Of a stretch of DNA of 64,000 nt, positions 1-64,000 are shown one piece after another (position 1 is the first letter of the stretch; the number at the start of each line of letters is the position of its first letter). A program made the position numbers and the translations under genes. Source of the stretch: Candidatus Binatia bacterium (lineage in GTDB: Bacteria > Eisenbacteria > RBG-16-71-46 > SZUA-252); contig DASQJL010000113.1 of NCBI GenBank assembly GCA_035631035.1, forward strand, positions 131,703-195,702, read 5' to 3'. The notes under the pieces were generated by a model. It was given only the letters and a program-made list of their open reading frames with translations. It did not search any database and had not been told where the DNA came from.

Positions 1-231
1 GATCGCGCCCAATAGAATGGCATCCTGCCCGCGCATCTCCTCCAGAGCGCTCGGCGGGAAGGCCTCCTTCGTGCGCAGGTAGTGCTCGGCGCCGAAGGGA
101 TAGGGCGTCCACGTGAAGGAGAATCCGCCCATCTCCCCCGCCAGCTTCAGCGTCTCGACCGCTTCGCGGGTGACTTCGGGTCCGATGCCGTCTCCGGGAA
201 GCACGGCGATGCGATGCTGGCGCTCAGCCAT
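1..231 (-). CDS. leuB: 3-isopropylmalate dehydrogenase family protein, N-terminal fragment (gene continues beyond window start)
   Basis: Minus-strand translation from ATG at 231-229 gives MAERQHRIAVLPGDGIGPEVTREAVETLKLAGE..., the IAVLPGDGIGPEV motif of the LeuB/IDH family. The start overlaps the stop of the upstream leuA-like gene by 8 nt (ATGGCTGA). Not in the ORF track because it is truncated by the window edge. Confidence 0.55.
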   Translation of the reverse strand, partial: MAERQHRIAVLPGDGIGPEVTREAVETLKLAGEMGGFSFTWTPYPFGAEHYLRTKEAFPPSALEEMRGQDAILLGAI

Positions 232-1558
232 GGGCGGTCGCTCCGAGTCCGGACTGCTTGAAGGCGGCCACGATCCGCTCGAGCTCGGCGTCCTCGAACA
301 CGGCGTCGCGCTGCTTCGCGAGCCGGAAGACGTGCTCGACCAGCGGCCGCTCGGGCGCGTGCCCGTGCTCCGTCAGCCAGTAGACGACGTTCGATTCGCC
401 GCACATCGGGCCCACGTTGATCTCCTGCTTCAGGCCGAGCATGCCCGCGGGAACGCTGGAGTAGACGCGGTCGGCGAGCCACGCGTCCCCCTTCTTCTGG
501 GCCTTGATGACGGCGGCGGCGTGCACGCCCGTCCCCGTGCGGAACGCATCGCGCCCCAGGGCCGGATAGTTGTACGGGATCGGGACGCGGCAGGAGCGCG
601 ACACCAGCGCGGCGTACTCCGGCAGCACCGTGAGATCGCACTGCAGCCACCCGAGCAGCTTCAGGTTGACCAGGATCAGATCGAGCGGCGCGTTCCCGAC
701 ACGCTCCCCCACGCCGAGGATCGTGCCGTGCACCCGGTCGGCCCCGGCGAGGAGTGCGGCCAGCGCGTTCGCCACGCCCAGGTCGCGGTCGCGGTGGCCG
801 TGCCAGTCCACGCCGACCGTCTCGCCCGTCGCATCCACCACCTCGCGGATGAAGCGGATCACCCGCGCGGCGCCCTCGGGCGTGGCGTGTCCCACCGTGT
901 CGGAGACGCAGACGCGCCGCGCGCCGCACTGGACCGCGGTCGTATAGAGCTTCCGGAGGATCTCCGGACGGGCGCGCGTGGTGTCCTCGGTCACGTACAT
1001 GACCGGGACCCCGTTCTTCACCGAGTAGGTCACGGCTTCCTCGGTCGTGCGGAGCAGCCGGTCCAGGTCCCAATCCTCGGCGTACTGGCGGATGGGGCTC
1101 GATCCGATGAAGGTGGCCGCCTCGATGCGCAGTCCCGTCTTCTGCGTGATGTCGATGATCGGGTCGATGTCGTTCTTGTGGGTGCGCGCGGCGCAGTAGG
1201 GCTCGATGGCGAGCTTCGCGCTCACGATCTCGCGCGCGAGCGCGAGGGCGGCCTCGTGGGCCCGCGGTCCCGCGCCCGGGAGCCCGATATCGTTTCCGTG
1301 GACGCCCATCGCGGCCTGGTAATGGAGCGCCTTGAGCTTGTCCTCGATCGGGGGATCGGCCACCGAGGGGGACTGGAGGCCGTCGCGGAGGGTCTCGTCC
1401 ACGACCTGCACGCGGCGCGGAGGACGCGGCGGGGACTCCTCTCCCACGTTCCAGTCATAGATCAGATCCCGCTCGTCGGGATGCGCTGCCTCGACGGGTG
1501 ATGCGGGGCGATGGCTCGAAAGCACAGGAGTTGCCGAAGCCGCGGGCTTCGGCTTCAC
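224..1558 (-). CDS. 2-isopropylmalate synthase / homocitrate synthase family protein (DRE-TIM metallolyase, LeuA/CimA-like), about 444 aa
   Basis: C-terminal 444 aa of track ORF 224..2716 carry VQVVDETLRDGLQSP...HGHRDRDLGVANALAALLAGADRVHGTILGVGERVGNAPLD (LeuA-family HxH and GERxGN motifs). Start assigned to the GTG at 1558-1556, which overlaps the thiolase TGA stop (GTGA) and sits upstream of the conserved RDG motif. Confidence 0.7.
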   Translation of the reverse strand: MKPKPAASATPVLSSHRPASPVEAAHPDERDLIYDWNVGEESPPRPPRRVQVVDETLRDGLQSPSVADPPIEDKLKALHYQAAMGVHGNDIGLPGAGPRAHEAALALAREIVSAKLAIEPYCAARTHKNDIDPIIDITQKTGLRIEAATFIGSSPIRQYAEDWDLDRLLRTTEEAVTYSVKNGVPVMYVTEDTTRARPEILRKLYTTAVQCGARRVCVSDTVGHATPEGAARVIRFIREVVDATGETVGVDWHGHRDRDLGVANALAALLAGADRVHGTILGVGERVGNAPLDLILVNLKLLGWLQCDLTVLPEYAALVSRSCRVPIPYNYPALGRDAFRTGTGVHAAAVIKAQKKGDAWLADRVYSSVPAGMLGLKQEINVGPMCGESNVVYWLTEHGHAPERPLVEHVFRLAKQRDAVFEDAELERIVAAFKQSGLGATAHG

Positions 1559-2769
1559 GGAAGCGCCTCGACCACGATCGCGATCCCCTGGCCGCCGCCG
1601 ATGCAGGCGCTCGCCACGCCCCAGCGCTTCTTCCGCCGGCGCAGCTCGTACAGGAGCGTCAGGATGAGCCGGGTGCCGCTGGCCGCGAGCGGATGTCCGA
1701 GGGCGATGGCGCCGCCGTTCACGTTGGTCTTCTCCCGCGGATTGCCCAGCTCCTTCTCGACCGCCAGGTACTGGCCTGCGAACGCCTCGTTGATCTCGAA
1801 GAGATCCACGTCGTCCTGGTCGAGCCCGGCCACCTTGAGCGCGGCGCGCACGGCCGGCACGGGACCGATCCCCATCGTGTCGGGATCCACGCCGACGCTG
1901 GCCCACGACACCACGCGGCCGATCGGGGCGAGATTCCGTTTCTCCGCCGAGCGCGCGGTGGTCACCACCACCGCCGCGGCGCCGTCCACGATGCCGCTCG
2001 CGTTGCCCGCCGTGACGAACGAGTCCTTGCCGAAGGCGGGCGGGAGCTTCGACAGCCCCTCGAGCGTCGCCGCCTCGAAGCAGTGATCGTCCTTCTCCAC
2101 CGGCTTCGCGTCGCGGCCCGGCGGCGTCACCGGGACGATCTCCTCGGAGAGGAGGCAGGAGGTGATGGCGCGCTTGCCCTCGGTGATCGAGCGGAAGGCG
2201 AACTCGTCCTGCTGCTCGCGCGTGATGCCGAAGCGCTTCGCGAGGTTGTCGGAGGTCTGGGCCATGAAGAGCCCGCAGTAGGAGTCCTTGAGCGCGACCA
2301 TCAGCGTGTCTTCGAGCGCGCCCTGGCCCAGGCGCAGCCCGCTCCGGGCGCCGCGAACCGCGAAGGGCGCCTGGCTCAGGTTCTCCATCCCGCCGGCGAG
2401 CACGAACGAGGCCTCGCCCAGCTGCAGCATCTGCGCGCCCGTCACGACCGACTGGATCCCCGAGCCGCAGAGCCGGTTGACGGTGAGCGCGGGGACCGGC
2501 ACCGGAATGCCGGCCTTGAGCGCCACGTGGCGCGCCCCGTAGAGGGCGTCGCCGCTGGTCTGCAGCGCGTTTCCGATCACGACGTGGTCGATCGCGTCGG
2601 CCGGAACCTTGGAGCGCTCGAGCGCGGCTTTCGCCGCGACGGCGCCGAGGTCGATGGCGGAAACGTCCTTGAGCGCGCCACCCGGCTTCCCGCTGCCGGC
2701 GCGCCCGCCGACCCACTCGGCCATGGGGGTCCGCGCCCCGTTCACGATGACGATCTCTTCCCTAGCCAT
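1555..2769 (-). CDS. acetyl-CoA C-acetyltransferase (thiolase II)
   Basis: 404-aa ORF with thiolase signatures NRLCGSG (active Cys), GNASGIVDGAAAVVV, NVNGGAIALGHPLAASG and ACIGGGQGIA. Confidence 0.9.
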   Translation of the reverse strand: MAREEIVIVNGARTPMAEWVGGRAGSGKPGGALKDVSAIDLGAVAAKAALERSKVPADAIDHVVIGNALQTSGDALYGARHVALKAGIPVPVPALTVNRLCGSGIQSVVTGAQMLQLGEASFVLAGGMENLSQAPFAVRGARSGLRLGQGALEDTLMVALKDSYCGLFMAQTSDNLAKRFGITREQQDEFAFRSITEGKRAITSCLLSEEIVPVTPPGRDAKPVEKDDHCFEAATLEGLSKLPPAFGKDSFVTAGNASGIVDGAAAVVVTTARSAEKRNLAPIGRVVSWASVGVDPDTMGIGPVPAVRAALKVAGLDQDDVDLFEINEAFAGQYLAVEKELGNPREKTNVNGGAIALGHPLAASGTRLILTLLYELRRRKKRWGVASACIGGGQGIAIVVEALP

Positions 2770-2783
2770 GCCGCCGCCTTCCC

Positions 2784-3638
2784 TTACTTGGAGTAGTCGT
2801 AAAACCCGCGGCCCGATTTGCGGCCGAGGTGCCCGGCCAGCACCATCCGCTTGAGCAGCGGCGGCGCGGCGAACCGGGGCTCGCGGAACTCTTCGAACAT
2901 GATGTTAGCGATGTAATAGGTCGTATCCAACCCCACGAAGTCGAGAAGGGTCAGCGGCCCCATCGGATACCCGCACCCCAGCTTCATCCCGTTGTCGATG
3001 TCCTCTTTGGATGCGATCCCCGATTCGTAGACGCGCACGGCGTCCAGCAGGTAGGGCACCAGAAGGCGGTTCACCACGAAACCCGGAGTGTCCTGGCAGA
3101 GGACCGGCGTCTTGCCGATCTGGGCCACATATTCCTGCGCACGGCCGTAGGCGGCGTCCGAGGTGGTGAGGGCGCGGATGATCTCGACCAGCTTCATGAG
3201 CGGGACCGGATTGAAGAAGTGGAGCCCCAGCACCCGGTCGGGGCGGCGCGTGCGCGCGGCGATCTCGGTGATCGAGAGCGACGAGGTGTTGCTCGAGAGC
3301 ACGGCGTCCGGAGCGACGGCGGCGTCGAGGGCCGCGAACACCTGGCGCTTGACCTCGAGGTTCTCGACCGCGGCCTCGACCACCAGCTCGCAGGGAGCGA
3401 GCTGGTCCAGCTTGGTCGTCCCCTTGATGTTGCCCAGGATCTTGTCCCGGTCCTCGGCCGTGACCTTTCCCTTGGTCACGCCGTCCTCCAGGAATTTGCG
3501 GATCCGTCCCAGGCCCTTGTCCAGCACGCCCTGGTCCACCTCGCACACCCACGTCGTCAGCCCGGCGCCCGCGCTCACCTGGGCGATCCCCGAGCCCATG
3601 AGCCCGCACCCCACGACGCCGATCGTCTTGAACGCCAT
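2784..3638 (-). CDS. 3-hydroxybutyryl-CoA dehydrogenase (NAD-dependent 3-hydroxyacyl-CoA dehydrogenase, short form)
   Basis: Real start is the internal ATG at 3638 (MAFKTIGVVGCGLMGSGIAQV Rossmann motif), preceded by GGAGGAGGGAAGGG. Residues upstream of it in the 597-aa track ORF are Arg/Gly-rich GC artefact. Confidence 0.88.
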   Translation of the reverse strand: MAFKTIGVVGCGLMGSGIAQVSAGAGLTTWVCEVDQGVLDKGLGRIRKFLEDGVTKGKVTAEDRDKILGNIKGTTKLDQLAPCELVVEAAVENLEVKRQVFAALDAAVAPDAVLSSNTSSLSITEIAARTRRPDRVLGLHFFNPVPLMKLVEIIRALTTSDAAYGRAQEYVAQIGKTPVLCQDTPGFVVNRLLVPYLLDAVRVYESGIASKEDIDNGMKLGCGYPMGPLTLLDFVGLDTTYYIANIMFEEFREPRFAAPPLLKRMVLAGHLGRKSGRGFYDYSK

Positions 3639-3652
3639 CCCTTCCCTCCTCC

Positions 3653-4864
3653 TCAGATTCCGTTCCGGTCCAATTCGAGCGCCAGTCCCAGGCCGCCGCT
3701 CACGCAGAGCGTCGCCAGCCCGAGCCGCGCGTTCCGTCGTTCCATCTCGTGGAGCAGCGTCGTCACGATCCGCGCCCCCGTGCAGCCGATCGGATGCCCC
3801 AGCGCGATCGCCCCGCCGTTCACATTGAGCCGCGCGCGATCGAAATGGAGATCCCGGTCGCACGCGAGCACCTGGGCGGCGAACGCCTCGTTCAGCTCGA
3901 TCAGGTCGTACAGGTCCAGGGTCCGTCCCGTCGTGGACAGGACCTGGCGCACCGCCGGCACCGGGCCGATCCCCATGATCGAGGGATCCACACCCACCGT
4001 GGCGCTCGCCCCGAGCCATGCCTGCGGCTTGAGCCCCCGCTCCCGCACCACCGACTCGCTGGCGACCAGGACCGAGGCCGAGCCGTCGGTGATCCCCGAG
4101 GCGTTCCCCGCCGAGACCGTGCCCCCCTCGCGGAAAACCGGAGGGAGCTTGGCCAGGTCGGCGGCCGTCGTCCCGGGGCGCGGATGTTCGTCGGCGGCGA
4201 TCACCGTGTCGCCCTTTCGCCCCTTCACCGCGACCGGCACGATCTCGCGCTCGAAGCGCTTCTCCTCGATCGCCACGCCGGCGCGCCGCTGGCTCTCCGC
4301 GGCGTAGGCGTCCTGCTCGGCCCGCGGAATCGAGTAGAGGTCGGCGAGCTTCTCGGCCGTCTCCCCCATCACCATGCCGCAGATCGGGTCCAGGAAGCCG
4401 TCCCGGTACATGCCGTCCACCACCTGGGCATTCCCCATCCGGTAGCCAAGGCGCGCGCGGTCGAGAAGGTAGGGAACGCGCGTCATGTTCTCCGTCCCTC
4501 CCGCCACCACGATGCGCGCCTTGCCCAGGCGGATCTGATCGGCCGCGAGCAGGATCGCCTGGAGCCCCGAGCCGCACGCCTGGTTCACGGTGAAGGCTGG
4601 GCGCTCGACGGGAATCCCCGCGCCGACGAGCACCTGGCGCGCCACGTTGGGTCCGCCCCCGGCCTGCCGCGCGCAGCCGTAGATCAGCGCGTCCACGTCG
4701 GAGGGCGCCACGGAGGTCGCCACGCCCGACCGCTCCAGGAGGCCCTTCGTCGCGGCGATGCCGAGCTGGGCCGCGGTGACCTCGGCGAAGCTCCCGAGGA
4801 ATTTCCCGATCGGCGTCCGGACCGACGCCACGATGGCGACGCGCTCGCCGGCTGCGGGACTCAT
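3653..4864 (-). CDS. acetyl-CoA C-acyltransferase (second thiolase paralog)
   Basis: 403 aa with NQACGSG, GNASGITDGSASVLV, NVNGGAIALGHPIGCTGAR and CVSGGLGLALEL. Confidence 0.9.
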   Translation of the reverse strand: MSPAAGERVAIVASVRTPIGKFLGSFAEVTAAQLGIAATKGLLERSGVATSVAPSDVDALIYGCARQAGGGPNVARQVLVGAGIPVERPAFTVNQACGSGLQAILLAADQIRLGKARIVVAGGTENMTRVPYLLDRARLGYRMGNAQVVDGMYRDGFLDPICGMVMGETAEKLADLYSIPRAEQDAYAAESQRRAGVAIEEKRFEREIVPVAVKGRKGDTVIAADEHPRPGTTAADLAKLPPVFREGGTVSAGNASGITDGSASVLVASESVVRERGLKPQAWLGASATVGVDPSIMGIGPVPAVRQVLSTTGRTLDLYDLIELNEAFAAQVLACDRDLHFDRARLNVNGGAIALGHPIGCTGARIVTTLLHEMERRNARLGLATLCVSGGLGLALELDRNGI

Positions 4865-4954
4865 GAGCGAGGGGTCCAGGAGAAGCGCGCGGTCACGCCG
4901 GATCGCTCCACGAGAAAGCGCGCACGCGGGACCGGTCCACCAAAGAGCGCGCGG

Positions 4955-5737
4955 TCACGCGCCGCCGAACTCGGCCTTCCGCTTCTCGAGGAAGGCGGTC
5001 AGCCCTTCGCGCATGTCGGTCGTCGCGGAGAGGAGGCCGAAGTAGGTGGACTCCTGGGCCAGCCCCTGCTCCAGCGTGGAGTCGAGCCCCCCGATCGCCG
5101 CATCCATGGCGCAGCGCACCGCGAGCGGCCCCTTGGTCAGGATCTCGTTCGCCACCTTCTCGCAGTGCGGCATCAGCTCCGCCTGCGGGAAGACCGCGTT
5201 CACCAGGCCGATCCGGTACGCCTCGGCGGCGTCGATCATGCGGCCGGTGGTGATCAGCTCGAGCGCGCGCCCCAGCCCCACGATCCGCGGGAGCCGCTGC
5301 GTGCCGCCGTAGCCGGGAATGATGCCCAGGCCGACCTCGGGAAGACCCATCTTCGCGTTCTCCGATGCGAAGCGGAAGTGACAGGCGAGCGCCAGCTCCA
5401 GACCGCCCCCCAGGGCGAAGCCGTTGACGGCGGCGATGACCGGCTTGCCGAGCGATTCGATCTCGTCGAAGGCCTCCTGCCCCAGGCGCGAGGAGGCCTC
5501 GCCGCCGAGCGGCGTCATCTGCGCGAGCTCGTTGATGTCGGCTCCGGCGACGAACGCCTTCTCGCCGGAACCGGTCAGGATCACGACGCCGACGGTGCGG
5601 TCGTCGCACAGCGAGCTGAACGCGTGATGGATCTCCCGGACCGTGCGCTCGTTCAGCGCGTTCAGCACCTTGGGACGGTTGATCGTGACGCGCGCGATCT
5701 TGTTCTGCACTTCGACGGTCAGATTTTCGTAGGTCAT
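4955..5737 (-). CDS. enoyl-CoA hydratase (crotonase family)
   Basis: Start at internal M42 (MTYENLTVEVQNKIARVTINRP). Crotonase-fold motifs FVAGADI, ALGGGLELALACHFRFASENA and PEVGLGIIPGYGGTQRL are present. Confidence 0.85.
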   Translation of the reverse strand: MTYENLTVEVQNKIARVTINRPKVLNALNERTVREIHHAFSSLCDDRTVGVVILTGSGEKAFVAGADINELAQMTPLGGEASSRLGQEAFDEIESLGKPVIAAVNGFALGGGLELALACHFRFASENAKMGLPEVGLGIIPGYGGTQRLPRIVGLGRALELITTGRMIDAAEAYRIGLVNAVFPQAELMPHCEKVANEILTKGPLAVRCAMDAAIGGLDSTLEQGLAQESTYFGLLSATTDMREGLTAFLEKRKAEFGGA

Positions 5738-5810
5738 GGGTTCCGGTCGGAGTTCGAGGGTTCGGGAGAACGTCCGGGCGGGCGCCCGGGCGCATCCCGA
5801 CGCCCAGGCC

Positions 5811-5826
5811 GATGCCCGGGCATCGG
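5811..5826. promoter_or_regulatory. 16-bp perfect palindrome CGATGCCCGGGCATCG in the divergent intergenic region (candidate operator)
   Basis: Seen directly. It lies about 75-90 nt upstream of the crotonase ATG and about 160 nt upstream of the HNH gene start, inside a 245-nt divergent promoter region. Confidence 0.3.
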
Positions 5827-5982
5827 GAGCCGCCGGGAAGCAAATCACCCCGGCTCCCACGTGTCAATGGCACCCGAGTCGCCCTGCTTCCCGCAGGTGC
5901 CCTCCTCGTGGTTCAATCATGGCCCCCTGGATCGTGACCCCACCCGATCCGTTCGTGCGACCTCCCCGAGACAGGAGTTCCC

Positions 5983-7557
5983 ATGCACGAGTATGCGTTG
6001 AACCATCTCAGCGACAGCGCCCTCCTTCGCGATCTGGCGCACCTGGTGCGACAAGACCGCGCGCTCACGGCCCGCATTGTCGCGCATCTCGGCGAGGTGG
6101 ATGCGCGGCGCCTGTACGCGCCGGCCGGCCATCCCTCGATGTTCGCGTATTGTGTGGAGGAGCTGCGCTTCTCGGAAGACGCGGCCTACAAGCGGATTCG
6201 GGTCGCGCGCGCCGCGCGCCAGTTCCCGGAGCTGTTCGCGGCGCTGGCGGATGGCCGGCTTCATCTCGCCGCGGCGTCGCTGCTGGCGCCGCATCTCACT
6301 CGGGAGAACGCGGGGAGGCTGATCGAGGCAGCGACCCATCGGAGCAAGGCCGAGGTCGAAAGCTGGCTTGCGCAGCGGTTCGCGGCCCCAATCCCCAGCG
6401 GGGCGCCTTCTGCCGTGATTCGGCCGATCGCCGGACTCGCCCCGGGGCGAGTTGCGGGCGTCCTCGGCGACCTGCTCGCCGGAACCCTGAGCGCCGCTAC
6501 GAATGTGCTCTCGATGGGGCTCGATCGTTCTGCGGGGCAGACGGGGCTCGATGGTCTGGGGCAGCCAGCGAGGCTCGATGGTCCGGCGCAGACGGCGAGG
6601 CTCGATGGTTCGGTTCAGACGGCGAGGCTCGATGGTCCGGGGCAGACGGCGGGGTTCGATGTCGGTCCGGGGCACCCGGTGGGGCTCGGCGCTTCGGCAT
6701 CGCCCATCGGCTCAAGCACCGCGCCCATTCAACCTCCCCTGGGGGCGAACACCGCCTTCCACGAAGGCCAACTCGCCCCGGGGCGAGTCGAGCCGGCCGC
6801 GTTGCCGGTCGAAGAGCGCTATTCGGTGCATCTCACCATCCCGAAGTCGACGCATGACAAACTCCGGCACGCCCAGGCCCTCTTGAGCCATGCGATCCCG
6901 TCCGGAGACGTCGTGCAGGTGCTCGACCGAGCGCTCGATGCGCTGATTTCGCGGCTCGAAACGCGAAAGATCGGATCCCAGGCGGGACGTCCTCGGTCCT
7001 CCCGGCCACGGGACGGTGCATCGGTTCCAAGGAGCCACGCTGCCTCGAATCGGAGAGCCCGTCCTGGAAGGATTCGCTACATACCTGCTCGTGTACGCCG
7101 CGCCGTCTGGGAGCGCGATCGCGGCCAGTGCACCTTCGTCACGCCGTCGGGCCACCGCTGCTCCGCACGCCGCTTCCTGGAATTCGATCACGTCCAACCC
7201 CTGGCGCGAGGCGGAAAGGCGACCGTCGAGGGATTGCGGCTGCGCTGCCGGGCGCACAATCAGCACGCGGCCGAGCAATCGTTTGGAACGGAGTTCATGA
7301 AGCACAAGCGGGAGCTGGCCCGCGCCGAGCGGGCGGTCCGTCGCGAATGGAAGTCAGGCGCCAAGGACCAGCCGGACCACGTGCGTGAGCCGTCGGGAGT
7401 GTGGCGGATCACGCAGCGGTCCGGGGTCGGGCAAACCCCCGACGGGCGCCGGATCACGCAGCGGTCCGGGGTCGGCCCGGGGGTCGGCGGATCATGGCAA
7501 CTCGCCCCGGGGCGAGTTCCCGCGCCGACTACCGAGCGTACGCGAAGCCGACCGTGA
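5983..7557 (+). CDS. HNH endonuclease domain protein with DUF222-like N-terminal region (REP13E12-like family)
   Basis: 524-aa ORF. AGGAG lies 7 nt upstream of the ATG. N-terminus LSDSALLRDLAHLVRQDRALTARIVAHLGEVDARRLYAPAGHPSMFAYCVEELRFSEDAAYKRIRVARA; C-terminal HNH motif CTFVTPSGHRCSARRFLEFDHVQPLARGGKATVEGLRLRCRAHNQH. The middle is repeat-rich. Confidence 0.7.
   Translation: MHEYALNHLSDSALLRDLAHLVRQDRALTARIVAHLGEVDARRLYAPAGHPSMFAYCVEELRFSEDAAYKRIRVARAARQFPELFAALADGRLHLAAASLLAPHLTRENAGRLIEAATHRSKAEVESWLAQRFAAPIPSGAPSAVIRPIAGLAPGRVAGVLGDLLAGTLSAATNVLSMGLDRSAGQTGLDGLGQPARLDGPAQTARLDGSVQTARLDGPGQTAGFDVGPGHPVGLGASASPIGSSTAPIQPPLGANTAFHEGQLAPGRVEPAALPVEERYSVHLTIPKSTHDKLRHAQALLSHAIPSGDVVQVLDRALDALISRLETRKIGSQAGRPRSSRPRDGASVPRSHAASNRRARPGRIRYIPARVRRAVWERDRGQCTFVTPSGHRCSARRFLEFDHVQPLARGGKATVEGLRLRCRAHNQHAAEQSFGTEFMKHKRELARAERAVRREWKSGAKDQPDHVREPSGVWRITQRSGVGQTPDGRRITQRSGVGPGVGGSWQLAPGRVPAPTTERTRSRP
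6435..6452. repeat. 18-bp perfect palindrome ACTCGCCCCGGGGCGAGT, copy 1 of 3 inside the HNH gene (encodes LAPGRV)
   Basis: Seen directly; identical copies at about 6771..6788 and 7500..7517, all in the same reading frame. Confidence 0.8.
6535..6669. repeat. Five copies of a 27-nt tandem repeat (CAGACGGCGAGGCTCGATGGTCCGGCG-like) within the HNH gene
   Basis: Encodes GQTGLDGL/GQPARLDGP/AQTARLDGS/VQTARLDGP/GQTAGFDVGP. The 9-aa periodicity is visible in the translated ORF. Confidence 0.75.
6771..6788. repeat. 18-bp perfect palindrome ACTCGCCCCGGGGCGAGT, copy 2 of 3
   Basis: Seen directly; in frame, encodes LAPGRV. Confidence 0.8.
7406..7475. repeat. Two exact copies of the 25-nt direct repeat GGATCACGCAGCGGTCCGGGGTCGG, spaced 45 nt apart, near the HNH gene 3' end
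   Basis: Encodes RITQRSGVG twice at the C-terminal tail of the HNH ORF. Confidence 0.75.
7500..7517. repeat. 18-bp perfect palindrome ACTCGCCCCGGGGCGAGT, copy 3 of 3
   Basis: Seen directly, 40 nt before the HNH stop; the TonB-receptor gene 3' end (7529) starts 12 nt further on. Confidence 0.8.
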
Positions 7558-9625
7558 TCCTTCGTCCCGGCGCGGGGTAGCCCTTCACTTCCTGGTAGCG
7601 GCGGTCCAACGCGTTCGTCAGGCGCACGCGCGCCTCGGCCGGGATCCAGCGCGCGAGAGACGCGGTAGCGCCCAGATCGAGCGCGGCGTAGCCGGGCGTG
7701 TCGCCCGAGAGCAGATGACCCTGGGGATCCACGAAGTCGAACGGATCGCGCATCGAGTCGGTCCAGCGCACGGACGCCGACGCGGTGGCCCAGGTGGCCG
7801 GCGCGGCCTCGATCCAGCCTCCGGCCCGCCACGCCGGACGCTTGGCGAGCCGTCGGTCGCTGCCGGCGCCCTCATTCAGATTCTTCGCGATCAGGCGGGC
7901 CGCCCATCCACCGACGGCGATGCGCCGAGAGGGCGCTACCCGCAGCGACGCCTCGCCCCCCTCGATCCGAGCCCGGCCGATGTTGTCCGCCGTGAAGAAG
8001 GAATTCGACTGGATGAGATCGCGAAACCGGGTCGTATGCCAGGTTGCGCGGGCCTCGAGACGGCCGCCGACCCAGTTCCCATCGGCGCCCGCCTCCCACG
8101 TCCGCGAGCGCTCGGGGCGGAGCGTCTCGGACCCGTAGAGCGGGTAGTAGAGATCGCTCAGGGTCGGGGCGGTGAACGCGCGGCCGTAGCCGCCGCGCAG
8201 CTTGAGCCCCACTTCTCGGATCGGCACCGCGATGGCCACCCGGGGCACGCCGATCGCCCCGTATCGCGAGTGATCGTCCAGCCGGACACCGGCATCGGCC
8301 AGCAAGCGCCGCCACTCGGCGTGCGCCTGCGCATACAGCGAGCGCGTGACCGCGATGTGATCGACGTGCGTCACCGAGCCGAATCCGCCATACCGCGAAT
8401 CGTCGTCCCGGGTCACGCTCTCTTCGCGGTATTCGGCGCCCGCGAGGAGCGAGCGCGACGCCGTTCCGATCCGCGCCCGCACGCCCGCGATCTCGCGCGC
8501 GTTGTCGAGCCGGGTGTCGACGTAGTCGCCACCCGTGGTATCGGGCCGGTTCTCGTAATCGATCCGGCCCCCGAACCCCGAGACCTCCCCCTCGAGCGAA
8601 ACCAGTCGTCCGAGTTCGCGGGCCGCCGACACGCGTCCCGTGATCACGCGGTCCCGCTCCTCCGTATTCGGGTCCAGCACCTCGTGCGTGAGGAAGTCGG
8701 ACAGGTCGAAGCGGTAGTCGTAGGGAACCTGTTTCACCCCGCGCGTGGCCAGCCCGCTGAACGCCAGGCGCCAGGGACCGACGGGCGCCGCCGCGTGCAC
8801 CCGGGTCGCGAGTCCGTCGTACTCGTCGCGTGGGCCGTCGCCGTCCGACGTGACCCGGCTCGCATACGCGCCCGCGGTCCACCGCTCGGGAGCGGCCCTC
8901 CACTCCGCCGATTGGCGCAGGGTGGCGCGATCGCCCACCTCGGCGCCGGCACGCAGCCGTGTCGGACCCGGATCCCACGGGCTCAGGAACTGGATCACGC
9001 CGCCCACCGCGCCGGTCCCGTAGAGCGAGGAGGCCGGGCCCCCCATGACCTCGATCTGTCCCCATCCGGCGCCGGGCAGGTCGGCGAAGTCAAACGTTCC
9101 GGCCCACGGGCCGTTGAGCGGGATGCCGTCGAAGAGCACGAGCGTATGACGCGGGTCGGCGCCGCGGAGCCGCACGTCGGTCAGCTTCCCCGTCGAGCCG
9201 GAGCGCTGGACGTCGACGGCGGGCACGGCACGCAGCGGGTCGGCGGCGAACAGCGCCTGGTCGCGATCGAGGCGCTCGCGTGCCACCACCGTGACGTCGC
9301 TGGGCGTGCGGTCCAGCCGGACCGGCGCGCGCTCGGCGGTGACCACGATCGGCGGAAGGAGATAGCGAGGCATCTCGGACGAGGGGGTCGCCGCGGCGGT
9401 GACCGCGCCCGCGGGCGTGCTCGTGGGGCCGACCGCGTCGGAGGGAGCGCCGGTGGGGCCGCCCGCGCCGCTCACAGCGCCCGGGGCCCCTGCCGACGAC
9501 GAATCCGCCGGGGGCGAGGAACCCTGCGCGCGCGCGGAAGCGACCGAGAACAGTATGAACATGGACAACACTAGAATTGACGACACGGCGAAGAAAACGG
9601 AGACGCGGAGACGAAGCGGTCCCAT
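7529..9625 (-). CDS. TonB-dependent outer membrane receptor (BtuB-like vitamin B12 transporter)
   Basis: Start at internal M52 (MGPLRLRVSVFFAVSSILVLSMFILFSVASARA signal peptide; GGGAGGACC before the ATG). Has a TonB box/plug (PIVVTAERAP...DVQRSGSTGKLTDVRLRGADPRHTLVLFDGIPLNGP...IEVMGGPASSLYGTGAVGGVIQF) followed by a long beta-barrel. Sits directly downstream of a cobalamin riboswitch. Confidence 0.85.
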   Translation of the reverse strand: MGPLRLRVSVFFAVSSILVLSMFILFSVASARAQGSSPPADSSSAGAPGAVSGAGGPTGAPSDAVGPTSTPAGAVTAAATPSSEMPRYLLPPIVVTAERAPVRLDRTPSDVTVVARERLDRDQALFAADPLRAVPAVDVQRSGSTGKLTDVRLRGADPRHTLVLFDGIPLNGPWAGTFDFADLPGAGWGQIEVMGGPASSLYGTGAVGGVIQFLSPWDPGPTRLRAGAEVGDRATLRQSAEWRAAPERWTAGAYASRVTSDGDGPRDEYDGLATRVHAAAPVGPWRLAFSGLATRGVKQVPYDYRFDLSDFLTHEVLDPNTEERDRVITGRVSAARELGRLVSLEGEVSGFGGRIDYENRPDTTGGDYVDTRLDNAREIAGVRARIGTASRSLLAGAEYREESVTRDDDSRYGGFGSVTHVDHIAVTRSLYAQAHAEWRRLLADAGVRLDDHSRYGAIGVPRVAIAVPIREVGLKLRGGYGRAFTAPTLSDLYYPLYGSETLRPERSRTWEAGADGNWVGGRLEARATWHTTRFRDLIQSNSFFTADNIGRARIEGGEASLRVAPSRRIAVGGWAARLIAKNLNEGAGSDRRLAKRPAWRAGGWIEAAPATWATASASVRWTDSMRDPFDFVDPQGHLLSGDTPGYAALDLGATASLARWIPAEARVRLTNALDRRYQEVKGYPAPGRRITVGFAYAR

Positions 9626-9659
9626 GGTCCTCCCTCTCGAAGGATGGGGATGGAATGGA

Positions 9660-9860
9660 GCAGGGGCCGGTCTCCTGACTCGCGGATCATCCTCGAGCGG
9701 CGCCTTCCCGGGGTTTCCCAGTGGCGTCGTGCCGCTCTCGTCACCGCTCACAGTGGCGGGGCCGTGTCGGATTCGCACCGACTTCCCGGGCTCCCACGGG
9801 GGGAGCCCATCCCGTGCTCGCCGCGCCCGCGTGGGCGCGACCCGCTCAACCTAGCAGAAC
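9660..9860 (-). promoter_or_regulatory. Cobalamin (AdoCbl) riboswitch in the 5' leader of the TonB-dependent receptor gene
   Basis: Minus-strand RNA reads ...GGGAAGTCGGTGCGAATCCGACACGGCCCCGCCACTGTGAGCGG...GCCACTGGGAAACCCCGGGAAGGCGCC...AGTCAGGAGACCGGCCCC. This matches the conserved GGGAA / GGTG-NAA-TCC / CCCGCCACTGT / GGGAAGGC / B12-box AGYCAGGAGACCKGCC elements. The B12 box ends about 38 nt before the SD and ATG. Confidence 0.85.
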
Positions 9861-9878
9861 CGGGCCGGGGCCGCTACG

Positions 9879-9954
9879 GGCGCCCCGGTCGGTTCAGAAC
9901 TTCACCAGGGCGCGACCGACCGGCGCCCCGGACGGCTCTAAAACTTCACCTGGG
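9879..9954. repeat. Imperfect about 32-nt direct duplication of the lemA 3' end (two copies at about 9879-9910 and 9922-9954)
   Basis: The copy at 9922-9954 contains the lemA stop (CCCCAGGTGAAGTTTTAG, PQVKF*). The other copy (CCCTGGTGAAGTTCTGAACCGACCGGGGCGCC) is a degenerate repeat of the same sequence. Confidence 0.5.
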
Positions 9955-10522
9955 GCACGACCTTCGCGGCAGCGGGCGCCTCGAAGAGCGGCATCGCGGC
10001 GAAGTTGAACGCTCCCGCCACGAGGTTCGCCGGGAAGCGCCGGATCCGGACGTTGTAGTCCCGCACGACCTCGTTGTAGCGCATCCGCTCGGTCGCGATC
10101 CGGTTCTCCGTTCCCGCCAGCTCGTCCTGGAGCCGCATGAAGTTCTCGCTCGACTTGAGGACGGGGTAGTTCTCCACGACCACGAGCAGCCGCGCCAGCG
10201 CGCTCTCGAGCTGATTGTTCGCCGCGATCGTCTCCGCCGGATTCCGGGCCCCCGCCATGCGCGCGCGGGCGTCGGCGATGGCGGTAAAGATGGTCGTCTC
10301 CTGCTTGGCGTAGCCCTTCACCGTCTCGACGTAGTTCGGGATCAGGTCGTTCCGGCGCTGGAGCTGGTTCTCTACCTGCGCCCAGGCCGTCTTCGCCTGC
10401 TCCTGCATGCCGACTAGGTCGTTGTACGTCGCGCGCACGTACATCGCGACGAAGATCGCGCCGACGATGATGATGCCGAGCGCGATCCCGATCACGCCCA
10501 GCGAGCTCATGCGATTGGCCAT
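9938..10522 (-). CDS. lemA: LemA family protein
   Basis: 194 aa with an N-terminal TM helix (LGVIGIALGIIIVGAIFVAMYV) followed by the conserved LemA core NDLVGMQEQAKTAWAQVENQLQRRNDLIPNYVETVKGYAKQE...ENYPVLKSSENFMRLQDEL. Confidence 0.85.
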   Translation of the reverse strand: MANRMSSLGVIGIALGIIIVGAIFVAMYVRATYNDLVGMQEQAKTAWAQVENQLQRRNDLIPNYVETVKGYAKQETTIFTAIADARARMAGARNPAETIAANNQLESALARLLVVVENYPVLKSSENFMRLQDELAGTENRIATERMRYNEVVRDYNVRIRRFPANLVAGAFNFAAMPLFEAPAAAKVVPQVKF

Positions 10523-10580
10523 CGAGTTCCTCCTCCTTGTGCCCGTGCCCAGGGTCCTGCGTTTGGTCCTTCGCTTCGAT

Positions 10581-11312
10581 TCATGACGACGATCCGTCCA
10601 ACCGCTCGGCCTCGGCGAGGAGCCGCTCCACCAGGAGCCTCGCCGATTCCAGGAGCCGCGACGCTTCCACGCGCGGCCGGTCGGCGTCGCGCGTCAGCAG
10701 GGCCTGGAGCGCGTCCCGGTCCACGCCGAAACGCTCGGCGCATCGCTCCGCCAGATCGGCGCGCCGCGCGGGAAGCGGCTCGCCGATCAGGTGGAGCAGC
10801 CCCGACGCCGACGCGCCGATGGCGCGCGAAGCCTGCGAGGCCCAGTGCCGCGCACCGCCCGGCGTGCCCGCGAGCGCGACCCAGCTCGCCGCCAGCCCCA
10901 GCTCCTGCGCGCGTAGGAGCCGCTCCACGGCCGAACGCAGGCAGGCGCGATCGACCGTGAGCCCCGCGTAGAGATCGGGGCCGTGCAGGGTCTGGTGCCA
11001 CTGGCGCAGCAGCAGGTACTCGAGCGGAAACGTGTCCTGCGAGTCCTCCAGCGATTTCCTGGCGAGCAGGAGCGGGCGCGCGACGCGGTGGCGCACCCAG
11101 CTTCGGTGCGCCGGGCGCAGCGCCTCCAGCTCCGCCGCGCCGAGGGTGGTGAACACGAAGACGACGTTCACGTCGGAGTGCGCGACATCGAACTCCCCGC
11201 GCGCGGCGCTTCCGTAGAGGGCCGCCGAGAGAAGCCGCTCGCCCGTCGCCGCGCGCGCGGCTTCCACCGCGGCTCTCGCCGCTTCCATCGGATCGAACCG
11301 CCTGGGCCACAT
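10581..11312 (-). CDS. nucleotidyltransferase domain protein (Pol-beta superfamily; AadA/KNTase-like architecture)
   Basis: Start at internal ATG 11312 (GGGGAGG 11 nt upstream). The sequence preceding it in the 432-aa track ORF is artefact. NTase motif LYGSAARGEFDVAHSDVNVVFV (GS...D-x-N, second acidic residue replaced by Asn), then a helical C-terminal region. Confidence 0.5.
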   Translation of the reverse strand: MWPRRFDPMEAARAAVEAARAATGERLLSAALYGSAARGEFDVAHSDVNVVFVFTTLGAAELEALRPAHRSWVRHRVARPLLLARKSLEDSQDTFPLEYLLLRQWHQTLHGPDLYAGLTVDRACLRSAVERLLRAQELGLAASWVALAGTPGGARHWASQASRAIGASASGLLHLIGEPLPARRADLAERCAERFGVDRDALQALLTRDADRPRVEASRLLESARLLVERLLAEAERLDGSSS

Positions 11313-11332
11313 GCGCCGACTCGCCTCCCCGC

Positions 11333-12325
11333 TCAGAACCGGCCGCTCGCGCCGCCGCCGCCGCTCATGCCGCCGCCGAAGCCGCCGAAGCCACCGAAGC
11401 CTCCGCGGCTTCCCCCCACGCCGCCCATCCCGCCCATCCCCCCGAAGCCTCCGCCCCAGGGACCATACCAGCCGCCTCCCCGACCCGACCAGTCGCTCCA
11501 CCCCCGCCGTCCGCGGGTCGCCCGGTTGAACGCGGAGCTCACGATCACGAAGAAGAGCAGGATCAGGAGCATGCCCAGGAAGGAGGGGGGTCCGCCATTT
11601 CCCTCGAGCGGCGGCGGCGTGACGCCGGCCGACCCGGTCAAGGTGACCCCCTTCTCCTGCGCCACCGCCGCGGCCACCGCCTGCGCGCCGCGGAGCAGCC
11701 CGGTGCCGAACTGATTCGCGTGGAGGTATGGGCCCATCACGAGCCGGATGATGCCGCCGCAGCGCCCGTCGGGAAGGACCCCTTCGAGCCCATAGCCGGG
11801 CTCGATCCGGATGCGCCGCTCGGAGACCGCGAGCAGGATCAGGACCCCGTCGTTCTCCCCCTTCCGGCCGACGCCCCATTTCGCGAAGAGGTCGGTGGCG
11901 GCGGGCTCGATCTCCTCACCGCCGAGGTCGGGGAAGGTAGCGACCGCGATCTCGGACCCCGTCTTCTCGCGAAGCTCGACCGCGAGGGATTCGATCGAAT
12001 CGGCCGAGGCGGGATCGACGACGTGCGCGAAGTCGCTCAGGTGTCCGAGTGGGGGAGGCCAGTCGCGGGCATATCCTCGCGGCGGAGCCGCGAGAAGAAC
12101 GGCGCCGCCCAGGAGTACGAGGGCCGCAGTACGGACCGCGGGGGCCAGGAGTGCGAGGGCTGCGTTACGGACCGCGGGGGCCAGGAATACAAGTGCCGCC
12201 CTACGGACCAGGCCCTTCCTACGGGCCGCCCTACGAACCGCGCCCCTCCGACGGCCCCCGCCCCGTGCGGCCTTCGGCCGCACGTTATCGATAATTCGTA
12301 AACTGCAAATCGAGTCCGAAGTCAT
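11333..12325 (-). CDS. TPM-domain (YgcG-like) membrane protein with Gly-rich C-terminal tail; start uncertain (ATG 12325 overlaps yajQ by 40 nt; GTG at 12283 immediately follows the yajQ stop)
   Basis: TPM core HLSDFAHVVDPASADSIESLAVELREKTGSEIAVATFPDLGGEEIEPAATDLFAKWGVGRKGENDGVLILLAVSERRIRIEPGYGLEG, a TM segment, then a GGFGGMGG tail. A 3 x 36-nt tandem repeat lies in the N-terminal signal/anchor region. Confidence 0.6.
   Translation of the reverse strand: MTSDSICSLRIIDNVRPKAARGGGRRRGAVRRAARRKGLVRRAALVFLAPAVRNAALALLAPAVRTAALVLLGGAVLLAAPPRGYARDWPPPLGHLSDFAHVVDPASADSIESLAVELREKTGSEIAVATFPDLGGEEIEPAATDLFAKWGVGRKGENDGVLILLAVSERRIRIEPGYGLEGVLPDGRCGGIIRLVMGPYLHANQFGTGLLRGAQAVAAAVAQEKGVTLTGSAGVTPPPLEGNGGPPSFLGMLLILLFFVIVSSAFNRATRGRRGWSDWSGRGGGWYGPWGGGFGGMGGMGGVGGSRGGFGGFGGFGGGMSGGGGASGRF
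12108..12215. repeat. Three imperfect copies of a 36-nt tandem repeat (GGCCAGGAGTGCGAGGGCTGCGTTACGGACCGCGGG-like)
   Basis: On the minus strand it encodes LAPAVRNAALAL / LAPAVRTAALVL in the TPM protein N-terminal hydrophobic region. Confidence 0.7.
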
Positions 12326-12776
12326 GTCCCTTGACGGCCTGGATCACCGCCTGGAGGTCGTCGCGCTTTTTTCCGGTCACGCGCACCTGGTCTTCCTGGA
12401 TCTGGGCCTGCACGCGGACGCCGGTGCCCTTGATGAACTTCACGATCTCCTTCGCCTTCTCGGACGCGATCCCTTTCCGGATCGTGACGACCTGGCGGAC
12501 CGTGCCCTTGGCCGCGGGCTCGATCTTCCCGTACTCGAGCGCCTTGAGCGAGACCCCGCGCTTCACGAGCTTCCCCTGCAGGATGTCGATCACCGACTTC
12601 AGCTTGGACTCATCGTCGGAGGTGAGCGTGAGGGTCTCCTTATCCATGGCGATGTCGCTCGCGCTCCCCTTGAAGTCGAATCGCTGATGGATCTCCTTCA
12701 GGGCCTGCTGGACGGCGTTCGAGGCCTCCATGAGATCGACGTCCGAGACGATGTCGAACGAGTTGTCTGCCGCCAT
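12285..12776 (-). CDS. yajQ: YajQ family (UPF0234) nucleotide / c-di-GMP-binding protein
   Basis: Start at internal M28 (MAADNSFDIVSDVDLMEASNAVQQALKEIHQRFDFKGS...), giving 163 aa, the typical YajQ length and N-terminal motif. Confidence 0.8.
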   Translation of the reverse strand: MAADNSFDIVSDVDLMEASNAVQQALKEIHQRFDFKGSASDIAMDKETLTLTSDDESKLKSVIDILQGKLVKRGVSLKALEYGKIEPAAKGTVRQVVTIRKGIASEKAKEIVKFIKGTGVRVQAQIQEDQVRVTGKKRDDLQAVIQAVKGHDFGLDLQFTNYR

Positions 12777-12944
12777 CCGGTTCCTCCCATGCGTCCCGGC
12801 CGGCGCCGGGCAAACGGAAGGGGAAGCAGGCCGCCGAAGCGTCCGCTTCCCCTCCACCTTGTACCGCTCGCTACTCTATGCGAACTGCCACTATTCATGA
12901 AGCAAGTAGCGTTGGTCCGTGTGCCGGACCTGCGCTGCGCAGGC

Positions 12945-13133
12945 TTAGTGGGTCATCCCCGTCGTGTCGGCCGGCGCGGCCATCCCCGTCGTATCCGTAA
13001 CCGGGGGGGTCGTCTGCTCCATGCCGGTACCGGTCTCCGTGTTCGTGGTCTCCTGCTTCTTGCTGCAACCCAAGGCGAAAACCAGAGCCATCGCGAACAC
13101 GAACATCAGCGTGACGGTCAGAAGCTTCTTCAT
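12945..13133 (-). CDS. small lipoprotein (62 aa) with DTTGM-type repeats
   Basis: Start at M14 with a strong SD (GGAAGGAGGTGATCGTAGG-ATG). MKKLLTVTLMFVFAMALVFALGCS is a signal peptide plus lipobox. The mature part is Thr-rich (TETGTGMEQTTPPVTDTTGMAAPADTTGMTH). It sits in a locally lower-GC stretch. Confidence 0.45.
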   Translation of the reverse strand: MKKLLTVTLMFVFAMALVFALGCSKKQETTNTETGTGMEQTTPPVTDTTGMAAPADTTGMTH

Positions 13134-13352
13134 CCTACGATCACCTCCTTCCGTGTTTGCTGGGCATCCCACGTCCCATGCCAGTCTTCGGCGTCATTCG
13201 CCACATAAAGCAAAACACCACTGGTGAGAGCGGTGCTTGTCGGGATCCGTATTCGGGCTTCCTTGCATCCTCCTTCTCCTCGGATCCTCCCGAGGCGAGA
13301 ACGGCGGGACACTAAGGAACCCCCGTGAACGTGTCAAGGAACAACTTGGAAG

Positions 13353-14492
13353 TCAGAGGACCGAGAGGGCGCGCTCCAGGTCGCCCTGGAGGTCGTCGAG
13401 GTCTTCGATGCCGACGGAAATTCTTACGAGTCCATCGGTTAGGCCCGACTTCTCGCGCTCAGCGCGGGGCACCGACGCATGGGTCATGGTGGCCGGATGA
13501 CTGATCAGGCTCTCGACGCCGCCGAGACTCTCGGCAAGCGCGAAGACACGCGTCGCCCGCAGCACCGCGGCGCCCCGCTCGACGCTTCCCGTATCGAAGG
13601 CGATCATCCCACCGAAGCCGGAGGCCTGCCGCTGATGGAGAGCGTGGCCCGGATGGCCGGGGAGTCCCGGGTAGTAGATCTTCTGAAGCTTCGGATGCTT
13701 CGCGAGCCAGCCCGCGATCGCCCGCGCGTTCGACTCATGGCGGTCCATGCGGACGGCCAGGGTCTTCAGGCCGCGGAGCACGAGGAAGCAGTCGAACGGC
13801 CCGGGAACCGCCCCCACCGCGTTCTGGAGAAACTGGAGGCGCTGCGAGGCCTCCGCGTCGTTCGAGACCACGGCGCCTCCGACCATGTCGCTGTGCCCGT
13901 TCAGATACTTGGTGGTGCTGTAGACCACCAGGTGCGCCCCCAGCTCCAGCGGCCGCTGGAAATAGCTCGTCATGAACGTGTTGTCCACGCAGAGGAGCGC
14001 GTTCCGCTCGCGCGCGATCGCGGCCAGGGCGCGCAGGTCGGAGATGATCATCGAGGGGTTCGTGGGCGTCTCGACGTAGAGGAGCCTGGTCTCGGGACGG
14101 AAGGCGGCCCGCACGGCCTCCGTGTCGGAGGTGTCCACGTAGGTGAAGGAGACCCCGAAGGTCGCCATGACCTGGTCGAAGTAGCGGAAGGTCCCGCCAT
14201 ACATGTTGTTCGACGAGACCACGTGGTCCCCGGCGCGCAGCAGGTGGAGCACCGCCGCGATCGCCGACATCCCCGAGGCGAACGCGAACGCGCGCTCCCC
14301 CTTCTCGAGGACGGCCAGGCAGCGCTCGAGCGCGAGCCGCGTGGGATTCTGCGTCCGGGCGTACTCGAAGCCCTTGTGCTTGCCCAGCTCTTCCTGGACG
14401 TACGTGGAGGTCTGGTAGATCGGAACCGAGATGGCTCCGGTCGTGGGGTCGGGCTCCTGCCCCGCGTGGATGGCGTCGGTCGAGAAGCCCAC
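13353..14492 (-). CDS. cystathionine gamma-lyase / gamma-synthase family PLP enzyme
   Basis: 379 aa with trans-sulfuration PLP-enzyme motifs (YSTTKYLNGHSDMVGG, with the Lys in TTKY as the PLP lysine). Confidence 0.85.
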   Translation of the reverse strand: MGFSTDAIHAGQEPDPTTGAISVPIYQTSTYVQEELGKHKGFEYARTQNPTRLALERCLAVLEKGERAFAFASGMSAIAAVLHLLRAGDHVVSSNNMYGGTFRYFDQVMATFGVSFTYVDTSDTEAVRAAFRPETRLLYVETPTNPSMIISDLRALAAIARERNALLCVDNTFMTSYFQRPLELGAHLVVYSTTKYLNGHSDMVGGAVVSNDAEASQRLQFLQNAVGAVPGPFDCFLVLRGLKTLAVRMDRHESNARAIAGWLAKHPKLQKIYYPGLPGHPGHALHQRQASGFGGMIAFDTGSVERGAAVLRATRVFALAESLGGVESLISHPATMTHASVPRAEREKSGLTDGLVRISVGIEDLDDLQGDLERALSVL

Positions 14493-14493
14493 G

Positions 14494-15912
14494 CTAGGGC
14501 GCGACGTACTCGAGGAGGTCGAACCGCGTGAGGATGCCGGCGGGCTTGCCGTTCTCGTCGATGGCGACGGCGGCGTTGCTCGAGGCGAAGAGCTTCATGA
14601 CGCGAGGCAGGTGCGCGTCCATCGGCAGGGTCGGGAGCGCTTTCTCGATCAGGTACTCGAGGCGGGTCTCGCCGGTGGCGCCCCCGCTCAGCACCTTCTG
14701 GAGGAGGGCTCCTTCGGAGACCGAACCGACCACGGTCCCGTCTTTCAGCACCGGGAGCTGGGAGATGTTGAACTCCTTGATCAGGTCGAGGGCGCGCGCC
14801 GCGGTCTCGTCGTAGGCGACCGAGACCAGGCCGGGGATGTGGTTCCGCTTGCCGCGGACCACCTCAGCCACCGTCACCGCGCTCGAATCGAGGAGGCGGT
14901 TGTCGCGCATCCACTCGTCGGAGTGCACTTTCGTGAGGTAGCGCTCCCCCGTGTCCGGGATGAGCACCACGACGCGCTCCCCCTCCTTCGCGCGCCGCGC
15001 CACCGCGAGCGCCACGAAGAGCGCCGTTCCGGCGGAGCCGCCCGCCAGGATCCCCTCCTCGCGCGCCAGGCGCCGGCAGGTGTTGAGCGACTGGAAGTCG
15101 TTCACCTGCATGACCTCGTCGATCACGGTGAAGTCCATGGTGCCGGGGATGAAGTCCTCGCCGATCCCCTCCACCTTGTAGGTGCGGGCGGGGGTCATCT
15201 GCTTCGTGTAGAAGAAATCCTTGAGGATCGAGCCGACCGGATCGGCGCCGATCACCTTGATCTTGGGGTCCATTTCCTTGAGATAGCGCCCCGTCCCGCT
15301 TACGGTGCCGCCGGTGCCCAGGGCCACCACGAAGTAGTCCAGCCGTCCCCCGGTCTGCCGCCAGATCTCGGGGCCGGTGGTCTTGTAGTGCGACTCGGGG
15401 TTGGTCGGGTTGTAGTACTGGTTCGCGAGATAGGCGCCCGGAATCTCCCGCGCGAGCCGCCGGGCCACCTCGTAGTAGGAATCCGGTGAGTCGGGCGGAA
15501 CGGCCGTGGGCGTGATGATCACCTCGGCGCCGAACGACTTGAGCAGATTGATCTTCTCGCGGCTGACCTTGTCGGGCATGCAGAGGATGGCGCGGTAGCC
15601 TCGCACCGAGGCGACCATGGCGAGGCCGGTGCCGGTGTTGCCCGAGGTGGCCTCGACGATCGTGCCGCCCGGCTTCAGCAGCCCCTTCGCTTCGGCTTCG
15701 GCCACGATCTGGACCGCGATCCGGTCCTTCACCGAACCGCCCGGATTCATGAACTCGATCTTGGCGATGACCTCGGCCTTGCAGTCGCGCGCCAGGTTCC
15801 GGAGGCGGACGAGCGGCGTGTTCCCGATCGTCTCGAGGATGGAATCGTGGATGCGCGGCGAAGCCGCGGAGAGGTCGGCGGCGGCCGGAGCCGTGTCGGT
15901 CGAGCGGTTCAC
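14494..15912 (-). CDS. cystathionine beta-synthase (PLP domain + tandem CBS domains)
   Basis: 472 aa. GNTPLVRL...NPGGSVKDRIA...ATSGNTGTGLA is a fold-type II PLP core; the C-terminal about 120 aa are CBS pair domains. Confidence 0.85.
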   Translation of the reverse strand: MNRSTDTAPAAADLSAASPRIHDSILETIGNTPLVRLRNLARDCKAEVIAKIEFMNPGGSVKDRIAVQIVAEAEAKGLLKPGGTIVEATSGNTGTGLAMVASVRGYRAILCMPDKVSREKINLLKSFGAEVIITPTAVPPDSPDSYYEVARRLAREIPGAYLANQYYNPTNPESHYKTTGPEIWRQTGGRLDYFVVALGTGGTVSGTGRYLKEMDPKIKVIGADPVGSILKDFFYTKQMTPARTYKVEGIGEDFIPGTMDFTVIDEVMQVNDFQSLNTCRRLAREEGILAGGSAGTALFVALAVARRAKEGERVVVLIPDTGERYLTKVHSDEWMRDNRLLDSSAVTVAEVVRGKRNHIPGLVSVAYDETAARALDLIKEFNISQLPVLKDGTVVGSVSEGALLQKVLSGGATGETRLEYLIEKALPTLPMDAHLPRVMKLFASSNAAVAIDENGKPAGILTRFDLLEYVAP

Positions 15913-16052
15913 GAAGGTCCCAGGAAATGGAGAAAAGGACGGTGTCTTCGCGACGACGCTACGAGGGGCGGGGCGATCCGGTCAAGGAGGGAATTCGGCC
16001 GGCCCGGTCGGGACGGCGCGGCGCCGGGGACGCGGGGCCGGACAACGAAGCG

Positions 16053-16454
16053 CTACCGACGCGCGGCGGCGGCTTCCTTCAGCAGGGCCTGGATGTGGTC
16101 CAGGATCTCGGCGAACTCGTAGGGCTTGGTCAGGAAGCGGTTCGCGCCCATCTCGTGCGCCAGGGTCTGGTCCCCCTCCTGCGTGCGCGCCGAGAGGATC
16201 ATGATCGGGATGTGCTTGTAGCGCTCGTCGAACTTGAGGAGCCGGCAGACCTTGTACCCGTCCAGCTTCGGCAGCATGAGATCGAGGAGGATGATGTCCG
16301 GCTTCGACTCGCGCGCCTTCTTCAACCCCTCCTGCCCGTCCGAGGCGGTCTCCACCGTGTAGCCGGCCGCCTTCAGGCCGAACTCGAGAATGCGCACCAG
16401 ATCCGGCTCGTCGTCCACCACGAGCACGCGCGAGCGGGTGGGATCCTGGCTCAT
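16053..16454 (-). CDS. single-domain response regulator (CheY-like receiver)
   Basis: 133 aa: VLVVDDEPDLVRILEFGLKAAGYTV...DIILLDLMLPKLDGYKV...TKPYEFAEIL. Located immediately downstream of pilQ. Confidence 0.8.
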   Translation of the reverse strand: MSQDPTRSRVLVVDDEPDLVRILEFGLKAAGYTVETASDGQEGLKKARESKPDIILLDLMLPKLDGYKVCRLLKFDERYKHIPIMILSARTQEGDQTLAHEMGANRFLTKPYEFAEILDHIQALLKEAAAARR

Positions 16455-16465
16455 CGGTCGCCCTC

Positions 16466-17812
16466 CTAAACCCCGAGCAGCCGCGGGGTCACGAAAATCA
16501 TGAGATCCACCTTCTGCTTCTGGATCGTCTTGTGCGTGAAGAGCGCTCCCAGCAGGGGCACGTCACCCAGGATCGGCACTTTTCGAACGATCTGGAGGTC
16601 CACCGTCTTGATCAGCCCCCCGATCGCAAGCGTCTCCCCGTTCTTGACCACCACCTGGGTCGTGGCCGACCGGGTGGAGGTGACCGGCCGCTCGTTGAAC
16701 TGGCCCCGGTACTCCACGATCTCGCTGATCTCGGGACTCACGCTCAGGATCATGGTCGAGTCGTCGGCCACGTGGGGCGTCACCAGGAGCCGCACGCCGA
16801 TCTTCTTCTCGTCGTAGCCGCTGATCTCCATGGTGCCGGTCTCCTTCAGCCGCTCGTAGCGGGCGATGGGGACGACCGTCCCCACGACGATCTCGGCCTC
16901 GTTGTTGTCGAGGGTCGTGATGGTCGGCGCGGAGACCAGGTTCGTGTTCGCCGTCTGACGCAGGATGTCCATCGCCACCGAGAACTCCTGGAAGGAGAGC
17001 TTGCCGAAGACGTAGTCGGCCGGCGTCGGGTAGGGGAAGGTCTGCCCCGGCGGGAACGCCGGGCCGCCGCCGCCCACCTGGTTGTTCGGATTGGGCGTGG
17101 CGGTGAAGTCCCCCGAGCCTCCGCGCTTCGGGAAGGGGAACGTGGTCGGCAGGGTCGCGCCGGCGGCGCTCGCGCGGAGCTGCCAGTCCACCCCCAGCTT
17201 CTCGTCCTTGCCCAGCGTCGTCTCGACCAGCTTGGCCGTGATCGCCACCTGCCGCGGCCGCGTGTCCATCTGGCCGAGGACCGCGGCGATCCGTTCCAGC
17301 CGCGCCGGCGTGTCGGTGGCGATGAGCGCGTTCTCGCGGGAGCCGTTCGGCGTCTCGGCGAGAACCCCCTCGCCGCCGGCGCCGGGAACGGCGGAAGCGC
17401 GACCGGAGAACGGCTCGACGGAGCCCTTGTCGCTCAGCATCTTGCGCACGACGTCGGCGGCGGCGGAGGGATCGAGATAGCGGAGCCGGAAGAGACGCGA
17501 TGCCGAGCCCGCGGGATTGACGAGCAGGACGTTCCCCTCCAGCCGGTAGTCGGCTCCGGTCGCCTCGGCCACGTAGGAGACCGCCTCGGCGAACGTGACG
17601 TTCGCCAGGTTGGCCGTGAGCGTGCCGGGCACGTCCTTGCCGATCACGATGCTCACCCCGAACTGCGAGGCGATCAGCCGGAGCGCGTCCTGCGCCCGGG
17701 CTCCCTTGAAGCTGAACGTCGCTCTGCCTTGCGGCTGCGCCGGCGCGCTCCAGGGCGTCGCGAGCACGGCGAGCCCGGCGGCAAGCGTCAGGACGGCGAG
17801 CATCCGCTTCAT
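16466..17812 (-). CDS. pilQ: type IV pilus secretin PilQ
   Basis: 448 aa with a signal peptide and a secretin C-domain (VPILGDVPLLGALFTHKTIQKQKVDLMIFVTPRLL). Confidence 0.8.
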   Translation of the reverse strand: MKRMLAVLTLAAGLAVLATPWSAPAQPQGRATFSFKGARAQDALRLIASQFGVSIVIGKDVPGTLTANLANVTFAEAVSYVAEATGADYRLEGNVLLVNPAGSASRLFRLRYLDPSAAADVVRKMLSDKGSVEPFSGRASAVPGAGGEGVLAETPNGSRENALIATDTPARLERIAAVLGQMDTRPRQVAITAKLVETTLGKDEKLGVDWQLRASAAGATLPTTFPFPKRGGSGDFTATPNPNNQVGGGGPAFPPGQTFPYPTPADYVFGKLSFQEFSVAMDILRQTANTNLVSAPTITTLDNNEAEIVVGTVVPIARYERLKETGTMEISGYDEKKIGVRLLVTPHVADDSTMILSVSPEISEIVEYRGQFNERPVTSTRSATTQVVVKNGETLAIGGLIKTVDLQIVRKVPILGDVPLLGALFTHKTIQKQKVDLMIFVTPRLLGV

Positions 17813-18306
17813 GGTCCGTCTCCTTTGAGGGTGAGCGTCGTCACGGTTCCCTTGTCCAGCAGCATCACCGTGCGCGCCCCGATCTGGAGAATCTCGCGGG
17901 AGCCGACCCGCTCCCCTTCGCGGTAGACCTCACCGTTGATCAATGCCGTCCTTCCCGACGGCCCGTTCATCACGCCCTGGAGATACAGCCCCGCGCCCGG
18001 GGGCGGCAGCTCCTCGTGGCGCGCGGACGACGGCGCGGCCGCCGACGCTCCCTCCGGCCCGAAGCGCCGCCGGAAGGGGTCGCTGCCCCAGCCCGGCTCG
18101 GTCGGCGTCGAAGCGCCCTGCTTCGGAGCCGACGCCGCGAGCTGCGCCGGCGGCGGCGCACCGCCCGCGGCCCGCGCGCGAAGCCGCGCCCGCTTCGTCT
18201 GCTCGTCCAGCGACTGCACGTAGACGAGCGCCGCGACGAGAAGCCCGAGGAGCACGTAGGTCCTCGGATTCATTCCCTGCCTCGCCTGATCGCGCAGCCA
18301 GCTCAT
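17809..18306 (-). CDS. PilP-like pilus assembly lipoprotein (start probably at an internal Met)
   Basis: Hydrophobic N-terminus, a Pro/Ala-rich linker, and a C-terminal beta-domain (TALINGEVYREGERVGSREILQIGARTVMLLDKGTVTTLTLKG) resembling the PilP core. The position between pilO and pilQ supports this. Confidence 0.5.
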   Translation of the reverse strand: MSWLRDQARQGMNPRTYVLLGLLVAALVYVQSLDEQTKRARLRARAAGGAPPPAQLAASAPKQGASTPTEPGWGSDPFRRRFGPEGASAAAPSSARHEELPPPGAGLYLQGVMNGPSGRTALINGEVYREGERVGSREILQIGARTVMLLDKGTVTTLTLKGDGP

Positions 18307-18319
18307 GCCCGTTCCATCC

Positions 18320-18961
18320 CTAGGGAGTGCCGTAGAGCCAGATCGCGACGTCCGCCGAGACGTCCGAAGCTCGTGGCGCGTCCGCCCGGATCGCCACCGA
18401 GCGCACCACCACGAGCTGGTCCATCGCTTCCACTTCGCGCAGGTACTCCCCCAGCGAGCGGTACGAGGCGAAGAGGCGGAACCGGAGCTCTGCCTTGCGG
18501 TAGGTTTCGGTCCGGCCGGCGGCGTCGGTGGTGGTGACGTCCACCGGCGTGCCCGCGGGCTGGATCAGCTCGGTCTTCACGCCCCAGCGGTCGGCGATCG
18601 GCGTCACGTCGCGCAGGAAGGCGGCGACCATCGAGCGCGACGGCAGCGCGTGCCGCGCCGCGTAGCGCGACGCGTCCTCGCCGGGGTGGACGCGCTGCCA
18701 GGCGTCCAGGTCTTGAAGTCCATGCTGGAGATCGGCGAGGTCCGCCTCCAGCCGTCCGCGCTCCGTCCGCAGCTGCTTCGCCTCGCGCTCCCGCGGGTCC
18801 ACGTAGACCGCGCGCACCACGCCCAGCGACGCGAGCAGGATCCCCGCGATCACCAGGTGTCCCAGGTACGGCTGACGGATCGGCGACGGCACGAGCCTCC
18901 CTACTCCGCGATCCGCACGGTCACGGTGAAGCTGGAGAGCGCCGGCGTCACGGTCTGGCAT
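18320..18961 (-). CDS. type IV pilus assembly protein PilO-like (true start probably downstream of 18961)
   Basis: TM helix (LGHLVIAGILLASLGVVRAV), a coiled-coil, and an alpha/beta C-terminal domain. The track ORF overlaps the pilMN 3' end by 61 nt. Confidence 0.55.
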   Translation of the reverse strand: MPDRDAGALQLHRDRADRGVGRLVPSPIRQPYLGHLVIAGILLASLGVVRAVYVDPREREAKQLRTERGRLEADLADLQHGLQDLDAWQRVHPGEDASRYAARHALPSRSMVAAFLRDVTPIADRWGVKTELIQPAGTPVDVTTTDAAGRTETYRKAELRFRLFASYRSLGEYLREVEAMDQLVVVRSVAIRADAPRASDVSADVAIWLYGTP

Positions 18962-20526
18962 CCCTCCAGACGGACCTGGTCGAACACCGGCGAGCGGGAC
19001 AGCGAATCCATCAGCTCGCCCAGCACCTTCTCGGGCCGCTCGCGATCCGTGCGCAGCAGTCCCGAGAGGCGCACCTCACGGCCGCTCTCCCCCGCCGGCT
19101 GGGCCGCCCCCGCGGCCGGCGCCGGCTCCGAAACCTCGAGCGTCGTGAGGCGCGCGTCGTCCCCCACCCTCCAGCTCAGATCCCGCAGCACGTACGACCA
19201 GAGCACCTGCCCCCCGGACAGGCGGGCCAGCAGGTCGTGCAGGCGCGTCTCTTCTTCCCGCGCGGCGCGGAACCGGCGGAGCGCCTCGGCGCGCGGCCGG
19301 ACCTCCTCCAGGCTGCCCCGGAGCGAGGCGACCCGCTGCCGCTCGCCCATCACCGCCACCTCCGCGGGGAGCGACACCGAGAGCAGGAGCACCGCCGCGA
19401 TCGCCGCGGCCGCCCGCTGCGGCACCGCGCTCGCGAGGCGGTACGCCGTGCCGGCCTCGGGCGGCGCGAGGAAGTTCATCGCGCCCCGCCGCAACGACGC
19501 CAGCCCCTGCCCCATCTCGGAGGTCGGCGCCGCCTCGGAACCCTCGCCCTTCTCGGCAGCATCGGCTCGAGCCACCGGGATCTTGAGAACGCCGGTCAGG
19601 TACTCGGCGAGGTTCCGGACCCGGGCCCCGTCCCCCAGGAGCACGACCCGTGAAACCGACTCGCCCTGGAACTGCTCGTTCACGTAATCGAAAGAGTTCC
19701 AAAGCTCGCGAACGAGACGCTCCAGCACGGGCCGGAGCATGACGGAGACGGCGGTGAGCGGAATCCGTCCCGCGGTTCCCGTCTCCTCAGCCCCAAAGGG
19801 GATGCCGTGGGTCCGCTTCAGGGCTTCGGCCTCCTCGGCCGTGAGGTCCACGGTCCCCTGACCCGGAACCACGATCGAGCGAAGCGCGTCGGTGAACGAA
19901 TCGCCGCCCACCCCCAGGTCGCGCGCGAAGCGGATCTCGCGGCCCTTGAGGATGGCCACGTGGCTCGCCGCGCCGCCCAGGTCCAGATAGGCGGTGACCT
20001 CCTCGGAATCGACGCTTCCGTCCACCAACGCGAGCAGCGCGACGGACCGCAGCGTGACGCAGACCGGCTTGAGGCCCGCCTGATCCAGGAGATCCCTCGC
20101 CTCGGCGACGCGGCGACGCGGAGCGACGGTGACGAGGAGATCGAGCGAGGCGGCGCCGTCGCGCGCGGTGCGGCCGAGAATGTCGTAGCGGATCTCCGAT
20201 TCCTCGATCGGCCCCGACGCGTGCTTCCGGCATTCGAGCCGGAGGGCCGAGAGGAGATCGGCGCCCTTCATCTCGGGAAGCGTGATGCGCCGAACGACGA
20301 TGTCGCTGCCCCCGATGGCCGTCGCGGCGGGCGCTCCCTGCCATCCCGTCGCCTGGACCAGCTCGCGGAGGGCGTCGGCGGGGCGAATCCGGGATCCGCG
20401 ATCGTCGGGGCGAAGCGCGCGGGCGACGACGTCCACGGAGCGGCTGCCGCCGCGTCCTCGGAAGCGCACCAGCTTCACGGAGGTTTCACTCACGTCGACA
20501 CCGACCAGCCCGTTCCAGCCGGGCAT
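18901..20526 (-). CDS. PilM-PilN fusion protein (actin-like ATPase PilM joined in frame to TM/coiled-coil PilN)
   Basis: Start at M37 (MPGWNGLVGVDVSETSVKLV). The PilM part runs to about aa 350 (LDLGGAASHVAILKGREIRFARDLGVGG). There is no stop before the PilN-like segment (MNFLAPPEAGTAYRLASAVPQRAAAAIAAVLLLSV...). Confidence 0.7.
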   Translation of the reverse strand: MPGWNGLVGVDVSETSVKLVRFRGRGGSRSVDVVARALRPDDRGSRIRPADALRELVQATGWQGAPAATAIGGSDIVVRRITLPEMKGADLLSALRLECRKHASGPIEESEIRYDILGRTARDGAASLDLLVTVAPRRRVAEARDLLDQAGLKPVCVTLRSVALLALVDGSVDSEEVTAYLDLGGAASHVAILKGREIRFARDLGVGGDSFTDALRSIVVPGQGTVDLTAEEAEALKRTHGIPFGAEETGTAGRIPLTAVSVMLRPVLERLVRELWNSFDYVNEQFQGESVSRVVLLGDGARVRNLAEYLTGVLKIPVARADAAEKGEGSEAAPTSEMGQGLASLRRGAMNFLAPPEAGTAYRLASAVPQRAAAAIAAVLLLSVSLPAEVAVMGERQRVASLRGSLEEVRPRAEALRRFRAAREEETRLHDLLARLSGGQVLWSYVLRDLSWRVGDDARLTTLEVSEPAPAAGAAQPAGESGREVRLSGLLRTDRERPEKVLGELMDSLSRSPVFDQVRLEGCQTVTPALSSFTVTVRIAE

Positions 20527-20630
20527 GACGAGCCCGGCCGCGCGCCCCAGCGCGTGCGGACCTCGAATCGGTCTGTCCGCGATGCGCGACCACCAGGACC
20601 TCGCTGCGTGCCGTTCCATGCCGACTCCTC

Positions 20631-22097
20631 TCATTGACGCGTCTCGACCCAGGCCGTCACGGCGAGCGAGCCGCCGACCTTGCGAATCCGGTCGTTGTTC
20701 CGGTCTCCGATGTAGAAGATTCCCGTCGAGGCGATGGCGATCCCGCGCGGCGTGTCGAGCATCGCGCCGGCGGCCGCGCCTCCGTCGCCGCTGAATCCCG
20801 CCGTACCCGTACCCGCAATCGTGGCGATGAGGCCGCTCCCCGCCCGGACGCTGCGGATGACGTGGTTTCCGGTGTCCGCGACGTACACGTCGCCCGACGG
20901 CGCGAGATGGACGGCCTCGGGCGCGGTCAAGCGCGCCGCGGTCGCGAGGCCGCCGTCTCCCGAATATCCCGCGGTGCCGTTCCCCGCAAAGGTCGTGATG
21001 ATCCCGGCGGGCGTGATCTTCCGGATCACGTTGTTGCCGGCGTCGGCGACGTAGAGGTCCCCGGTCGCGGTGAGATGAAGCCCCTGCGGGACCCTGAGCT
21101 TCGCAAGCGTCGCGAGCCCCCCGTCCCCCGAGTAACCCGCGATGCCGGTGCCCGCGTACGTCGTGATGATTCCCGTCGCGGCGATCACCTTCCGGACCCG
21201 GTTGCTCGAGCGGTCGCCGATGTACAGGTCGCCGTTCGCCGCGACCTGGATCCCGCGCGGCGAGTTGAGCCGCGCCGCCGTGGCCGCCCCGCCGTCGCCG
21301 GAGGATCCCGGTGCGCCATTCCCGGCCACGGTCGTGACGATCCCGGTGGCCGCGGTGACCTTCCGAATCACATTGTTCTGCGTGTCCGCGACGTAGAGGT
21401 CTCCGTTGGCGGCGACCACGACGTCTTCGGGGAACTTGAACCGGGCCGCGGTCGCGAGCCCACCGTCGCCGGTGAAGCCCGGGCTGCCGGTCCCGGCCAC
21501 CGTGGTGATGATCCCCGTCGCGGCGGCCACCTTCCGGATCACGCTGTTGTCCGAGTCGCAGACGTAGAGGTCGCCGTTGGAGGCGACGGTGACCCCCTCC
21601 GGATTCTTGAGATTCGCCGAGGTCGCGGTCCCGCCGTCGCCGGCGTAGCCCAGCGTGCCGTTTCCGGCGTAGGTCGAGATCCCGCCCGCGGCGACGTGCA
21701 CCTGGATCGACCGAAGCGCGTCTCCGGCCACGCCGTTCGCGACGATCCGCTTCTGCCCCGCCGGGAGCGGCGCCCCCGTCTCGTCAACCCCGTCCGGCGG
21801 CGCGATCCAGAAGGACCCCGCGCCGACCGTCTTTCCGGGGGACGGAAGACCGCTCCACGATGGGTTGGCCGACAGCTTCAAGACGGCGTACTCCAGCCCC
21901 GCGTGCGCCGCGTAGAACGCCTGGTTGGAGCGCACCTGGTTCACGGAAAGATCCGAGTCCTCGGCCACCAGCGAGACCATGGCCAGCCCCAGGATCAGGA
22001 GGATGAGGATCGAGACGATCGCCAGGACGGCCGAGAATCCCTCCTCGGCACCGCCTCGGCGCTCCGCCGCACGACACTCGGAGACGGGCGCGATCAC
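20631..22097 (-). CDS. PilX-type minor-pilin N-terminal domain fused to a 6x NHL-repeat beta-propeller (putative pilus-tip adhesin)
   Basis: N-terminus EEGFSAVLAIVSILILLILGLAMVSL...AFYAAHAGLEYAVLKL matches the PilX_N hallmark (A-x-x-AAEAG-x-E-like). It is followed by six repeats of the NHL signature (GDGG-ATAARL-xP-GV-NGDLYVADxxNNVIRKV). Confidence 0.7.
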   Translation of the reverse strand: MIAPVSECRAAERRGGAEEGFSAVLAIVSILILLILGLAMVSLVAEDSDLSVNQVRSNQAFYAAHAGLEYAVLKLSANPSWSGLPSPGKTVGAGSFWIAPPDGVDETGAPLPAGQKRIVANGVAGDALRSIQVHVAAGGISTYAGNGTLGYAGDGGTATSANLKNPEGVTVASNGDLYVCDSDNSVIRKVAAATGIITTVAGTGSPGFTGDGGLATAARFKFPEDVVVAANGDLYVADTQNNVIRKVTAATGIVTTVAGNGAPGSSGDGGAATAARLNSPRGIQVAANGDLYIGDRSSNRVRKVIAATGIITTYAGTGIAGYSGDGGLATLAKLRVPQGLHLTATGDLYVADAGNNVIRKITPAGIITTFAGNGTAGYSGDGGLATAARLTAPEAVHLAPSGDVYVADTGNHVIRSVRAGSGLIATIAGTGTAGFSGDGGAAAGAMLDTPRGIAIASTGIFYIGDRNNDRIRKVGGSLAVTAWVETRQ

Positions 22098-22636
22098 AAC
22101 GACCTCACGAACGCCGCGGTCACCGCGCTCACCGATTGCGTGCCCTTGGCCAGCCGCAGATGCACCGTGATCCTCCAGATGTCGGTCGCCGAGGGCGCGA
22201 CGATCGGCGCCGCCGCCGTGCCGTCCGCCTTCCAGTAGGCGAAGGCGAGCGAGTCGACGCCCGTGGCGAGCGGCCGCGCGGTTCCGTTCCGGGTGTACAG
22301 CAGCGGGTCCCCTTTCACGCCGGTCCAGGAGAAGGCGACGGTGGCCGAGTCGCGATCGACGAACGTGAACGCGCGCGCCGTCGCCTGCGTGATGAAGGTG
22401 GCCCCGCGCACCCGCTTCAGCTCGCGGCTGATCCGCTCCTCCGCATAGCGCGCCTCCTGAAGCATTCCCTTCTCCGCATCCACGTACTGATAGCTCCGGA
22501 TCGCCTCGGAGAACATTCCGGTGAAGACGAACGCCGCGATCGACACCACCACGATGACGATCGTCACCTCGGCGAGCGTGAACCCCTCCGCGCCCCCGGT
22601 CCGGCGGGAGGACGGGGTCAGTAGTTCGTGAACCAT
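22094..22636 (-). CDS. type IV minor pilin (prepilin-type N-terminal cleavage/methylation domain; PilW-like position)
   Basis: GFTLAEVTIVIVVVSIAAFVF is a canonical G|FTLxE prepilin motif. Confidence 0.7.
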   Translation of the reverse strand: MVHELLTPSSRRTGGAEGFTLAEVTIVIVVVSIAAFVFTGMFSEAIRSYQYVDAEKGMLQEARYAEERISRELKRVRGATFITQATARAFTFVDRDSATVAFSWTGVKGDPLLYTRNGTARPLATGVDSLAFAYWKADGTAAAPIVAPSATDIWRITVHLRLAKGTQSVSAVTAAFVRSL

Positions 22637-23010
22637 GTCGTCAGCGTCACGGAGGGCACGCTCGCAAAGGAGACGGTCACGCTCACAGTGCGGAACGTGA
22701 TGCCGTCGTAGACCGAGTCGGGCGCGAAGGAGACGGTCCGGCCGTAACCCGGAAAGGCGGCCACCGGGATCTCGGGCGGATAGTTGGCGGCGACCAGATA
22801 GGAGTACCCGCGGGATGGGGAGTTCTTGTCGGCCGCGATCTCCTCCATCTTGGACTGGGCCAGCTCGGCCATGACGGTGGCGTGGTGCGCCTCGCCGGAG
22901 CGAATCGAGGAATTGGCGAAGAGCATCCCGAGGGGGAGCACGGCGACCGCCGCGATGACCAGGATGAGGACCACCTCGGGGAGGGTGAATCCGCGCTCGG
23001 AGCGGCTCAT
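22618..23010 (-). CDS. type IV minor pilin (PilV-like)
   Basis: MSRSERGFTLPEVVLILVIAAVAVLPLGM carries a class III signal peptide with a G|FTLPE cleavage motif. Confidence 0.7.
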   Translation of the reverse strand: MSRSERGFTLPEVVLILVIAAVAVLPLGMLFANSSIRSGEAHHATVMAELAQSKMEEIAADKNSPSRGYSYLVAANYPPEIPVAAFPGYGRTVSFAPDSVYDGITFRTVSVTVSFASVPSVTLTTWFTNY

Positions 23011-23519
23011 CGGATCGTCACCGCCCCGGTCCCGGGGGCGACCTCGACGGTGTCGTTCACGCCCTGGTAGGACAGGATCACCCGTCCGGGGGTCGAAAGC
23101 TCGACGCCGGCGCTGTCGCGCGGAACGCCGAAGTAGTCGAACGAGACGGCCGGGGTGGCGCCGAACGAAGCCGCCAGAACCGTCACCCCCCGATATTCGA
23201 TCTTCTGGTTGAAGACGACCCGAAGGGTTCGCGCCCGGTCGGCGGGATCCACGAGCGGCGTGGCCGGCGTGGGCGCAAAGACCGTGTAGCGTCCGGCCGA
23301 GGGCTCGAAGTAGAGGCCGTGAACCATGCGGGTGCCGATCGAGCGGTTCTGCGCGTAGCGGAGATCCGCGGCCACGCGGCGAGCGGTCGCGTCGAGCCGG
23401 ATCTCGCTCATCGCGGCGATCTTCGGGTACGCGATCCAGGCCAGGATCGCGATGATCGTGATGCCCAGGGCCAGCTCGACGAGGGTGAAGCCTCCCGCTC
23501 CGGCTCGCGCGCCCCTCAT
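23007..23519 (-). CDS. GspH/FimT-like minor pilin
   Basis: Real start at the internal ATG (MRGARAGAGGFTLVELALGITIIAILAWIA); the upstream part of the track ORF is artefact. ATGA overlap with the upstream DUF2723 gene. Confidence 0.65.
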   Translation of the reverse strand: MRGARAGAGGFTLVELALGITIIAILAWIAYPKIAAMSEIRLDATARRVAADLRYAQNRSIGTRMVHGLYFEPSAGRYTVFAPTPATPLVDPADRARTLRVVFNQKIEYRGVTVLAASFGATPAVSFDYFGVPRDSAGVELSTPGRVILSYQGVNDTVEVAPGTGAVTIR

Positions 23520-32218: not shown

Positions 32219-35200
32219 TCAGTAGCCGCCGCCGGTGAGAACGTTCTGCCCTCCGAACCCGCGGAGGCCGCGGCTTCCCTGCTCGTAGTAGACCTCCGGC
32301 AGCAGCTTCACGTTGATCTTGAAGTAGTACTCCTTGTTGTCGCCGGAGATGCTCCGCGTGAACTGCGCCTCCCAGCAGTGGAGCTCGCGCGTCACGGTGA
32401 AGCCCTGGGCGACCAGGTTCCGATGGGTGGCGTTGTACTGCGCGTGGTAGTCGAGGCGCCATCCGCGCGAGACGTTGAGCCCGAGCGTGCTGTTCACGGT
32501 CGACTCCGACACCCACTTGCCGGCCGGATCGCGGTTTCCGCTCAGGTTGACGGCGAAGCCGACCCGCCACGGCAGGCTGGTGGAGGTCAGCCCCTCGTTG
32601 ACCAGGTAGTTCTGGCTGGTGCGCACGGCCGCCTCGCCCGGCTCGTCCGACATCGCCTGGATCGAGTCCTCCGCCGCGCGGGAGGTGCCCTGGAGCTGGA
32701 ACCCGGTCGACGCGGTCATTCCCTTGAGATTCAACGTGTACGGATCGTGGGTGAAGGAAAAGGAGAAATCGCTTCGCTCGATCGGCCGGAACACGAGCGA
32801 GGTCTGGATGTCCGAGAGCGGGCGCCGGCCCTGCCGTTTCGCGAGGAGGTCGTAGCTCGCCGTCGTGTTCGCGGAGATCAGGCTGTTGATGATCTTGGGC
32901 CGGTCGGCGCTGCCCACCTTGACGTGGATGTCGTTCCGGAGCGAGAAGGTCAGATTCTGCTGCTCGAACGACGAGAGCCCAATCCCTCCGACGCCGGAGA
33001 ACCGCGGCCTCAGGACTCCGGACGTATCGGTGAAGCTCAGCCCCTGGATCCGCGGCTGGTAGAAAAGGGTCACCGCCGGCGTGAGGACGTGCCGCAGCGC
33101 CCGGAGCGGCCCGATCGGATGCGTCATGGTGCCGAAGATCTGCGTGTTCGCACCGACCGACGCGTTCCAGGCCCCGCCGACGCGATTCCGGTCTCCCGCC
33201 TGGTCCTTGGAGTAGTACACCCCCTGGACGCCGAGGCGGGGCTGCAGCGCGAGCGGTCCCAGGTGGCGGGTGTCGCTCAGGCTGGCGGAATGGAGCATGG
33301 CGGTTCGGGCGTCCACGATCGAGTCGCGCAGGTCGGTCTGGTGCAGGAGGTCGGAGTACCGGTTCGCGATCACGTTGCGCTGGCTCAGGAGCCTCATGTC
33401 GTAGCTGTACACCGTCGTCGCCAGCCAGGGCAGGCGCGCGGGAATGCCGGAGCGGGCCAGCCAGCCGATCGGACGGGGCTGAAGGCTGAAGGTCGCGGTC
33501 GGCAGCTGCTGCTGGATGCGGGCGGCGCCGGGGTCGGGCGAGAGATCCTGGATGCGGGAGAGGCCGGCGGTCAGGCTGGCCCGGCTCCAACCCTTGGAGT
33601 AGCCGACGCTCGATCGGAGGACCCGATTGACCCGGTTCGCCAGGCTCTGCCCCACGGTGGGATCCCGGAGATACGCCGCGGAATTCGTGAGATTGAAGTC
33701 GGCGGTCAGCTGCGAGTTCGACCCCATCGGCTGGTAGTGCGTGCCCTCGAGATGCCAGTTCCGGGTCGGAGGGGCGGCGCCGAAGACATCCTGGAACGAG
33801 CCGGTGACCTGCCCGTGGTACGAGTAGCGCTTGGCATAGCGCAGGAGCCCGTGGGCGATCCAGTTGTTGTCCTGGAAGTAGTCGGCCGCACCCGTGAGGT
33901 CCAGGTAGTCGCTGACGGCCCAGTAGTAGCCCACGTTGCGCACGAACTTGCCGGCGGCCGAGCTCGAGCCGAACTCGAACTGGGGGAGCATGAACCCCGA
34001 GTGGCGGCCGCTGTTGATCGGGAAGATGTAGAAGGGGATCGCGAGGACCGGCACGTGCTTGATGTAGAAGACGACCGGCTTCGCGATGACCTTGTCGCGG
34101 AGGAGAATCCGCATCTTCCCGGCACCGAAGTGGTAGTGCGGGTCGGGCAGGTCGCAGGTGGTGTAGGTCCCCGATTTGATGTCCAGGATGTCCTCGGAAA
34201 CCCGGAGCACCCGGTCGCCGGTCACGTACCCCTGCTCGTACTTCGTCCGCCCGGCCAGCACGGCGCCGCGCCGAATTGCCAGGTCGTACGTCATCGTCTG
34301 CCCCACGATCCGGTCGGAGCCGTCCTGGAGCACCGGGTTCCCCTCGGCCCGCATTTTCTGGGTGTCCGCGTCGAAGTGGACCTGCTTCGCCTTGAGATTC
34401 ATCTCGCGGTAGACCACGGCGGCTCCCCCCTGCACGTCCACCGTGTTCCGCTTCAGGTCGTAGGCGATCTGGTCGCCGCTATAGAGGATGCGCTCCCGCT
34501 TCTCGGCCCCGGTCGTGTCCCCCTCGGCGGCCATGTAGTAGGTCCCCGACCCGTTCCCCTGGACCGTCGCGTGGCGGGGCTTTCCCTGGTCGAAGTCCAC
34601 GACGATCGTGTCCCCGTTCGAGGCGTTCCGTCCCCCCTTGGCGCTGTCGGCAGCGGAGGGCCAGTAGAACGAGCTGGCGCGACCCACGATGACCGCGCGA
34701 CGCGCGGCCTCGTTCTCGAGGTAGAGCGTGATCGTGTCCCCGCTCGCGGTGGTCCGCTCGGAGCGGCCCGCGACCGAGTCGGCCTTCGCCTCGTAGGCGA
34801 CCTTCGCGTTGGGGCGCGCCTGGATCGAGGAGACCTTGTGCTCCACGAAGCGGATCTCCAGCGTGTCGCCGCTCGCCGAGCCCTCGGCGTCCCAGGCCTT
34901 CGGCGATTCGACGAGCAGGGCCCGGTTCTCCTTCCGGAAGAAGGCGGCGCGCCCGCCCGTGGCGCGCAGGCTGTCCCGCGCCACCTGGACCTTTCCCTGC
35001 GCGAACACGCGGTCGTTCACGCGGTCGAACTCGAGGGAGTCGGCGAGGATCTTCGTCACCGTTCCGTTCGACTCGGTCAATTCCAGCCGCGGCGTCTGAT
35101 CGGCCCACGCGTAGTCGGCGCGCCGGTCGTACCGGACCCGGCCCGCGACGACGCGCGTGCTCTCGGCCGTGTCCACGGCATCCACGCGTCCCAGCGCGAG

Positions 35201-35740
35201 CACGACGTCGGTGTTCCGGTCGTACTCGATCCGATCGGCGTCCAGGGTGCGGGTGGAATCCACCATGTGGGGACGCCCCGTGATCACCGAGAGGTTCCTG
35301 TCGCGGTAGAGCCAGGCCTCGCTGCCCGAGATGCGGGTCCCCCGCTCCTGGATCCGCACGTTCCCGCGCAGGGTGGCGAGCCGCTGCTTCCGGTCGTAGG
35401 TGGCCTCGTCGCCCCACATCGTGGTAGTGCCGTCCACGATCTTCACGTTGCCCCGGAAGATCACGTACTCCCGCGTCCGGTAGACGAGCGCGGAGTCGCC
35501 GGTGACGGTGGTCGTGCCATGGATCAGCGTGGGATGGATCGCCGTGTAGACGTTCTCGGCCCCGGTGAGGGAGCCCTCGAGGCGGTCGGCCTGCAGCCGG
35601 TAGGTCTCCGCCGGCTGCGCGCGCGCCGCCGACGGGGGCACCAGTACCAGAAGGAACGAGACGATCGCGGTCGCCAGGCTCCACGCGCCCGTCAGGGTTG
35701 CGCGCCCGGCCGCGCTGCGCGCGTCCGGTTCATATCGCAC
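32219..35740 (-). CDS. LptD/OstA-like giant outer-membrane protein (tandem OstA-N/LptA-like repeats + C-terminal beta-barrel), 1173 aa
   Basis: A signal peptide, then repeated beta-jellyroll motifs (GNVxI...GDxLxY, ...RGNVRIQERGTRISGSEA...), a long C-terminal region rich in Y/G/S/N, and a terminal aromatic stretch (GGGY). Confidence 0.55.
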   Translation of the reverse strand: MRYEPDARSAAGRATLTGAWSLATAIVSFLLVLVPPSAARAQPAETYRLQADRLEGSLTGAENVYTAIHPTLIHGTTTVTGDSALVYRTREYVIFRGNVKIVDGTTTMWGDEATYDRKQRLATLRGNVRIQERGTRISGSEAWLYRDRNLSVITGRPHMVDSTRTLDADRIEYDRNTDVVLALGRVDAVDTAESTRVVAGRVRYDRRADYAWADQTPRLELTESNGTVTKILADSLEFDRVNDRVFAQGKVQVARDSLRATGGRAAFFRKENRALLVESPKAWDAEGSASGDTLEIRFVEHKVSSIQARPNAKVAYEAKADSVAGRSERTTASGDTITLYLENEAARRAVIVGRASSFYWPSAADSAKGGRNASNGDTIVVDFDQGKPRHATVQGNGSGTYYMAAEGDTTGAEKRERILYSGDQIAYDLKRNTVDVQGGAAVVYREMNLKAKQVHFDADTQKMRAEGNPVLQDGSDRIVGQTMTYDLAIRRGAVLAGRTKYEQGYVTGDRVLRVSEDILDIKSGTYTTCDLPDPHYHFGAGKMRILLRDKVIAKPVVFYIKHVPVLAIPFYIFPINSGRHSGFMLPQFEFGSSSAAGKFVRNVGYYWAVSDYLDLTGAADYFQDNNWIAHGLLRYAKRYSYHGQVTGSFQDVFGAAPPTRNWHLEGTHYQPMGSNSQLTADFNLTNSAAYLRDPTVGQSLANRVNRVLRSSVGYSKGWSRASLTAGLSRIQDLSPDPGAARIQQQLPTATFSLQPRPIGWLARSGIPARLPWLATTVYSYDMRLLSQRNVIANRYSDLLHQTDLRDSIVDARTAMLHSASLSDTRHLGPLALQPRLGVQGVYYSKDQAGDRNRVGGAWNASVGANTQIFGTMTHPIGPLRALRHVLTPAVTLFYQPRIQGLSFTDTSGVLRPRFSGVGGIGLSSFEQQNLTFSLRNDIHVKVGSADRPKIINSLISANTTASYDLLAKRQGRRPLSDIQTSLVFRPIERSDFSFSFTHDPYTLNLKGMTASTGFQLQGTSRAAEDSIQAMSDEPGEAAVRTSQNYLVNEGLTSTSLPWRVGFAVNLSGNRDPAGKWVSESTVNSTLGLNVSRGWRLDYHAQYNATHRNLVAQGFTVTRELHCWEAQFTRSISGDNKEYYFKINVKLLPEVYYEQGSRGLRGFGGQNVLTGGGY

Positions 35741-37040
35741 GCGGCACCTCGCGCCCCAGGGCCGCCATCGCCTCCGGCATGAGATAGAAGGAGCCGGTGA
35801 CCACGACGACGCCTCCCGCGGCGCGCGCCCAGTCGACGGCGCCCCGCACGGCGGCGGCGGGATCGGTCTCCACTTCGCAGCTCAGGTGGCCGGCCGGGAC
35901 GACGCGGGCGAGCGTCGCCGCCGGCGTCGCGCGCTCGCCGCCGAACTCGGTCAGCGTGAACCGGCTCGCGATGCGAGCGAGGGTGGCCAGGATCGCCTCG
36001 TGCGCCTTGTCGCGCGAGAAGGCGGCGACCACCGCGACGCTCCGTCCCGGAAAGAGCGCCGCGACCGTCTCGACCAGGGCGCGCGCCCCCTCGGCGTTGT
36101 GGGCCACGTCCGCGAGCACGGGAGGGTCCTCGCCCAGGACCTCGGCCCGGATGGGCCAGCGCGTCGCGGCGAGCCCCTCGAGGATCGATCGGGCGATGAC
36201 CGGAGCGGGGCGGCCCTCCAGCGCCACCTCGGCGGCGAGCGCGGCGAGGGCCGCGTTCCGCGCCTGATGAAACCCCAGGAGCGGCGTGCGGGCCGTGCCC
36301 GCGAAGGAGGGCGTCCTGATCCACACGTCGGTCCCGGCGCGCGTGAGCCCGCGCGCCGCGTAGCGCCCGTCGCGCCCCATCAACAGGACGCGCGCTCCCT
36401 GCCGCACGGCGGCCTCGAGGATCTCCGAGCGCGGCTCGGCGCGGCGGACCCCCAGCACCAGCGTGCCGCCGGGCTTGATGATCCCCGCCTTCTCCGCCGC
36501 GATCCGCCGGAGCGTGGGTCCCAGGATCTCGGCGTGATCGGTCGAGATGGTGGTGATGACGGAGGCCCTGGGGACGAGGACGTTGGTCGCGTCCAGGCGC
36601 CCTCCCAGACCGACCTCGACCACCGCCATGTCCACCGCTTCGCGCGCGAAGTGGTCGAAGGCGAGCGCCGTCGCCGCTTCGAAGAAGGAGGGGCGCTCCT
36701 CCTCGAAGTGCGGCCACCAGCGCTCCAGCGCCTCCTCGAGCGCCGCGTCGCCGATCTCCGCGCCGTCCACGCGAATCCGCTCGTGGAACCGCACCAGGTG
36801 GGGCGAGGTGTAGAGGCCGGTCTTCAATCCCGCGGCGCGGAGGATCGAGGCGAGATGCGCCGCGGTCGAACCCTTGCCGTTGGTGCCCGCGATCAGCACG
36901 GAGGGGAACGCGCGATCGGGCCGGCCGCCGCGCTCCAGCAGCCGCTCGATGCCGAGGAGGCCGAGCCGCATGCCGCTGCGCTCGAACCGATAGAGCTCGT
37001 CGAGGCGCCGCGTGAGCGGAGCGCCCACGGTGCGGGTCAT
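35730..37040 (-). CDS. folC: folylpolyglutamate synthase / dihydrofolate synthase
   Basis: Start at internal M336 (MTRTVGAPLTRRLDELYRF), which overlaps the accD stop (ATGA). P-loop GTNGKGS and Mur-ligase family motifs. Confidence 0.8.
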   Translation of the reverse strand: MTRTVGAPLTRRLDELYRFERSGMRLGLLGIERLLERGGRPDRAFPSVLIAGTNGKGSTAAHLASILRAAGLKTGLYTSPHLVRFHERIRVDGAEIGDAALEEALERWWPHFEEERPSFFEAATALAFDHFAREAVDMAVVEVGLGGRLDATNVLVPRASVITTISTDHAEILGPTLRRIAAEKAGIIKPGGTLVLGVRRAEPRSEILEAAVRQGARVLLMGRDGRYAARGLTRAGTDVWIRTPSFAGTARTPLLGFHQARNAALAALAAEVALEGRPAPVIARSILEGLAATRWPIRAEVLGEDPPVLADVAHNAEGARALVETVAALFPGRSVAVVAAFSRDKAHEAILATLARIASRFTLTEFGGERATPAATLARVVPAGHLSCEVETDPAAAVRGAVDWARAAGGVVVVTGSFYLMPEAMAALGREVPRAI

Positions 37041-38125
37041 TCCTGGGAGGCGGTCTCGGTCGGGGTCGGCTCGGGGGTGGATACGGGAGCGGGGGGGCGC
37101 TCGGCTGCGTTCGGATTGGCGCTCGGGTTCGCGGGGACGCCGTGCGCGGGAGACGGCGCGCCGGCGGGATGGCCGTTGTCGCTGGGCGAGAGTCCGACCG
37201 GCTCGGCCGCCGCCACCGACGCCGCCCGGAAGCGGGCCAGCGACTCGCCGGCGCGCCGCCTCGGCTTCTGCGGCAGCACCGAGGTCGCGGCGAAGAAGCG
37301 GAGCAGGTAGCCCAGCGTCTTCTTCAGCTCCTGCCGGTGCACGATCTGGTCGACCATCCCCTTCTTCATCAGGAACTCCGAGCGCTGGAAACCCTCCGGA
37401 AGCTCCTGGTTGATCGTCTGCTTGATCACGCGCGGGCCGGCGAAGCCGATCAGCGCCCTCGGCTCGGCCAGGATCACGTCCCCCACCGACGCGAAGGAGG
37501 CGGTGACGCCTCCCGTGGTGGGATGGGTCATGACCGAGACGTAGGGGATCCGCGCGTCGGAAAGCCTCGCCAGGAGCGCGTTCGTCTTCGCCATCTGCAT
37601 GAGGGAGAGGATCCCCTCGAACATCCGCGCGCCGCCCGAGGCGGAGAGGATGATGAGCGGCCGCCGCGTCTCGATCGCGAGCAGGATGCTGCGGGCGATC
37701 CGCTCCCCCGCCGCCGACGCCAGGCTCCCGCCCAGGAAGGCGAAGTCCATGATCGCGACGACGCACGCGTGGGACTCGATCGTTCCGTCGCCGCAGAGCA
37801 CCGCCTCGGTGAGGCCGGTCTCCTCCCGCGCCTTCTTCAGACGGTCGACGTAGCGCTTGGAGTCCTTGAACCGGAGGGGATCGGTGGAGACGACTTCGGA
37901 GAAGCGCTCCTGGAAGGAGCCCTCGTCGAGGAGGATCTTGGCGTAGGCGCGGGCGGAGATGCGGAAGTGGTACCCGCACTTCCCGCACGTCCAGAGGTTC
38001 CGCTCGAGCTCCTTGTGGTACAGGATCTCGCCGCATTCCTCGCACTTGACCCAGAGCCCGTCGGGCAGGTCCCGCCGCCGTTCTCTAGCTTTGAGCCCTT
38101 CCTTGGCCTTGCGAAGCCACGTCAT
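37037..38125 (-). CDS. accD: acetyl-CoA carboxylase carboxyltransferase beta subunit, with an about 80-aa Pro/Ala-rich C-terminal extension
   Basis: Zn-ribbon CEECGEILYHKELERNLWTCGKCGYH, then the carboxyltransferase core. Confidence 0.85.
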   Translation of the reverse strand: MTWLRKAKEGLKARERRRDLPDGLWVKCEECGEILYHKELERNLWTCGKCGYHFRISARAYAKILLDEGSFQERFSEVVSTDPLRFKDSKRYVDRLKKAREETGLTEAVLCGDGTIESHACVVAIMDFAFLGGSLASAAGERIARSILLAIETRRPLIILSASGGARMFEGILSLMQMAKTNALLARLSDARIPYVSVMTHPTTGGVTASFASVGDVILAEPRALIGFAGPRVIKQTINQELPEGFQRSEFLMKKGMVDQIVHRQELKKTLGYLLRFFAATSVLPQKPRRRAGESLARFRAASVAAAEPVGLSPSDNGHPAGAPSPAHGVPANPSANPNAAERPPAPVSTPEPTPTETASQE

Positions 38126-38607
38126 GCGCTGGGTCCCTCCGGGAGGGTTCGGAGCATGACAATAGCATCCTCGCTGGGGTTGCGGTAATAGTTCTTGCGG
38201 ATGGCAATATCGATGAAGTCGTTCTTGTAATAGAACTTACGGGCATTTTCGTTGGACTCCCGGACCTCCAGGGTGACCCTCCTGGCCCCCCGGCTCCGGG
38301 CCGCTTCCACCAGGTCGTCCAGGAGGAGCTGGGCCACCCCCTGCCGCCGCTCGGAGGGGTCCACGGCCAGGTTTCCGACGTGCGCCTCGTCGGCGACCAG
38401 CACGGCGCACAGGTAGCCGACCAGCGCTCCGTCCCGCTCGGCAAGCCGCGCGTAGGTCCCCCCGCCGATCATCAATTCGGACCGGAACATCTCGCGCGAC
38501 CAGGGATCGGTGAAGGAGGCCCGCTCGATCGCGAGGACCTCGTCCAGGCGCGCGACGGTGAGCGGCCGGACCCGCACCGGCTCCCCGCGTCGGGCGAGCG
38601 CGGTCAT
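38122..38607 (-). CDS. rimI: ribosomal-protein-alanine N-acetyltransferase (GNAT)
   Basis: Start at the internal ATG overlapping the tsaB stop (ATGA). GNAT motifs (RRQGVAQLLL) in a tsaE-tsaB-rimI arrangement. Confidence 0.75.
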   Translation of the reverse strand: MTALARRGEPVRVRPLTVARLDEVLAIERASFTDPWSREMFRSELMIGGGTYARLAERDGALVGYLCAVLVADEAHVGNLAVDPSERRQGVAQLLLDDLVEAARSRGARRVTLEVRESNENARKFYYKNDFIDIAIRKNYYRNPSEDAIVMLRTLPEGPSA

Positions 38608-39290
38608 CGCGCCCCCGGCTTCCGCGCGTTCGGCGCGCGGCCGTAGAGCGGCGCGGCCTCGAGCAGATCGGCCCCGGCGCCCGCGGCGAGCGCGACCGCT
38701 CCCAGCTTGGCCACGGCGGGGCCGAGCGGCACCGCCGGCAGCGTCGTTCCCCCCAGATCGAGCACCCATTCCTCCAGCGCTTCCGTGGCCGCGGCGACGG
38801 GAACATCGGCTCCCGCGCGCTCGCGCAGCCGGTCCAGCACGTCCTCTTCGGGAACGACCTCCGGCCCCCACAGGAGCCGCGCCCGGTCGTCCCCCTCCTC
38901 GACACAGCCGTCCCAGAGCGCCGCCATCACGTGGCCGCGCTCCCCCTGGGTCAGGGTCGCGAATCGGGGCGCGCTCCTCCGATGAGCGTGCGCCGCCGCA
39001 TCGTGGGACGGGATCATGAAGAGCGGAATCCCGGCGCCCAGCGAAGCGCCCTTCGCCCACGCGAGCCCGATGCGAAGCCCCGTGAAGGAGCCGGGCCCCG
39101 CGGAGACCGCGATGCCCGCCAGGTCCGCCACGCGGAGTCCGCCGCCCGCGAGGAGCCGCTCGATCGCGGGCGCGAGCCCGCTCGAGTGCCCGCCCTCGGG
39201 AAGCCGGACCGGCTCGCTCCCTTCGCCGTCCCGCGCGAGGGCGATCGAGCCGCGTGGCCCCGCCGTGTCAATTCCCAGGATAAAGCGCAT
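38604..39290 (-). CDS. tsaB: tRNA threonylcarbamoyladenosine biosynthesis protein TsaB (YeaZ)
   Basis: MRFILGIDTAGPRGSIALARDGE...GPGSFTGLRIGLAWAKG. Confidence 0.8.
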   Translation of the reverse strand: MRFILGIDTAGPRGSIALARDGEGSEPVRLPEGGHSSGLAPAIERLLAGGGLRVADLAGIAVSAGPGSFTGLRIGLAWAKGASLGAGIPLFMIPSHDAAAHAHRRSAPRFATLTQGERGHVMAALWDGCVEEGDDRARLLWGPEVVPEEDVLDRLRERAGADVPVAAATEALEEWVLDLGGTTLPAVPLGPAVAKLGAVALAAGAGADLLEAAPLYGRAPNARKPGAR

Positions 39291-39771
39291 GGCTCCATCG
39301 GTCGCGGTCCAGTTGTCCCTCGCGCGCCGTCTCTTCCCACCGGCTTCCCCGCGGACGGATCCGGAGCTCCCGCCCGCCCTCGGGGACGTAGCGAAGCTCC
39401 AGCTCCAGGCGATCCTCCGGCAGGCGGTCCTCCGCGCGGTCGGCCCACTCCACCAGCACCACCGCGTCGCCCTCGGCGAGGTCGGCCAGGCCCAGCGTCT
39501 CGATCTCGGCCGCCGCCGCCATCCGGTAGAGGTCGGCGTGCACGATGCGGGGCCCCTCGCCGTAGACCTCGACCAGCACGTACGTCGGGCTCCGCGAGCG
39601 CATGCCCGGATGGACGCCCTCGACGATGCCCTGTACCAGCGTCGTTTTGCCCGCGCCGAGCGCGCCGGTCAGCGCGATCCAGTCGCCGCGGCGGAGCAGC
39701 GTGCCCAGATGGCGCCCGAACGCGCGAGTCTCGGACTCGGTGTGGAGCAGGGATCGGATCTCGACCGGCAT
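39268..39771 (-). CDS. tsaE: tRNA t6A biosynthesis ATPase TsaE (YjeE)
   Basis: P-loop GALGAGKTTLVQG and a YjeE-family core; overlaps tsaB by 23 nt. Confidence 0.8.
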   Translation of the reverse strand: MPVEIRSLLHTESETRAFGRHLGTLLRRGDWIALTGALGAGKTTLVQGIVEGVHPGMRSRSPTYVLVEVYGEGPRIVHADLYRMAAAAEIETLGLADLAEGDAVVLVEWADRAEDRLPEDRLELELRYVPEGGRELRIRPRGSRWEETAREGQLDRDRWSHALYPGN

Positions 39772-39777
39772 CGGGGG

Positions 39778-41337
39778 CTACCCGCGCGGGGTCATCACCG
39801 CGACGGGCAGGATCATCTCCTCGAGCGAGATCCCCCCGTGCTGGAAGGAACCCCGGTACTTGTTCTCGTATTCGTGGAATCGCGTCGGATAGACGAAATA
39901 GAAATCCTCCTTCGCGATGATGTAGCTCTTGTGCGCCCCGTCGGCGGGAAGGCGGAAGCGCGCCGGGTCCTTCACGTGGACCGCCTGCCGCGCCTCGCAC
40001 GAGAGATTCGTCCCGAACTTGAACCGGAGGTTCGTCGAGGTCTCCCGGTTGCCGTAGACCAGCGCCGACCGCCGGCTCAGCACCGCGCCATGGTCGGTCG
40101 TCACGACCACCAGGCCGTCCTGCTTGGCCAGCCACTTCAACGCGTCGAAGAGCGCCGAGTGGAGGAACCACGAGCGCATCACCGAGCGGAAGGCCGACTC
40201 GTCGGGAGCCAGCTCCTTGAGCAGATCCGACTCCGACCGCCCGTGGGCCAGCATGTCGAGGAAGTTGAACACGATGGCGACCAGCGGCGAGTCGCGCAGC
40301 GTCGCGATGTTCCGCCGCACGTTGTTCGCCTCGTCCGCGTTGTAGACCTTGATGTACTTGGCCGGTTTCGTCTTCAGGTCGAGCCGGGCGAGCTGGGCCT
40401 CGAGGAGCTGGCGCTCATAGCGGTTCTTGCTCCGCTCGTCGCCCGACCCCTCCTGCCAGAATTCGGGGTGCGTCTTCCGGATCTCTTCGGGGAAGAGGCC
40501 CGAGAAGATCGCGTTCCGCGAGTAGGGGGTGGCGGTGGGCAGGATCGAGACGTGATGATCGAGCGCGATGTCGAAGAAGGGGCGAAGCAGCGGCTCCACC
40601 GTGAGCCACTGGTCGAGGCGCATGCAGTCGATCACGATCAGGGTGACGCGGCGCCCCTGGCGCATCGCGGGGGCCACCCAGCGCGACACGACGTCGGTGG
40701 AGAGCGCCGGCGCATCCTCGCCGCGCGCCCATCGCTCGTACGATCCTTCGACGAGCTGGGAGAATTCGACGTTCAGCTCGCGGCGCTGGTCGGCCTGGGC
40801 CTGCTTCAAGCCCTCGTCGTCCACCCCGTCCAGCTCCACGTCCCATTGCGCGTTCCGCGCGTAGAGGTCGACCCACCCGCGCCAGCTGAGACCGCCCGCC
40901 GACTCCGCGCGAAGGCGCGCCAGCTCGGCCACGTAGTCGCGCGCGCGGCGCGAGTCCTGAAGCCGGTCCGACTCGAGAATGCGCTTCAGCGCGAGGAAGA
41001 TCTGCGTGGGGCGGATCGGCTTGAGCAGGAAGTCGTCGATCCGGCGGCCGATCGCCTCGTCCATCAGGGACTCCGCCTCGTTCTTCGTGACGAGAACGAC
41101 GGGGAGCGACGGATGCTGCTCCTTGATCGCCTCGAGTGTTTCGAGTCCGCCCAGCCCTGGCATGTTCTCGTCGAGGAGGACGGCGTCGAAGCGCTCCCGC
41201 GCGGTGCAGGCCACGGCGTCGGCGCCGTTGGTGACGGGCGTGACCTTGTACCCCTTCTCCTCGAGCAGCAGGATGTGGGGCTTCAGCAGGTCGATCTCAT
41301 CATCGGCCCACAGGATCTTCTTTTCGGACGAGCTCAT
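39778..41337 (-). CDS. response regulator with a CheY-like receiver domain fused to a PglZ (alkaline-phosphatase superfamily) domain (PorX-like)
   Basis: Start at the internal ATG overlapping the kinase stop (ATGA). Receiver ILWADDEIDLL...AVLLDENMPGLGG...LKP. PglZ region with VVVTTDHGAV (T-DHG motif). Confidence 0.7.
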   Translation of the reverse strand: MSSSEKKILWADDEIDLLKPHILLLEEKGYKVTPVTNGADAVACTARERFDAVLLDENMPGLGGLETLEAIKEQHPSLPVVLVTKNEAESLMDEAIGRRIDDFLLKPIRPTQIFLALKRILESDRLQDSRRARDYVAELARLRAESAGGLSWRGWVDLYARNAQWDVELDGVDDEGLKQAQADQRRELNVEFSQLVEGSYERWARGEDAPALSTDVVSRWVAPAMRQGRRVTLIVIDCMRLDQWLTVEPLLRPFFDIALDHHVSILPTATPYSRNAIFSGLFPEEIRKTHPEFWQEGSGDERSKNRYERQLLEAQLARLDLKTKPAKYIKVYNADEANNVRRNIATLRDSPLVAIVFNFLDMLAHGRSESDLLKELAPDESAFRSVMRSWFLHSALFDALKWLAKQDGLVVVTTDHGAVLSRRSALVYGNRETSTNLRFKFGTNLSCEARQAVHVKDPARFRLPADGAHKSYIIAKEDFYFVYPTRFHEYENKYRGSFQHGGISLEEMILPVAVMTPRG

Positions 41338-42620
41338 GCGTGGGGGGCTTGCCGATGGAGGGAAACCGGGAGCGCCACGGCGACGGTGGTTCCCCGGCCG
41401 GGCGCGCTCTCCACGATGGAGATCCGTCCCCGATGGTACTCGCGCACCACCCGGCTCGCAAGCGCGAGGCCCAATCCCCAGCCGCGCCGCTTCGTCGTGA
41501 AGCCCGCCTCCAGGGCCTGCCGCCGCTCGGCCACGGTCATGCCGCGGCCGTTGTCGCGGACCCGCAGCTCCACCAGCCGCTCTTCGCGCCGCCAGAGGAG
41601 CGACACCTCGATCGTCGCGTCCGGCTTGTCCGCCGCGTCGAGCGCGTTCTTCATGAGATTCTCCACGACCCACGTGAAGAGCTCGCGATGGAAGGCGACG
41701 GGCGGGATCGGATCGTAGCGCTCGGTGATCGTGACCGACCGGCCCAGCGTCGGAAGCCGGCTCCGGACGTAGTCCACGGTCTCCGCCACGGCGCGCGTCA
41801 GATCCCCTTCCGCCAGCGCGGGCGTCGCGCCCACCTGCGAGAAGCGGTTCGCGACCCGGTGCAGCCGGTCCAGGTCCTTGTCCATCTCGTCGGCGATCGA
41901 CTCCATGCGCGCGGGATCGGTCTTCCCCTCCTGGCTCGCCTCGCGCAGGACGGAGGTCCAGCCCATCAGCGAGGAGAGCGGCGTGCCGAGCTGATGGGCG
42001 GTCTCCTTGGCGAGCGCGGCCCAGAGCGAGCGCTGCTCGCCGGCCTTGAGCCCGCGGTATCCGGCGAAGCCGAAGACCAGGAGGAGCACGATGCCGCCGA
42101 ACTCGATGTACGGAATCCATCGAAGCTGCGCCGCCAGGGAGGGCTCGCCGTAATGGACGTAGCCCAGGATGCCGGGGTGCCCCAGCCGCACCACCGGGAT
42201 CGGCCGGTTCACACGGTCGAGGCGCGCGGCCGTCTCCTGGATCCGCTTCACGACCGGAGGGATCACGCCGGTCGTGCCGGCGGCCGCGAGCACCGAATCG
42301 GGAACCGCCACCGGGTCGACGCCGATTCCCTTCCACGCGCGCGGCACGCCGTGCGTGTCGGTCAGCACCATCGGGAAATTGATGTCCCGGATCACCTCGA
42401 GGAAGATCGGCCGCAGCGTCGGCTGCTCGGCGGCGCCGAGCGTGGAGACCGCGATGAAGCGCGCGAGCACCGCGCTCAGGCTCCGCGCCTGCTCGTTCAG
42501 GCGGCGGATGACGAAATGGGAGTGGGCGACCAGGGCCATGCTGAGCACGACCATGGCCAGGAAGAGATAGACCTTGTAGGAGGGTCTGAAATCCCGCGGG
42601 GCTTCGCTCGCGCGCGCCAA
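41334..42620 (-). CDS. sensor histidine kinase (membrane-anchored, HisKA + HATPase_c)
   Basis: 428 aa. H-box ETAHQLGTPLSSLMGW; N/G boxes NLMKNALDA...VRDNGRGM...GWGLGLALA. Confidence 0.8.
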   Translation of the reverse strand: MARASEAPRDFRPSYKVYLFLAMVVLSMALVAHSHFVIRRLNEQARSLSAVLARFIAVSTLGAAEQPTLRPIFLEVIRDINFPMVLTDTHGVPRAWKGIGVDPVAVPDSVLAAAGTTGVIPPVVKRIQETAARLDRVNRPIPVVRLGHPGILGYVHYGEPSLAAQLRWIPYIEFGGIVLLLVFGFAGYRGLKAGEQRSLWAALAKETAHQLGTPLSSLMGWTSVLREASQEGKTDPARMESIADEMDKDLDRLHRVANRFSQVGATPALAEGDLTRAVAETVDYVRSRLPTLGRSVTITERYDPIPPVAFHRELFTWVVENLMKNALDAADKPDATIEVSLLWRREERLVELRVRDNGRGMTVAERRQALEAGFTTKRRGWGLGLALASRVVREYHRGRISIVESAPGRGTTVAVALPVSLHRQAPHA

Positions 42621-42644
42621 TTCGTCGCCGGGGGCCGCGCCCGT

Positions 42645-43916
<1,272 letters not shown>

Positions 43917-43917
43917 G

Positions 43918-44814
43918 TCAGTTGCTCTCGGCGGCGGCCAGCGCGCTGCGGCCACCCTCGGCCAGGAGCCGGCGCGCGAGCCGCTCGCCGATCTCCGCCG
44001 CTTCCTTCGGCTCGCCCGTTTCCGTGTCGCGGAACAGGCGGGCTCCGTCGCGCTCAGCGACCACGCCCTCCAGCTGGATCGACGTGCCGTCGTTCTGCGC
44101 CAGCGCGCCGACCGGGGCGCGCGCGTCGGCGCCCAGCGCCTTGAGAAAAGCGCGCTCGGCGTCGAACTCGGCGTGCGCGTCGGGATCGTTCAGGTGCTTG
44201 GCGGCCTTGACGAGGTCCTTGTCGCTCGAGCGGACCTGGATCACGGCCGAGCCCTGGCCCGGCGCCGGGATGAGCACCGCTGTGGTGAAGATCTCGGTGA
44301 CGCGGTCCTGGAGCTTGAGATGCTCCACCGCCGAAGCGGAGACCACGAGGCCGTCCACGTCGCCGCGCTCGAGCATCTTGATCCGCTCCTCCAGGCTCCC
44401 CGCGAAGTCCACGATCCGGAAATCGTTCCGGTAGTTGAGGAGCTGCGCGCGGCGGAGCGCGGTGTGCGCCGATAGCGCCGCCCCTTCGGCCAGGTCGTCG
44501 AGGATGGCGTCGTCGGGCGCGATGAGCACGTCGAAGGGCGTGAAGCGCGTGGTGACGGCGGCGATCGCGACGCCCGAGGTCGCCGGCGAGGCGTCCTTGG
44601 CGTTCTGGATCACCATCTCCACCTCGCCCTGCGTGAGCGCGTGCTCCAGGGCGCCGCCGGGCCAGGGCGACGTGGTGCGCCGGCCGGGATCGGCGATCGG
44701 GACGAACTGGATCGTCGCTCCGCCCAGATGCGGGCGCAGCTCCTCGGCGGTCTGCTTGCCGATCGACATCCCGAGGCGGTTGCCGCGAACGCCGATTTTG
44801 ATGGTGTGGCTCAT
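43918..44814 (-). CDS. hemC: hydroxymethylbilane synthase (porphobilinogen deaminase)
   Basis: 298 aa: IKIGVRGNRLGMSIG...AIAAVTTRFTPFDVL...PAPGQGSAVIQ. Confidence 0.85.
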   Translation of the reverse strand: MSHTIKIGVRGNRLGMSIGKQTAEELRPHLGGATIQFVPIADPGRRTTSPWPGGALEHALTQGEVEMVIQNAKDASPATSGVAIAAVTTRFTPFDVLIAPDDAILDDLAEGAALSAHTALRRAQLLNYRNDFRIVDFAGSLEERIKMLERGDVDGLVVSASAVEHLKLQDRVTEIFTTAVLIPAPGQGSAVIQVRSSDKDLVKAAKHLNDPDAHAEFDAERAFLKALGADARAPVGALAQNDGTSIQLEGVVAERDGARLFRDTETGEPKEAAEIGERLARRLLAEGGRSALAAAESN

Positions 44815-44869
44815 GGGAGTGCGAGGCTAGCACAACCGGACAGGGTGCGCACGCCCGGCGCCATGGCGC

Positions 44870-46036
44870 CTAGGCCTGCCGCAACGCGTCCACGACCTCC
44901 ATCGACGCCGCCTTCCGCGCCGGGAAGAATCCGCCCACCAGGCCCATCGCCGCGGAGAACGCGATCCCGGCGCCCAGCATCATCGGCGTCACGTCGAAGC
45001 GGAAGGCCAGCTCGCTGAAGGTGGCGAAGCTCATGGTGCTCGTCGTGAAGGCGCGCACGGGCAGGGCCAGGAGGCAGCCGATCAGGCCGCCCAAAAGAGC
45101 CAGCAGCGTCGACTCGATCAGCACCGAAAGGAGCACCGCGCCGCGGCTGAACCCGATGGCGCGCAGCGTGCCGATCTCCTTGGTGCGCGCGCCGACCGAG
45201 GCGTACATCGTGTTCAGCGCGCCGAACACGGCGCCGAGCGCCATGATCAGCGTGACGAAGGTGCCCAGCGTGCGGAGCAGCGTGGCGAGCTGCCCCGACT
45301 GGCCGGCGTAGAACTGGTCCTCGCGGTGCACGGTCACGCTCATCCGGGGGTCGGCCTCGAGCCGCTTCTTGAGCGCGGCGAAATGCGAGGGGTCGTCCAG
45401 GCGAAGGATCACGTTCTGGTAGACCGGGCGGTCGAAGACCGGCATGAACAGCTCGACGTCGCCCCAGATCTCCGAGTCGTACGCCGTGCCGCCGGCGTCG
45501 AACACGCCGACCACGTTCCACTCCCGTCCCGAGAGCTTGAGCTTGTCCCCCACGGTGGCGTGCTGGAAGCGCTCGGAAACCATCTTCCCGACGACGATCT
45601 CGTCGAGGCCGGGGCGGAACATGCGGCCGGCCGCCAGGCGCACGCCGGGGCGGAGCGCCGCCGACTTGCGGCCGATGCCGCGGACGACGACGTTCGTGGT
45701 CGTGCCCGACTTGCGCGGGAGGTTCCAGATCACGAGCAGCTCGGCCGTCGAGAGGGGCAGCCCGTCGGGGGCGCGGGCGATCTCGGGCTGGCTCTGGACG
45801 GCGGCCGCGACCTCGCGGCTGATGATGCTCGTCAGCTCCGCGGTCGAGCCCGATCGCACGATGATCGCGTTGTCCGGCGAGCCGGTCGTGCGAAGCGCCG
45901 CCTCGAATCCGCCCGCGAGGGCGAGGGTGAAGATGAAGACCCACGCGACGAGCGCGATCCCCAGCGCGGTGAGCGCGGTGCTCACCCGCCGCTGTCCCAG
46001 ATTGCGCACGTTGTAGACGAACGGGATCCGCGCCAT
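44870..46036 (-). CDS. ABC transporter permease (FtsX/MacB-LolE family)
   Basis: Start at internal M239 ([19 protein letters not shown] overlap with the upstream permease). Has an N-terminal TM, a large periplasmic domain, and a C-terminal FtsX 3-TM domain. Confidence 0.75.
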   Translation of the reverse strand: MARIPFVYNVRNLGQRRVSTALTALGIALVAWVFIFTLALAGGFEAALRTTGSPDNAIIVRSGSTAELTSIISREVAAAVQSQPEIARAPDGLPLSTAELLVIWNLPRKSGTTTNVVVRGIGRKSAALRPGVRLAAGRMFRPGLDEIVVGKMVSERFQHATVGDKLKLSGREWNVVGVFDAGGTAYDSEIWGDVELFMPVFDRPVYQNVILRLDDPSHFAALKKRLEADPRMSVTVHREDQFYAGQSGQLATLLRTLGTFVTLIMALGAVFGALNTMYASVGARTKEIGTLRAIGFSRGAVLLSVLIESTLLALLGGLIGCLLALPVRAFTTSTMSFATFSELAFRFDVTPMMLGAGIAFSAAMGLVGGFFPARKAASMEVVDALRQA

Positions 46037-47184
46037 CAGGCCACCTTCCGGAGCGCGCCCGCGATCTGCAGCCGCGCCGCCTGGAGCGCGGGAACCAGTC
46101 CGCTCAGCAGACCCATCCCGACGGCCAGCACCATGCCCCAGCCCACCGTCTCCGGCAGCACGCGGAAGTTCGGGAAGAAGCCGTTCGCCGTGAAGTCGGA
46201 GCGCCAGAAGATCAGGTAGGCCGCGCCGCACCCGATCACGCCGCCCGCGACGGACAGGATCAGCGCCTCGGCGGCGATCAACCGGAGGATCAGCCCGTCC
46301 GGGAATCCCAGCGTCTTCAGCACCGCGATCTCCGTGGTCCGCTCGCGCGCGGCCATCAGCATCGTGTTGATCGTGACCAGCACGATCGCGAACACGATGG
46401 CGGAGCCGAGGATGGTGAGCAGCATGCTGACGTTCCCCATCATGGAGATGAACCCGGCCTGGAACGATTTCTCCGTCTCGGTCTTCGTGGGTTGCGGGCT
46501 GTTCTCGAACATCGCGTCCACCGCATCGCTCACGCGGGCCGCCTCCGAAGCGGAGCGCAGGCGGAGCCAGTAGATCCCGACCTGGTTCTTGCGGACGTCG
46601 GGCATCGATTCGTTCAGGTAGTCCCAGTGGAAGAAGATCGTGTTCTCGTCGATGTCCTCGGTCCTTCCGGTATAGATCCCGCGCAGGATCAGGGGCCATT
46701 CCCCGGGATAGATCGTGCCGGTGAGCGGAATCGTCTGCCCCAGCTTCCACCCGAACTTCTTCACGATGTCCCGCCCGGCGATGCAGGCCCTTCGCTCGCT
46801 CAGGAACGCCTGGCGCTGGTCGGGCGAGAGCTCCACCTCGGGGTAGATGTCGAAGAAGTGCTCGGTATCCACCGCGAACTGGGCGTTCTGGTTCTTGGGG
46901 TCCTGGTAGTAGCCGCCGAACCAGTTGCTAAAGCTCACGGTCTGCACGCCCGGGACCTGCGCCAGACGGTCGCGGTAGGCGAGCGGGAGCGGAAAGACGA
47001 GCGAGGCGGCATGCCGGACCACGAGGCGGGTGTCGTCGGACACCCGGATCGCCGCATCGAACGACGTCATCACCGTGCGCAGCGTGCAGAAGAGGAAGAG
47101 CGCGAGCGCGATCGAGGAGACCGTGAGGAAGGTGCGCCGCTTGGACCGCGCGAGGTGGGCCAGAACGTAGCGCAGGAACTTCAC
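46036..47184 (-). CDS. ABC transporter permease (FtsX/MacB-LolC family)
   Basis: GTG start overlapping the ATPase stop (GTGA): [22 protein letters not shown]... FtsX-type topology. Confidence 0.75.
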
Positions 47185-47876
47185 GCCTGGAGCACTCCCT
47201 TCTCGAGATGCCGGGTGACGTGCGCGCGCTCGGCGGCGTGCGGATCGTGCGTCACCATCACGATCGTCTTCCCCATCTCCGTGTTGAGGCGCTGGAGGAG
47301 CGTCAAGATCTCGCCCGCGTTCCGCGCGTCGAGGTCCCCGGTCGGCTCGTCCGCCACCAGGAGCGTCGGGTCGGCCACGATCGCGCGCGCGATGGCGACG
47401 CGCTGCTCCTCCCCGCCGGAGAGCTGCCGCGGGTAGTGCCGCGCGCGATCCTCCAGTCCCACCAGCCGCAGCGCCAGCGCGACCCGCTCGCGGCGCTCCT
47501 TCGCGGAGAGCCGGGTCAGGAGGAGCGGCAGCTCCACGTTCTGCTGCGCCGTGAGCACGGGAATCAGGTTGTAGAGCTGGAAGATGAACCCGACGTTCCG
47601 GGCGCGCCACGCGGCGAGCTGGTTCGAGGAGAGCGCCGTGAGCGATTCCCCCGCCACGATCACTTCTCCCTCGCTCGGGCGGTCGATGCCGCCGATCAGG
47701 TTCAGGAGCGTCGATTTTCCGGAGCCGCTCGGCCCCATCAGGGCGAGGAACTCTCCGGACTTCACGTCCAGATCGATCCCGGCCAGCACGTCCAGCACGT
47801 TCTGCTCGCGCCGGTAGCGCTTGCTCACGTTGCGGAGCCGGATCAGCGCTCCGTTGGTTCCGGCCTCACCAGGCAT
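47181..47876 (-). CDS. ABC transporter ATP-binding protein (MacB/LolD-type)
   Basis: Walker [10 protein letters not shown], signature [14 protein letters not shown], Walker [13 protein letters not shown]. Confidence 0.85.
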
Positions 47877-49146
47877 GGGTCCCCCAATCCGGGTTCTTCG
47901 ATCCGCCCGCCGGCTTGATGCGGGCGCCGTCCGCCAGCTTCCCCGGCGGATCCAGCACGACCAGCTCGCCCGGCGCGAGCCCGCCCGACACGACCACGCG
48001 ATCCTCGCCGTAGGGGCGCGGTCCCACGGTGCGAAGCGACGCGCGCCCCTTCTCGGCCACGAAGACGACGGCGCGGCCGCCCCGGTCGGCGACGGCGCCC
48101 TTGGGGATCGTCACCGCAGCCGAGGGGACGCGCGTTCCGCCGGCTGCCGGCGTCGCGTCCCCGAGGAACGTCACCTTGGCGCCCATCTCGGGGAGCACGC
48201 GGGCATCCAGGGAGTCGAACGTCACCTTCACGAGCACGGTCGCTTTCTGCCGGTCGGCGGTGGGCACGATCTGCCGCACCCGCCCCGGGTAGCGGTCCCC
48301 GGGATAGGCGTCCAGCGCGATCTCGGCGCGCATCCCCTCGTGCGTGCGCGCCACGTAGCCCTCGTTCACGTCCACGTCCACTTCCAGCGTGGTGAGGTCG
48401 GCCATCGTCACGATCGCGCCGCGCGTGAGGCCTCCGCTGGAGGGGATCGGGCTCACGATCTCCCCGACCTCGGCCTCCTTCCGGAGCACCGCGCCGGAGA
48501 AGGGCGCCCGGATGAAGGTGCGCGCGAGGTCCACCTGCGCCGCCGAGAGCCGGGCCCGCGCGTTCGCCACCGACGCGGCCGCGCTCTCCACCCGCGCGTC
48601 CGCCACCTTGGCGCGCGCGTCGGCCTCGTCGTAATCGGATTGACTCACCAGGCCCTTCGCCAGAAGGGCCTGGAGGCGCTTGCGCGCCAAACCCGCCTCG
48701 TAGGCGCTCGCCTCCGCCTCCGACCGCGCCGCCCGCGCCGTCGCCAGCTCCGCCTGGGCGCTTCGGACGGCGGCGCGCTGCTCGTCGTTCCGGAGCACGC
48801 CCAGCATCTGCCCCTCCCGGACGCGGCTCCCCTCGGCGACGTAGAGCGCCTCGAGCCGCCCCGCCACCTCGGTGGAAACGGAAGCGCGGCGGCGGGCGAC
48901 GACGTAGCCGTTGGCGGTGAGGACTTCGGGGGCCGCGGCGCCGGGCGCGCCGCCGACCGACTCGGCGGGAGCCACGCGCACTTCGACGGCGCGAGTACGA
49001 TTGGCGAATAGGAAAGCCGCCGCGATGAGCAGGAGGGCCAGGCACGCGGCGATGACGACTGCGTTTCGCCGCGTCCGCTCACGCGGCCGCGGCGGACTTC
49101 TGTCGATGCGGAGCCCGGACAGATCGGCCGAGCGTGAATCGGTCAC
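47866..49146 (-). CDS. efflux periplasmic adaptor (HlyD/MacA-family membrane fusion protein)
   Basis: GTG start at V220 of the track ORF, overlapping the metE-like stop (GTGA). Has a TM anchor, a long coiled-coil ([27 protein letters not shown]...) and a beta-barrel domain. Confidence 0.75.
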
Positions 49147-50141
49147 GCCGTGACGCCTTGCTCCGCCTCGATCCCCAGCTCGGCCCGCACCTCGCGCACG
49201 GCGTCCACCATGACGCGCAGCTTCGCGAACGCCTCCTCGACGGTGCGGGTCTTCAGCCCGCAGTCGGGATCCACGTACATCTGCTCGGGGCGGAGCACCT
49301 CGAGGCCGCGGCGGATCCCTTCCTTCACTTCCTCTTTCGTCTCGACACGGTGGCTGTGGACGTCGAGCACGCCGTAGCCGATCTCCTTCGTGAACGGGTG
49401 CGCGCGGAAGCGCTCCAGGAGGTCGTAGCGGCTGTTCGCCATCTCGAGGTCGATCATGTCGACCGGAAGGTCGAGCAGCGCGGGGTAGATCACGTCGAAG
49501 TCGCCGTAGCAGATGTGGGTGATCGTCTTGGCGGTGAGCCCCTGGACGGCGCGCCCCAGCGCCTTCACGGCGAGGGTCAGCTCCTCGGGACGCACGGAGA
49601 CCGCCGGCTCGTCGATCTGGATGAACCGGGCACCCGCCTCCTGCAGCGCGAGCGCCTCCTCGTTCACGGCCACGGCCAGGTCCATCGCCATCGCCTCGCG
49701 CGAGGGGTAGTGCTCGTTGAACGACCAGTCCATCATCGTGTAGGGGCCGGTGAGCATCCCCTTGATCGGTTTCCGCGTCAGCGACTGCGCGTATGTCCAC
49801 CACGAGACCGTCATCTCCTGGTCGCGGCGGATCGGCCCGACCGCGATCGGCTTCCGGTAGTAGCGGTTGCCGTAGGAGCGCACCGGGTTCGAGATGGCGA
49901 AGCCGGGCATCCGCTCGGCGAAGTAGGTGGTCATGTCGCCGCGGTAGAGCTCGCCGTCCACCAGGATGTCCAGCCCCGCCTCTTCCTGCTGCCGGATCAC
50001 CTTCGCCGTCTCCTCCCGCTCCATGGCGAAGAGCCGGTCGGCCGACAGCTCGCCGCGCGCGTGCTGCTGGCGCGCGCGCTCCAGCTGCGGCGGCTTGGGG
50101 AAGCTTCCGACGGTGGTGGTCCAGAGTCCGCGCGGCATCAT
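49143..50141 (-). CDS. cobalamin-independent methionine synthase, catalytic-domain-only form (MetE C-terminal-like, 332 aa)
   Basis: Start at internal MMPRGLWTTTVGSFPKP. Carries the zinc-ligand context ...ITHICYGDF... and ...DPDCGLKTR... of the MetE/UroD-like fold. Confidence 0.7.
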   Translation of the reverse strand: MMPRGLWTTTVGSFPKPPQLERARQQHARGELSADRLFAMEREETAKVIRQQEEAGLDILVDGELYRGDMTTYFAERMPGFAISNPVRSYGNRYYRKPIAVGPIRRDQEMTVSWWTYAQSLTRKPIKGMLTGPYTMMDWSFNEHYPSREAMAMDLAVAVNEEALALQEAGARFIQIDEPAVSVRPEELTLAVKALGRAVQGLTAKTITHICYGDFDVIYPALLDLPVDMIDLEMANSRYDLLERFRAHPFTKEIGYGVLDVHSHRVETKEEVKEGIRRGLEVLRPEQMYVDPDCGLKTRTVEEAFAKLRVMVDAVREVRAELGIEAEQGVTA

Positions 50142-51121
50142 GACGTCCTCTCTCCGGCGAGCCGGGCCGCCTCGACGAGCACGGCGATCTTGGCCTCCGC
50201 TTTGTCCGCCGGCAGGTACTCGAGGCTGGCCGTCGGGGTGATCTGGTAGTCGAGATCCGGGCGCAGCCGGGCGGCGCGCTCCGCGAGCTTCGCGATGGTC
50301 TCGCCGTCCTCCAGCCGCGTGTTGCGGGCGTCGATCAGTCCGAGGGCGACGCCGCGCCCCTCGGGAAGGAGCGGGATCAGCTCCCAGCCCGCCGGGGCTT
50401 CGACCAGGTCGAGACCCAGCGTGTTCCAGGGAAGGTCGCGGATGGCGGCGAAGACCGGATTCGGCGCGCGGAACGGCACGTGGACCACGGTCCGCGCGGC
50501 CCGCCCTTCGAGCGCGGGCAGGAGCGCGGCCCGGATCGCCGCGGCGTCTTCGCCGCGCGCGCGTCCCAGCCACGGCTCCTCGAAGTGGATCCACGTCGCG
50601 CCGGCCTCTTCCAGCGCGGCGGCTTCGCGCGCCAGGGCCTTCCCGATGGCCTCACCGGCCGCGACGGCATCGCCGTAGTGGAGGTCCTTAGAGAACCGGT
50701 AGAGCGAGTAGGGTCCCGGCAGGAACGCCTTGACCGGCTTCCTCGTCATGGCCGCGGCGGCCAGGTAGTCGCCGACCGTGATCGGGCCCTTCCACGCCAC
50801 GGGACCGACGATCTCCGGCTGGCGGTAGTACGTGTTGGTGTCCAGATAGCGGATCAGTCCCGCGATGCGCATCCCCTCGAGGCCGCGCGCCACGTAGGTC
50901 TGGGCGTCCTCCCACCCGGCGCTGCCGTCCATGAGGAGGTCGAGCCCGGCCCGGTCCTCCATCTCCAGCGTGCGGCGCGTCGTCGCGCGGACCGCGTCCG
51001 CCACGTCCTGATCGGTGGCTTTACCCTGGTCGCGGCGGTTCAGCGTCACGCGCAGGTTCACGTCCCCCGAGCGGGTCGGGAGCTTGGGATAACTCCCCGC
51101 GAGCGTCGTCCGGAATTGCAC
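50138..51121 (-). CDS. MetE-like paralog (UroD/MetE-fold, 327 aa)
   Basis: GTG start at V67 (VQFRTTLAGSYPKLP), with AGGAGGAACC immediately upstream. Homologous to the N-terminal-type half of MetE; lacks the His/Cys/Cys zinc triad motifs. Confidence 0.55.
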   Translation of the reverse strand: MQFRTTLAGSYPKLPTRSGDVNLRVTLNRRDQGKATDQDVADAVRATTRRTLEMEDRAGLDLLMDGSAGWEDAQTYVARGLEGMRIAGLIRYLDTNTYYRQPEIVGPVAWKGPITVGDYLAAAAMTRKPVKAFLPGPYSLYRFSKDLHYGDAVAAGEAIGKALAREAAALEEAGATWIHFEEPWLGRARGEDAAAIRAALLPALEGRAARTVVHVPFRAPNPVFAAIRDLPWNTLGLDLVEAPAGWELIPLLPEGRGVALGLIDARNTRLEDGETIAKLAERAARLRPDLDYQITPTASLEYLPADKAEAKIAVLVEAARLAGERTS

Positions 51122-51290
51122 GGTTCCTCCTGGGAGGGTGGAAGTACGTAACGAGTCCAGGATGCTACTAGAGAAGGTCTTGGGGAACAAGACGCGCGGG
51201 GCGCCTCCATGGCAGGTTCCTTGCAGCCTCTGAGCCGCTCCGGCGCAAGCGATGCGGGAGGGAGCGTCGAAGGACGACAAGGAGCGCACC

Positions 51291-51704
51291 ATGACACGCG
51301 AAACCTCGAATGTGCCCACGAAGACGGACGCGCTGCGTGAGAGCCCGGCCTTTTGCGGCTTCTCGGTGAACGACCTTCGCCAGGCGAAGGACTTCTATGG
51401 TGGGACCCTCGGGCTGGACGTTCGGGAAGAGAACGGAATGCTCCATCTCCGCCTCTCGACCGGCGCGAACGTGCTCCTCTACCCCAAGCCGAACCATCAG
51501 CCGGCGACCTTCACCGTCCTGAACTTCCCGGTCCAGAACGTCGATCGGGTCGTGGACGAGCTGACGGCTCTCGGCGTGCGGTTCCAGCATTACGGAGGGG
51601 AGATCCAGACCGACGCCAAGGGGATCCATCGCGGCAAGGGACCCGTGATCGCCTGGTTCCAGGATCCGGCCGGGAACATCCTCTCCGTGCTGGAGAAGAA
51701 GTAG
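51291..51704 (+). CDS. VOC/glyoxalase-fold family protein
   Basis: Start at M14 (AGGAG 6 nt upstream). Paired beta-alpha-beta-beta-beta modules ([20 protein letters not shown]...VRFQHY...[12 protein letters not shown]). Confidence 0.6.
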
Positions 51705-51717
51705 CTCCGGCCGGCGC

Positions 51718-52896
51718 TCAGACCGTGACGGCCCGGGCCCTGGGCTCGGGCCGCGTGGTCTCCGGCCGGGCCGGCTCCGCCATGCGCGGATAGAACGCCG
51801 CGAGCAGCGCGACGAGGACGACCGTGGCGAGCACGAAGACCGATCGCAGCCCGAAGCTCCCCGCCACGGCGCCGCCCACCAACGGACCGGTCAGATTCCC
51901 CATCATGAGCGCGGTCGACGTGACCCCCATGATGCCCGCGCGGCGCTCGGCGGGCGCGCGGATCCCGATCATCGCCTGCACCGAGGGGACGATGCCGCCG
52001 ACGAACGCCCCGTAGCCGATCCGGAGCAGGAAGAGCTGCCACGCGCGCGCCACCAGCGCCTGCGGCAGCGCGAACAGGGCGGCTCCGACGAGGGCGCGGC
52101 CGAGCACGGCCCGATACCCCTTTCGGTCCCCGCGCCGCCCCCACCGCGGCGCTCCGATCGCGCTCGCCACCCCCGTGATCGCGAAGATCGCCCCCGTCGT
52201 CGTGGCAAGGAGGCGTCCGCTCGCGCCCAGGTACTCCACGTAGAGCGCCATCACCGGCTGGATCGCCATCAGCGCGAACTGGCTTCCGAAGAGGACGAAG
52301 AAGAGGAGCCGGAACTGCGGCGTCCCGAACACCGTCTTGTAGTTCTCGAACACCTGGCCGAAGCCCGCCTCGCGCGGCTCGGGAAGGTCCCGCGGCACGA
52401 GGAGGATCACCGCGATCCCCGCCGCCAGGTTCATCGCCGCCGTCACGAAGAAGATCTGCCGGTAGCCGATCGCGTCGGCCAGGGCGCCCCCGATCAAGGG
52501 GCCGAGGATCGTGCCGGTGGGAATCGCGGTCTGGAGGGTGCCGAGGGCATACCCCATCCGCTCGCGCGGCGCCTTGGACGCCATCAGCGCGAGCGCGGCC
52601 GCGATGAAGCCGGACACCGCGCCCTGCGCCACCCGCAGCACGAAGAGCTGCGGCACGGTCCGCGCGAAACCCATCAGCAAGGTCGCGAGCGCGAGCCCGA
52701 GGCTGGCGCGCACCACCATCAGCTTCCTGCCGTGCTTGTCGCCCAGCACGCCCCACACCGGTGTGGCGACCGTCGCGGCGAAGAAGGGGGCCGCGAACAA
52801 GAGCCCGCTCGTGAATTCCAGCTTCCCCGGCTCGGTCACGCCCAGCTGGCGCAGGTAGAGCGGGAGGAACGGCAGGAACATGCTCATGCCGAGCAT
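51718..52896 (-). CDS. MFS transporter (coordinates from the first in-frame ATG; the conserved N-terminal segment extends a further about 90 nt upstream, to 52989, with no canonical start)
   Basis: 12-TM MFS architecture (G-x-L-x-D-K-x-G-R-K-like loop GVLGDKHGRK). The frame upstream of the ATG continues the conserved N-terminus (LDDWKRTLFALWTAQFFT) back to the DUF971 gene TGA. Confidence 0.7.
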   Translation of the reverse strand: MLGMSMFLPFLPLYLRQLGVTEPGKLEFTSGLLFAAPFFAATVATPVWGVLGDKHGRKLMVVRASLGLALATLLMGFARTVPQLFVLRVAQGAVSGFIAAALALMASKAPRERMGYALGTLQTAIPTGTILGPLIGGALADAIGYRQIFFVTAAMNLAAGIAVILLVPRDLPEPREAGFGQVFENYKTVFGTPQFRLLFFVLFGSQFALMAIQPVMALYVEYLGASGRLLATTTGAIFAITGVASAIGAPRWGRRGDRKGYRAVLGRALVGAALFALPQALVARAWQLFLLRIGYGAFVGGIVPSVQAMIGIRAPAERRAGIMGVTSTALMMGNLTGPLVGGAVAGSFGLRSVFVLATVVLVALLAAFYPRMAEPARPETTRPEPRARAVTV

Positions 52897-52995
52897 GGTG
52901 AAGAACTGCGCCGTCCAGAGCGCGAAGAGGGTGCGCTTCCAGTCGTCGAGCCTTCGGAAGCTCCCGAGAGGCCCGTCGAGCGCGCGGATGGCGGG

Positions 52996-53337
52996 TCAGC
53001 CCGCCTGGCCCGCGCAGGCGGCGCACGGGCAGATGCGGCGGAGGTAGTCGAAGGCGTAGATTCCGGTCGTGTGGCCGTCGCTCCAGTCGAAGTGGAGCGC
53101 GTAGTTCCCGACGGTGCGCGCGGCGGCGATGAAGACGCTCGGGTCCACGTGCTCCTCGAAGACGAGGCGCTCGCCGGTGGTCTCGCTGACGCACTGGGCG
53201 CACGGACAGCGGCCGCGCAGCGTGCGCGCGGGGTAGACCGACTCGTGCCCGTCCTCCCAGCGGATCGTGAAGCGCTCGCCCCCCTTCTTCTTCAGCTCCA
53301 CGGGGGTCGTCTCCTCGGGCAGGAGGGCGCGGGCCAT
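52996..53337 (-). CDS. DUF971 domain protein (113 aa, Cys-rich)
   Basis: Start at internal MARALLPEETTPVELKKKGGERFTIRWEDGHESVYPARTLRGRCPCAQC...RRICPCAAC. DUF971 is commonly found adjacent to mrp/apbC. Confidence 0.6.
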   Translation of the reverse strand: MARALLPEETTPVELKKKGGERFTIRWEDGHESVYPARTLRGRCPCAQCVSETTGERLVFEEHVDPSVFIAAARTVGNYALHFDWSDGHTTGIYAFDYLRRICPCAACAGQAG

Positions 53338-54419
53338 CACTCCTCCACGATCGAGAGCGTGAGGTTCCGGAACGCGCGGATGCTCACCTGGCGGGCGAGC
53401 GCACCGGCCACGTCGGACATCGCCTTCCCCGAGCTCGACTCCGGCTCGGCGACGACCACCGGCGTCCCCTCGTCGGCCGCCCGGCGGATCGCGGGATCGA
53501 GCGGGATCGAGCCCAGGAAGGGCACGTCCAGCGCTTTCGCCGCCTCCTCGGCGCCGCCGTGGCCGAAGAGATCGTCCCGCCCCCCGCAGTGCGGGCAGAC
53601 GTAGTAGGACATGTTCTCGACGATGCCGAGGATCGGCACCTTGGTCTGCTGGAACATGCGGAGCGTCTTCATCGAGATCTGGAGGCCGACGTCCTGGGGC
53701 GTCGAGACGATCACGCCGCCCGTGACCGGCACCGTCTGCACCAGGGTGAGGTGCACGTCCCCCGTGCCCGGGGGCAGGTCCACGATCAGGTAGTCGAGCT
53801 CCCCCCAGTTCACGCCCAGCAGGCACTGCTGGACCGCCTTGTGCGCCATCGGCCCGCGCCAGATGAGCGGCTGGTCCCCGGGCGTGAGATAGCCCATCGA
53901 CATCACCTTCGTGCCGTGAGCGTCGCCCGGCTCGATGGTGTTGTCGGCGCGCGGCTCGGCGGGGCGCGGCCCGCGCATCATGATCGGGATGGAAGGGCCG
54001 TAGATGTCCGCATCCAGGAGCCCGACGCGCGCGCCGCTCCGCGCGAGGGAGGCCGCGATGTTGGCGGCGACGGTGGACTTGCCGACCCCTCCCTTTCCGC
54101 TGCCGACCGCGACGATGTTCTTCACGTTCCGGAGCGCGGCCGTGCTCGGGGACGGCGGACGCCGCACCTCCGCGGTCATGTTCACGCGGGCGTCCGCGAC
54201 GCCGGGAATCGCGAGCACCGCCTGGCGCGCCTGGTCGCGAAGGCGATCCTTGACGGGGCAGGCGGGGGTGGTCAGATTGACGTCGAAGGCCACCCTCTCC
54301 CCCTCGATCTTCATGTTCCGGACGAAACCGAGGGAGACGATGTCGCGGTGGAGGTCCGGATCCATGACGGATCGAAGGGCATCCAAGACTTGGGCTTCCG
54401 TGACGGGGGCCTGGGCCAT
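53337..54419 (-). CDS. apbC: Fe-S cluster carrier P-loop NTPase (Mrp/ApbC family) with N-terminal DUF59-like domain
   Basis: Start at MMAQAPVTEAQVL (GAGGAG upstream). VAVGSGKGGVGKSTVAANIA deviant Walker A and CPHCG Fe-S ligand motif. Confidence 0.85.
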   Translation of the reverse strand: MAQAPVTEAQVLDALRSVMDPDLHRDIVSLGFVRNMKIEGERVAFDVNLTTPACPVKDRLRDQARQAVLAIPGVADARVNMTAEVRRPPSPSTAALRNVKNIVAVGSGKGGVGKSTVAANIAASLARSGARVGLLDADIYGPSIPIMMRGPRPAEPRADNTIEPGDAHGTKVMSMGYLTPGDQPLIWRGPMAHKAVQQCLLGVNWGELDYLIVDLPPGTGDVHLTLVQTVPVTGGVIVSTPQDVGLQISMKTLRMFQQTKVPILGIVENMSYYVCPHCGGRDDLFGHGGAEEAAKALDVPFLGSIPLDPAIRRAADEGTPVVVAEPESSSGKAMSDVAGALARQVSIRAFRNLTLSIVEE

Positions 54420-54546
54420 CATCGCTCCTCGAAGGGTGTGGGGGGCGGGATCGGACGGAACATCATAACGCATACGGCTCCTGGGCGGAAACCGGCTCCC
54501 AAACGCCAGTTCCGCCGGTTCGGATTCCCCTACTGAGGTAGACGCG

Positions 54547-56913
54547 ATGCCGCGGCAAACGATGCGCCTCACGGCGGCCGGCGGCGCGACCGACGCGCCC
54601 CCCGAGCGGCCGAGGGCCGGCTCGCGCCCGCCGGGCGAGGGGGAGGTCGTGCTCACCGTGCATGGGATGACCTGCGCGGGATGCGTCGCCACGGTGGAGC
54701 GCGCGCTCCGCTCCGCGCCCGGCGTCGCGTCGGCCGAAGTGAACCTGGCCACCGAGGAGGCGCGCGTCCATCCCGTGGCCGGCTCCTCCCCCAGCGTCGC
54801 CGCGCTCGTGAGCGCGGTGGAGCGCGCGGGCTATCGCGCCGCGCCGCGTGCCGCGACCTCCTCGTCCGATCGGGAGCGGGCCCATCGGGCCGAGGAGGGC
54901 GCGCTCCGCGCCAGGCTTTTCCTCTCGGTCGCGCTGGGCGTGCCGATCATGGCCCTTCACCTCTTCGTGCACGACCAGGATCGCGCGCGATGGCTCGCCT
55001 TCCTCCTCGCCACCCCCGTGCAGTGGATCGCGGCGTGGCCGTTCCACGCGCGCGCGCTGAAGGCGCTCCGCCACAAGACCGCCGACATGAACACCCTGAT
55101 CACCCTGGGCACCTTCTCCGCCTATTTCTATTCCGCCGCGGTGACGCTGGCGCCCGAACCCTTCCGCGCCGCGGGCGCCGGCACGCACGTCTACTTCGAC
55201 ACGGCGGTCATGATCCTCGTCTTCATCCTGCTCGGCCGGCTCCTCGAATCGCGGGCGCGGCGCCGCACGGGAGACGCGCTCAAGGCGCTGCTCACGAGGC
55301 GGCCACCCACGGCGCGGCGCCTGCGGGCCGCCGCGGCCGGAGACGAACCCGGCTTCGACGCGCCGCGCGAGACCGTCCCCGTGGAGTCGGTCGCCCGCGG
55401 CGACCTCCTCGAGATCCTCCCGGGCGAGGTGATACCGGTCGACGGACTCATCGCCCAGGGGCGCACCGAGGTGGACGAATCGATGCTCACGGGGGAGCCC
55501 TTCCCCGTTCCGCGCGAGCCGGGGGATCCGGTCGCCGCCGGCACGGTGAACCGGATCGCCCCCTTCGTGCTGCGCGCGACGCGCGTGGGCGCCGAGACCA
55601 CGCTCGCGCGGATCGCGCGGCTCGTCGAGGAGGCGCAGGGGGGAAAAGCGCCCATGCAGGAGCTGGCCGACCGCGTGGCGGCGCGCTTCGTGCCCGCCGT
55701 GATCGCGATCGCGATCGCGGCCGCGGCGATCTGGCTCTTCGTGGGTCCCGAGCCCCGCACGCGCTACGCGCTCACCGTCTTCGTCTCGGTGCTGATCGTG
55801 GCCTGCCCCTGCGCCATGGGGCTCGCCACGCCGACCGCCATCCTCGCCGGCACGGGCGCGGGGGCGCGGCGCGGCATCCTGATCCGGGGCGGCGAGGCGC
55901 TCGAGCGCGCGGGCTCCCTCACCACGGTCGTCTTCGACAAGACCGGTACCCTCACGCGCGGAGAGCCGGTGGTCGGCGCGACCGCCGCGGCGCCCGGGAT
56001 CGATCCGGCTCGGCTGATCGCGGTGGCGGCGGCGGTCGAGGCGGGCTCCGAGCATCCCCTCGCGCGCGCGGTCGCGCGCCAGGCGGCGGCCTCCGGCGCG
56101 GCGACGCTTCATGCCCGCGACGTGCGGGTGACCCCCGGCGGCGGCGTCGAGGGGATCGTCGAGGGCGTCCCGACGCGCGTGGGCTCGCGCTCCTTCGCGG
56201 CGCGCGGCGCCGAGCCCGACGCCGCGCTCGCGGCGCGCGCCGAGGAGGCGGCCGAGCGGGGCCGCACGGTGGCCTGGGTGGGCGAGAGCGGCCTCGAGGG
56301 GGTCCGCCTCCTCGGCTTCTTCGAGGTGACCGACCCGCCGCGCGAGGACGCCGCGGCCGCGGTGGCCCGGCTCCGGGCGCGCGGGTTGAAGCCGGTGCTC
56401 GCCACCGGCGACCGCGAGGCGCCGGCGCGCGCGCTGGCCCAGGCAGTGGGACTCGAGGAGGTGCGGGCCGGGCTCACCCCGGAGGGAAAGGTGGCGCTGG
56501 TGCGGGAGCTCCAGGCCCGCGGCGAGACGGTGGCCATGGTCGGTGACGGCCTGAACGACGCGCCGGCGCTGGCCGCGGCCGACCTGGGGATCGCGCTCGG
56601 CACCGGGACGGACGCCGCGATGGAGGCGGCCGACGTGACCCTGGTGCGCGGGAGCATGGACGGGATCGCGGCGGCCCTCGACCTCTCGCGGGCCACGCGG
56701 AGCACGGTCCGGCAGAACCTCTTCTGGGCCTTCGCCTACAACGTGATCGCGATTCCGGTGGCGGCGGGCGCGCTCTATCCCGCGGCCGGGATCCTGCTCC
56801 ACCCCACGGTCGCCTCGGCCGCGATGGCGCTCTCCAGCGTGTCGGTCGTGACCAACAGCCTCCGTCTCGCCGGGTGGCGCGGACGGCCCGCGTATGCTAA
56901 TTTCGAGCGCTAA
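54547..56913 (+). CDS. copA: copper-translocating P1B-type ATPase
   Basis: N-terminal HMA domain GMTCAGC; TM CPC motif (ACPCAMGLATP); DKTGTLT phosphorylation site; TM7 AYN and TM8 MALSSVSV (Cu+-type signatures); GDGxNDxPAL. Confidence 0.85.
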   Translation: MPRQTMRLTAAGGATDAPPERPRAGSRPPGEGEVVLTVHGMTCAGCVATVERALRSAPGVASAEVNLATEEARVHPVAGSSPSVAALVSAVERAGYRAAPRAATSSSDRERAHRAEEGALRARLFLSVALGVPIMALHLFVHDQDRARWLAFLLATPVQWIAAWPFHARALKALRHKTADMNTLITLGTFSAYFYSAAVTLAPEPFRAAGAGTHVYFDTAVMILVFILLGRLLESRARRRTGDALKALLTRRPPTARRLRAAAAGDEPGFDAPRETVPVESVARGDLLEILPGEVIPVDGLIAQGRTEVDESMLTGEPFPVPREPGDPVAAGTVNRIAPFVLRATRVGAETTLARIARLVEEAQGGKAPMQELADRVAARFVPAVIAIAIAAAAIWLFVGPEPRTRYALTVFVSVLIVACPCAMGLATPTAILAGTGAGARRGILIRGGEALERAGSLTTVVFDKTGTLTRGEPVVGATAAAPGIDPARLIAVAAAVEAGSEHPLARAVARQAAASGAATLHARDVRVTPGGGVEGIVEGVPTRVGSRSFAARGAEPDAALAARAEEAAERGRTVAWVGESGLEGVRLLGFFEVTDPPREDAAAAVARLRARGLKPVLATGDREAPARALAQAVGLEEVRAGLTPEGKVALVRELQARGETVAMVGDGLNDAPALAAADLGIALGTGTDAAMEAADVTLVRGSMDGIAAALDLSRATRSTVRQNLFWAFAYNVIAIPVAAGALYPAAGILLHPTVASAAMALSSVSVVTNSLRLAGWRGRPAYANFER

Positions 56914-56972
56914 TCCACGCGCCGGAACAGGTCGTTCGCCCTTGTCCCGCGCGAGACAGGACCGGAGGGAGC

Positions 56973-57941
56973 ATGGCCGTTTCCAACGATGAGCTGAAGG
57001 GCCTCTACTACTACATGAACCTGGTGCGCCAGGTGGACGAGCGCTGCCGCCGCCTCTTCAAGCAGGGGCGCTTCCACGGCACCTACTTCTCCGCCGTGGG
57101 CCAGGAAGCGACCGTCGTGGGCCCCTGCTACGGGCTCCGCCCCGACGACTTCATCGGCATCCAGCACCGCGAGATCGGCGCCGTCATCACCAAGGGCATG
57201 CCGATCAAGTACCTCATGGCGCAGCTCTTCGCGCGGAAGGACAGCCCCGACCGCGGGAAGTCGCACCCGTGCCACTACGGCTGGAAGCCGATGGGGATCG
57301 TCACGCCGGCCTCGACGATCGCCGCGCAGACCGTGATCGTCACCGGCTCCGCGCTCGCCTGGAAGATCCAGAAAAAGGACAACGTCGCCGTCGCCTTCGT
57401 CGGCGAGGGCGCCACCTCGAACGGCGTCTGGCACGAGGCGCTGAACTTCGCGGGGATCCACAAGCTCCCGATCGTCTTCGTCGTGCAGGACAACCTCTGG
57501 GCCGAGTCGGTGCCGAAGAGCCTGGGCGTTCCGGTGGACAACGTGTCCGAGCGCGCCAAGGCCTACGGCTTCCCCGGCGTCACCATCGACGGCAACGACC
57601 TCATGGCGACGTACGAGACCTCGCAGGAGGCGGTCCGGAAGGCGCGCCGCGGCGAGGGTCCGACCCTGATCGAGATGAAGACCTACCGGTGGTACGGCCA
57701 CTCCGAGATCGATCCGGCCAACTACCGCACGCAGGAAGAGCTGGAGTCCTGGAAGCGCCGCGACCCGGTGCCGCGCTACGAGCGGCTCCTGATGGAGCGC
57801 GGCGTCGTGGACGAGGCGTTCAAGCAGCAGACGCTCCAGCGGATCGAGCGGGAGATCGAGGAGGCGATCGATTTCGCCGACAAGAGCCCGCATCCCGATC
57901 CGAGCGAGATCCTGGAGGACGTCTACGCCCCGCTCGGATAG
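56973..57941 (+). CDS. pdhA: pyruvate (2-oxo acid) dehydrogenase E1 component alpha subunit (TPP-binding)
   Basis: 322 aa: ...GQEATVVG...FVGEGATSNGVWHEALNFAGIHKLPIVFVVQDN...YRWYGHSE. Confidence 0.85.
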   Translation: MAVSNDELKGLYYYMNLVRQVDERCRRLFKQGRFHGTYFSAVGQEATVVGPCYGLRPDDFIGIQHREIGAVITKGMPIKYLMAQLFARKDSPDRGKSHPCHYGWKPMGIVTPASTIAAQTVIVTGSALAWKIQKKDNVAVAFVGEGATSNGVWHEALNFAGIHKLPIVFVVQDNLWAESVPKSLGVPVDNVSERAKAYGFPGVTIDGNDLMATYETSQEAVRKARRGEGPTLIEMKTYRWYGHSEIDPANYRTQEELESWKRRDPVPRYERLLMERGVVDEAFKQQTLQRIEREIEEAIDFADKSPHPDPSEILEDVYAPLG

Positions 57942-57972
57942 CCCGGCCGGACGCGCCCCCCGCGAATCGCGG

Positions 57973-58476
57973 GTGGAGATGGTCGAGCTGGTGCTGCCGA
58001 ACGACGCGAACACGCTGGGCAACGTGCTCGGCGGCCGCGTGCTCCACTGGATCGATCTCGCGGCGGCGATCGTCGCCCACCGGCACTGCCGGCAGGAGAC
58101 GGTGACGGTGTCGCTGGACCAGATGTCGTTTCTCGCGCCGATCCGCGTCGGTCAGCTCGCGGTGATCGCGGCGCGCATGACGTACACGGGCCGCACCTCG
58201 ATGGAGATCCGCGTCGACGTGGCGTGCGAGGATCTGCTGACCGGAGAGCGGCGCCCGACCTCGACGGCGTATCTCACGTTCGTCGCGATCGACAAGCAGG
58301 GTCGGCCGGCGCCGGTGCCGCCGCTGATCTTGGAGACGGAGGAGGAGCGCCGCGAGGCGCGCGCGGCCGAGGGCCGCCGCGAGGCGCGGCTCCGAGCAAG
58401 GCCGGACCACCCGCACGAACCGGAGCCTGTACCGGGGCATTCACCGGAGCATCCGGGGGAGACCAAGCATCGATGA
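57973..58476 (+). CDS. acyl-CoA thioesterase (hotdog fold, YciA/4HBT-like)
   Basis: MEMVELVLPNDANTLGNVLGGRVLHWIDLAAAIVAHRHC...EIRVDVACEDLLTGERRPTSTAYLTFVAIDKQGRP. Confidence 0.7.
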   Translation: MEMVELVLPNDANTLGNVLGGRVLHWIDLAAAIVAHRHCRQETVTVSLDQMSFLAPIRVGQLAVIAARMTYTGRTSMEIRVDVACEDLLTGERRPTSTAYLTFVAIDKQGRPAPVPPLILETEEERREARAAEGRREARLRARPDHPHEPEPVPGHSPEHPGETKHR

Positions 58477-59501
58477 AGACGTTCGACACCCAAGCGCCGG
58501 CGGCCGCTCCGGCGGATGTGAAGACGATCACGATGATCGAGGCGATCACGCAGGCGCTCCATGAAGAGATGGAGCGCGACCCGCGGATCTTTCTGATCGG
58601 CGAGGACATCGCCAACTACGGCGGCGTGTTCAAGGCGACCAAGGGGCTGTACGAGAAGTTCGGCCCCATGCGCGTCATCGACAGTCCCATCTCCGAGAAC
58701 TTCCTGGTGCAGGGGGCGGTGGGCGCCGCGCTCGCGGGGCTGATTCCCTCCCCCGAGATCCAGTTCGACGACTTCATCTCGCTCGCGGTGGACGGCATCG
58801 TGGAGCACGCGGCCAAGATGCGCTACCGCTCGGGCGGCATGTGGACCTGCCCCATGGTCATCCGCTGCTGCTGCGGCGCCGCGGTGGGCGGCGGCCTCTT
58901 CCACTCGCAGTTCAACGCGTCGTGGTTCATGCATTCGCCCGGGCTCGTGGTCGTGGCGCCGGCGACGCCGTACGACGCGAAGGGGCTCTTGAAGTCGGCC
59001 TTCCGCGGACAGAATCCCGTGCTCTACTACGAGCACAAGCGGCTCTACCGGACCTCCAAGGGGCCGGTCCCCACGCACGACTTCACGGTGCCGCTCGGCA
59101 AGGCGAACGTGGTCCGCAAGGGAGCCCACGTCACGGTGATCTCCTACGCGCTGATGCTGCACCGCTCCCTGGAGGCGGCGGAGAAGGTGGCCGCCGAGGG
59201 GATCGACGTGGAGGTGATCGACCTCCGCACCCTGGCGCCGTACGACAAGGAGACGATTCTCGAGTCGGTGCAGAAGACCTCGCGCGCCATCTGCGTCTAC
59301 GAATCGTCCCGCACGATGGGCGTGGGGGCTGAGATCGCGGCCATGATCGCCGAAGAGGGCTTCAGCTCCCTCGACGCGCCGGTCCGCCGCGTGTCGCCGC
59401 CGGACGCGCCGCAGGAGCCGTTCGCGCCCGTCCTGGCGGATGCCTATCTGCCGGACGCCAACCGGATCGCGCAGGCGATCCGCGAAACCGTCGCTTATTG
59501 A
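58473..59501 (+). CDS. pdhB: pyruvate (2-oxo acid) dehydrogenase E1 component beta subunit
   Basis: Start at internal MKTFDTQAP, overlapping the thioesterase stop (ATGA). Transketolase-like pyrimidine and C-terminal domains. Confidence 0.85.
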   Translation: MKTFDTQAPAAAPADVKTITMIEAITQALHEEMERDPRIFLIGEDIANYGGVFKATKGLYEKFGPMRVIDSPISENFLVQGAVGAALAGLIPSPEIQFDDFISLAVDGIVEHAAKMRYRSGGMWTCPMVIRCCCGAAVGGGLFHSQFNASWFMHSPGLVVVAPATPYDAKGLLKSAFRGQNPVLYYEHKRLYRTSKGPVPTHDFTVPLGKANVVRKGAHVTVISYALMLHRSLEAAEKVAAEGIDVEVIDLRTLAPYDKETILESVQKTSRAICVYESSRTMGVGAEIAAMIAEEGFSSLDAPVRRVSPPDAPQEPFAPVLADAYLPDANRIAQAIRETVAY

Positions 59502-59535
59502 TCCCGGCGGCTTCGGGCCGCGCTCGGAGGAACGG

Positions 59536-61041
59536 ATGCCGGTAACCATCGTCGTGCCGCAGCTCGGCGAGAGCGTCGTCGAGGGAACGATCGGCAAGTG
59601 GCTGAAGCAGGTGGGCGAGCCGATCGCCAAGGACGAGCCGATCGTCGAGATCATCACCGACAAGATCAACATCGAGCTCCCCGCCCCGACCGCGGGCACC
59701 CTGGGCGAGATCACCGCCGCCGAGGGCACCGTCGCGCAGGTCGGCGAAAAGCTGGGAACGATCCTGGCCCCGGGCGAGTCGCTTCCCGCGGGAGGCGCGG
59801 CCGCGCCGGCCCCGGCGCACGCCGCCGCGGGCGCGGCCTCCGGCGCGGGCGCGGGCTCCTCCTCGAACGCCGGCGCCGACGCCGGAGCCGCGCGCGCCGC
59901 CGCCGCGACGCCGGCTTCGCCGCAGAGCCGGACGCCGCAGGGCGACGCTCCGCTCGGCGCCGTGGCGGCCGGGCCGCGCGCCTCCGCCTCGGCCCCCGCC
60001 TTCGGCGGCGCTCCGTCGGGACGCCCCGCGGGCGGAGTCGCGACCAACAACGTCGCCCCGCATGACGACGGCCAGCGCCTCTCCCCCGCGGTGCGGAAGC
60101 TGGTCAAGGAGAACGACGTCGACGTCGCGCAGATCCGCGGGTCCGGCATGGGCGGCCGCGTGACGCGCGAGGACGTGCTCACCTATCTCGAGGCGCGGAA
60201 GGTCGCCGCCTCGGCGCCCGGACGCGGCGCTCCCGCGACGGCTCCGGGACGGATGGACCGCTTCGAGCCCGCGCCGGCCGCGCCGCGGCCCCAGCCGACC
60301 CGGGCGATCCCGACCCCCGCGTTCGCCGCGACCGGCGCGCGCGAGGAGACCGTCGAGCCCCTGACCAACGTGCGGAAGATGATCGCGCAGAACATGGTGA
60401 AGGCGCGCCACACGGCCGCGCACTGCGCCGTGGCCGACGAGGTGGACATGACCGCCCTCGTCGAAATGCGCGGCCGGATGAAGGACCGCGTGCAGCGCGA
60501 ATACGGCGTCAAGCTCACCTACATGCCGTTCATCGTCAAAGCGGTGGTGCGGGGGCTGAAGGAGCACCCGATCCTGAACGCCTCGATGACCGACACCGAG
60601 GTGCACTACAAGAAGTACTACAACATCGGCATCGCCGTGCACCGCGACCAGGGGCTGATCGTCCCCGTCGTGCGCGACGCCGACCGGAAGAACCTGCTCC
60701 AGATCGCCGCCGACATCGAGGACCTGGGCGCGCGCGCCCGGGCGGAGAAGCTGACCCTGGACGACATCCAGGGCGGCACCTTCACGATCACCAACGCCGG
60801 CATGTTCGGCGCCACCTCGTCGGTCCCGGTCATCAACGTCCCGGAGGTCGGCATCCTCGGCGTGCACCTGATCGAGGAGCGCCCCGTCGTGCGCGACCAC
60901 CGCATCGTGGTGCGCTGGATGATGACGCTGGTTCTTTCCTTCGACCACCGGCTGGTGGACGGCACCCCCGCGGTGCAGTTCCTCCACCGGGTGAAGGAGC
61001 TGCTCGAGGATCCGGAGAGCTGGCTCCTCGACGCGGTGTAG
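59536..61041 (+). CDS. dihydrolipoamide acyltransferase E2 component (lipoyl domain, E3-binding domain, catalytic domain)
   Basis: Start at MPVTIVVPQLGESVVEGTIGKWL (GGAGGAACGG upstream). Lipoyl-Lys context EIITDKINIELPAP; Ala/Pro linkers; catalytic SFDHRLVDG. Confidence 0.85.
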   Translation: MPVTIVVPQLGESVVEGTIGKWLKQVGEPIAKDEPIVEIITDKINIELPAPTAGTLGEITAAEGTVAQVGEKLGTILAPGESLPAGGAAAPAPAHAAAGAASGAGAGSSSNAGADAGAARAAAATPASPQSRTPQGDAPLGAVAAGPRASASAPAFGGAPSGRPAGGVATNNVAPHDDGQRLSPAVRKLVKENDVDVAQIRGSGMGGRVTREDVLTYLEARKVAASAPGRGAPATAPGRMDRFEPAPAAPRPQPTRAIPTPAFAATGAREETVEPLTNVRKMIAQNMVKARHTAAHCAVADEVDMTALVEMRGRMKDRVQREYGVKLTYMPFIVKAVVRGLKEHPILNASMTDTEVHYKKYYNIGIAVHRDQGLIVPVVRDADRKNLLQIAADIEDLGARARAEKLTLDDIQGGTFTITNAGMFGATSSVPVINVPEVGILGVHLIEERPVVRDHRIVVRWMMTLVLSFDHRLVDGTPAVQFLHRVKELLEDPESWLLDAV

Positions 61042-61046
61042 GCGCC

Positions 61047-61811
61047 GTGATCCTCCCGGGGGGCTCGTCCAGCGCGCGCGGGGTGTTGGAACATCCCTCG
61101 GCCCGGCCGTACGAGCCGCCCGACTACGGGCCGCGCTCGCCGATCCCCGCCTACGATCTGGGCCGCGTGCCCTACGTCGCCGCCCTGCAGTTCCAGCGCC
61201 GCGCCGTCGAGGCGCGCGCCGCCGGCCGCGCCCCCGATTGCCTCTACTTCGTCGAGCACGACCCCGTGATCACGGTGGGACGGGCCGGCAAGGATTCGAA
61301 CCTCCGCCTCTCGGCCGCCGAGTACCAGCTCCGCGGCGTCGAGGTGGTCGCGGTGGAGCGCGGCGGCGACGTGACCTACCACGGCCCGGGACAGCTCGTC
61401 GGCTATCCGGTCGTGGCGCTCGATAACCTTCCCTGCGGCCGCGATCTGCATGGCTACCTGCGCGACCTCGAGGAAGGGGTCATCCGGGCCGTGGCGTCGT
61501 TCGGCCTCCCGGCCGAGCGGCGACCGCCTTACACCGGCGTCTGGGTCGGACCGCGCAAGATCGCGGCGATCGGCGTGGCCGTGCGCCGCTGGATCGCCTT
61601 CCACGGATTCGCGCTGAACGTGAATCCCAACCTGGCCCATTTCGATTGGATCCATCCGTGCGGCATCCGCCATCTGGGCGTGGGCTCGCTGGCCTCGCTC
61701 CTCGGGGCGGCGCCGCCGCGCGAGGAGGTGGCGGCGCGCCTGGCCGCCTCCTTCACCGAGATATGGGGGCGCCAGGTCCAGCTTTCGGCCGAGGACCTGG
61801 TGCATGTATAG
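61047..61811 (+). CDS. lipB: lipoyl(octanoyl) transferase
   Basis: GTG start 6 nt after the E2 stop. LipB motifs (HDPVITVGRAG, GVEVVAVERGGDVTYHGPGQLVGYPV, KIAAIGVAV). Confidence 0.75.
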   Translation: MILPGGSSSARGVLEHPSARPYEPPDYGPRSPIPAYDLGRVPYVAALQFQRRAVEARAAGRAPDCLYFVEHDPVITVGRAGKDSNLRLSAAEYQLRGVEVVAVERGGDVTYHGPGQLVGYPVVALDNLPCGRDLHGYLRDLEEGVIRAVASFGLPAERRPPYTGVWVGPRKIAAIGVAVRRWIAFHGFALNVNPNLAHFDWIHPCGIRHLGVGSLASLLGAAPPREEVAARLAASFTEIWGRQVQLSAEDLVHV

Positions 61812-61838
61812 ACTCCGGCCGAGAGGCTCGGAATCACG

Positions 61839-63263
61839 ATGGTCGAAACCATGAGCGCCGCGGCGTCCCGCGGCGGCACCCGCACCGAACGCGATTCCCT
61901 CGGTTCCCTCGAAGTCCCCGCGAACGCCTACTACGGCGTCCAGACCGCCCGGGCGGTCGCCAACTTCCCGATCAGCGGCGAGCGGCTCCATCCGGAGATG
62001 GTCCGCGCGGTGACGCGCATCAAGATCGCTGCCGCGCGCGCCAACGCCGAGCTGGGCGCGCTGGACGCGAAGAAGGCCGACGCCATCGTGCGCGCGGGTG
62101 AGGAGATCCTGGCCGGCAAGCACGACGACCAGTTCGTCGTGGACGCCTATCAGGCGGGCGCCGGCACGTCGTTCCACATGAACGTGAACGAAGTGATCGC
62201 CAACCGCGCGGCCGAGCTCCTGGGCGGCGAGCGGGGGGACACCAAGCTCGTGAGCCCGAACGATCACGTGAACATGGCCCAGTCCACGAACGACGTGATC
62301 CCCACCGCGATCCGTCTCGCGACGTACGTCTTGAGCGGCCCCGTCGTCGAGGAGATGCAGCTGCTCGCGCGATCGTTCGGAGAGCGGTCGCGCGCGTTCT
62401 CGGACGTGCTGAAGTCGGGGCGGACCCACCTTCAGGACGCGGTGCCGATCACCCTCGGCCAGGAGTTCGGCGGCTACCAGGTCGCCATCGACGGCTGGGC
62501 CGATTCCTTGAAGCGGAGCCGCGCGGGACTTCTGGCGCTGGGGCTCGGCGGGAACGCCGCGGGCACGGGGATCAACGCGCATCCGAAGTACCGCGAGCGA
62601 GCCGTGGCGAACCTGGCGGCCATGGTGGACGCCCCCTTCACGCCCGCACCCAACCTCTTCGAGGCGATGCAGTCGATGGCGCCGCTCGTCCGTCTCTCGA
62701 ACGACCTGCGCGGCTTCGCGCTCGACCTGACGCGAATCGCGAACGACCTGCGCCTGCTCGCCAGCGGGCCGACGACCGGCTTCAACGAGATCGTCCTCCC
62801 CACGGTGCAGCCGGGCTCCTCGATCATGCCGGGCAAGGTGAACCCGGTGATGCTCGAGATGACGAACATGGTCTGCTTCCAGGTGCTGGGCTACGACGCC
62901 ACGGTGGCCTATGCCGCGCAGGCGGGACAGCTCGAGCTGAACGTGATGATGCCGGTGATCGCGCACAACCTGCTCCGCTCGCTCCACATCCTCGCACCGG
63001 CCCTGAAGGCGCTGCGCGAGAAGTGCGTGGACGGAATCACCGCCAACGAGGAGGTCTGCCGCGGCTACTTCGACCGCTCGATCTCGGTCGCGACGGCGCT
63101 GAACCCCTACATCGGCTACCTCGCGGCCGCGGAGGTCGCGAAGGAGTCGGCGAAGACCGGAAAGACCGTGGTGCAGATCGTGCGGGAGCGGAAGCTCCTC
63201 ACCGAGGAGCAGATCGCGAAGGCATTCTCCCCCGAAGGGATGACGCACCCGGGCGGCAACTGA
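61839..63263 (+). CDS. aspA: aspartate ammonia-lyase (fumarate-lyase superfamily)
   Basis: ERDSLGSLEVPANAYYGVQTARAVANFPISG (aspartase-type N-terminus) and the GSSIMPGKVNP signature loop. Confidence 0.75.
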   Translation: MVETMSAAASRGGTRTERDSLGSLEVPANAYYGVQTARAVANFPISGERLHPEMVRAVTRIKIAAARANAELGALDAKKADAIVRAGEEILAGKHDDQFVVDAYQAGAGTSFHMNVNEVIANRAAELLGGERGDTKLVSPNDHVNMAQSTNDVIPTAIRLATYVLSGPVVEEMQLLARSFGERSRAFSDVLKSGRTHLQDAVPITLGQEFGGYQVAIDGWADSLKRSRAGLLALGLGGNAAGTGINAHPKYRERAVANLAAMVDAPFTPAPNLFEAMQSMAPLVRLSNDLRGFALDLTRIANDLRLLASGPTTGFNEIVLPTVQPGSSIMPGKVNPVMLEMTNMVCFQVLGYDATVAYAAQAGQLELNVMMPVIAHNLLRSLHILAPALKALREKCVDGITANEEVCRGYFDRSISVATALNPYIGYLAAAEVAKESAKTGKTVVQIVRERKLLTEEQIAKAFSPEGMTHPGGN

Positions 63264-63808
63264 TGGGCGCCAGCCCGGGTTCGACGATGACGGTGGCGCG
63301 CGGCCTCGGCGCCGCCGTCGTGCTGCTCCTCGCCGCGCTCGCGATCCCCGCCTGCTCCAAGCGCGACGGCCGGGTCCCCGAATCGACGGCGGCCCCCGTG
63401 GACACGGCCCGCATCAAGGCGGCCGAGGTCGCGTCCTGGCCCTACCGCCGCGAGATCTCGGCCGACCTCGACGGGGACAAGAAGCTCGACCGGGTCGTGA
63501 TCGCGGCGGACGTGGCGACGGGACCGACCGGGCCGCTGTGGCAGGACGCCCAGCGCTGGGCGGTCTACGTGGAGCCGGACAAGGGGGATCGGACGCTGTT
63601 GTACGGCGCCCTGGTGTCCCACGGCTTCGCCGAGGCGGCCGTGCTCGATCCCGACGAGAAGAACCACCGTCTGGTGCTGGTCCAGGAGCGTACGCCGGAG
63701 CAGGTGCGCGCGCTGGAGGTGGAGTACCGGAACGGCAAGGCCAAGCTGGTCTCGGCCGCCGCCTACCGGATCGGAGAGTGGCTCCCCGGCGCGGCCTCGA
63801 TGCGGTAG
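63263..63808 (+). CDS. hypothetical lipoprotein
   Basis: Start at the M81 ATG overlapping the aspA stop (TGATG). The following TVARGLGAAVVLLLAALAIPACS is a signal peptide plus lipobox. Confidence 0.5.
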   Translation: MGASPGSTMTVARGLGAAVVLLLAALAIPACSKRDGRVPESTAAPVDTARIKAAEVASWPYRREISADLDGDKKLDRVVIAADVATGPTGPLWQDAQRWAVYVEPDKGDRTLLYGALVSHGFAEAAVLDPDEKNHRLVLVQERTPEQVRALEVEYRNGKAKLVSAAAYRIGEWLPGAASMR

Positions 63809-63902
63809 CGCGACGGGCCGGTCCCACGGCCCTCGCGCGCTCCATGAAAAGCGGGGCGGCGCCTCGCGGCGACCGCCCCGCTCCTTGCGACTCGACTGCG
63901 GA

Positions 63903-64000
63903 TTACAGATTGAAGGCGACGCCCGCCCGGAACTGCATGTAATTCAGGCTCGAGCCGCTCGTCGCGACGTCATGATAGAGGCCCGTCACGTTCATGCGCG
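63903..64000 (-). CDS. C-terminal fragment of an outer-membrane beta-barrel protein (gene continues beyond window end)
   Basis: Minus-strand frame ends ...SSLNYMQFRAGVAFNL*, with a terminal aromatic-x-hydrophobic pattern typical of OMP C-termini. Too short and truncated for the ORF track. Confidence 0.3.
   Translation of the reverse strand, partial: RMNVTGLYHDVATSGSSLNYMQFRAGVAFNL

What the first reader, a model, noticed from the sequence alone, without database searches (positions are those of the whole stretch)
5983..7557. HNH/DUF222 endonuclease gene carrying three in-frame copies of an 18-bp perfect palindrome plus two further repeat arrays
Seen in sequence. ACTCGCCCCGGGGCGAGT, a perfect palindrome, occurs at about 6435, 6771 and 7500. 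The spacings are 336 and 729 nt, both multiples of 3, so each copy encodes LAPGRV in frame. The same gene also has 5 x 27-nt tandem repeats (QTARLDG-type nonapeptides, 6535-6669) and 2 x 25-nt exact direct repeats (RITQRSGVG, 7406-7475). DUF222-HNH proteins are the REP13E12-type repetitive, putatively mobile family of actinobacteria-like genomes. Dispersed palindromic elements inserted in frame within a nuclease gene recall RPE-like palindromic elements or recombination/target sites. The gene lies convergent with the TonB-receptor gene and overlaps it by 29 nt. It sits next to a riboswitch-btuB cassette whose other border carries a short sequence duplication (see the separate finding).
Basis: seen in the sequence. 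Interest (0 to 1): 0.65.

Follow-up and report, generated by a model that had tools for sequence, protein, structure and literature searches.

The report
Nuclease gene carrying its own palindromes
An inserted gene for a DNA-cutting enzyme carries three copies of a perfect 18-20 bp palindrome, written in frame into its own floppy linker and at its end; this palindrome appears to be the enzyme's own DNA-binding site, and the pairing recurs in thousands of genes from soil bacteria without, as far as I could find, having been described.

Summary
ACTCGCCCCGGGGCGAGT occurs exactly at 6435, 6771 and 7500, and the 27-nt and 26-nt repeats are real.

The gene (5983-7557) lies in a ~1.65-kb insertion (about 5869-7518) between btuB and an enoyl-CoA hydratase gene. 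Two syntenic relatives lack it; two have it with the same three palindromes.

It gives no Pfam DUF222 match. The model shows a ParB/KorB-like helix-turn-helix domain, a disordered hinge and an HNH nuclease.

The palindrome is selected as nucleic acid, not as a peptide repeat:
- The Leu codon's third base pairs with the middle base of codon 5 (CTT/CAA, CTC/CGA, CTG/CCA).
- Rare A/T-ending codons are used.
- 3'-end copies fall in other reading frames.
- The same 18-mer is scattered, mostly at gene edges or outside coding sequence, in MAGs labelled as several phyla.

Most homologues carry a perfect 16-32-nt palindrome in the hinge, always in the Ala-Pro-Gly frame. These are ancestral, not RPE-like insertions.

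Residues 69 and 73 of the predicted recognition helix covary with adjacent base pairs of the palindrome (Arg with G:C, Gln with A:T).

Best reading: the palindrome is the nuclease's own binding site, so gene and site form a selfish or domesticated unit resembling REP/RAYT. The biological role is inferred, not shown.

The parts
5869..7518 (+). Inserted element of ~1.65 kb: promoter/5'UTR, HNH gene and terminal palindrome. It lies between the ECH promoter region (shared anchor TGTCAAT at 5862-5868) and the TonB-receptor stop codon (7529-7531).
   Evidence: Syntenic loci L202 and L203 have TonB and ECH only 110 and 34 nt apart, with no HNH gene. The junctions were defined by alignments A2 and A3.
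5983..7557 (+). ORF of 524 aa: HTH-hinge-HNH nuclease. The tail after about aa 460 is probably unconstrained read-through.
   Evidence: In the orthologues the 3' palindrome falls in other reading frames: TRPGAS in P0002/P0003, SPRGE in P0005/P0006.
5983..6390 (+). N-terminal all-helical domain (aa 1-136), the most conserved part. Its fold resembles the ParB/KorB/Spo0J DNA-binding domain.
6175..6222 (+). Predicted recognition helix (aa 65-80, EDAAYKRIRVARAARQ). Tyr69 is at 6187-6189 and Arg73 at 6199-6201.
   Evidence: Residues 69 and 73 are the two top-scoring residue/base-pair covariation pairs, against palindrome half-site positions -7 and -6.
6434..6454 (.). Palindrome copy 1 (18-mer at 6435-6452), in frame as LAPGRV aa 152-157, at the start of the disordered hinge.
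6533..6661 (+). 27-nt tandem array (4.9 copies) inside the hinge, between copies 1 and 2. It is a lineage-specific expansion.
   Evidence: Absent from the orthologues P0002 and P0003.
6769..6789 (.). Palindrome copy 2 (18-mer at 6771-6788), in frame as QLAPGRV aa 263-269, at the end of the hinge, about 12 aa before the conserved ERYxxxLTI.
7075..7362 (+). HNH (beta-beta-alpha-metal) nuclease domain, aa 365-460. Invariant residues are C383, D402, H403, C422, H425 and N426.
7405..7475 (+). Two exact 26-nt direct repeats (7405-7430 and 7450-7475) in the disordered tail. It is a lineage-specific duplication just upstream of copy 3.
   Evidence: Absent in L204 and L205.
7499..7518 (.). Palindrome copy 3 (20 nt). 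It is the exact TonB-side terminus of the insertion, 10 nt from the TonB stop codon.
5947..5982 (+). Conserved 5'UTR/RBS segment (GTGCGACCTCCCCGAGACAGGAGTTCCC) directly upstream of the ATG.
   Evidence: Conserved in L204, L205 and L008.

Best explanation
The 18-22 bp palindrome (family consensus CAACTNGCCCCGGGGCN'AGTTG) is the cognate duplex-DNA site of the protein encoded by the gene that carries it.

The protein is a sequence-specific HNH nuclease. It has an N-terminal ParB/KorB-like helix-turn-helix domain, a disordered hinge, a short helical segment and the HNH domain. It presumably binds the symmetric site as a dimer, with helix 65-80 in the major groove. Tyr/Phe69 and Arg/Gln73 would read the adjacent base pairs at half-site positions -7 and -6.

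The sites are tolerated inside the gene because they lie in disordered hinge and tail segments. There the peptide they happen to encode (L-A/V-P-G-x-V) is dictated by the DNA.

Gene plus sites form a chromosomal selfish, or formerly selfish, unit. It was inserted once between btuB and the hydratase operon in an ancestor of this lineage and has been kept under purifying selection since.

Binding and nicking or cutting at such sites would have three consequences:
- It would promote recombinational copying of the gene.
- It would leave or seed solo, doublet and array copies of the palindrome between genes, like REP/REPIN elements with their RAYT.
- It would make the neighbouring DNA unstable, giving the 27-nt and 45-nt-spaced duplications next to the sites.

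Shown here: the selection acts on the nucleic acid sequence; the gene is an insertion; the gene family and the palindrome are associated; and protein residues covary with base pairs.

Inferred, not shown: binding, dimerisation, cleavage, and the propagation role.
For: 1. Selection on the nucleic acid sequence.
- In 62 in-frame motifs from 80 loci chosen without regard to the palindrome, the codon pairs are CTT/CAA 39, CTC/CGA 9 and CTG/CCA 6, against 8 non-complementary.
- Rare codons dominate in the motif. CAA is 43 of the 44 Gln codons before the motif Leu, against 25% of Gln codons elsewhere in these genes. CTT is 42/62 against 9%, and GTT 46/62 against 14%.
- At least 8 perfect variants with compensatory double changes occur.
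- 3'-end copies fall in three different frames.
- All three 18-mers are 100% conserved in the window, L204 and L205. Third-position identity at conserved 4-fold codons is only 54-55% between the window and each of the other two.

2. Specific association with this gene family.
- 60 perfect family palindromes lie in 81.6 kb of HNH genes, against 2 in 290 kb of flanks. Both of those 2 lie in truncated hinges.
- The HNH gene is the only ORF family that recurs widely within 2.5 kb of the 18-mer in 120 genome chunks: 28 loci, against 10 or fewer for any other cluster, none of which I examined.
- Most homologues have a perfect 16-32-nt hinge palindrome.

3. The protein reads the site.
- Among 140 residues x 7 half-site positions, the two best covarying pairs are residue 73 with position -6 and residue 69 with position -7. 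These residues are i and i+4 in one predicted helix, and the base pairs are adjacent.
- In independent protein sets, Gln73 with A:T occurs 51+28 times and Arg73 with G:C 32+8 times, with only 2+2 exceptions. Tyr/Phe69 goes with T and Ser/Ala69 with A, with no crosses in the first set (top 120) but three Phe69-His crosses in the second.
- The two classes are not two clades: mean N-domain identity is W-S 0.64 against S-S 0.61.

4. Insertion and multi-copy behaviour.
- L202 and L203 are empty sites in identical synteny.
- L137 and L139 share 88% identity across the gene and its upstream region, with unrelated flanks, in one metagenome.
- One MAG has four HNH loci.
- A paralogue sits on a second contig of the same sample.

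5. Catalytic and zinc-ligand residues are invariant in the 31-member alignment A1.
Against: - There is no biochemical evidence. Binding and cleavage are inferred.
- A nuclease with three of its own sites in its own gene would cut itself unless it nicks, is regulated, or needs a special substrate. That is unexplained.
- There are exceptions to the residue-base rule. Gln73 occurs with C at -6 in 7 loci, and Ala/Glu/Thr/Cys/Trp73 occur with the CGCC variant in the sample that was selected for that variant.
- About a quarter to a third of homologues show no perfect hinge palindrome.
- At this locus one old insertion followed by vertical descent is enough to explain the data, so recent mobility is not shown.
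- Paralogue homology ends without defined termini.
- Dispersed copies abound only in some MAGs.
Confidence: 0.55

Rival explanations
1. Same binding, different role. The palindromes are operator or 'loading' sites of a domesticated HTH-HNH protein. The function would be autoregulation by roadblock within its own gene, or a host function at genome-wide sites, as with KorB, ParB or Noc. They would then have nothing to do with propagation of the gene.
For: - The fold resembles KorB and ParB.
- The gene has been retained intact with invariant catalytic residues over 21-29% TonB divergence.
- Sites are perfectly conserved over the same span.
- From my own knowledge, not checked here: parS sites can lie inside parB genes.
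Against: - No palindromes lie in promoter regions in the 80 unbiased loci.
- The gene is absent from equally close syntenic relatives, so it is dispensable.
- Copies occur in multiple contexts in one MAG or metagenome.
- The nuclease domain is conserved, which pure regulation does not need.
Confidence: 0.2
2. RNA-level hairpins. The palindromes act in the mRNA, either in stability, pausing or attenuation between domains, or as a bidirectional terminator or stabiliser at the 3' end shared with btuB. Dispersed copies would act like REP stabilisers.
For: - The stems are stable: 7-8 bp with a CCGG loop, about -16 to -19 kcal/mol.
- Copy 3 lies 10 nt after the convergent TonB stop codon.
- Dispersed copies lean towards gene 3' ends, 55 against 30, by a rough GC3 test.
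Against: - Covariation of specific protein residues with specific base identities is not expected for a generic hairpin.
- The CCCCGGGG core and the AACT/AGTT ends are conserved in sequence, not just in pairing.
- Sense-strand G.U-type mismatches are not enriched among one-mismatch copies, 3 of 25.
- There is no U-tract, and no terminator-like call falls at any copy.
- There is no Rfam family.
Confidence: 0.12
3. Independent REP/RPE-like mobile palindromes, moved by some other enzyme, repeatedly landed in a tolerant hinge.
For: - The same 18-mer is dispersed, mostly at gene edges or outside coding sequence, in many MAGs. It also occurs as doublets and tandem arrays.
Against: - Hinge copies are always in one of the three possible frames and at two conserved positions.
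- None lie in 290 kb of flanks of unbiased HNH loci.
- No RAYT-like or other ORF family recurs near the palindrome as widely as the HNH gene does.
- Protein-site covariation ties the palindromes to this gene.
Confidence: 0.08
4. A simple protein-level repeat: a short linear motif LAPGRV in a disordered linker.
For: - The motif recurs at conserved positions in homologues.
Against: - A synonymous Leu third base covaries with the amino acid at position 5.
- Rare A/T-ending codons are used.
- The residue classes {R,P} and {Q,L,H} make sense only as bases.
- 3'-end copies fall in other frames, and dispersed copies lie largely outside coding sequence.
Confidence: 0.02

Closest known systems
REP/REPIN elements with their RAYT transposases
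   Same: Short palindromic repeats are dispersed between genes as singlets, doublets and clusters. A nuclease gene is associated with, and in some genomes flanked by, the same repeats (L014, L104). Repeat variants and protein appear to co-evolve.
   Different: As I recall it, RAYTs are HUH/Y1 (IS200/IS605-type) enzymes that act on imperfect single-stranded hairpins with a 5' GTAG. Here the protein is an HTH-HNH, and the repeats are perfect palindromes with a CCCCGGGG core. The repeats also sit inside the coding sequence of the gene itself. No RAYT-like ORF recurs near them.
Free-standing HNH homing endonucleases (such as I-HmuI and the phage Mob/Seg type)
   Same: An HNH nuclease is joined by a flexible linker to a separate sequence-specific DNA-binding module. 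The gene shows a presence/absence polymorphism at a syntenic intergenic site and has no defined element termini.
   Different: Known examples are phage- or intron-borne and recognise long asymmetric targets next to, not inside, the gene. This family has no full-length relative in 2.9 million viral contigs, and no match or only a short HNH-domain match in the phage and plasmid collections. Its site is symmetric.
ParB-parS, KorB-OB and Noc-NBS
   Same: The N-domain fold is similar. These proteins bind palindromic sites of 13-16 bp or more as HTH dimers, with sites scattered on the chromosome. From my own knowledge, parS can lie inside parB or spo0J.
   Different: There is no ParB N-terminal CTPase domain, and an HNH nuclease is attached. 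The gene is dispensable and inserted.
REP13E12 / DUF222-HNH genes of mycobacteria
   Same: These are multi-copy chromosomal genes with a helical N-terminal region and a C-terminal HNH. They are listed among repetitive elements (PMC10589994).
   Different: Pfam DUF222 is not matched by any of 31 members. I found no report of embedded palindromes in that family.
Rickettsia palindromic elements (RPEs)
   Same: Palindromic DNA lies in frame inside a protein-coding gene, in a region that tolerates extra residues.
   Different: As I recall, RPEs are about 100-150 bp and are inserted into many unrelated genes. Here the element is 18-22 bp, confined to one gene family at conserved positions, and tied to that gene's own DNA-binding domain.
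Type IIP restriction endonucleases with HNH active sites
   Same: A dimeric nuclease would recognise a symmetric GC-rich site. PADLOC gives a weak 'REase_II' hit (E 0.0017).
   Different: No methyltransferase or other R-M partner lies within 10 kb. The sites lie in the gene itself and in the host genome.

Membership tests
HNH (beta-beta-alpha-metal) nuclease superfamily | HNH motif with a catalytic His, an Asn and metal or zinc ligands, and the beta-beta-alpha fold | tested here: met
DUF222 / REP13E12 | Match to Pfam PF02720 (DUF222) in the N-terminal region | tested here: not met
   There is no DUF222 hit for the window protein at E <= 1, nor for any of 31 family members at E <= 0.1. A remote relationship below HMM sensitivity is not excluded.
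ParB/KorB-type HTH DNA-binding domain | Helical HTH fold of the ParB/KorB DNA-binding domain | tested here: inconclusive
ParB/KorB-type HTH DNA-binding domain | Sequence-specific binding to a palindromic site | not testable with these tools
   Supported only indirectly, by covariation of residues 69 and 73 with base pairs -7 and -6.
REP/RAYT system | An associated HUH/Y1 (IS200/IS605-like) transposase gene | tested here: not met
   The only ORF family recurring widely within 2.5 kb of the 18-mer in 120 loci is the HNH gene.
REP/RAYT system | Short palindromes dispersed between genes as singlets or inverted doublets | tested here: met
   At least 120 genome chunks carry the exact 18-mer. Most copies outside HNH genes lie at gene edges or in non-coding DNA. 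Doublets and arrays occur.
Homing endonuclease gene | Presence/absence polymorphism of the gene at an otherwise syntenic site | tested here: met
   The window, L204 and L205 are filled. L202 and L203 are empty, with the same 14-gene order.
Homing endonuclease gene | The enzyme cleaves the empty allele, and the gene is copied in by repair | not testable with these tools
   The empty sites carry no palindrome, only a weak resemblance (CGCCCCGCGG) in L202.
Rickettsia palindromic element-like insertions | A ~100-150-bp palindromic element inserted into many unrelated genes | tested here: not met
   The element is 18-22 bp. Within-gene copies lie in this HNH family at conserved positions and in one frame; the few elsewhere look like chance matches.
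Type II restriction-modification system | A cognate DNA methyltransferase gene next to the nuclease | tested here: not met
   The genes within 10 kb are metabolic or transport genes. No methyltransferase domain is present.

The most novel reading that the evidence does not exclude
A previously unrecognised, very large class of bacterial 'nuclease plus cognate palindrome' elements. It has at least 11,000 protein clusters at 50% identity and is found mainly in uncultivated soil lineages: Eisenbacteria, Acidobacteriota, Myxococcota and others. An HTH-HNH nuclease writes its own recognition site in frame into its disordered hinge, co-evolves with it through a simple read-out code (residue 73 Arg/Gln for G:C or A:T, residue 69 Tyr/Ser for T or A), and seeds REP-like palindromes across genomes. 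It would be a second, mechanistically independent counterpart of the REP/RAYT system.
Probability: 0.4. Interest if true: 0.85.

Novelty: new variant of a known kind. Interest (0 to 1): 0.78.

Why it matters
If the reading is right, four things follow.

- It gives a function and a testable DNA target to a very large family of nucleases annotated 'hypothetical' or 'McrA-like'. No curated model covers this family.
- It shows a gene whose peptide sequence in a linker is dictated by a DNA-binding site for its own product. That is an unusual case of overlapping codes.
- It offers a natural set of matched protein and site variants, in which two residues track two base pairs. These could be used to study or re-engineer the specificity of a compact HTH-HNH nuclease.
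- It suggests an origin for REP-like palindromes in phyla where no RAYT-type system is known.

For annotation, it also explains why these genes are often broken in metagenome assemblies: many contigs and predicted proteins end in the hinge.

Tried and rejected
- **Invertible or shufflon-like linker between copies 1 and 2.** The antisense frame set by the palindromes contains a stop codon. Dropped.
- **Domain shuffling at the hinge palindromes.** Several blastn homology blocks end at a palindrome. However, N- and C-domain identities correlate (r 0.82) with no strong outliers. Many breaks coincide with contig ends, so I treat them as assembly effects.
- **Phage or plasmid origin.** The 18-mer gave 0 hits in viral contigs. 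Viral contigs hold only generic HNH-domain hits, the phage collection gave no match, and the plasmid collection gave one short HNH-only hit.
- **Known RNA family.** Nothing in Rfam except the cobalamin riboswitch.
- **Literature.** Searches for the sequence itself, for HNH with palindromes or DUF222, for REP/REPIN with HNH, and for REP13E12 found no description of this arrangement.
- **Terminal repeats of the mobile unit.** None were found at the homology boundaries of paralogues, and no clear palindrome lies at the upstream junction in the window.
- **Window-specific flanks elsewhere.** The tail and linker flanks of the window palindromes gave no meaningful matches in other loci.
- **GC3 periodicity.** I used it to place dispersed copies, but it is rough and mis-calls the HNH genes themselves.
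- **afdb50 fold library.** It was not available.
Full report
**1. The observation**

The 18-mer ACTCGCCCCGGGGCGAGT occurs exactly three times, at 6435, 6771 and 7500, and nowhere else in the window even with three mismatches. All three copies lie in the 524-codon ORF 5983-7557 and read LAPGRV. They extend to 20-21 nt, and copy 1 is the reverse complement of copy 2 over 21 nt. The 27-nt tandem array (6533-6661, 4.9 copies) and the exact 26-nt direct repeat (7405-7430 and 7450-7475) are real. The ORF overlaps the convergent TonB-dependent B12-type receptor ORF by 29 nt. That receptor is preceded by a cobalamin riboswitch at 9648-9825 on the minus strand.

**2. The gene is an insertion**

The window comes from an ENA soil-metagenome contig. 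There the HNH gene is the only plus-strand gene among minus-strand genes.

Two relatives, L202 and L203 (receptor 75% and 71% identical), have the same 14-gene order. In them the receptor and the enoyl-CoA hydratase gene lie only 110 and 34 nt apart, with no HNH gene.

Two other relatives, L204 and L205, carry the HNH gene at the same place. Each has the same three 18-mers: two in the hinge and one at the 3' end.

Alignments place the left junction right after a shared TGTCAAT (window 5862-5868). The right junction falls at the end of the 20-nt palindrome 7499-7518, 10 nt from the receptor's stop codon.

Receptor identities group the three filled loci together: window-L205 0.79 and L204-L205 0.82, against window-L202 0.75. 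One old insertion is therefore enough to explain the pattern.

Between the window and each of L204 and L205, third-codon positions at conserved four-fold codons of the HNH gene are only 54-55% identical. All three 18-mers are nevertheless identical in all three lineages, which indicates strong purifying selection on the sequence itself.

**3. What the protein is**

No curated family claims it.
- Pfam gives sub-threshold HNH hits only. DUF222 is not hit by the window protein or by any of 31 homologues.
- NCBIfam gives only a weak match to the HNH part of IscB.
- PADLOC and PHROGs give generic HNH or restriction-enzyme hits.

The family is large. More than 4,200 proteins match in the word-indexed search, and 11,782 50%-identity clusters match the N-domain alone. 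No full-length relative was found in viral contigs, and the phage and plasmid collections gave nothing beyond one short HNH-domain hit.

The AlphaFold model has these parts:
- a confident all-helical N-domain (aa 10-135);
- a disordered hinge (aa 152-273);
- helices at 288-331;
- a disordered basic stretch;
- a confident HNH domain (aa 365-460);
- a disordered tail.

All three palindromes and both repeat arrays lie in predicted disorder.

**4. The palindrome is constrained as nucleic acid and belongs to this gene family**

Homologues carry one to four L-[AV]-P-G-[RQPL]-V motifs at two conserved places: just after the N-domain, and about 12 residues before the conserved ERYxxxLTI.

I drew 80 HNH loci from metagenomes without regard to the palindrome. 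They show the following.
- The Leu codon's third base pairs with the middle base of the fifth codon: CTT/CAA 39, CTC/CGA 9, CTG/CCA 6, non-complementary 8.
- Codons that are rare elsewhere in these same genes dominate in the motif. CAA is 43 of the 44 Gln codons before the motif Leu, against 25% of Gln codons elsewhere. CTT is 42/62 against 9%, and GTT 46/62 against 14%.
- Eight or more perfect variants occur with compensatory changes, for example ACTTGCCCCGGGGCAAGT, ACTGGCCCCGGGGCCAGT, ACTTGCGCCGGCGCAAGT and ACTCGTCCCGGGACGAGT.
- A wider search shows that most homologues have a perfect 16-32-nt palindrome in the hinge, with further variants.
- Sixty perfect palindromes lie in 81.6 kb of HNH genes against two in 290 kb of flanks, and those two lie in truncated hinges.

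Hinge copies are always in the Ala-Pro-Gly frame. That argues for common descent rather than repeated insertion. The 3'-end copies fall in all three frames, so the tail is not constrained as protein.

**5. The same 18-mer outside the gene**

The record titles name Eisenbacteria, Acidobacteriota, Vicinamibacteria, Myxococcales, Gemmatimonadetes, Oligoflexia, Bdellovibrionota and others.

MAG labels are unreliable. L202 is labelled Bacteroidota yet is syntenic with the window. Even so, flank composition ranges from 41% to 75% G+C, so the taxonomic breadth is real.

In 28 chunks the palindrome lies in or beside an HNH homologue. It sits in the hinge, at the 3' end, or in a few cases on both sides of the gene (L014, L104). 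No other ORF family recurs nearby as widely: the next clusters span 10 or fewer loci, and I did not examine them.

The remaining copies have unrelated flanks and lie mostly at gene edges or between genes. Some form doublets with a shared spacer, composite elements with a second palindrome of the same family, or tandem arrays of period 31-95. A few hits in actinomycete genes look like chance.

**6. Protein-site covariation**

In the unbiased loci, residue 73 (KRI[R/Q]AARAAR) is by far the N-domain column best associated with the base pair at half-site position -6. Arg goes with C:G or G:C, and Gln with T:A. The two classes are not two clades.

A scan of all 140 residues against seven half-site positions puts two pairs at the top: residue 73 with position -6, and residue 69 with position -7. 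These are residues i and i+4 of predicted helix 65-80, which follows helix 53-60 after a four-residue turn, and the two base pairs are adjacent.

Two further sets used protein sequence only, reading the base from the motif residue. They give Gln-A:T 51+28 and Arg-G:C 32+8, with exceptions 2+2. Tyr/Phe69 goes with Leu (T at -7) and Ser/Ala69 with His (A at -7). There are no crosses in the first set and three Phe69-His crosses in the second.

The grouping {R,P} against {Q,L,H} makes sense only as bases. Arg with G and Gln with A are, from my own knowledge, the classical direct read-out contacts.

This is the main reason to read the palindrome as the cognate site of the protein's own HTH domain. 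It remains correlative.

**7. Mechanism and its limits**

The most economical model has five parts.
- An HTH-HNH nuclease binds this symmetric site.
- The sites persist inside the gene because the hinge and tail are disordered.
- Gene and sites travel together.
- Breaks or nicks at the sites favour copying and local duplication. This would explain the window-specific 27-nt array between copies 1 and 2 and the duplication just before copy 3.
- Solo or clustered palindromes elsewhere are by-products or targets, as in REP/RAYT systems.

Evidence for mobility is evolutionary only. It consists of the empty and filled syntenic sites, related copies with unrelated flanks in one metagenome or MAG, and a paralogue on another contig of the same sample.

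How the enzyme avoids destroying its own gene is open, as is whether the sites serve propagation, autoregulation or a host function.

An RNA-hairpin role is less likely. The stems are stable. However, sequence and not just pairing is conserved, sense-strand G.U-type mismatches are not enriched, and there is no terminator-like tail.

**8. Comparison and novelty**

The arrangement works like a cross between a free-standing HNH homing endonuclease and a REP/RAYT system, with a ParB/KorB-like reader. It fails the tested defining features of DUF222, RAYT systems, RPEs and restriction-modification systems.

Searches of the paper library found no description of it. I therefore rate it a new variant of a known kind, with a substantial chance that it represents a distinct and very widespread class.

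Noticed in passing
window 5791-5826: A second perfect 18-nt palindrome, CCGATGCCCGGGCATCGG (5809-5826), lies in the hydratase upstream region, outside the HNH insert. It sits within a ~30-nt segment present only in the window and absent from L202, L204 and L205 (alignment A2). A 12-nt tandem repeat lies at 5797-5821.
   Followed up: partly
L204:~180-500 and L205:~440-760: The positional orthologues carry about 310 extra nt between the left junction and the conserved 5'UTR of the HNH gene, which the window lacks. This is either a deletion in the window or an insertion in the orthologues.
   Followed up: no
window 5947-5982; L008, L204, L205: The 5'UTR just upstream of the ATG (GTGCGACCTCCCCGAGACAGGAG) is conserved at about 92% even in L008, a homologue only 53% identical in protein. 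It may be a regulatory element.
   Followed up: partly
hinges of HNH loci L001-L210; L049 and L059: Among palindromes with one mismatch, 12 of 25 are C/A-type and 9 of 25 lie at the very centre (CCGG to CCAG/CTGG). That is the pattern expected from deamination of 5-methylcytosine at CCGG, which hints that the site centre is methylated.
   Followed up: partly
P0011, P0014, P0022, P0033, P0040, P0053 and others (alignment A1, columns ~620-700): Many family members have a C-terminal domain matching Pfam RuvA_C (5 of 31, best E 3e-5). The window subfamily lacks it and has a disordered tail ending in a palindrome instead.
   Followed up: no
L105:4210-4422, L109:4695-4829, L106:1646-2009: Eisenbacteria-labelled MAGs hold tandem arrays of palindrome-containing units. 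The periods are 31, 33 and 95 nt, with up to 6.9 copies.
   Followed up: partly
L018, L040, L043, L049, L067, L073, L079, L080, L098, L120 (CAVUMT01) and L070 (CAVRVE01): One Acidobacteriota-labelled MAG (CAVUMT01) has the exact 18-mer in at least 15 chunks. It usually forms part of a composite element: PAL1, 2 nt, CTCAAGTAGTYTCTCAA, 3 nt, then a second family palindrome such as ACTCCGTCCGGACGGAGT. L070, from a second MAG (CAVRVE01), carries a near-identical composite.
   Followed up: partly
L129 hinge: A 32-nt perfect palindrome, AACAGTCACCTGCCCCGGGGCAGGTGACTGTT, lies in the hinge of one homologue. It is the longest seen.
   Followed up: no
L145, L154, L157, L175, L187; protein hits P0241-P0382: Many contigs start or end in the hinge, and many predicted proteins are 150-300-aa fragments holding only the N-domain. 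Assemblies seem to break at the repeated palindromes.
   Followed up: no
L202 (JBLMWD010000046) and L086 (DATJGS010000019): Record taxonomy looks unreliable. A MAG labelled 'Bacteroidota' is syntenic with the window and 80-86% identical to it in DNA over the aligned blocks. A contig labelled 'Saccharimonadaceae' has flanks of 72-75% G+C.
   Followed up: no
L014:6480-6551: The palindrome upstream of this HNH gene is preceded by a fragment encoding ...EAELAFG, the end of an HNH domain. This suggests a remnant of a second, tandem HNH copy ending at a palindrome.
   Followed up: partly
L202:7939-7949: The 11-nt spacer at the empty site (rc ACGCCCCGCGG) resembles the palindrome core TCGCCCCGGGG in 9 of 11 positions. 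It could be chance in G+C-rich DNA, a relic, or a target.
   Followed up: no

What the first reader, a model, noticed from the sequence alone, without database searches (positions are those of the whole stretch)
39778..42620. PorX/PorY-like two-component pair: receiver-PglZ response regulator coupled to a histidine kinase
Seen: the response regulator is a CheY-like receiver fused to a PglZ/alkaline-phosphatase-superfamily domain (TTDHG motif) rather than a DNA-binding output, and it is ATGA-coupled to a membrane HisKA kinase. Established: this architecture is that of PorX, the regulator of Bacteroidetes type IX secretion, which has phosphodiesterase activity. Here it occurs next to housekeeping genes (serS, hemC, tsaE) with no T9SS genes in the window, so the target process is unknown. 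The type IV pilus cluster about 10 kb away is one candidate.
Basis: partly seen in the sequence, partly recalled or inferred. Interest (0 to 1): 0.5.

Follow-up and report, generated by a model that had tools for sequence, protein, structure and literature searches.

The report
Operon-encoded PorY–PorX signalling pair
This is a true copy of the PorY sensor kinase and PorX regulator that control type IX protein secretion in Bacteroidetes, found here in an Eisenbacteria-like soil bacterium where the two genes overlap and lie among the neighbours that porX keeps in most related phyla sampled.

Summary
Window 39778-41337(-) encodes a 519-aa receiver + PglZ protein. Its ATG overlaps the TGA of a 428-aa membrane histidine kinase at 41334-42620(-).

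**Identity**
- The regulator is a PorX orthologue: NCBIfam PorX equivalog 642 bits (cut-off 300), 42% identity to P. gingivalis PorX, all catalytic residues kept.
- The kinase is a PorY orthologue. A profile built only from Bacteroidota PorY scores it 263 bits end to end. Unrelated kinases in the comparison loci score 83 bits or less.

- The "housekeeping" neighbours are not incidental. tsaE follows porX in 66 of 78 assessable loci across the FCB-type phyla sampled. In P. gingivalis its product UbK1 phosphorylates PorX (JBC 2026).
- porY lies directly upstream of porX only in non-Bacteroidota lineages.
- sprA, the T9SS translocon gene, takes that slot in 8 Ignavibacteria-like loci.
- No pilus gene lies near porX in any of 80 loci, so the pilus idea is unsupported.

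**T9SS in this organism**
The window holds no T9SS gene. A secreted 1301-aa protein with a T9SS-type C-terminal domain lies on the closely matching (99.8% identical) ENA contig, about 1.3 kb beyond the window's left end. T9SS control here is inferred, not shown.

Verdict: an ordinary but informative new member of a known system, in what is probably its ancestral operon form.

The parts
41334..42620 (-). porY orthologue: 428-aa sensor histidine kinase. TM1 is residues 13-39 (42504-42584). The periplasmic sensor loop is residues 40-167 (42120-42503). TM2 is residues 168-187 (42060-42119). The phospho-acceptor His209 is at 41994-41996. HATPase_c covers residues 316-419. There is no HAMP domain.
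41334..41337 (-). ATGA overlap: the porY stop codon TGA overlaps the porX start codon ATG, consistent with translational coupling.
   Evidence: Junction sequence CACGCATGAGC. Overlapping junctions also appear in porY-porX loci L018, L048 and L073.
39778..41337 (-). porX orthologue: 519-aa response regulator with a PglZ / alkaline-phosphatase-superfamily phosphodiesterase domain.
   Evidence: NCBIfam NF052313 T9SS_RR_PorX equivalog, 642.5 bits against a cut-off of 300, residues 7-518 on profile 2-513 of 513. PDB 7pv7, 8ted and 8p6f, E 1e-131 to 1e-133. 42% identity to P. gingivalis PorX.
40987..41316 (-). PorX receiver domain (residues 8-117). The phospho-acceptor Asp56 is at 41170-41172. Ser77 (41107-41109) sits at the position of P. 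gingivalis Tyr79.
   Evidence: Pfam Response_reg 81 bits. Residue mapping. Asp is invariant in 74 PorX sequences; the Tyr79 column is variable.
39784..40653 (-). PorX PglZ/APS catalytic domain (Pfam residues 229-423; the homology to solved PorX runs to residue 518). Metal ligands are D237, T270 (catalytic Thr), D361, H365, D415, H416 and H500. Phosphate contacts are R274 and N358.
   Evidence: Pfam PglZ 71 bits. The residue list comes from PMC9757075 and was mapped and found conserved. The residues are invariant in 74 sequences, except N358 in 73 of 74.
39268..39771 (-). tsaE (UbK/YjeE family ATPase-kinase), 6 nt downstream of the porX stop. It is a conserved partner gene and a possible second phospho-input to PorX.
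   Evidence: Pfam TsaE 116.5 bits. Motifs GAGKTT (39-44), SPT (61-63), HADLYR (78-83) and EW (108-109). tsaE lies within 700 bp downstream on the same strand in 66 of 78 porX loci. P. gingivalis UbK1 phosphorylates PorX in vitro (PMC13241743).
32219..39290 (-). Conserved downstream context, tightly packed and co-directional: tsaB 38604-39290, rimI 38122-38607, accD 37037-38125, folC 35730-37040, lptD-like 32219-35740.
   Evidence: Precomputed Pfam annotation. The same order is seen in Eisenbacteria, Latescibacteria and Fibrobacteraceae loci, and the tsaB-rimI-accD-folC part in several Zixibacteria- and Ignavibacteriales-labelled loci.
42645..44814 (-). Conserved upstream context: serS 42645-43916 (24 nt before porY) and hemC 43918-44814.
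   Evidence: Precomputed Pfam annotation. serS precedes porY in most porY-porX loci.

Best explanation
The locus encodes the PorY-PorX two-component system of an Eisenbacteria-like bacterium, in operon form.

**Shown by sequence**
- A membrane kinase with two TM helices, a periplasmic loop of about 130 aa, no HAMP domain and His209. It is orthologous end to end to Bacteroidota PorY.
- Its gene overlaps that of a 519-aa PorX orthologue carrying Asp56 and a complete di-zinc PglZ/alkaline-phosphatase active site.

**Inferred from work on P. gingivalis and F. johnsoniae**
1. A periplasmic or envelope signal makes PorY autophosphorylate on His209.
2. The phosphoryl group passes to PorX Asp56.
3. 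Phospho-PorX dimerises. This switches on its phosphodiesterase activity against linear and cyclic oligonucleotides, and lets it bind partners (the PorL/GldL motor protein and an ECF sigma factor).
4. [quoted passage not shown]

**Setting**
The genes lie in a tightly packed, co-directional string: serS-porY-porX-tsaE-tsaB-rimI-accD-folC-lptD-like. This is the conserved, probably ancestral, setting of porX. Bacteroidota kept porX-tsaE but not the adjacent porY. tsaE (UbK family) immediately downstream may give PorX a second phosphorylation input.

**Likelihood**
I put the identity of the pair at about 0.9. I put T9SS as the controlled process in this organism at about 0.6.
For: **PorX identity**
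- NCBIfam equivalog 642.5 bits against a cut-off of 300, full length.
- PDB PorX structures at E 1e-131 to 1e-133.
- D56, D237, T270, R274, N358, D361, H365, D415, H416 and H500 are all kept. They are invariant or near-invariant in 74 homologues.

**PorY identity**
- 32% identity over 406 aa to P. gingivalis PorY, E 5e-60, including the sensor loop and an almost identical H-box.
- A Bacteroidota-only PorY HMM gives 263 bits end to end. Control kinases in the same loci give 83 bits or less, and only over the DHp-CA part.
- The layout matches published PorY: 395 aa, TM helices at 14-36 and 149-173, His193.

**Coupling**
- ATGA overlap.
- porY lies directly upstream of porX in 18 of 74 assessable loci. 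These carry seven different lineage labels (Eisenbacteria, Latescibacterota, Poribacteria, Zixibacteria, Fibrobacteraceae, Gemmatimonadetes, Ignavibacteriales) plus three MAGs labelled only 'bacterium'. Four more Eisenbacteria loci have it 0.9-5.4 kb upstream.
- PorX and kinase homologues are listed with the same longest-contig lengths, which suggests they share large contigs.

**T9SS link**
- sprA/sov (TIGR04189, 1055 bits) lies immediately upstream of porX in 8 loci.
- A signal-peptide-bearing 1301-aa Ig-repeat protein lies about 1.3 kb beyond the window's left end on the matching ENA contig. It ends in a CTD with the PNPxNP...GRLVKTL...WDGTD..G..VSSGV[FY]F..K motifs. Eleven of 19 homologues carry PF18962. 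Its profile hits the C-terminal CTDs of PorU (2e-6) and PorZ (3e-5).
- The literature reports PorX only in the FCB group, always together with T9SS (PMC9757075).
Against: - No T9SS core gene (gldK/L/M/N, sprA, porV/U/P/T) and no ECF sigma gene was seen in the roughly 74 kb of contig examined.
- The cargo CTD scores below the TIGR04183 cut-off (19.1 against 23). It also matches the FlgD Ig-like domain better than it matches PorU/PorZ.
- No publication in the searched library reports a T9SS in Eisenbacteria.
- Even in P. gingivalis the PorY-PorX pairing and its outputs are debated. The porY deletion phenotype is weak, and PorX has roles beyond T9SS.
- Nothing here tests phosphotransfer, enzyme activity or transcription.
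Confidence: 0.8

Rival explanations
1. The pair is PorXY by descent, but in this lineage it controls something other than type IX secretion. Candidates are outer-membrane or LPS biogenesis, or general oligonucleotide turnover. The organism may lack a T9SS, or PorX may act as a broader regulatory hub.
For: - No T9SS core gene in the roughly 74 kb examined.
- LPS and outer-membrane genes recur beside porX in different phyla: lptD-like here, lptF/G in L028, lpxD-lpxC/fabZ in L079.
- The JBC 2026 and PNAS Nexus 2024 papers argue that PorX has roles beyond T9SS.
Against: - A cargo-type CTD protein lies on the matching contig.
- sprA is adjacent to porX in 8 related loci.
- The published phylogenetic profile ties PorX to T9SS.
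- Gene neighbourhoods built from essential genes are weak functional evidence.
Confidence: 0.2
2. The pair regulates the type IV pilus cluster that lies about 10 kb away (window 16466-29128).
For: Only proximity within this window.
Against: - No PilB, PilC, PilQ or PilMN homologue lies within 10 kb of porX in any of 80 loci from many phyla.
- Seven unrelated genes separate the two clusters.
- The pilus cluster has its own single-domain receiver at 16053-16454.
- No precedent for PorX in pilus control appeared in the papers read.
Confidence: 0.04
3. The PglZ protein belongs to a BREX-type phage defence system rather than to a signalling pair.
For: A weak NCBIfam hit to BREX_PglZ_3 (82.7 bits) reflects shared PglZ ancestry.
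Against: - The score is far below the 250-bit cut-off.
- The protein is 519 aa; BREX PglZ proteins are at least 600 aa (PMC9757075).
- No pglX, brxC or brxL-type neighbour is present.
- The PorX equivalog score is about eight times higher.
Confidence: 0.01
4. The porX-tsaE adjacency carries no signalling meaning. porX simply sits at the head of the widespread tsaE-tsaB-rimI (t6A tRNA modification) gene string and is carried along with it.
For: - tsaE-tsaB-rimI is a common housekeeping cluster (own knowledge).
- The UbK1 target residue Tyr79 of P. gingivalis PorX is unique to P. gingivalis among 74 sequences.
- Mutating Tyr79 gave no T9SS phenotype.
Against: - Adjacency survives in 66 of 78 loci across very deep divergence, while tsaB, rimI and other neighbours come and go. 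In L090, insertions occur everywhere except inside porY-porX-tsaE.
- UbK1 phosphorylates PorX in vitro.
Confidence: 0.45

Closest known systems
PorX (PGN_1019) / PorY (PGN_2001) of Porphyromonas gingivalis
   Same: - Both proteins are full-length orthologues: PorX 42% identity, PorY 32% identity.
- Same domain order and same lengths (519 against 518 aa; 428 against 395 aa).
- Same phospho-sites (Asp56 for Asp58, His209 for His193).
- Identical zinc ligands and catalytic Thr; near-identical H-box.
- tsaE/ubK1 lies directly downstream of porX in both.
   Different: - Here the two genes overlap by 4 nt in one operon. In P. gingivalis they lie about 1000 genes apart and are treated as orphans.
- Tyr79, the UbK1 site, is Ser77 here.
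- The host is an Eisenbacteria-like organism with 70% GC.
- The presence of T9SS, SigP and PorA is unverified.
PorX of Flavobacterium johnsoniae (Fjoh_2906; PDB 8ted/8p6f as I attribute them)
   Same: Full-length match at E about 1e-131 with the same REC-helical bundle-APS build. Phosphodiesterase activity and GldL binding are reported for it (PMC10951265).
   Different: No regulation by a two-component kinase has been described in F. johnsoniae. In the Bacteroidota loci sampled here, no porY lay next to porX.
UbK1-PorX phosphorylation module (Saran et al., J Biol Chem 2026, PMC13241743)
   Same: The tsaE/ubK gene lies immediately downstream of porX. The Walker A, SPT, HxDxYR and EW motifs are present, with D80, Y82 and E108 at the same residue numbers as in UbK1.
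   Different: That paper examined only 81 P. gingivalis strains. Here the adjacency is seen across about a dozen phylum-level lineages. The Tyr79 target residue is not conserved.
BREX PglZ phosphatases
   Same: They share the PglZ / alkaline-phosphatase fold and metal ligands.
   Different: The window protein has a receiver domain, which the BREX PglZ proteins described in PMC9757075 are not reported to have. They are at least 600 aa and belong to defence gene sets. The window protein fails their NCBIfam cut-offs.

Membership tests
PorX (NCBIfam NF052313, T9SS response regulator signal transducer) | Full-length match above the curated equivalog cut-off | tested here: met
   642.5 bits against a cut-off of 300; residues 7-518 on profile 2-513 of 513.
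PorX (NCBIfam NF052313, T9SS response regulator signal transducer) | N-terminal receiver domain with a phospho-acceptor Asp (P. gingivalis D58) | tested here: met
   Response_reg 81 bits. D56 aligns with D58 and is invariant in 74 sequences.
PorX (NCBIfam NF052313, T9SS response regulator signal transducer) | PglZ/APS domain with di-zinc ligands D239, T272, D361, H365, D415, H416, H500 and phosphate contacts R276, N358 | tested here: met
   All are present as D237, T270, D361, H365, D415, H416, H500, R274 and N358.
PorX (NCBIfam NF052313, T9SS response regulator signal transducer) | Length of 500-530 aa with no DNA-binding output domain | tested here: met
   519 aa; only Response_reg and PglZ domains found; the length criterion comes from PMC9757075.
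PorX (NCBIfam NF052313, T9SS response regulator signal transducer) | Zn-dependent phosphodiesterase activity; binding to PorL/GldL and SigP | not testable with these tools
   These are biochemical properties. Only the conservation of the active site can be shown.
PorX (NCBIfam NF052313, T9SS response regulator signal transducer) | Co-occurrence with a type IX secretion system in the same genome | tested here: inconclusive
   No core T9SS gene in the roughly 74 kb of contig seen. A CTD-type cargo protein lies on the matching contig. sprA is adjacent to porX in 8 related loci.
PorY sensor histidine kinase | End-to-end homology to Bacteroidota PorY, including the TM hairpin and periplasmic loop, and clearly above other kinases | tested here: met
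   HMM from 8 Bacteroidota PorY: 262.9 bits, profile positions 11-381 of 385. Control kinases score 83 bits or less, and only over the DHp-CA part. BLASTP against P. gingivalis PorY gives E 5e-60.
PorY sensor histidine kinase | Two TM helices flanking a loop of about 115-130 aa; no HAMP domain; phospho-acceptor His about 20 residues after TM2 | tested here: met
   TM helices at 13-39 and 168-187, His209. Published PorY has TM helices at 14-36 and 149-173, His193.
PorY sensor histidine kinase | Phosphotransfer to PorX | not testable with these tools
   Supported only indirectly, by the 4-nt gene overlap and by recurrent adjacency in 18 of 74 loci.
TsaE / UbK (YjeE) family | Pfam TsaE match plus the Walker A, SPT/S, HxDxYR and EW motifs | tested here: met
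   PF02367, 116.5 bits. GAGKTT, SPT, HADLYR and EW are present.
TsaE / UbK (YjeE) family | The UbK1 target residue Tyr79 is present in the adjacent PorX | tested here: not met
   The window has Ser77. Across 74 PorX sequences the column reads S19, N15, H9, G7, D6 and so on, with Tyr only in P. gingivalis.
BREX PglZ | Score above the NCBIfam BREX_PglZ cut-offs, length of at least 600 aa, and BREX neighbour genes | tested here: not met
   82.7 bits against 250 for BREX-3 and 38.8 against 200 for BREX-2. The protein is 519 aa. No BREX genes are nearby.
T9SS type A C-terminal sorting domain (for the 1301-aa protein at L009 12826-16731, just outside the window) | A domain at the extreme C-terminus of a signal-peptide-bearing protein, matching TIGR04183/PF18962 | tested here: inconclusive
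   TIGR04183 scores 19.1 bits against a cut-off of 23, while FlgD_ig scores 36.6 bits. Eleven of 19 homologues carry PF18962. The profile hits the PorU and PorZ CTDs at 2e-6 and 3e-5, but hits FlgD at 4e-9. A signal peptide is present.

The most novel reading that the evidence does not exclude
porY-porX-tsaE is an ancient three-gene signalling module of the FCB-type phyla. In this reading PorY is the true cognate kinase of PorX, and TsaE/UbK supplies a second, non-Asp phosphorylation or binding input. The original role of the module would be to couple envelope status (LPS and outer-membrane biogenesis, next to which it is always encoded) to secretion. Bacteroidota would be the derived state, in which porY was moved elsewhere in the genome.
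Probability: 0.2. Interest if true: 0.6.

Novelty: new member of a known kind. Interest (0 to 1): 0.4.

Why it matters
In P. gingivalis, PorX and PorY are treated as orphans. Recent structural papers openly doubt that PorY is PorX's real kinase (PMC9757075, PMC11320123).

A porY gene that overlaps porX, and recurs next to it under at least seven lineage labels, is independent evolutionary evidence for the pairing. It also offers simpler natural systems for testing phosphotransfer and finding the signal.

The adjacency of porX and tsaE across phyla extends a 2026 observation that was made only within P. gingivalis strains. It makes the UbK-PorX link testable outside oral pathogens.

The locus also hints that Eisenbacteria have a type IX secretion system. 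No paper in the library searched reports this.

Tried and rejected
- **Foldseek against afdb50**, to find PorY-like models: the library was not available.
- **NCBIfam scan of the kinase N-terminal 199 aa**: no family.
- **Promoter and terminator scan of 32-50 kb**: counts at or below shuffled expectation, so no operon boundaries can be drawn.
- **The look-up of encoding contigs**: failed for three window proteins, so the right-hand 13 kb and the far-left 10 kb of the 97-kb contig were never seen.
- **Literature searches for T9SS in Eisenbacteria**: nothing found. A broad search across several phyla was uninformative.
- **Relative with 59% PorX identity (L090)**: checked for nearby T9SS genes; only the same housekeeping block was found.
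- **BREX and type IV pilus readings**: rejected.
Full report
**1. The observation**

The finding's coordinates hold two minus-strand genes. Window 41334-42620 encodes a 428-aa protein. Window 39778-41337 encodes a 519-aa protein. The junction reads CAC GCA TGA GC, so the second gene's ATG overlaps the first gene's TGA. The window is 70% GC, so many long ORFs appear on both strands. GC3 values of 0.88-0.93 pick out the minus-strand frames as coding.

Pfam finds Response_reg (residues 8-117, 81 bits) and PglZ (229-423, 71 bits) in the 519-aa protein. In the 428-aa protein it finds HATPase_c (70 bits) and a near-threshold HisKA (25.0 against 26.9). The TTDHG motif is residues 413-417.

**2. The regulator is PorX, not merely PorX-like**

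- NCBIfam's curated equivalog model NF052313 (T9SS response regulator signal transducer PorX) scores 642.5 bits against a cut-off of 300, and it matches over the whole length. The best BREX PglZ model reaches only 82.7 bits against a cut-off of 250.
- The solved PorX structures (7pv7 and 7pvk from P. gingivalis; 8ted and 8p6f) match at E 1e-131 to 1e-133 over residues 6-518. Identity to P. gingivalis PorX is 42%.
- The functional residues listed in the structural paper (PMC9757075) are all present: Asp58 as D56, metal ligands D239/T272/D361/H365/D415/H416/H500 as D237/T270/D361/H365/D415/H416/H500, and phosphate contacts R276/N358 as R274/N358.
- These residues are invariant, or 73 of 74 for N358, in 74 PorX sequences that I extracted from related loci.

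**3. The kinase is PorY**

P. gingivalis PorY is described as 395 aa, with TM helices at 14-36 and 149-173, a periplasmic loop of about 115 aa and His193 (PMC5005315). The window kinase has hydrophobic segments at 13-39 and 168-187, a loop of about 130 aa, no HAMP domain and His209.

I obtained PorY sequences from the supplement of PMC7323717.
- BLASTP of the window kinase against P. gingivalis PorY gives 32% identity over 406 residues, E 5e-60. The alignment runs from TM1 through the sensor loop to the C-terminus. The H-boxes are nearly identical: KETAHQLGTPLSSLMGW against KETAHQLGTPISSLMAW.
- A profile HMM built only from eight Bacteroidota PorY sequences scores the window kinase at 262.9 bits (E 3e-79) over profile positions 11-381 of 385.
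- Every kinase found next to porX in other phyla scores 247-336 bits end to end.
- Other histidine kinases in the same loci score 83 bits or less, and only over the DHp-CA part.

**4. Whose genome**

The closest named relatives of both proteins are Candidatus Eisenbacteria MAGs: 83% identity for PorX (P0012) and 77% in genome locus L010.

The window is 99.8% identical to ENA metagenome contig ERZ27257288 k141_989311 (97 kb), apart from one indel of about 70 bp. NCBI taxonomy lists Eiseniibacteriota among candidate phyla and not formally in the FCB group. Its placement in the FCB superphylum is from my own knowledge.

**5. The surroundings, and why they are not incidental**

Precomputed Pfam annotation retrieved through the look-up of encoding contigs covers window 1-61121. 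The pair sits in a co-directional string with gaps of 0-55 nt or small overlaps:

macA/B-type ABC genes, hemC, serS, porY, porX, tsaE (6 nt after the porX stop), tsaB, rimI, accD, folC, and a 1173-aa LptD-like protein.

I then fetched 80 porX loci from one-per-species genomes. They span Eisenbacteria, Latescibacterota, KSB1, Poribacteria, Calditrichota, Ignavibacteria, Chlorobi-labelled MAGs, Zixibacteria, Cloacimonadota, Marinimicrobia, Fibrobacteraceae, Gemmatimonadetes and several Bacteroidota classes.

tblastn with the window proteins gave these results:

| Arrangement | Count | Where |
|---|---|---|
| tsaE within 700 bp downstream of porX, same strand | 66 of 78 assessable loci | most of these groups (absent in the two Poribacteria and two Rhodothermales loci) |
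| porY directly upstream of porX | 18 of 74 | never in a locus assigned to a Bacteroidota class |
| porY 0.9-5.4 kb upstream of porX | 4 further loci | Eisenbacteria |

- The whole serS-to-lptD block recurs in Eisenbacteria, Latescibacteria and Fibrobacteraceae loci. Parts of it (serS-porY-porX-tsaE-tsaB-rimI, often with accD and folC) recur in Zixibacteria-labelled and some Ignavibacteriales-labelled loci.
- In a relative with 59% PorX identity (L090), extra genes are inserted at several points in the block, but not inside porY-porX-tsaE.
- Overlapping junctions also occur in L018, L048 and L073.

**6. The tsaE neighbour has a literature link**

A 2026 paper (PMC13241743) reports three things. 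ubK1, the TsaE/YjeE-family gene of P. gingivalis, lies directly downstream of porX in 81 strains. UbK1 phosphorylates PorX on Tyr79 in vitro. A Tyr79 mutation does not affect gingipain secretion.

The window TsaE has the Walker A, SPT, HxDxYR and EW motifs, with D80, Y82 and E108 at the same residue numbers as in UbK1. However, the Tyr79 position is Ser77 here and is highly variable across 74 PorX sequences; Tyr occurs only in P. gingivalis.

So the gene order is deeply conserved but the known phosphosite is not. Either the interaction uses other sites, or the order is kept for reasons unrelated to signalling. I rate these two readings as roughly even.

**7. The link to type IX secretion**

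The window itself has no T9SS gene. The precomputed Pfam lists show none. NCBIfam scans of nine further proteins, including the four longest window ORFs without a Pfam family, found none in the window. The last 3 kb were read only as translations and look like an aspartase/fumarase-type enzyme and a small lipoprotein.

Three lines of evidence still point to T9SS.

- **sprA next to porX elsewhere.** In eight loci (L028, L032, L033, L036, L037, L040, L047, L064: Ignavibacterium, Melioribacter and similarly placed MAGs) the gene immediately upstream of porX, on the same strand, is the translocon gene sprA/sov. The representative scanned scores 1055 bits on TIGR04189; the other seven were assigned by BLAST clustering.
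- **A cargo-type protein nearby.** On the matching ENA contig, about 1.3 kb beyond the window's left end, a 1301-aa protein has a signal peptide, He_PIG/Big_9 repeats and a C-terminal domain of about 85 aa.
  - The domain contains PNPLNP, GRLVKTL and WDGTD..G..VSSGVFFFR motifs and ends in K-x-x-x-K style.
  - It scores 19.1 bits on TIGR04183 (cut-off 23) and 36.6 bits on FlgD_ig.
  - Eleven of its 19 database homologues carry PF18962.
  - A profile of these domains hits the C-terminal sorting domains of PorU (E 2e-6) and PorZ (3e-5). It hits FlgD Ig-like domains somewhat better.
- **The published phylogenetic profile.** PorX is reported as restricted to the FCB group and always accompanied by T9SS (PMC9757075). 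T9SS is thought to exist in several non-Bacteroidota FCB phyla (PMC11285876).

I found no paper on T9SS in Eisenbacteria. The T9SS output in this organism is therefore inferred, at about 0.6.

**8. Rejected readings**

- **Type IV pilus cluster (16466-29128).** It is separated from the pair by seven unrelated genes. It has its own single-domain receiver. It has no counterpart within 10 kb of porX in any of the 80 loci.
- **BREX.** It fails on score, protein length and gene neighbours.

**9. Mechanism**

*Shown here:* orthology, intact phospho-sites, an intact active site, gene overlap and conserved synteny.

*Inferred from published work on P. gingivalis and F. johnsoniae:*
1. The PorY periplasmic loop senses a signal. 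In P. gingivalis the signal has been proposed to be the CTD protein PorA.
2. PorY autophosphorylates and transfers the phosphoryl group to PorX Asp.
3. PorX dimerises.
4. Its Zn-dependent phosphodiesterase is activated on oligonucleotides, and it binds PorL/GldL and an ECF sigma factor.
5. T9SS expression or activity changes.

**10. Novelty and interest**

The proteins are ordinary orthologues, so this is a new member of a known kind. The informative part is the gene organisation.

- The field treats PorX and PorY as orphans and questions their pairing.
- No paper in the searched library describes a porY-porX operon.
- The operon form, seen under at least seven lineage labels, is independent support for the pairing and is probably the ancestral state.
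- The porX-tsaE linkage extends a strain-level observation to the whole superphylum.

I score interest at 0.4.

Noticed in passing
L010-L089 (porX loci); window 39268-39771: tsaE (UbK/YjeE family) lies directly downstream of porX in 66 of 78 assessable loci across about a dozen phylum-level lineages. The published observation covered only 81 P. gingivalis strains. The UbK1 target residue Tyr79 is not conserved (Ser77 here).
   Followed up: yes
L028 3416-9895; also L032, L033, L036, L037, L040, L047, L064: The T9SS translocon gene sprA/sov (TIGR04189, 1055 bits for L028) lies immediately upstream of porX on the same strand in eight Ignavibacteria/Melioribacter-like loci. It occupies the slot that porY occupies in other phyla. 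Only L028 was scanned; the other seven were assigned by BLAST clustering.
   Followed up: partly
L009 12826-16731 (matching ENA contig, about 1.3 kb beyond the window's left end): A 1301-aa secreted He_PIG/Big_9 repeat protein ends in a T9SS type-A-like C-terminal domain. This is a hint that this Eisenbacteria-like organism has type IX secretion, which no paper in the searched library reports.
   Followed up: yes
L020 12738-14171; L073 12872-14209: In a Latescibacterota and a Gemmatimonadetes locus, a PorV/PorQ/BamG-like outer-membrane barrel lies two genes after porX-tsaE. The hits are below threshold (54 and 38 bits against a cut-off of 90).
   Followed up: no
L021, L025 (Candidatus Poribacteria chromosomes): Poribacteria MAGs, which NCBI taxonomy does not place in the FCB group, carry an adjacent porY-porX pair. 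RNase G rather than tsaE lies downstream. This could reflect horizontal transfer or a wider distribution than published.
   Followed up: partly
L020 8118-9977, L026 8142-9938, L073 8166-10001, L021 8410-10005, L025 8407-10005: The PorY homologues in these loci appear to be about 530-620 aa, and the PorY profile matches the sensor region twice. This suggests a partly duplicated periplasmic module. It rests on crude ORF calls.
   Followed up: no
window 32219-35740; L028 1726-3114; L079 6247-8684: LPS and outer-membrane biogenesis genes recur beside porX in different phyla: lptD-like here, lptF/G in L028, and lpxD plus lpxC/fabZ in the Bacteroidota locus L079.
   Followed up: no
window 16053-29128: The type IV pilus cluster holds pilB, pilC, a pilin and a TMEM260_N-like 688-aa protein (23516-25582). 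It also holds minor pilins, an NHL-repeat protein (20631-22097), a fused PilM-PilN (18901-20619), pilO and pilQ, followed by a single-domain receiver (16053-16454).
   Followed up: partly
window 5983-7557 (+): A 524-aa ORF lies on the opposite strand to its neighbours, with lower GC3 (0.74-0.81) and no Pfam family. It has a weak NCBIfam IscB hit (E 3e-5, residues 370-457) and may be a foreign or HNH-type gene.
   Followed up: no
window 29290-31345: A multihaem cytochrome (Cytochrome_C554-like, 349 aa) and an adjacent 332-aa protein with no family hit lie between the HU gene and pilB.
   Followed up: no
window about 9416-9455: The window differs from ENA contig k141_989311 by about 0.2% substitutions and one indel of about 70 bp in the LemA / TonB-receptor intergenic region. 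The window therefore comes from a closely related but not identical assembly.
   Followed up: partly
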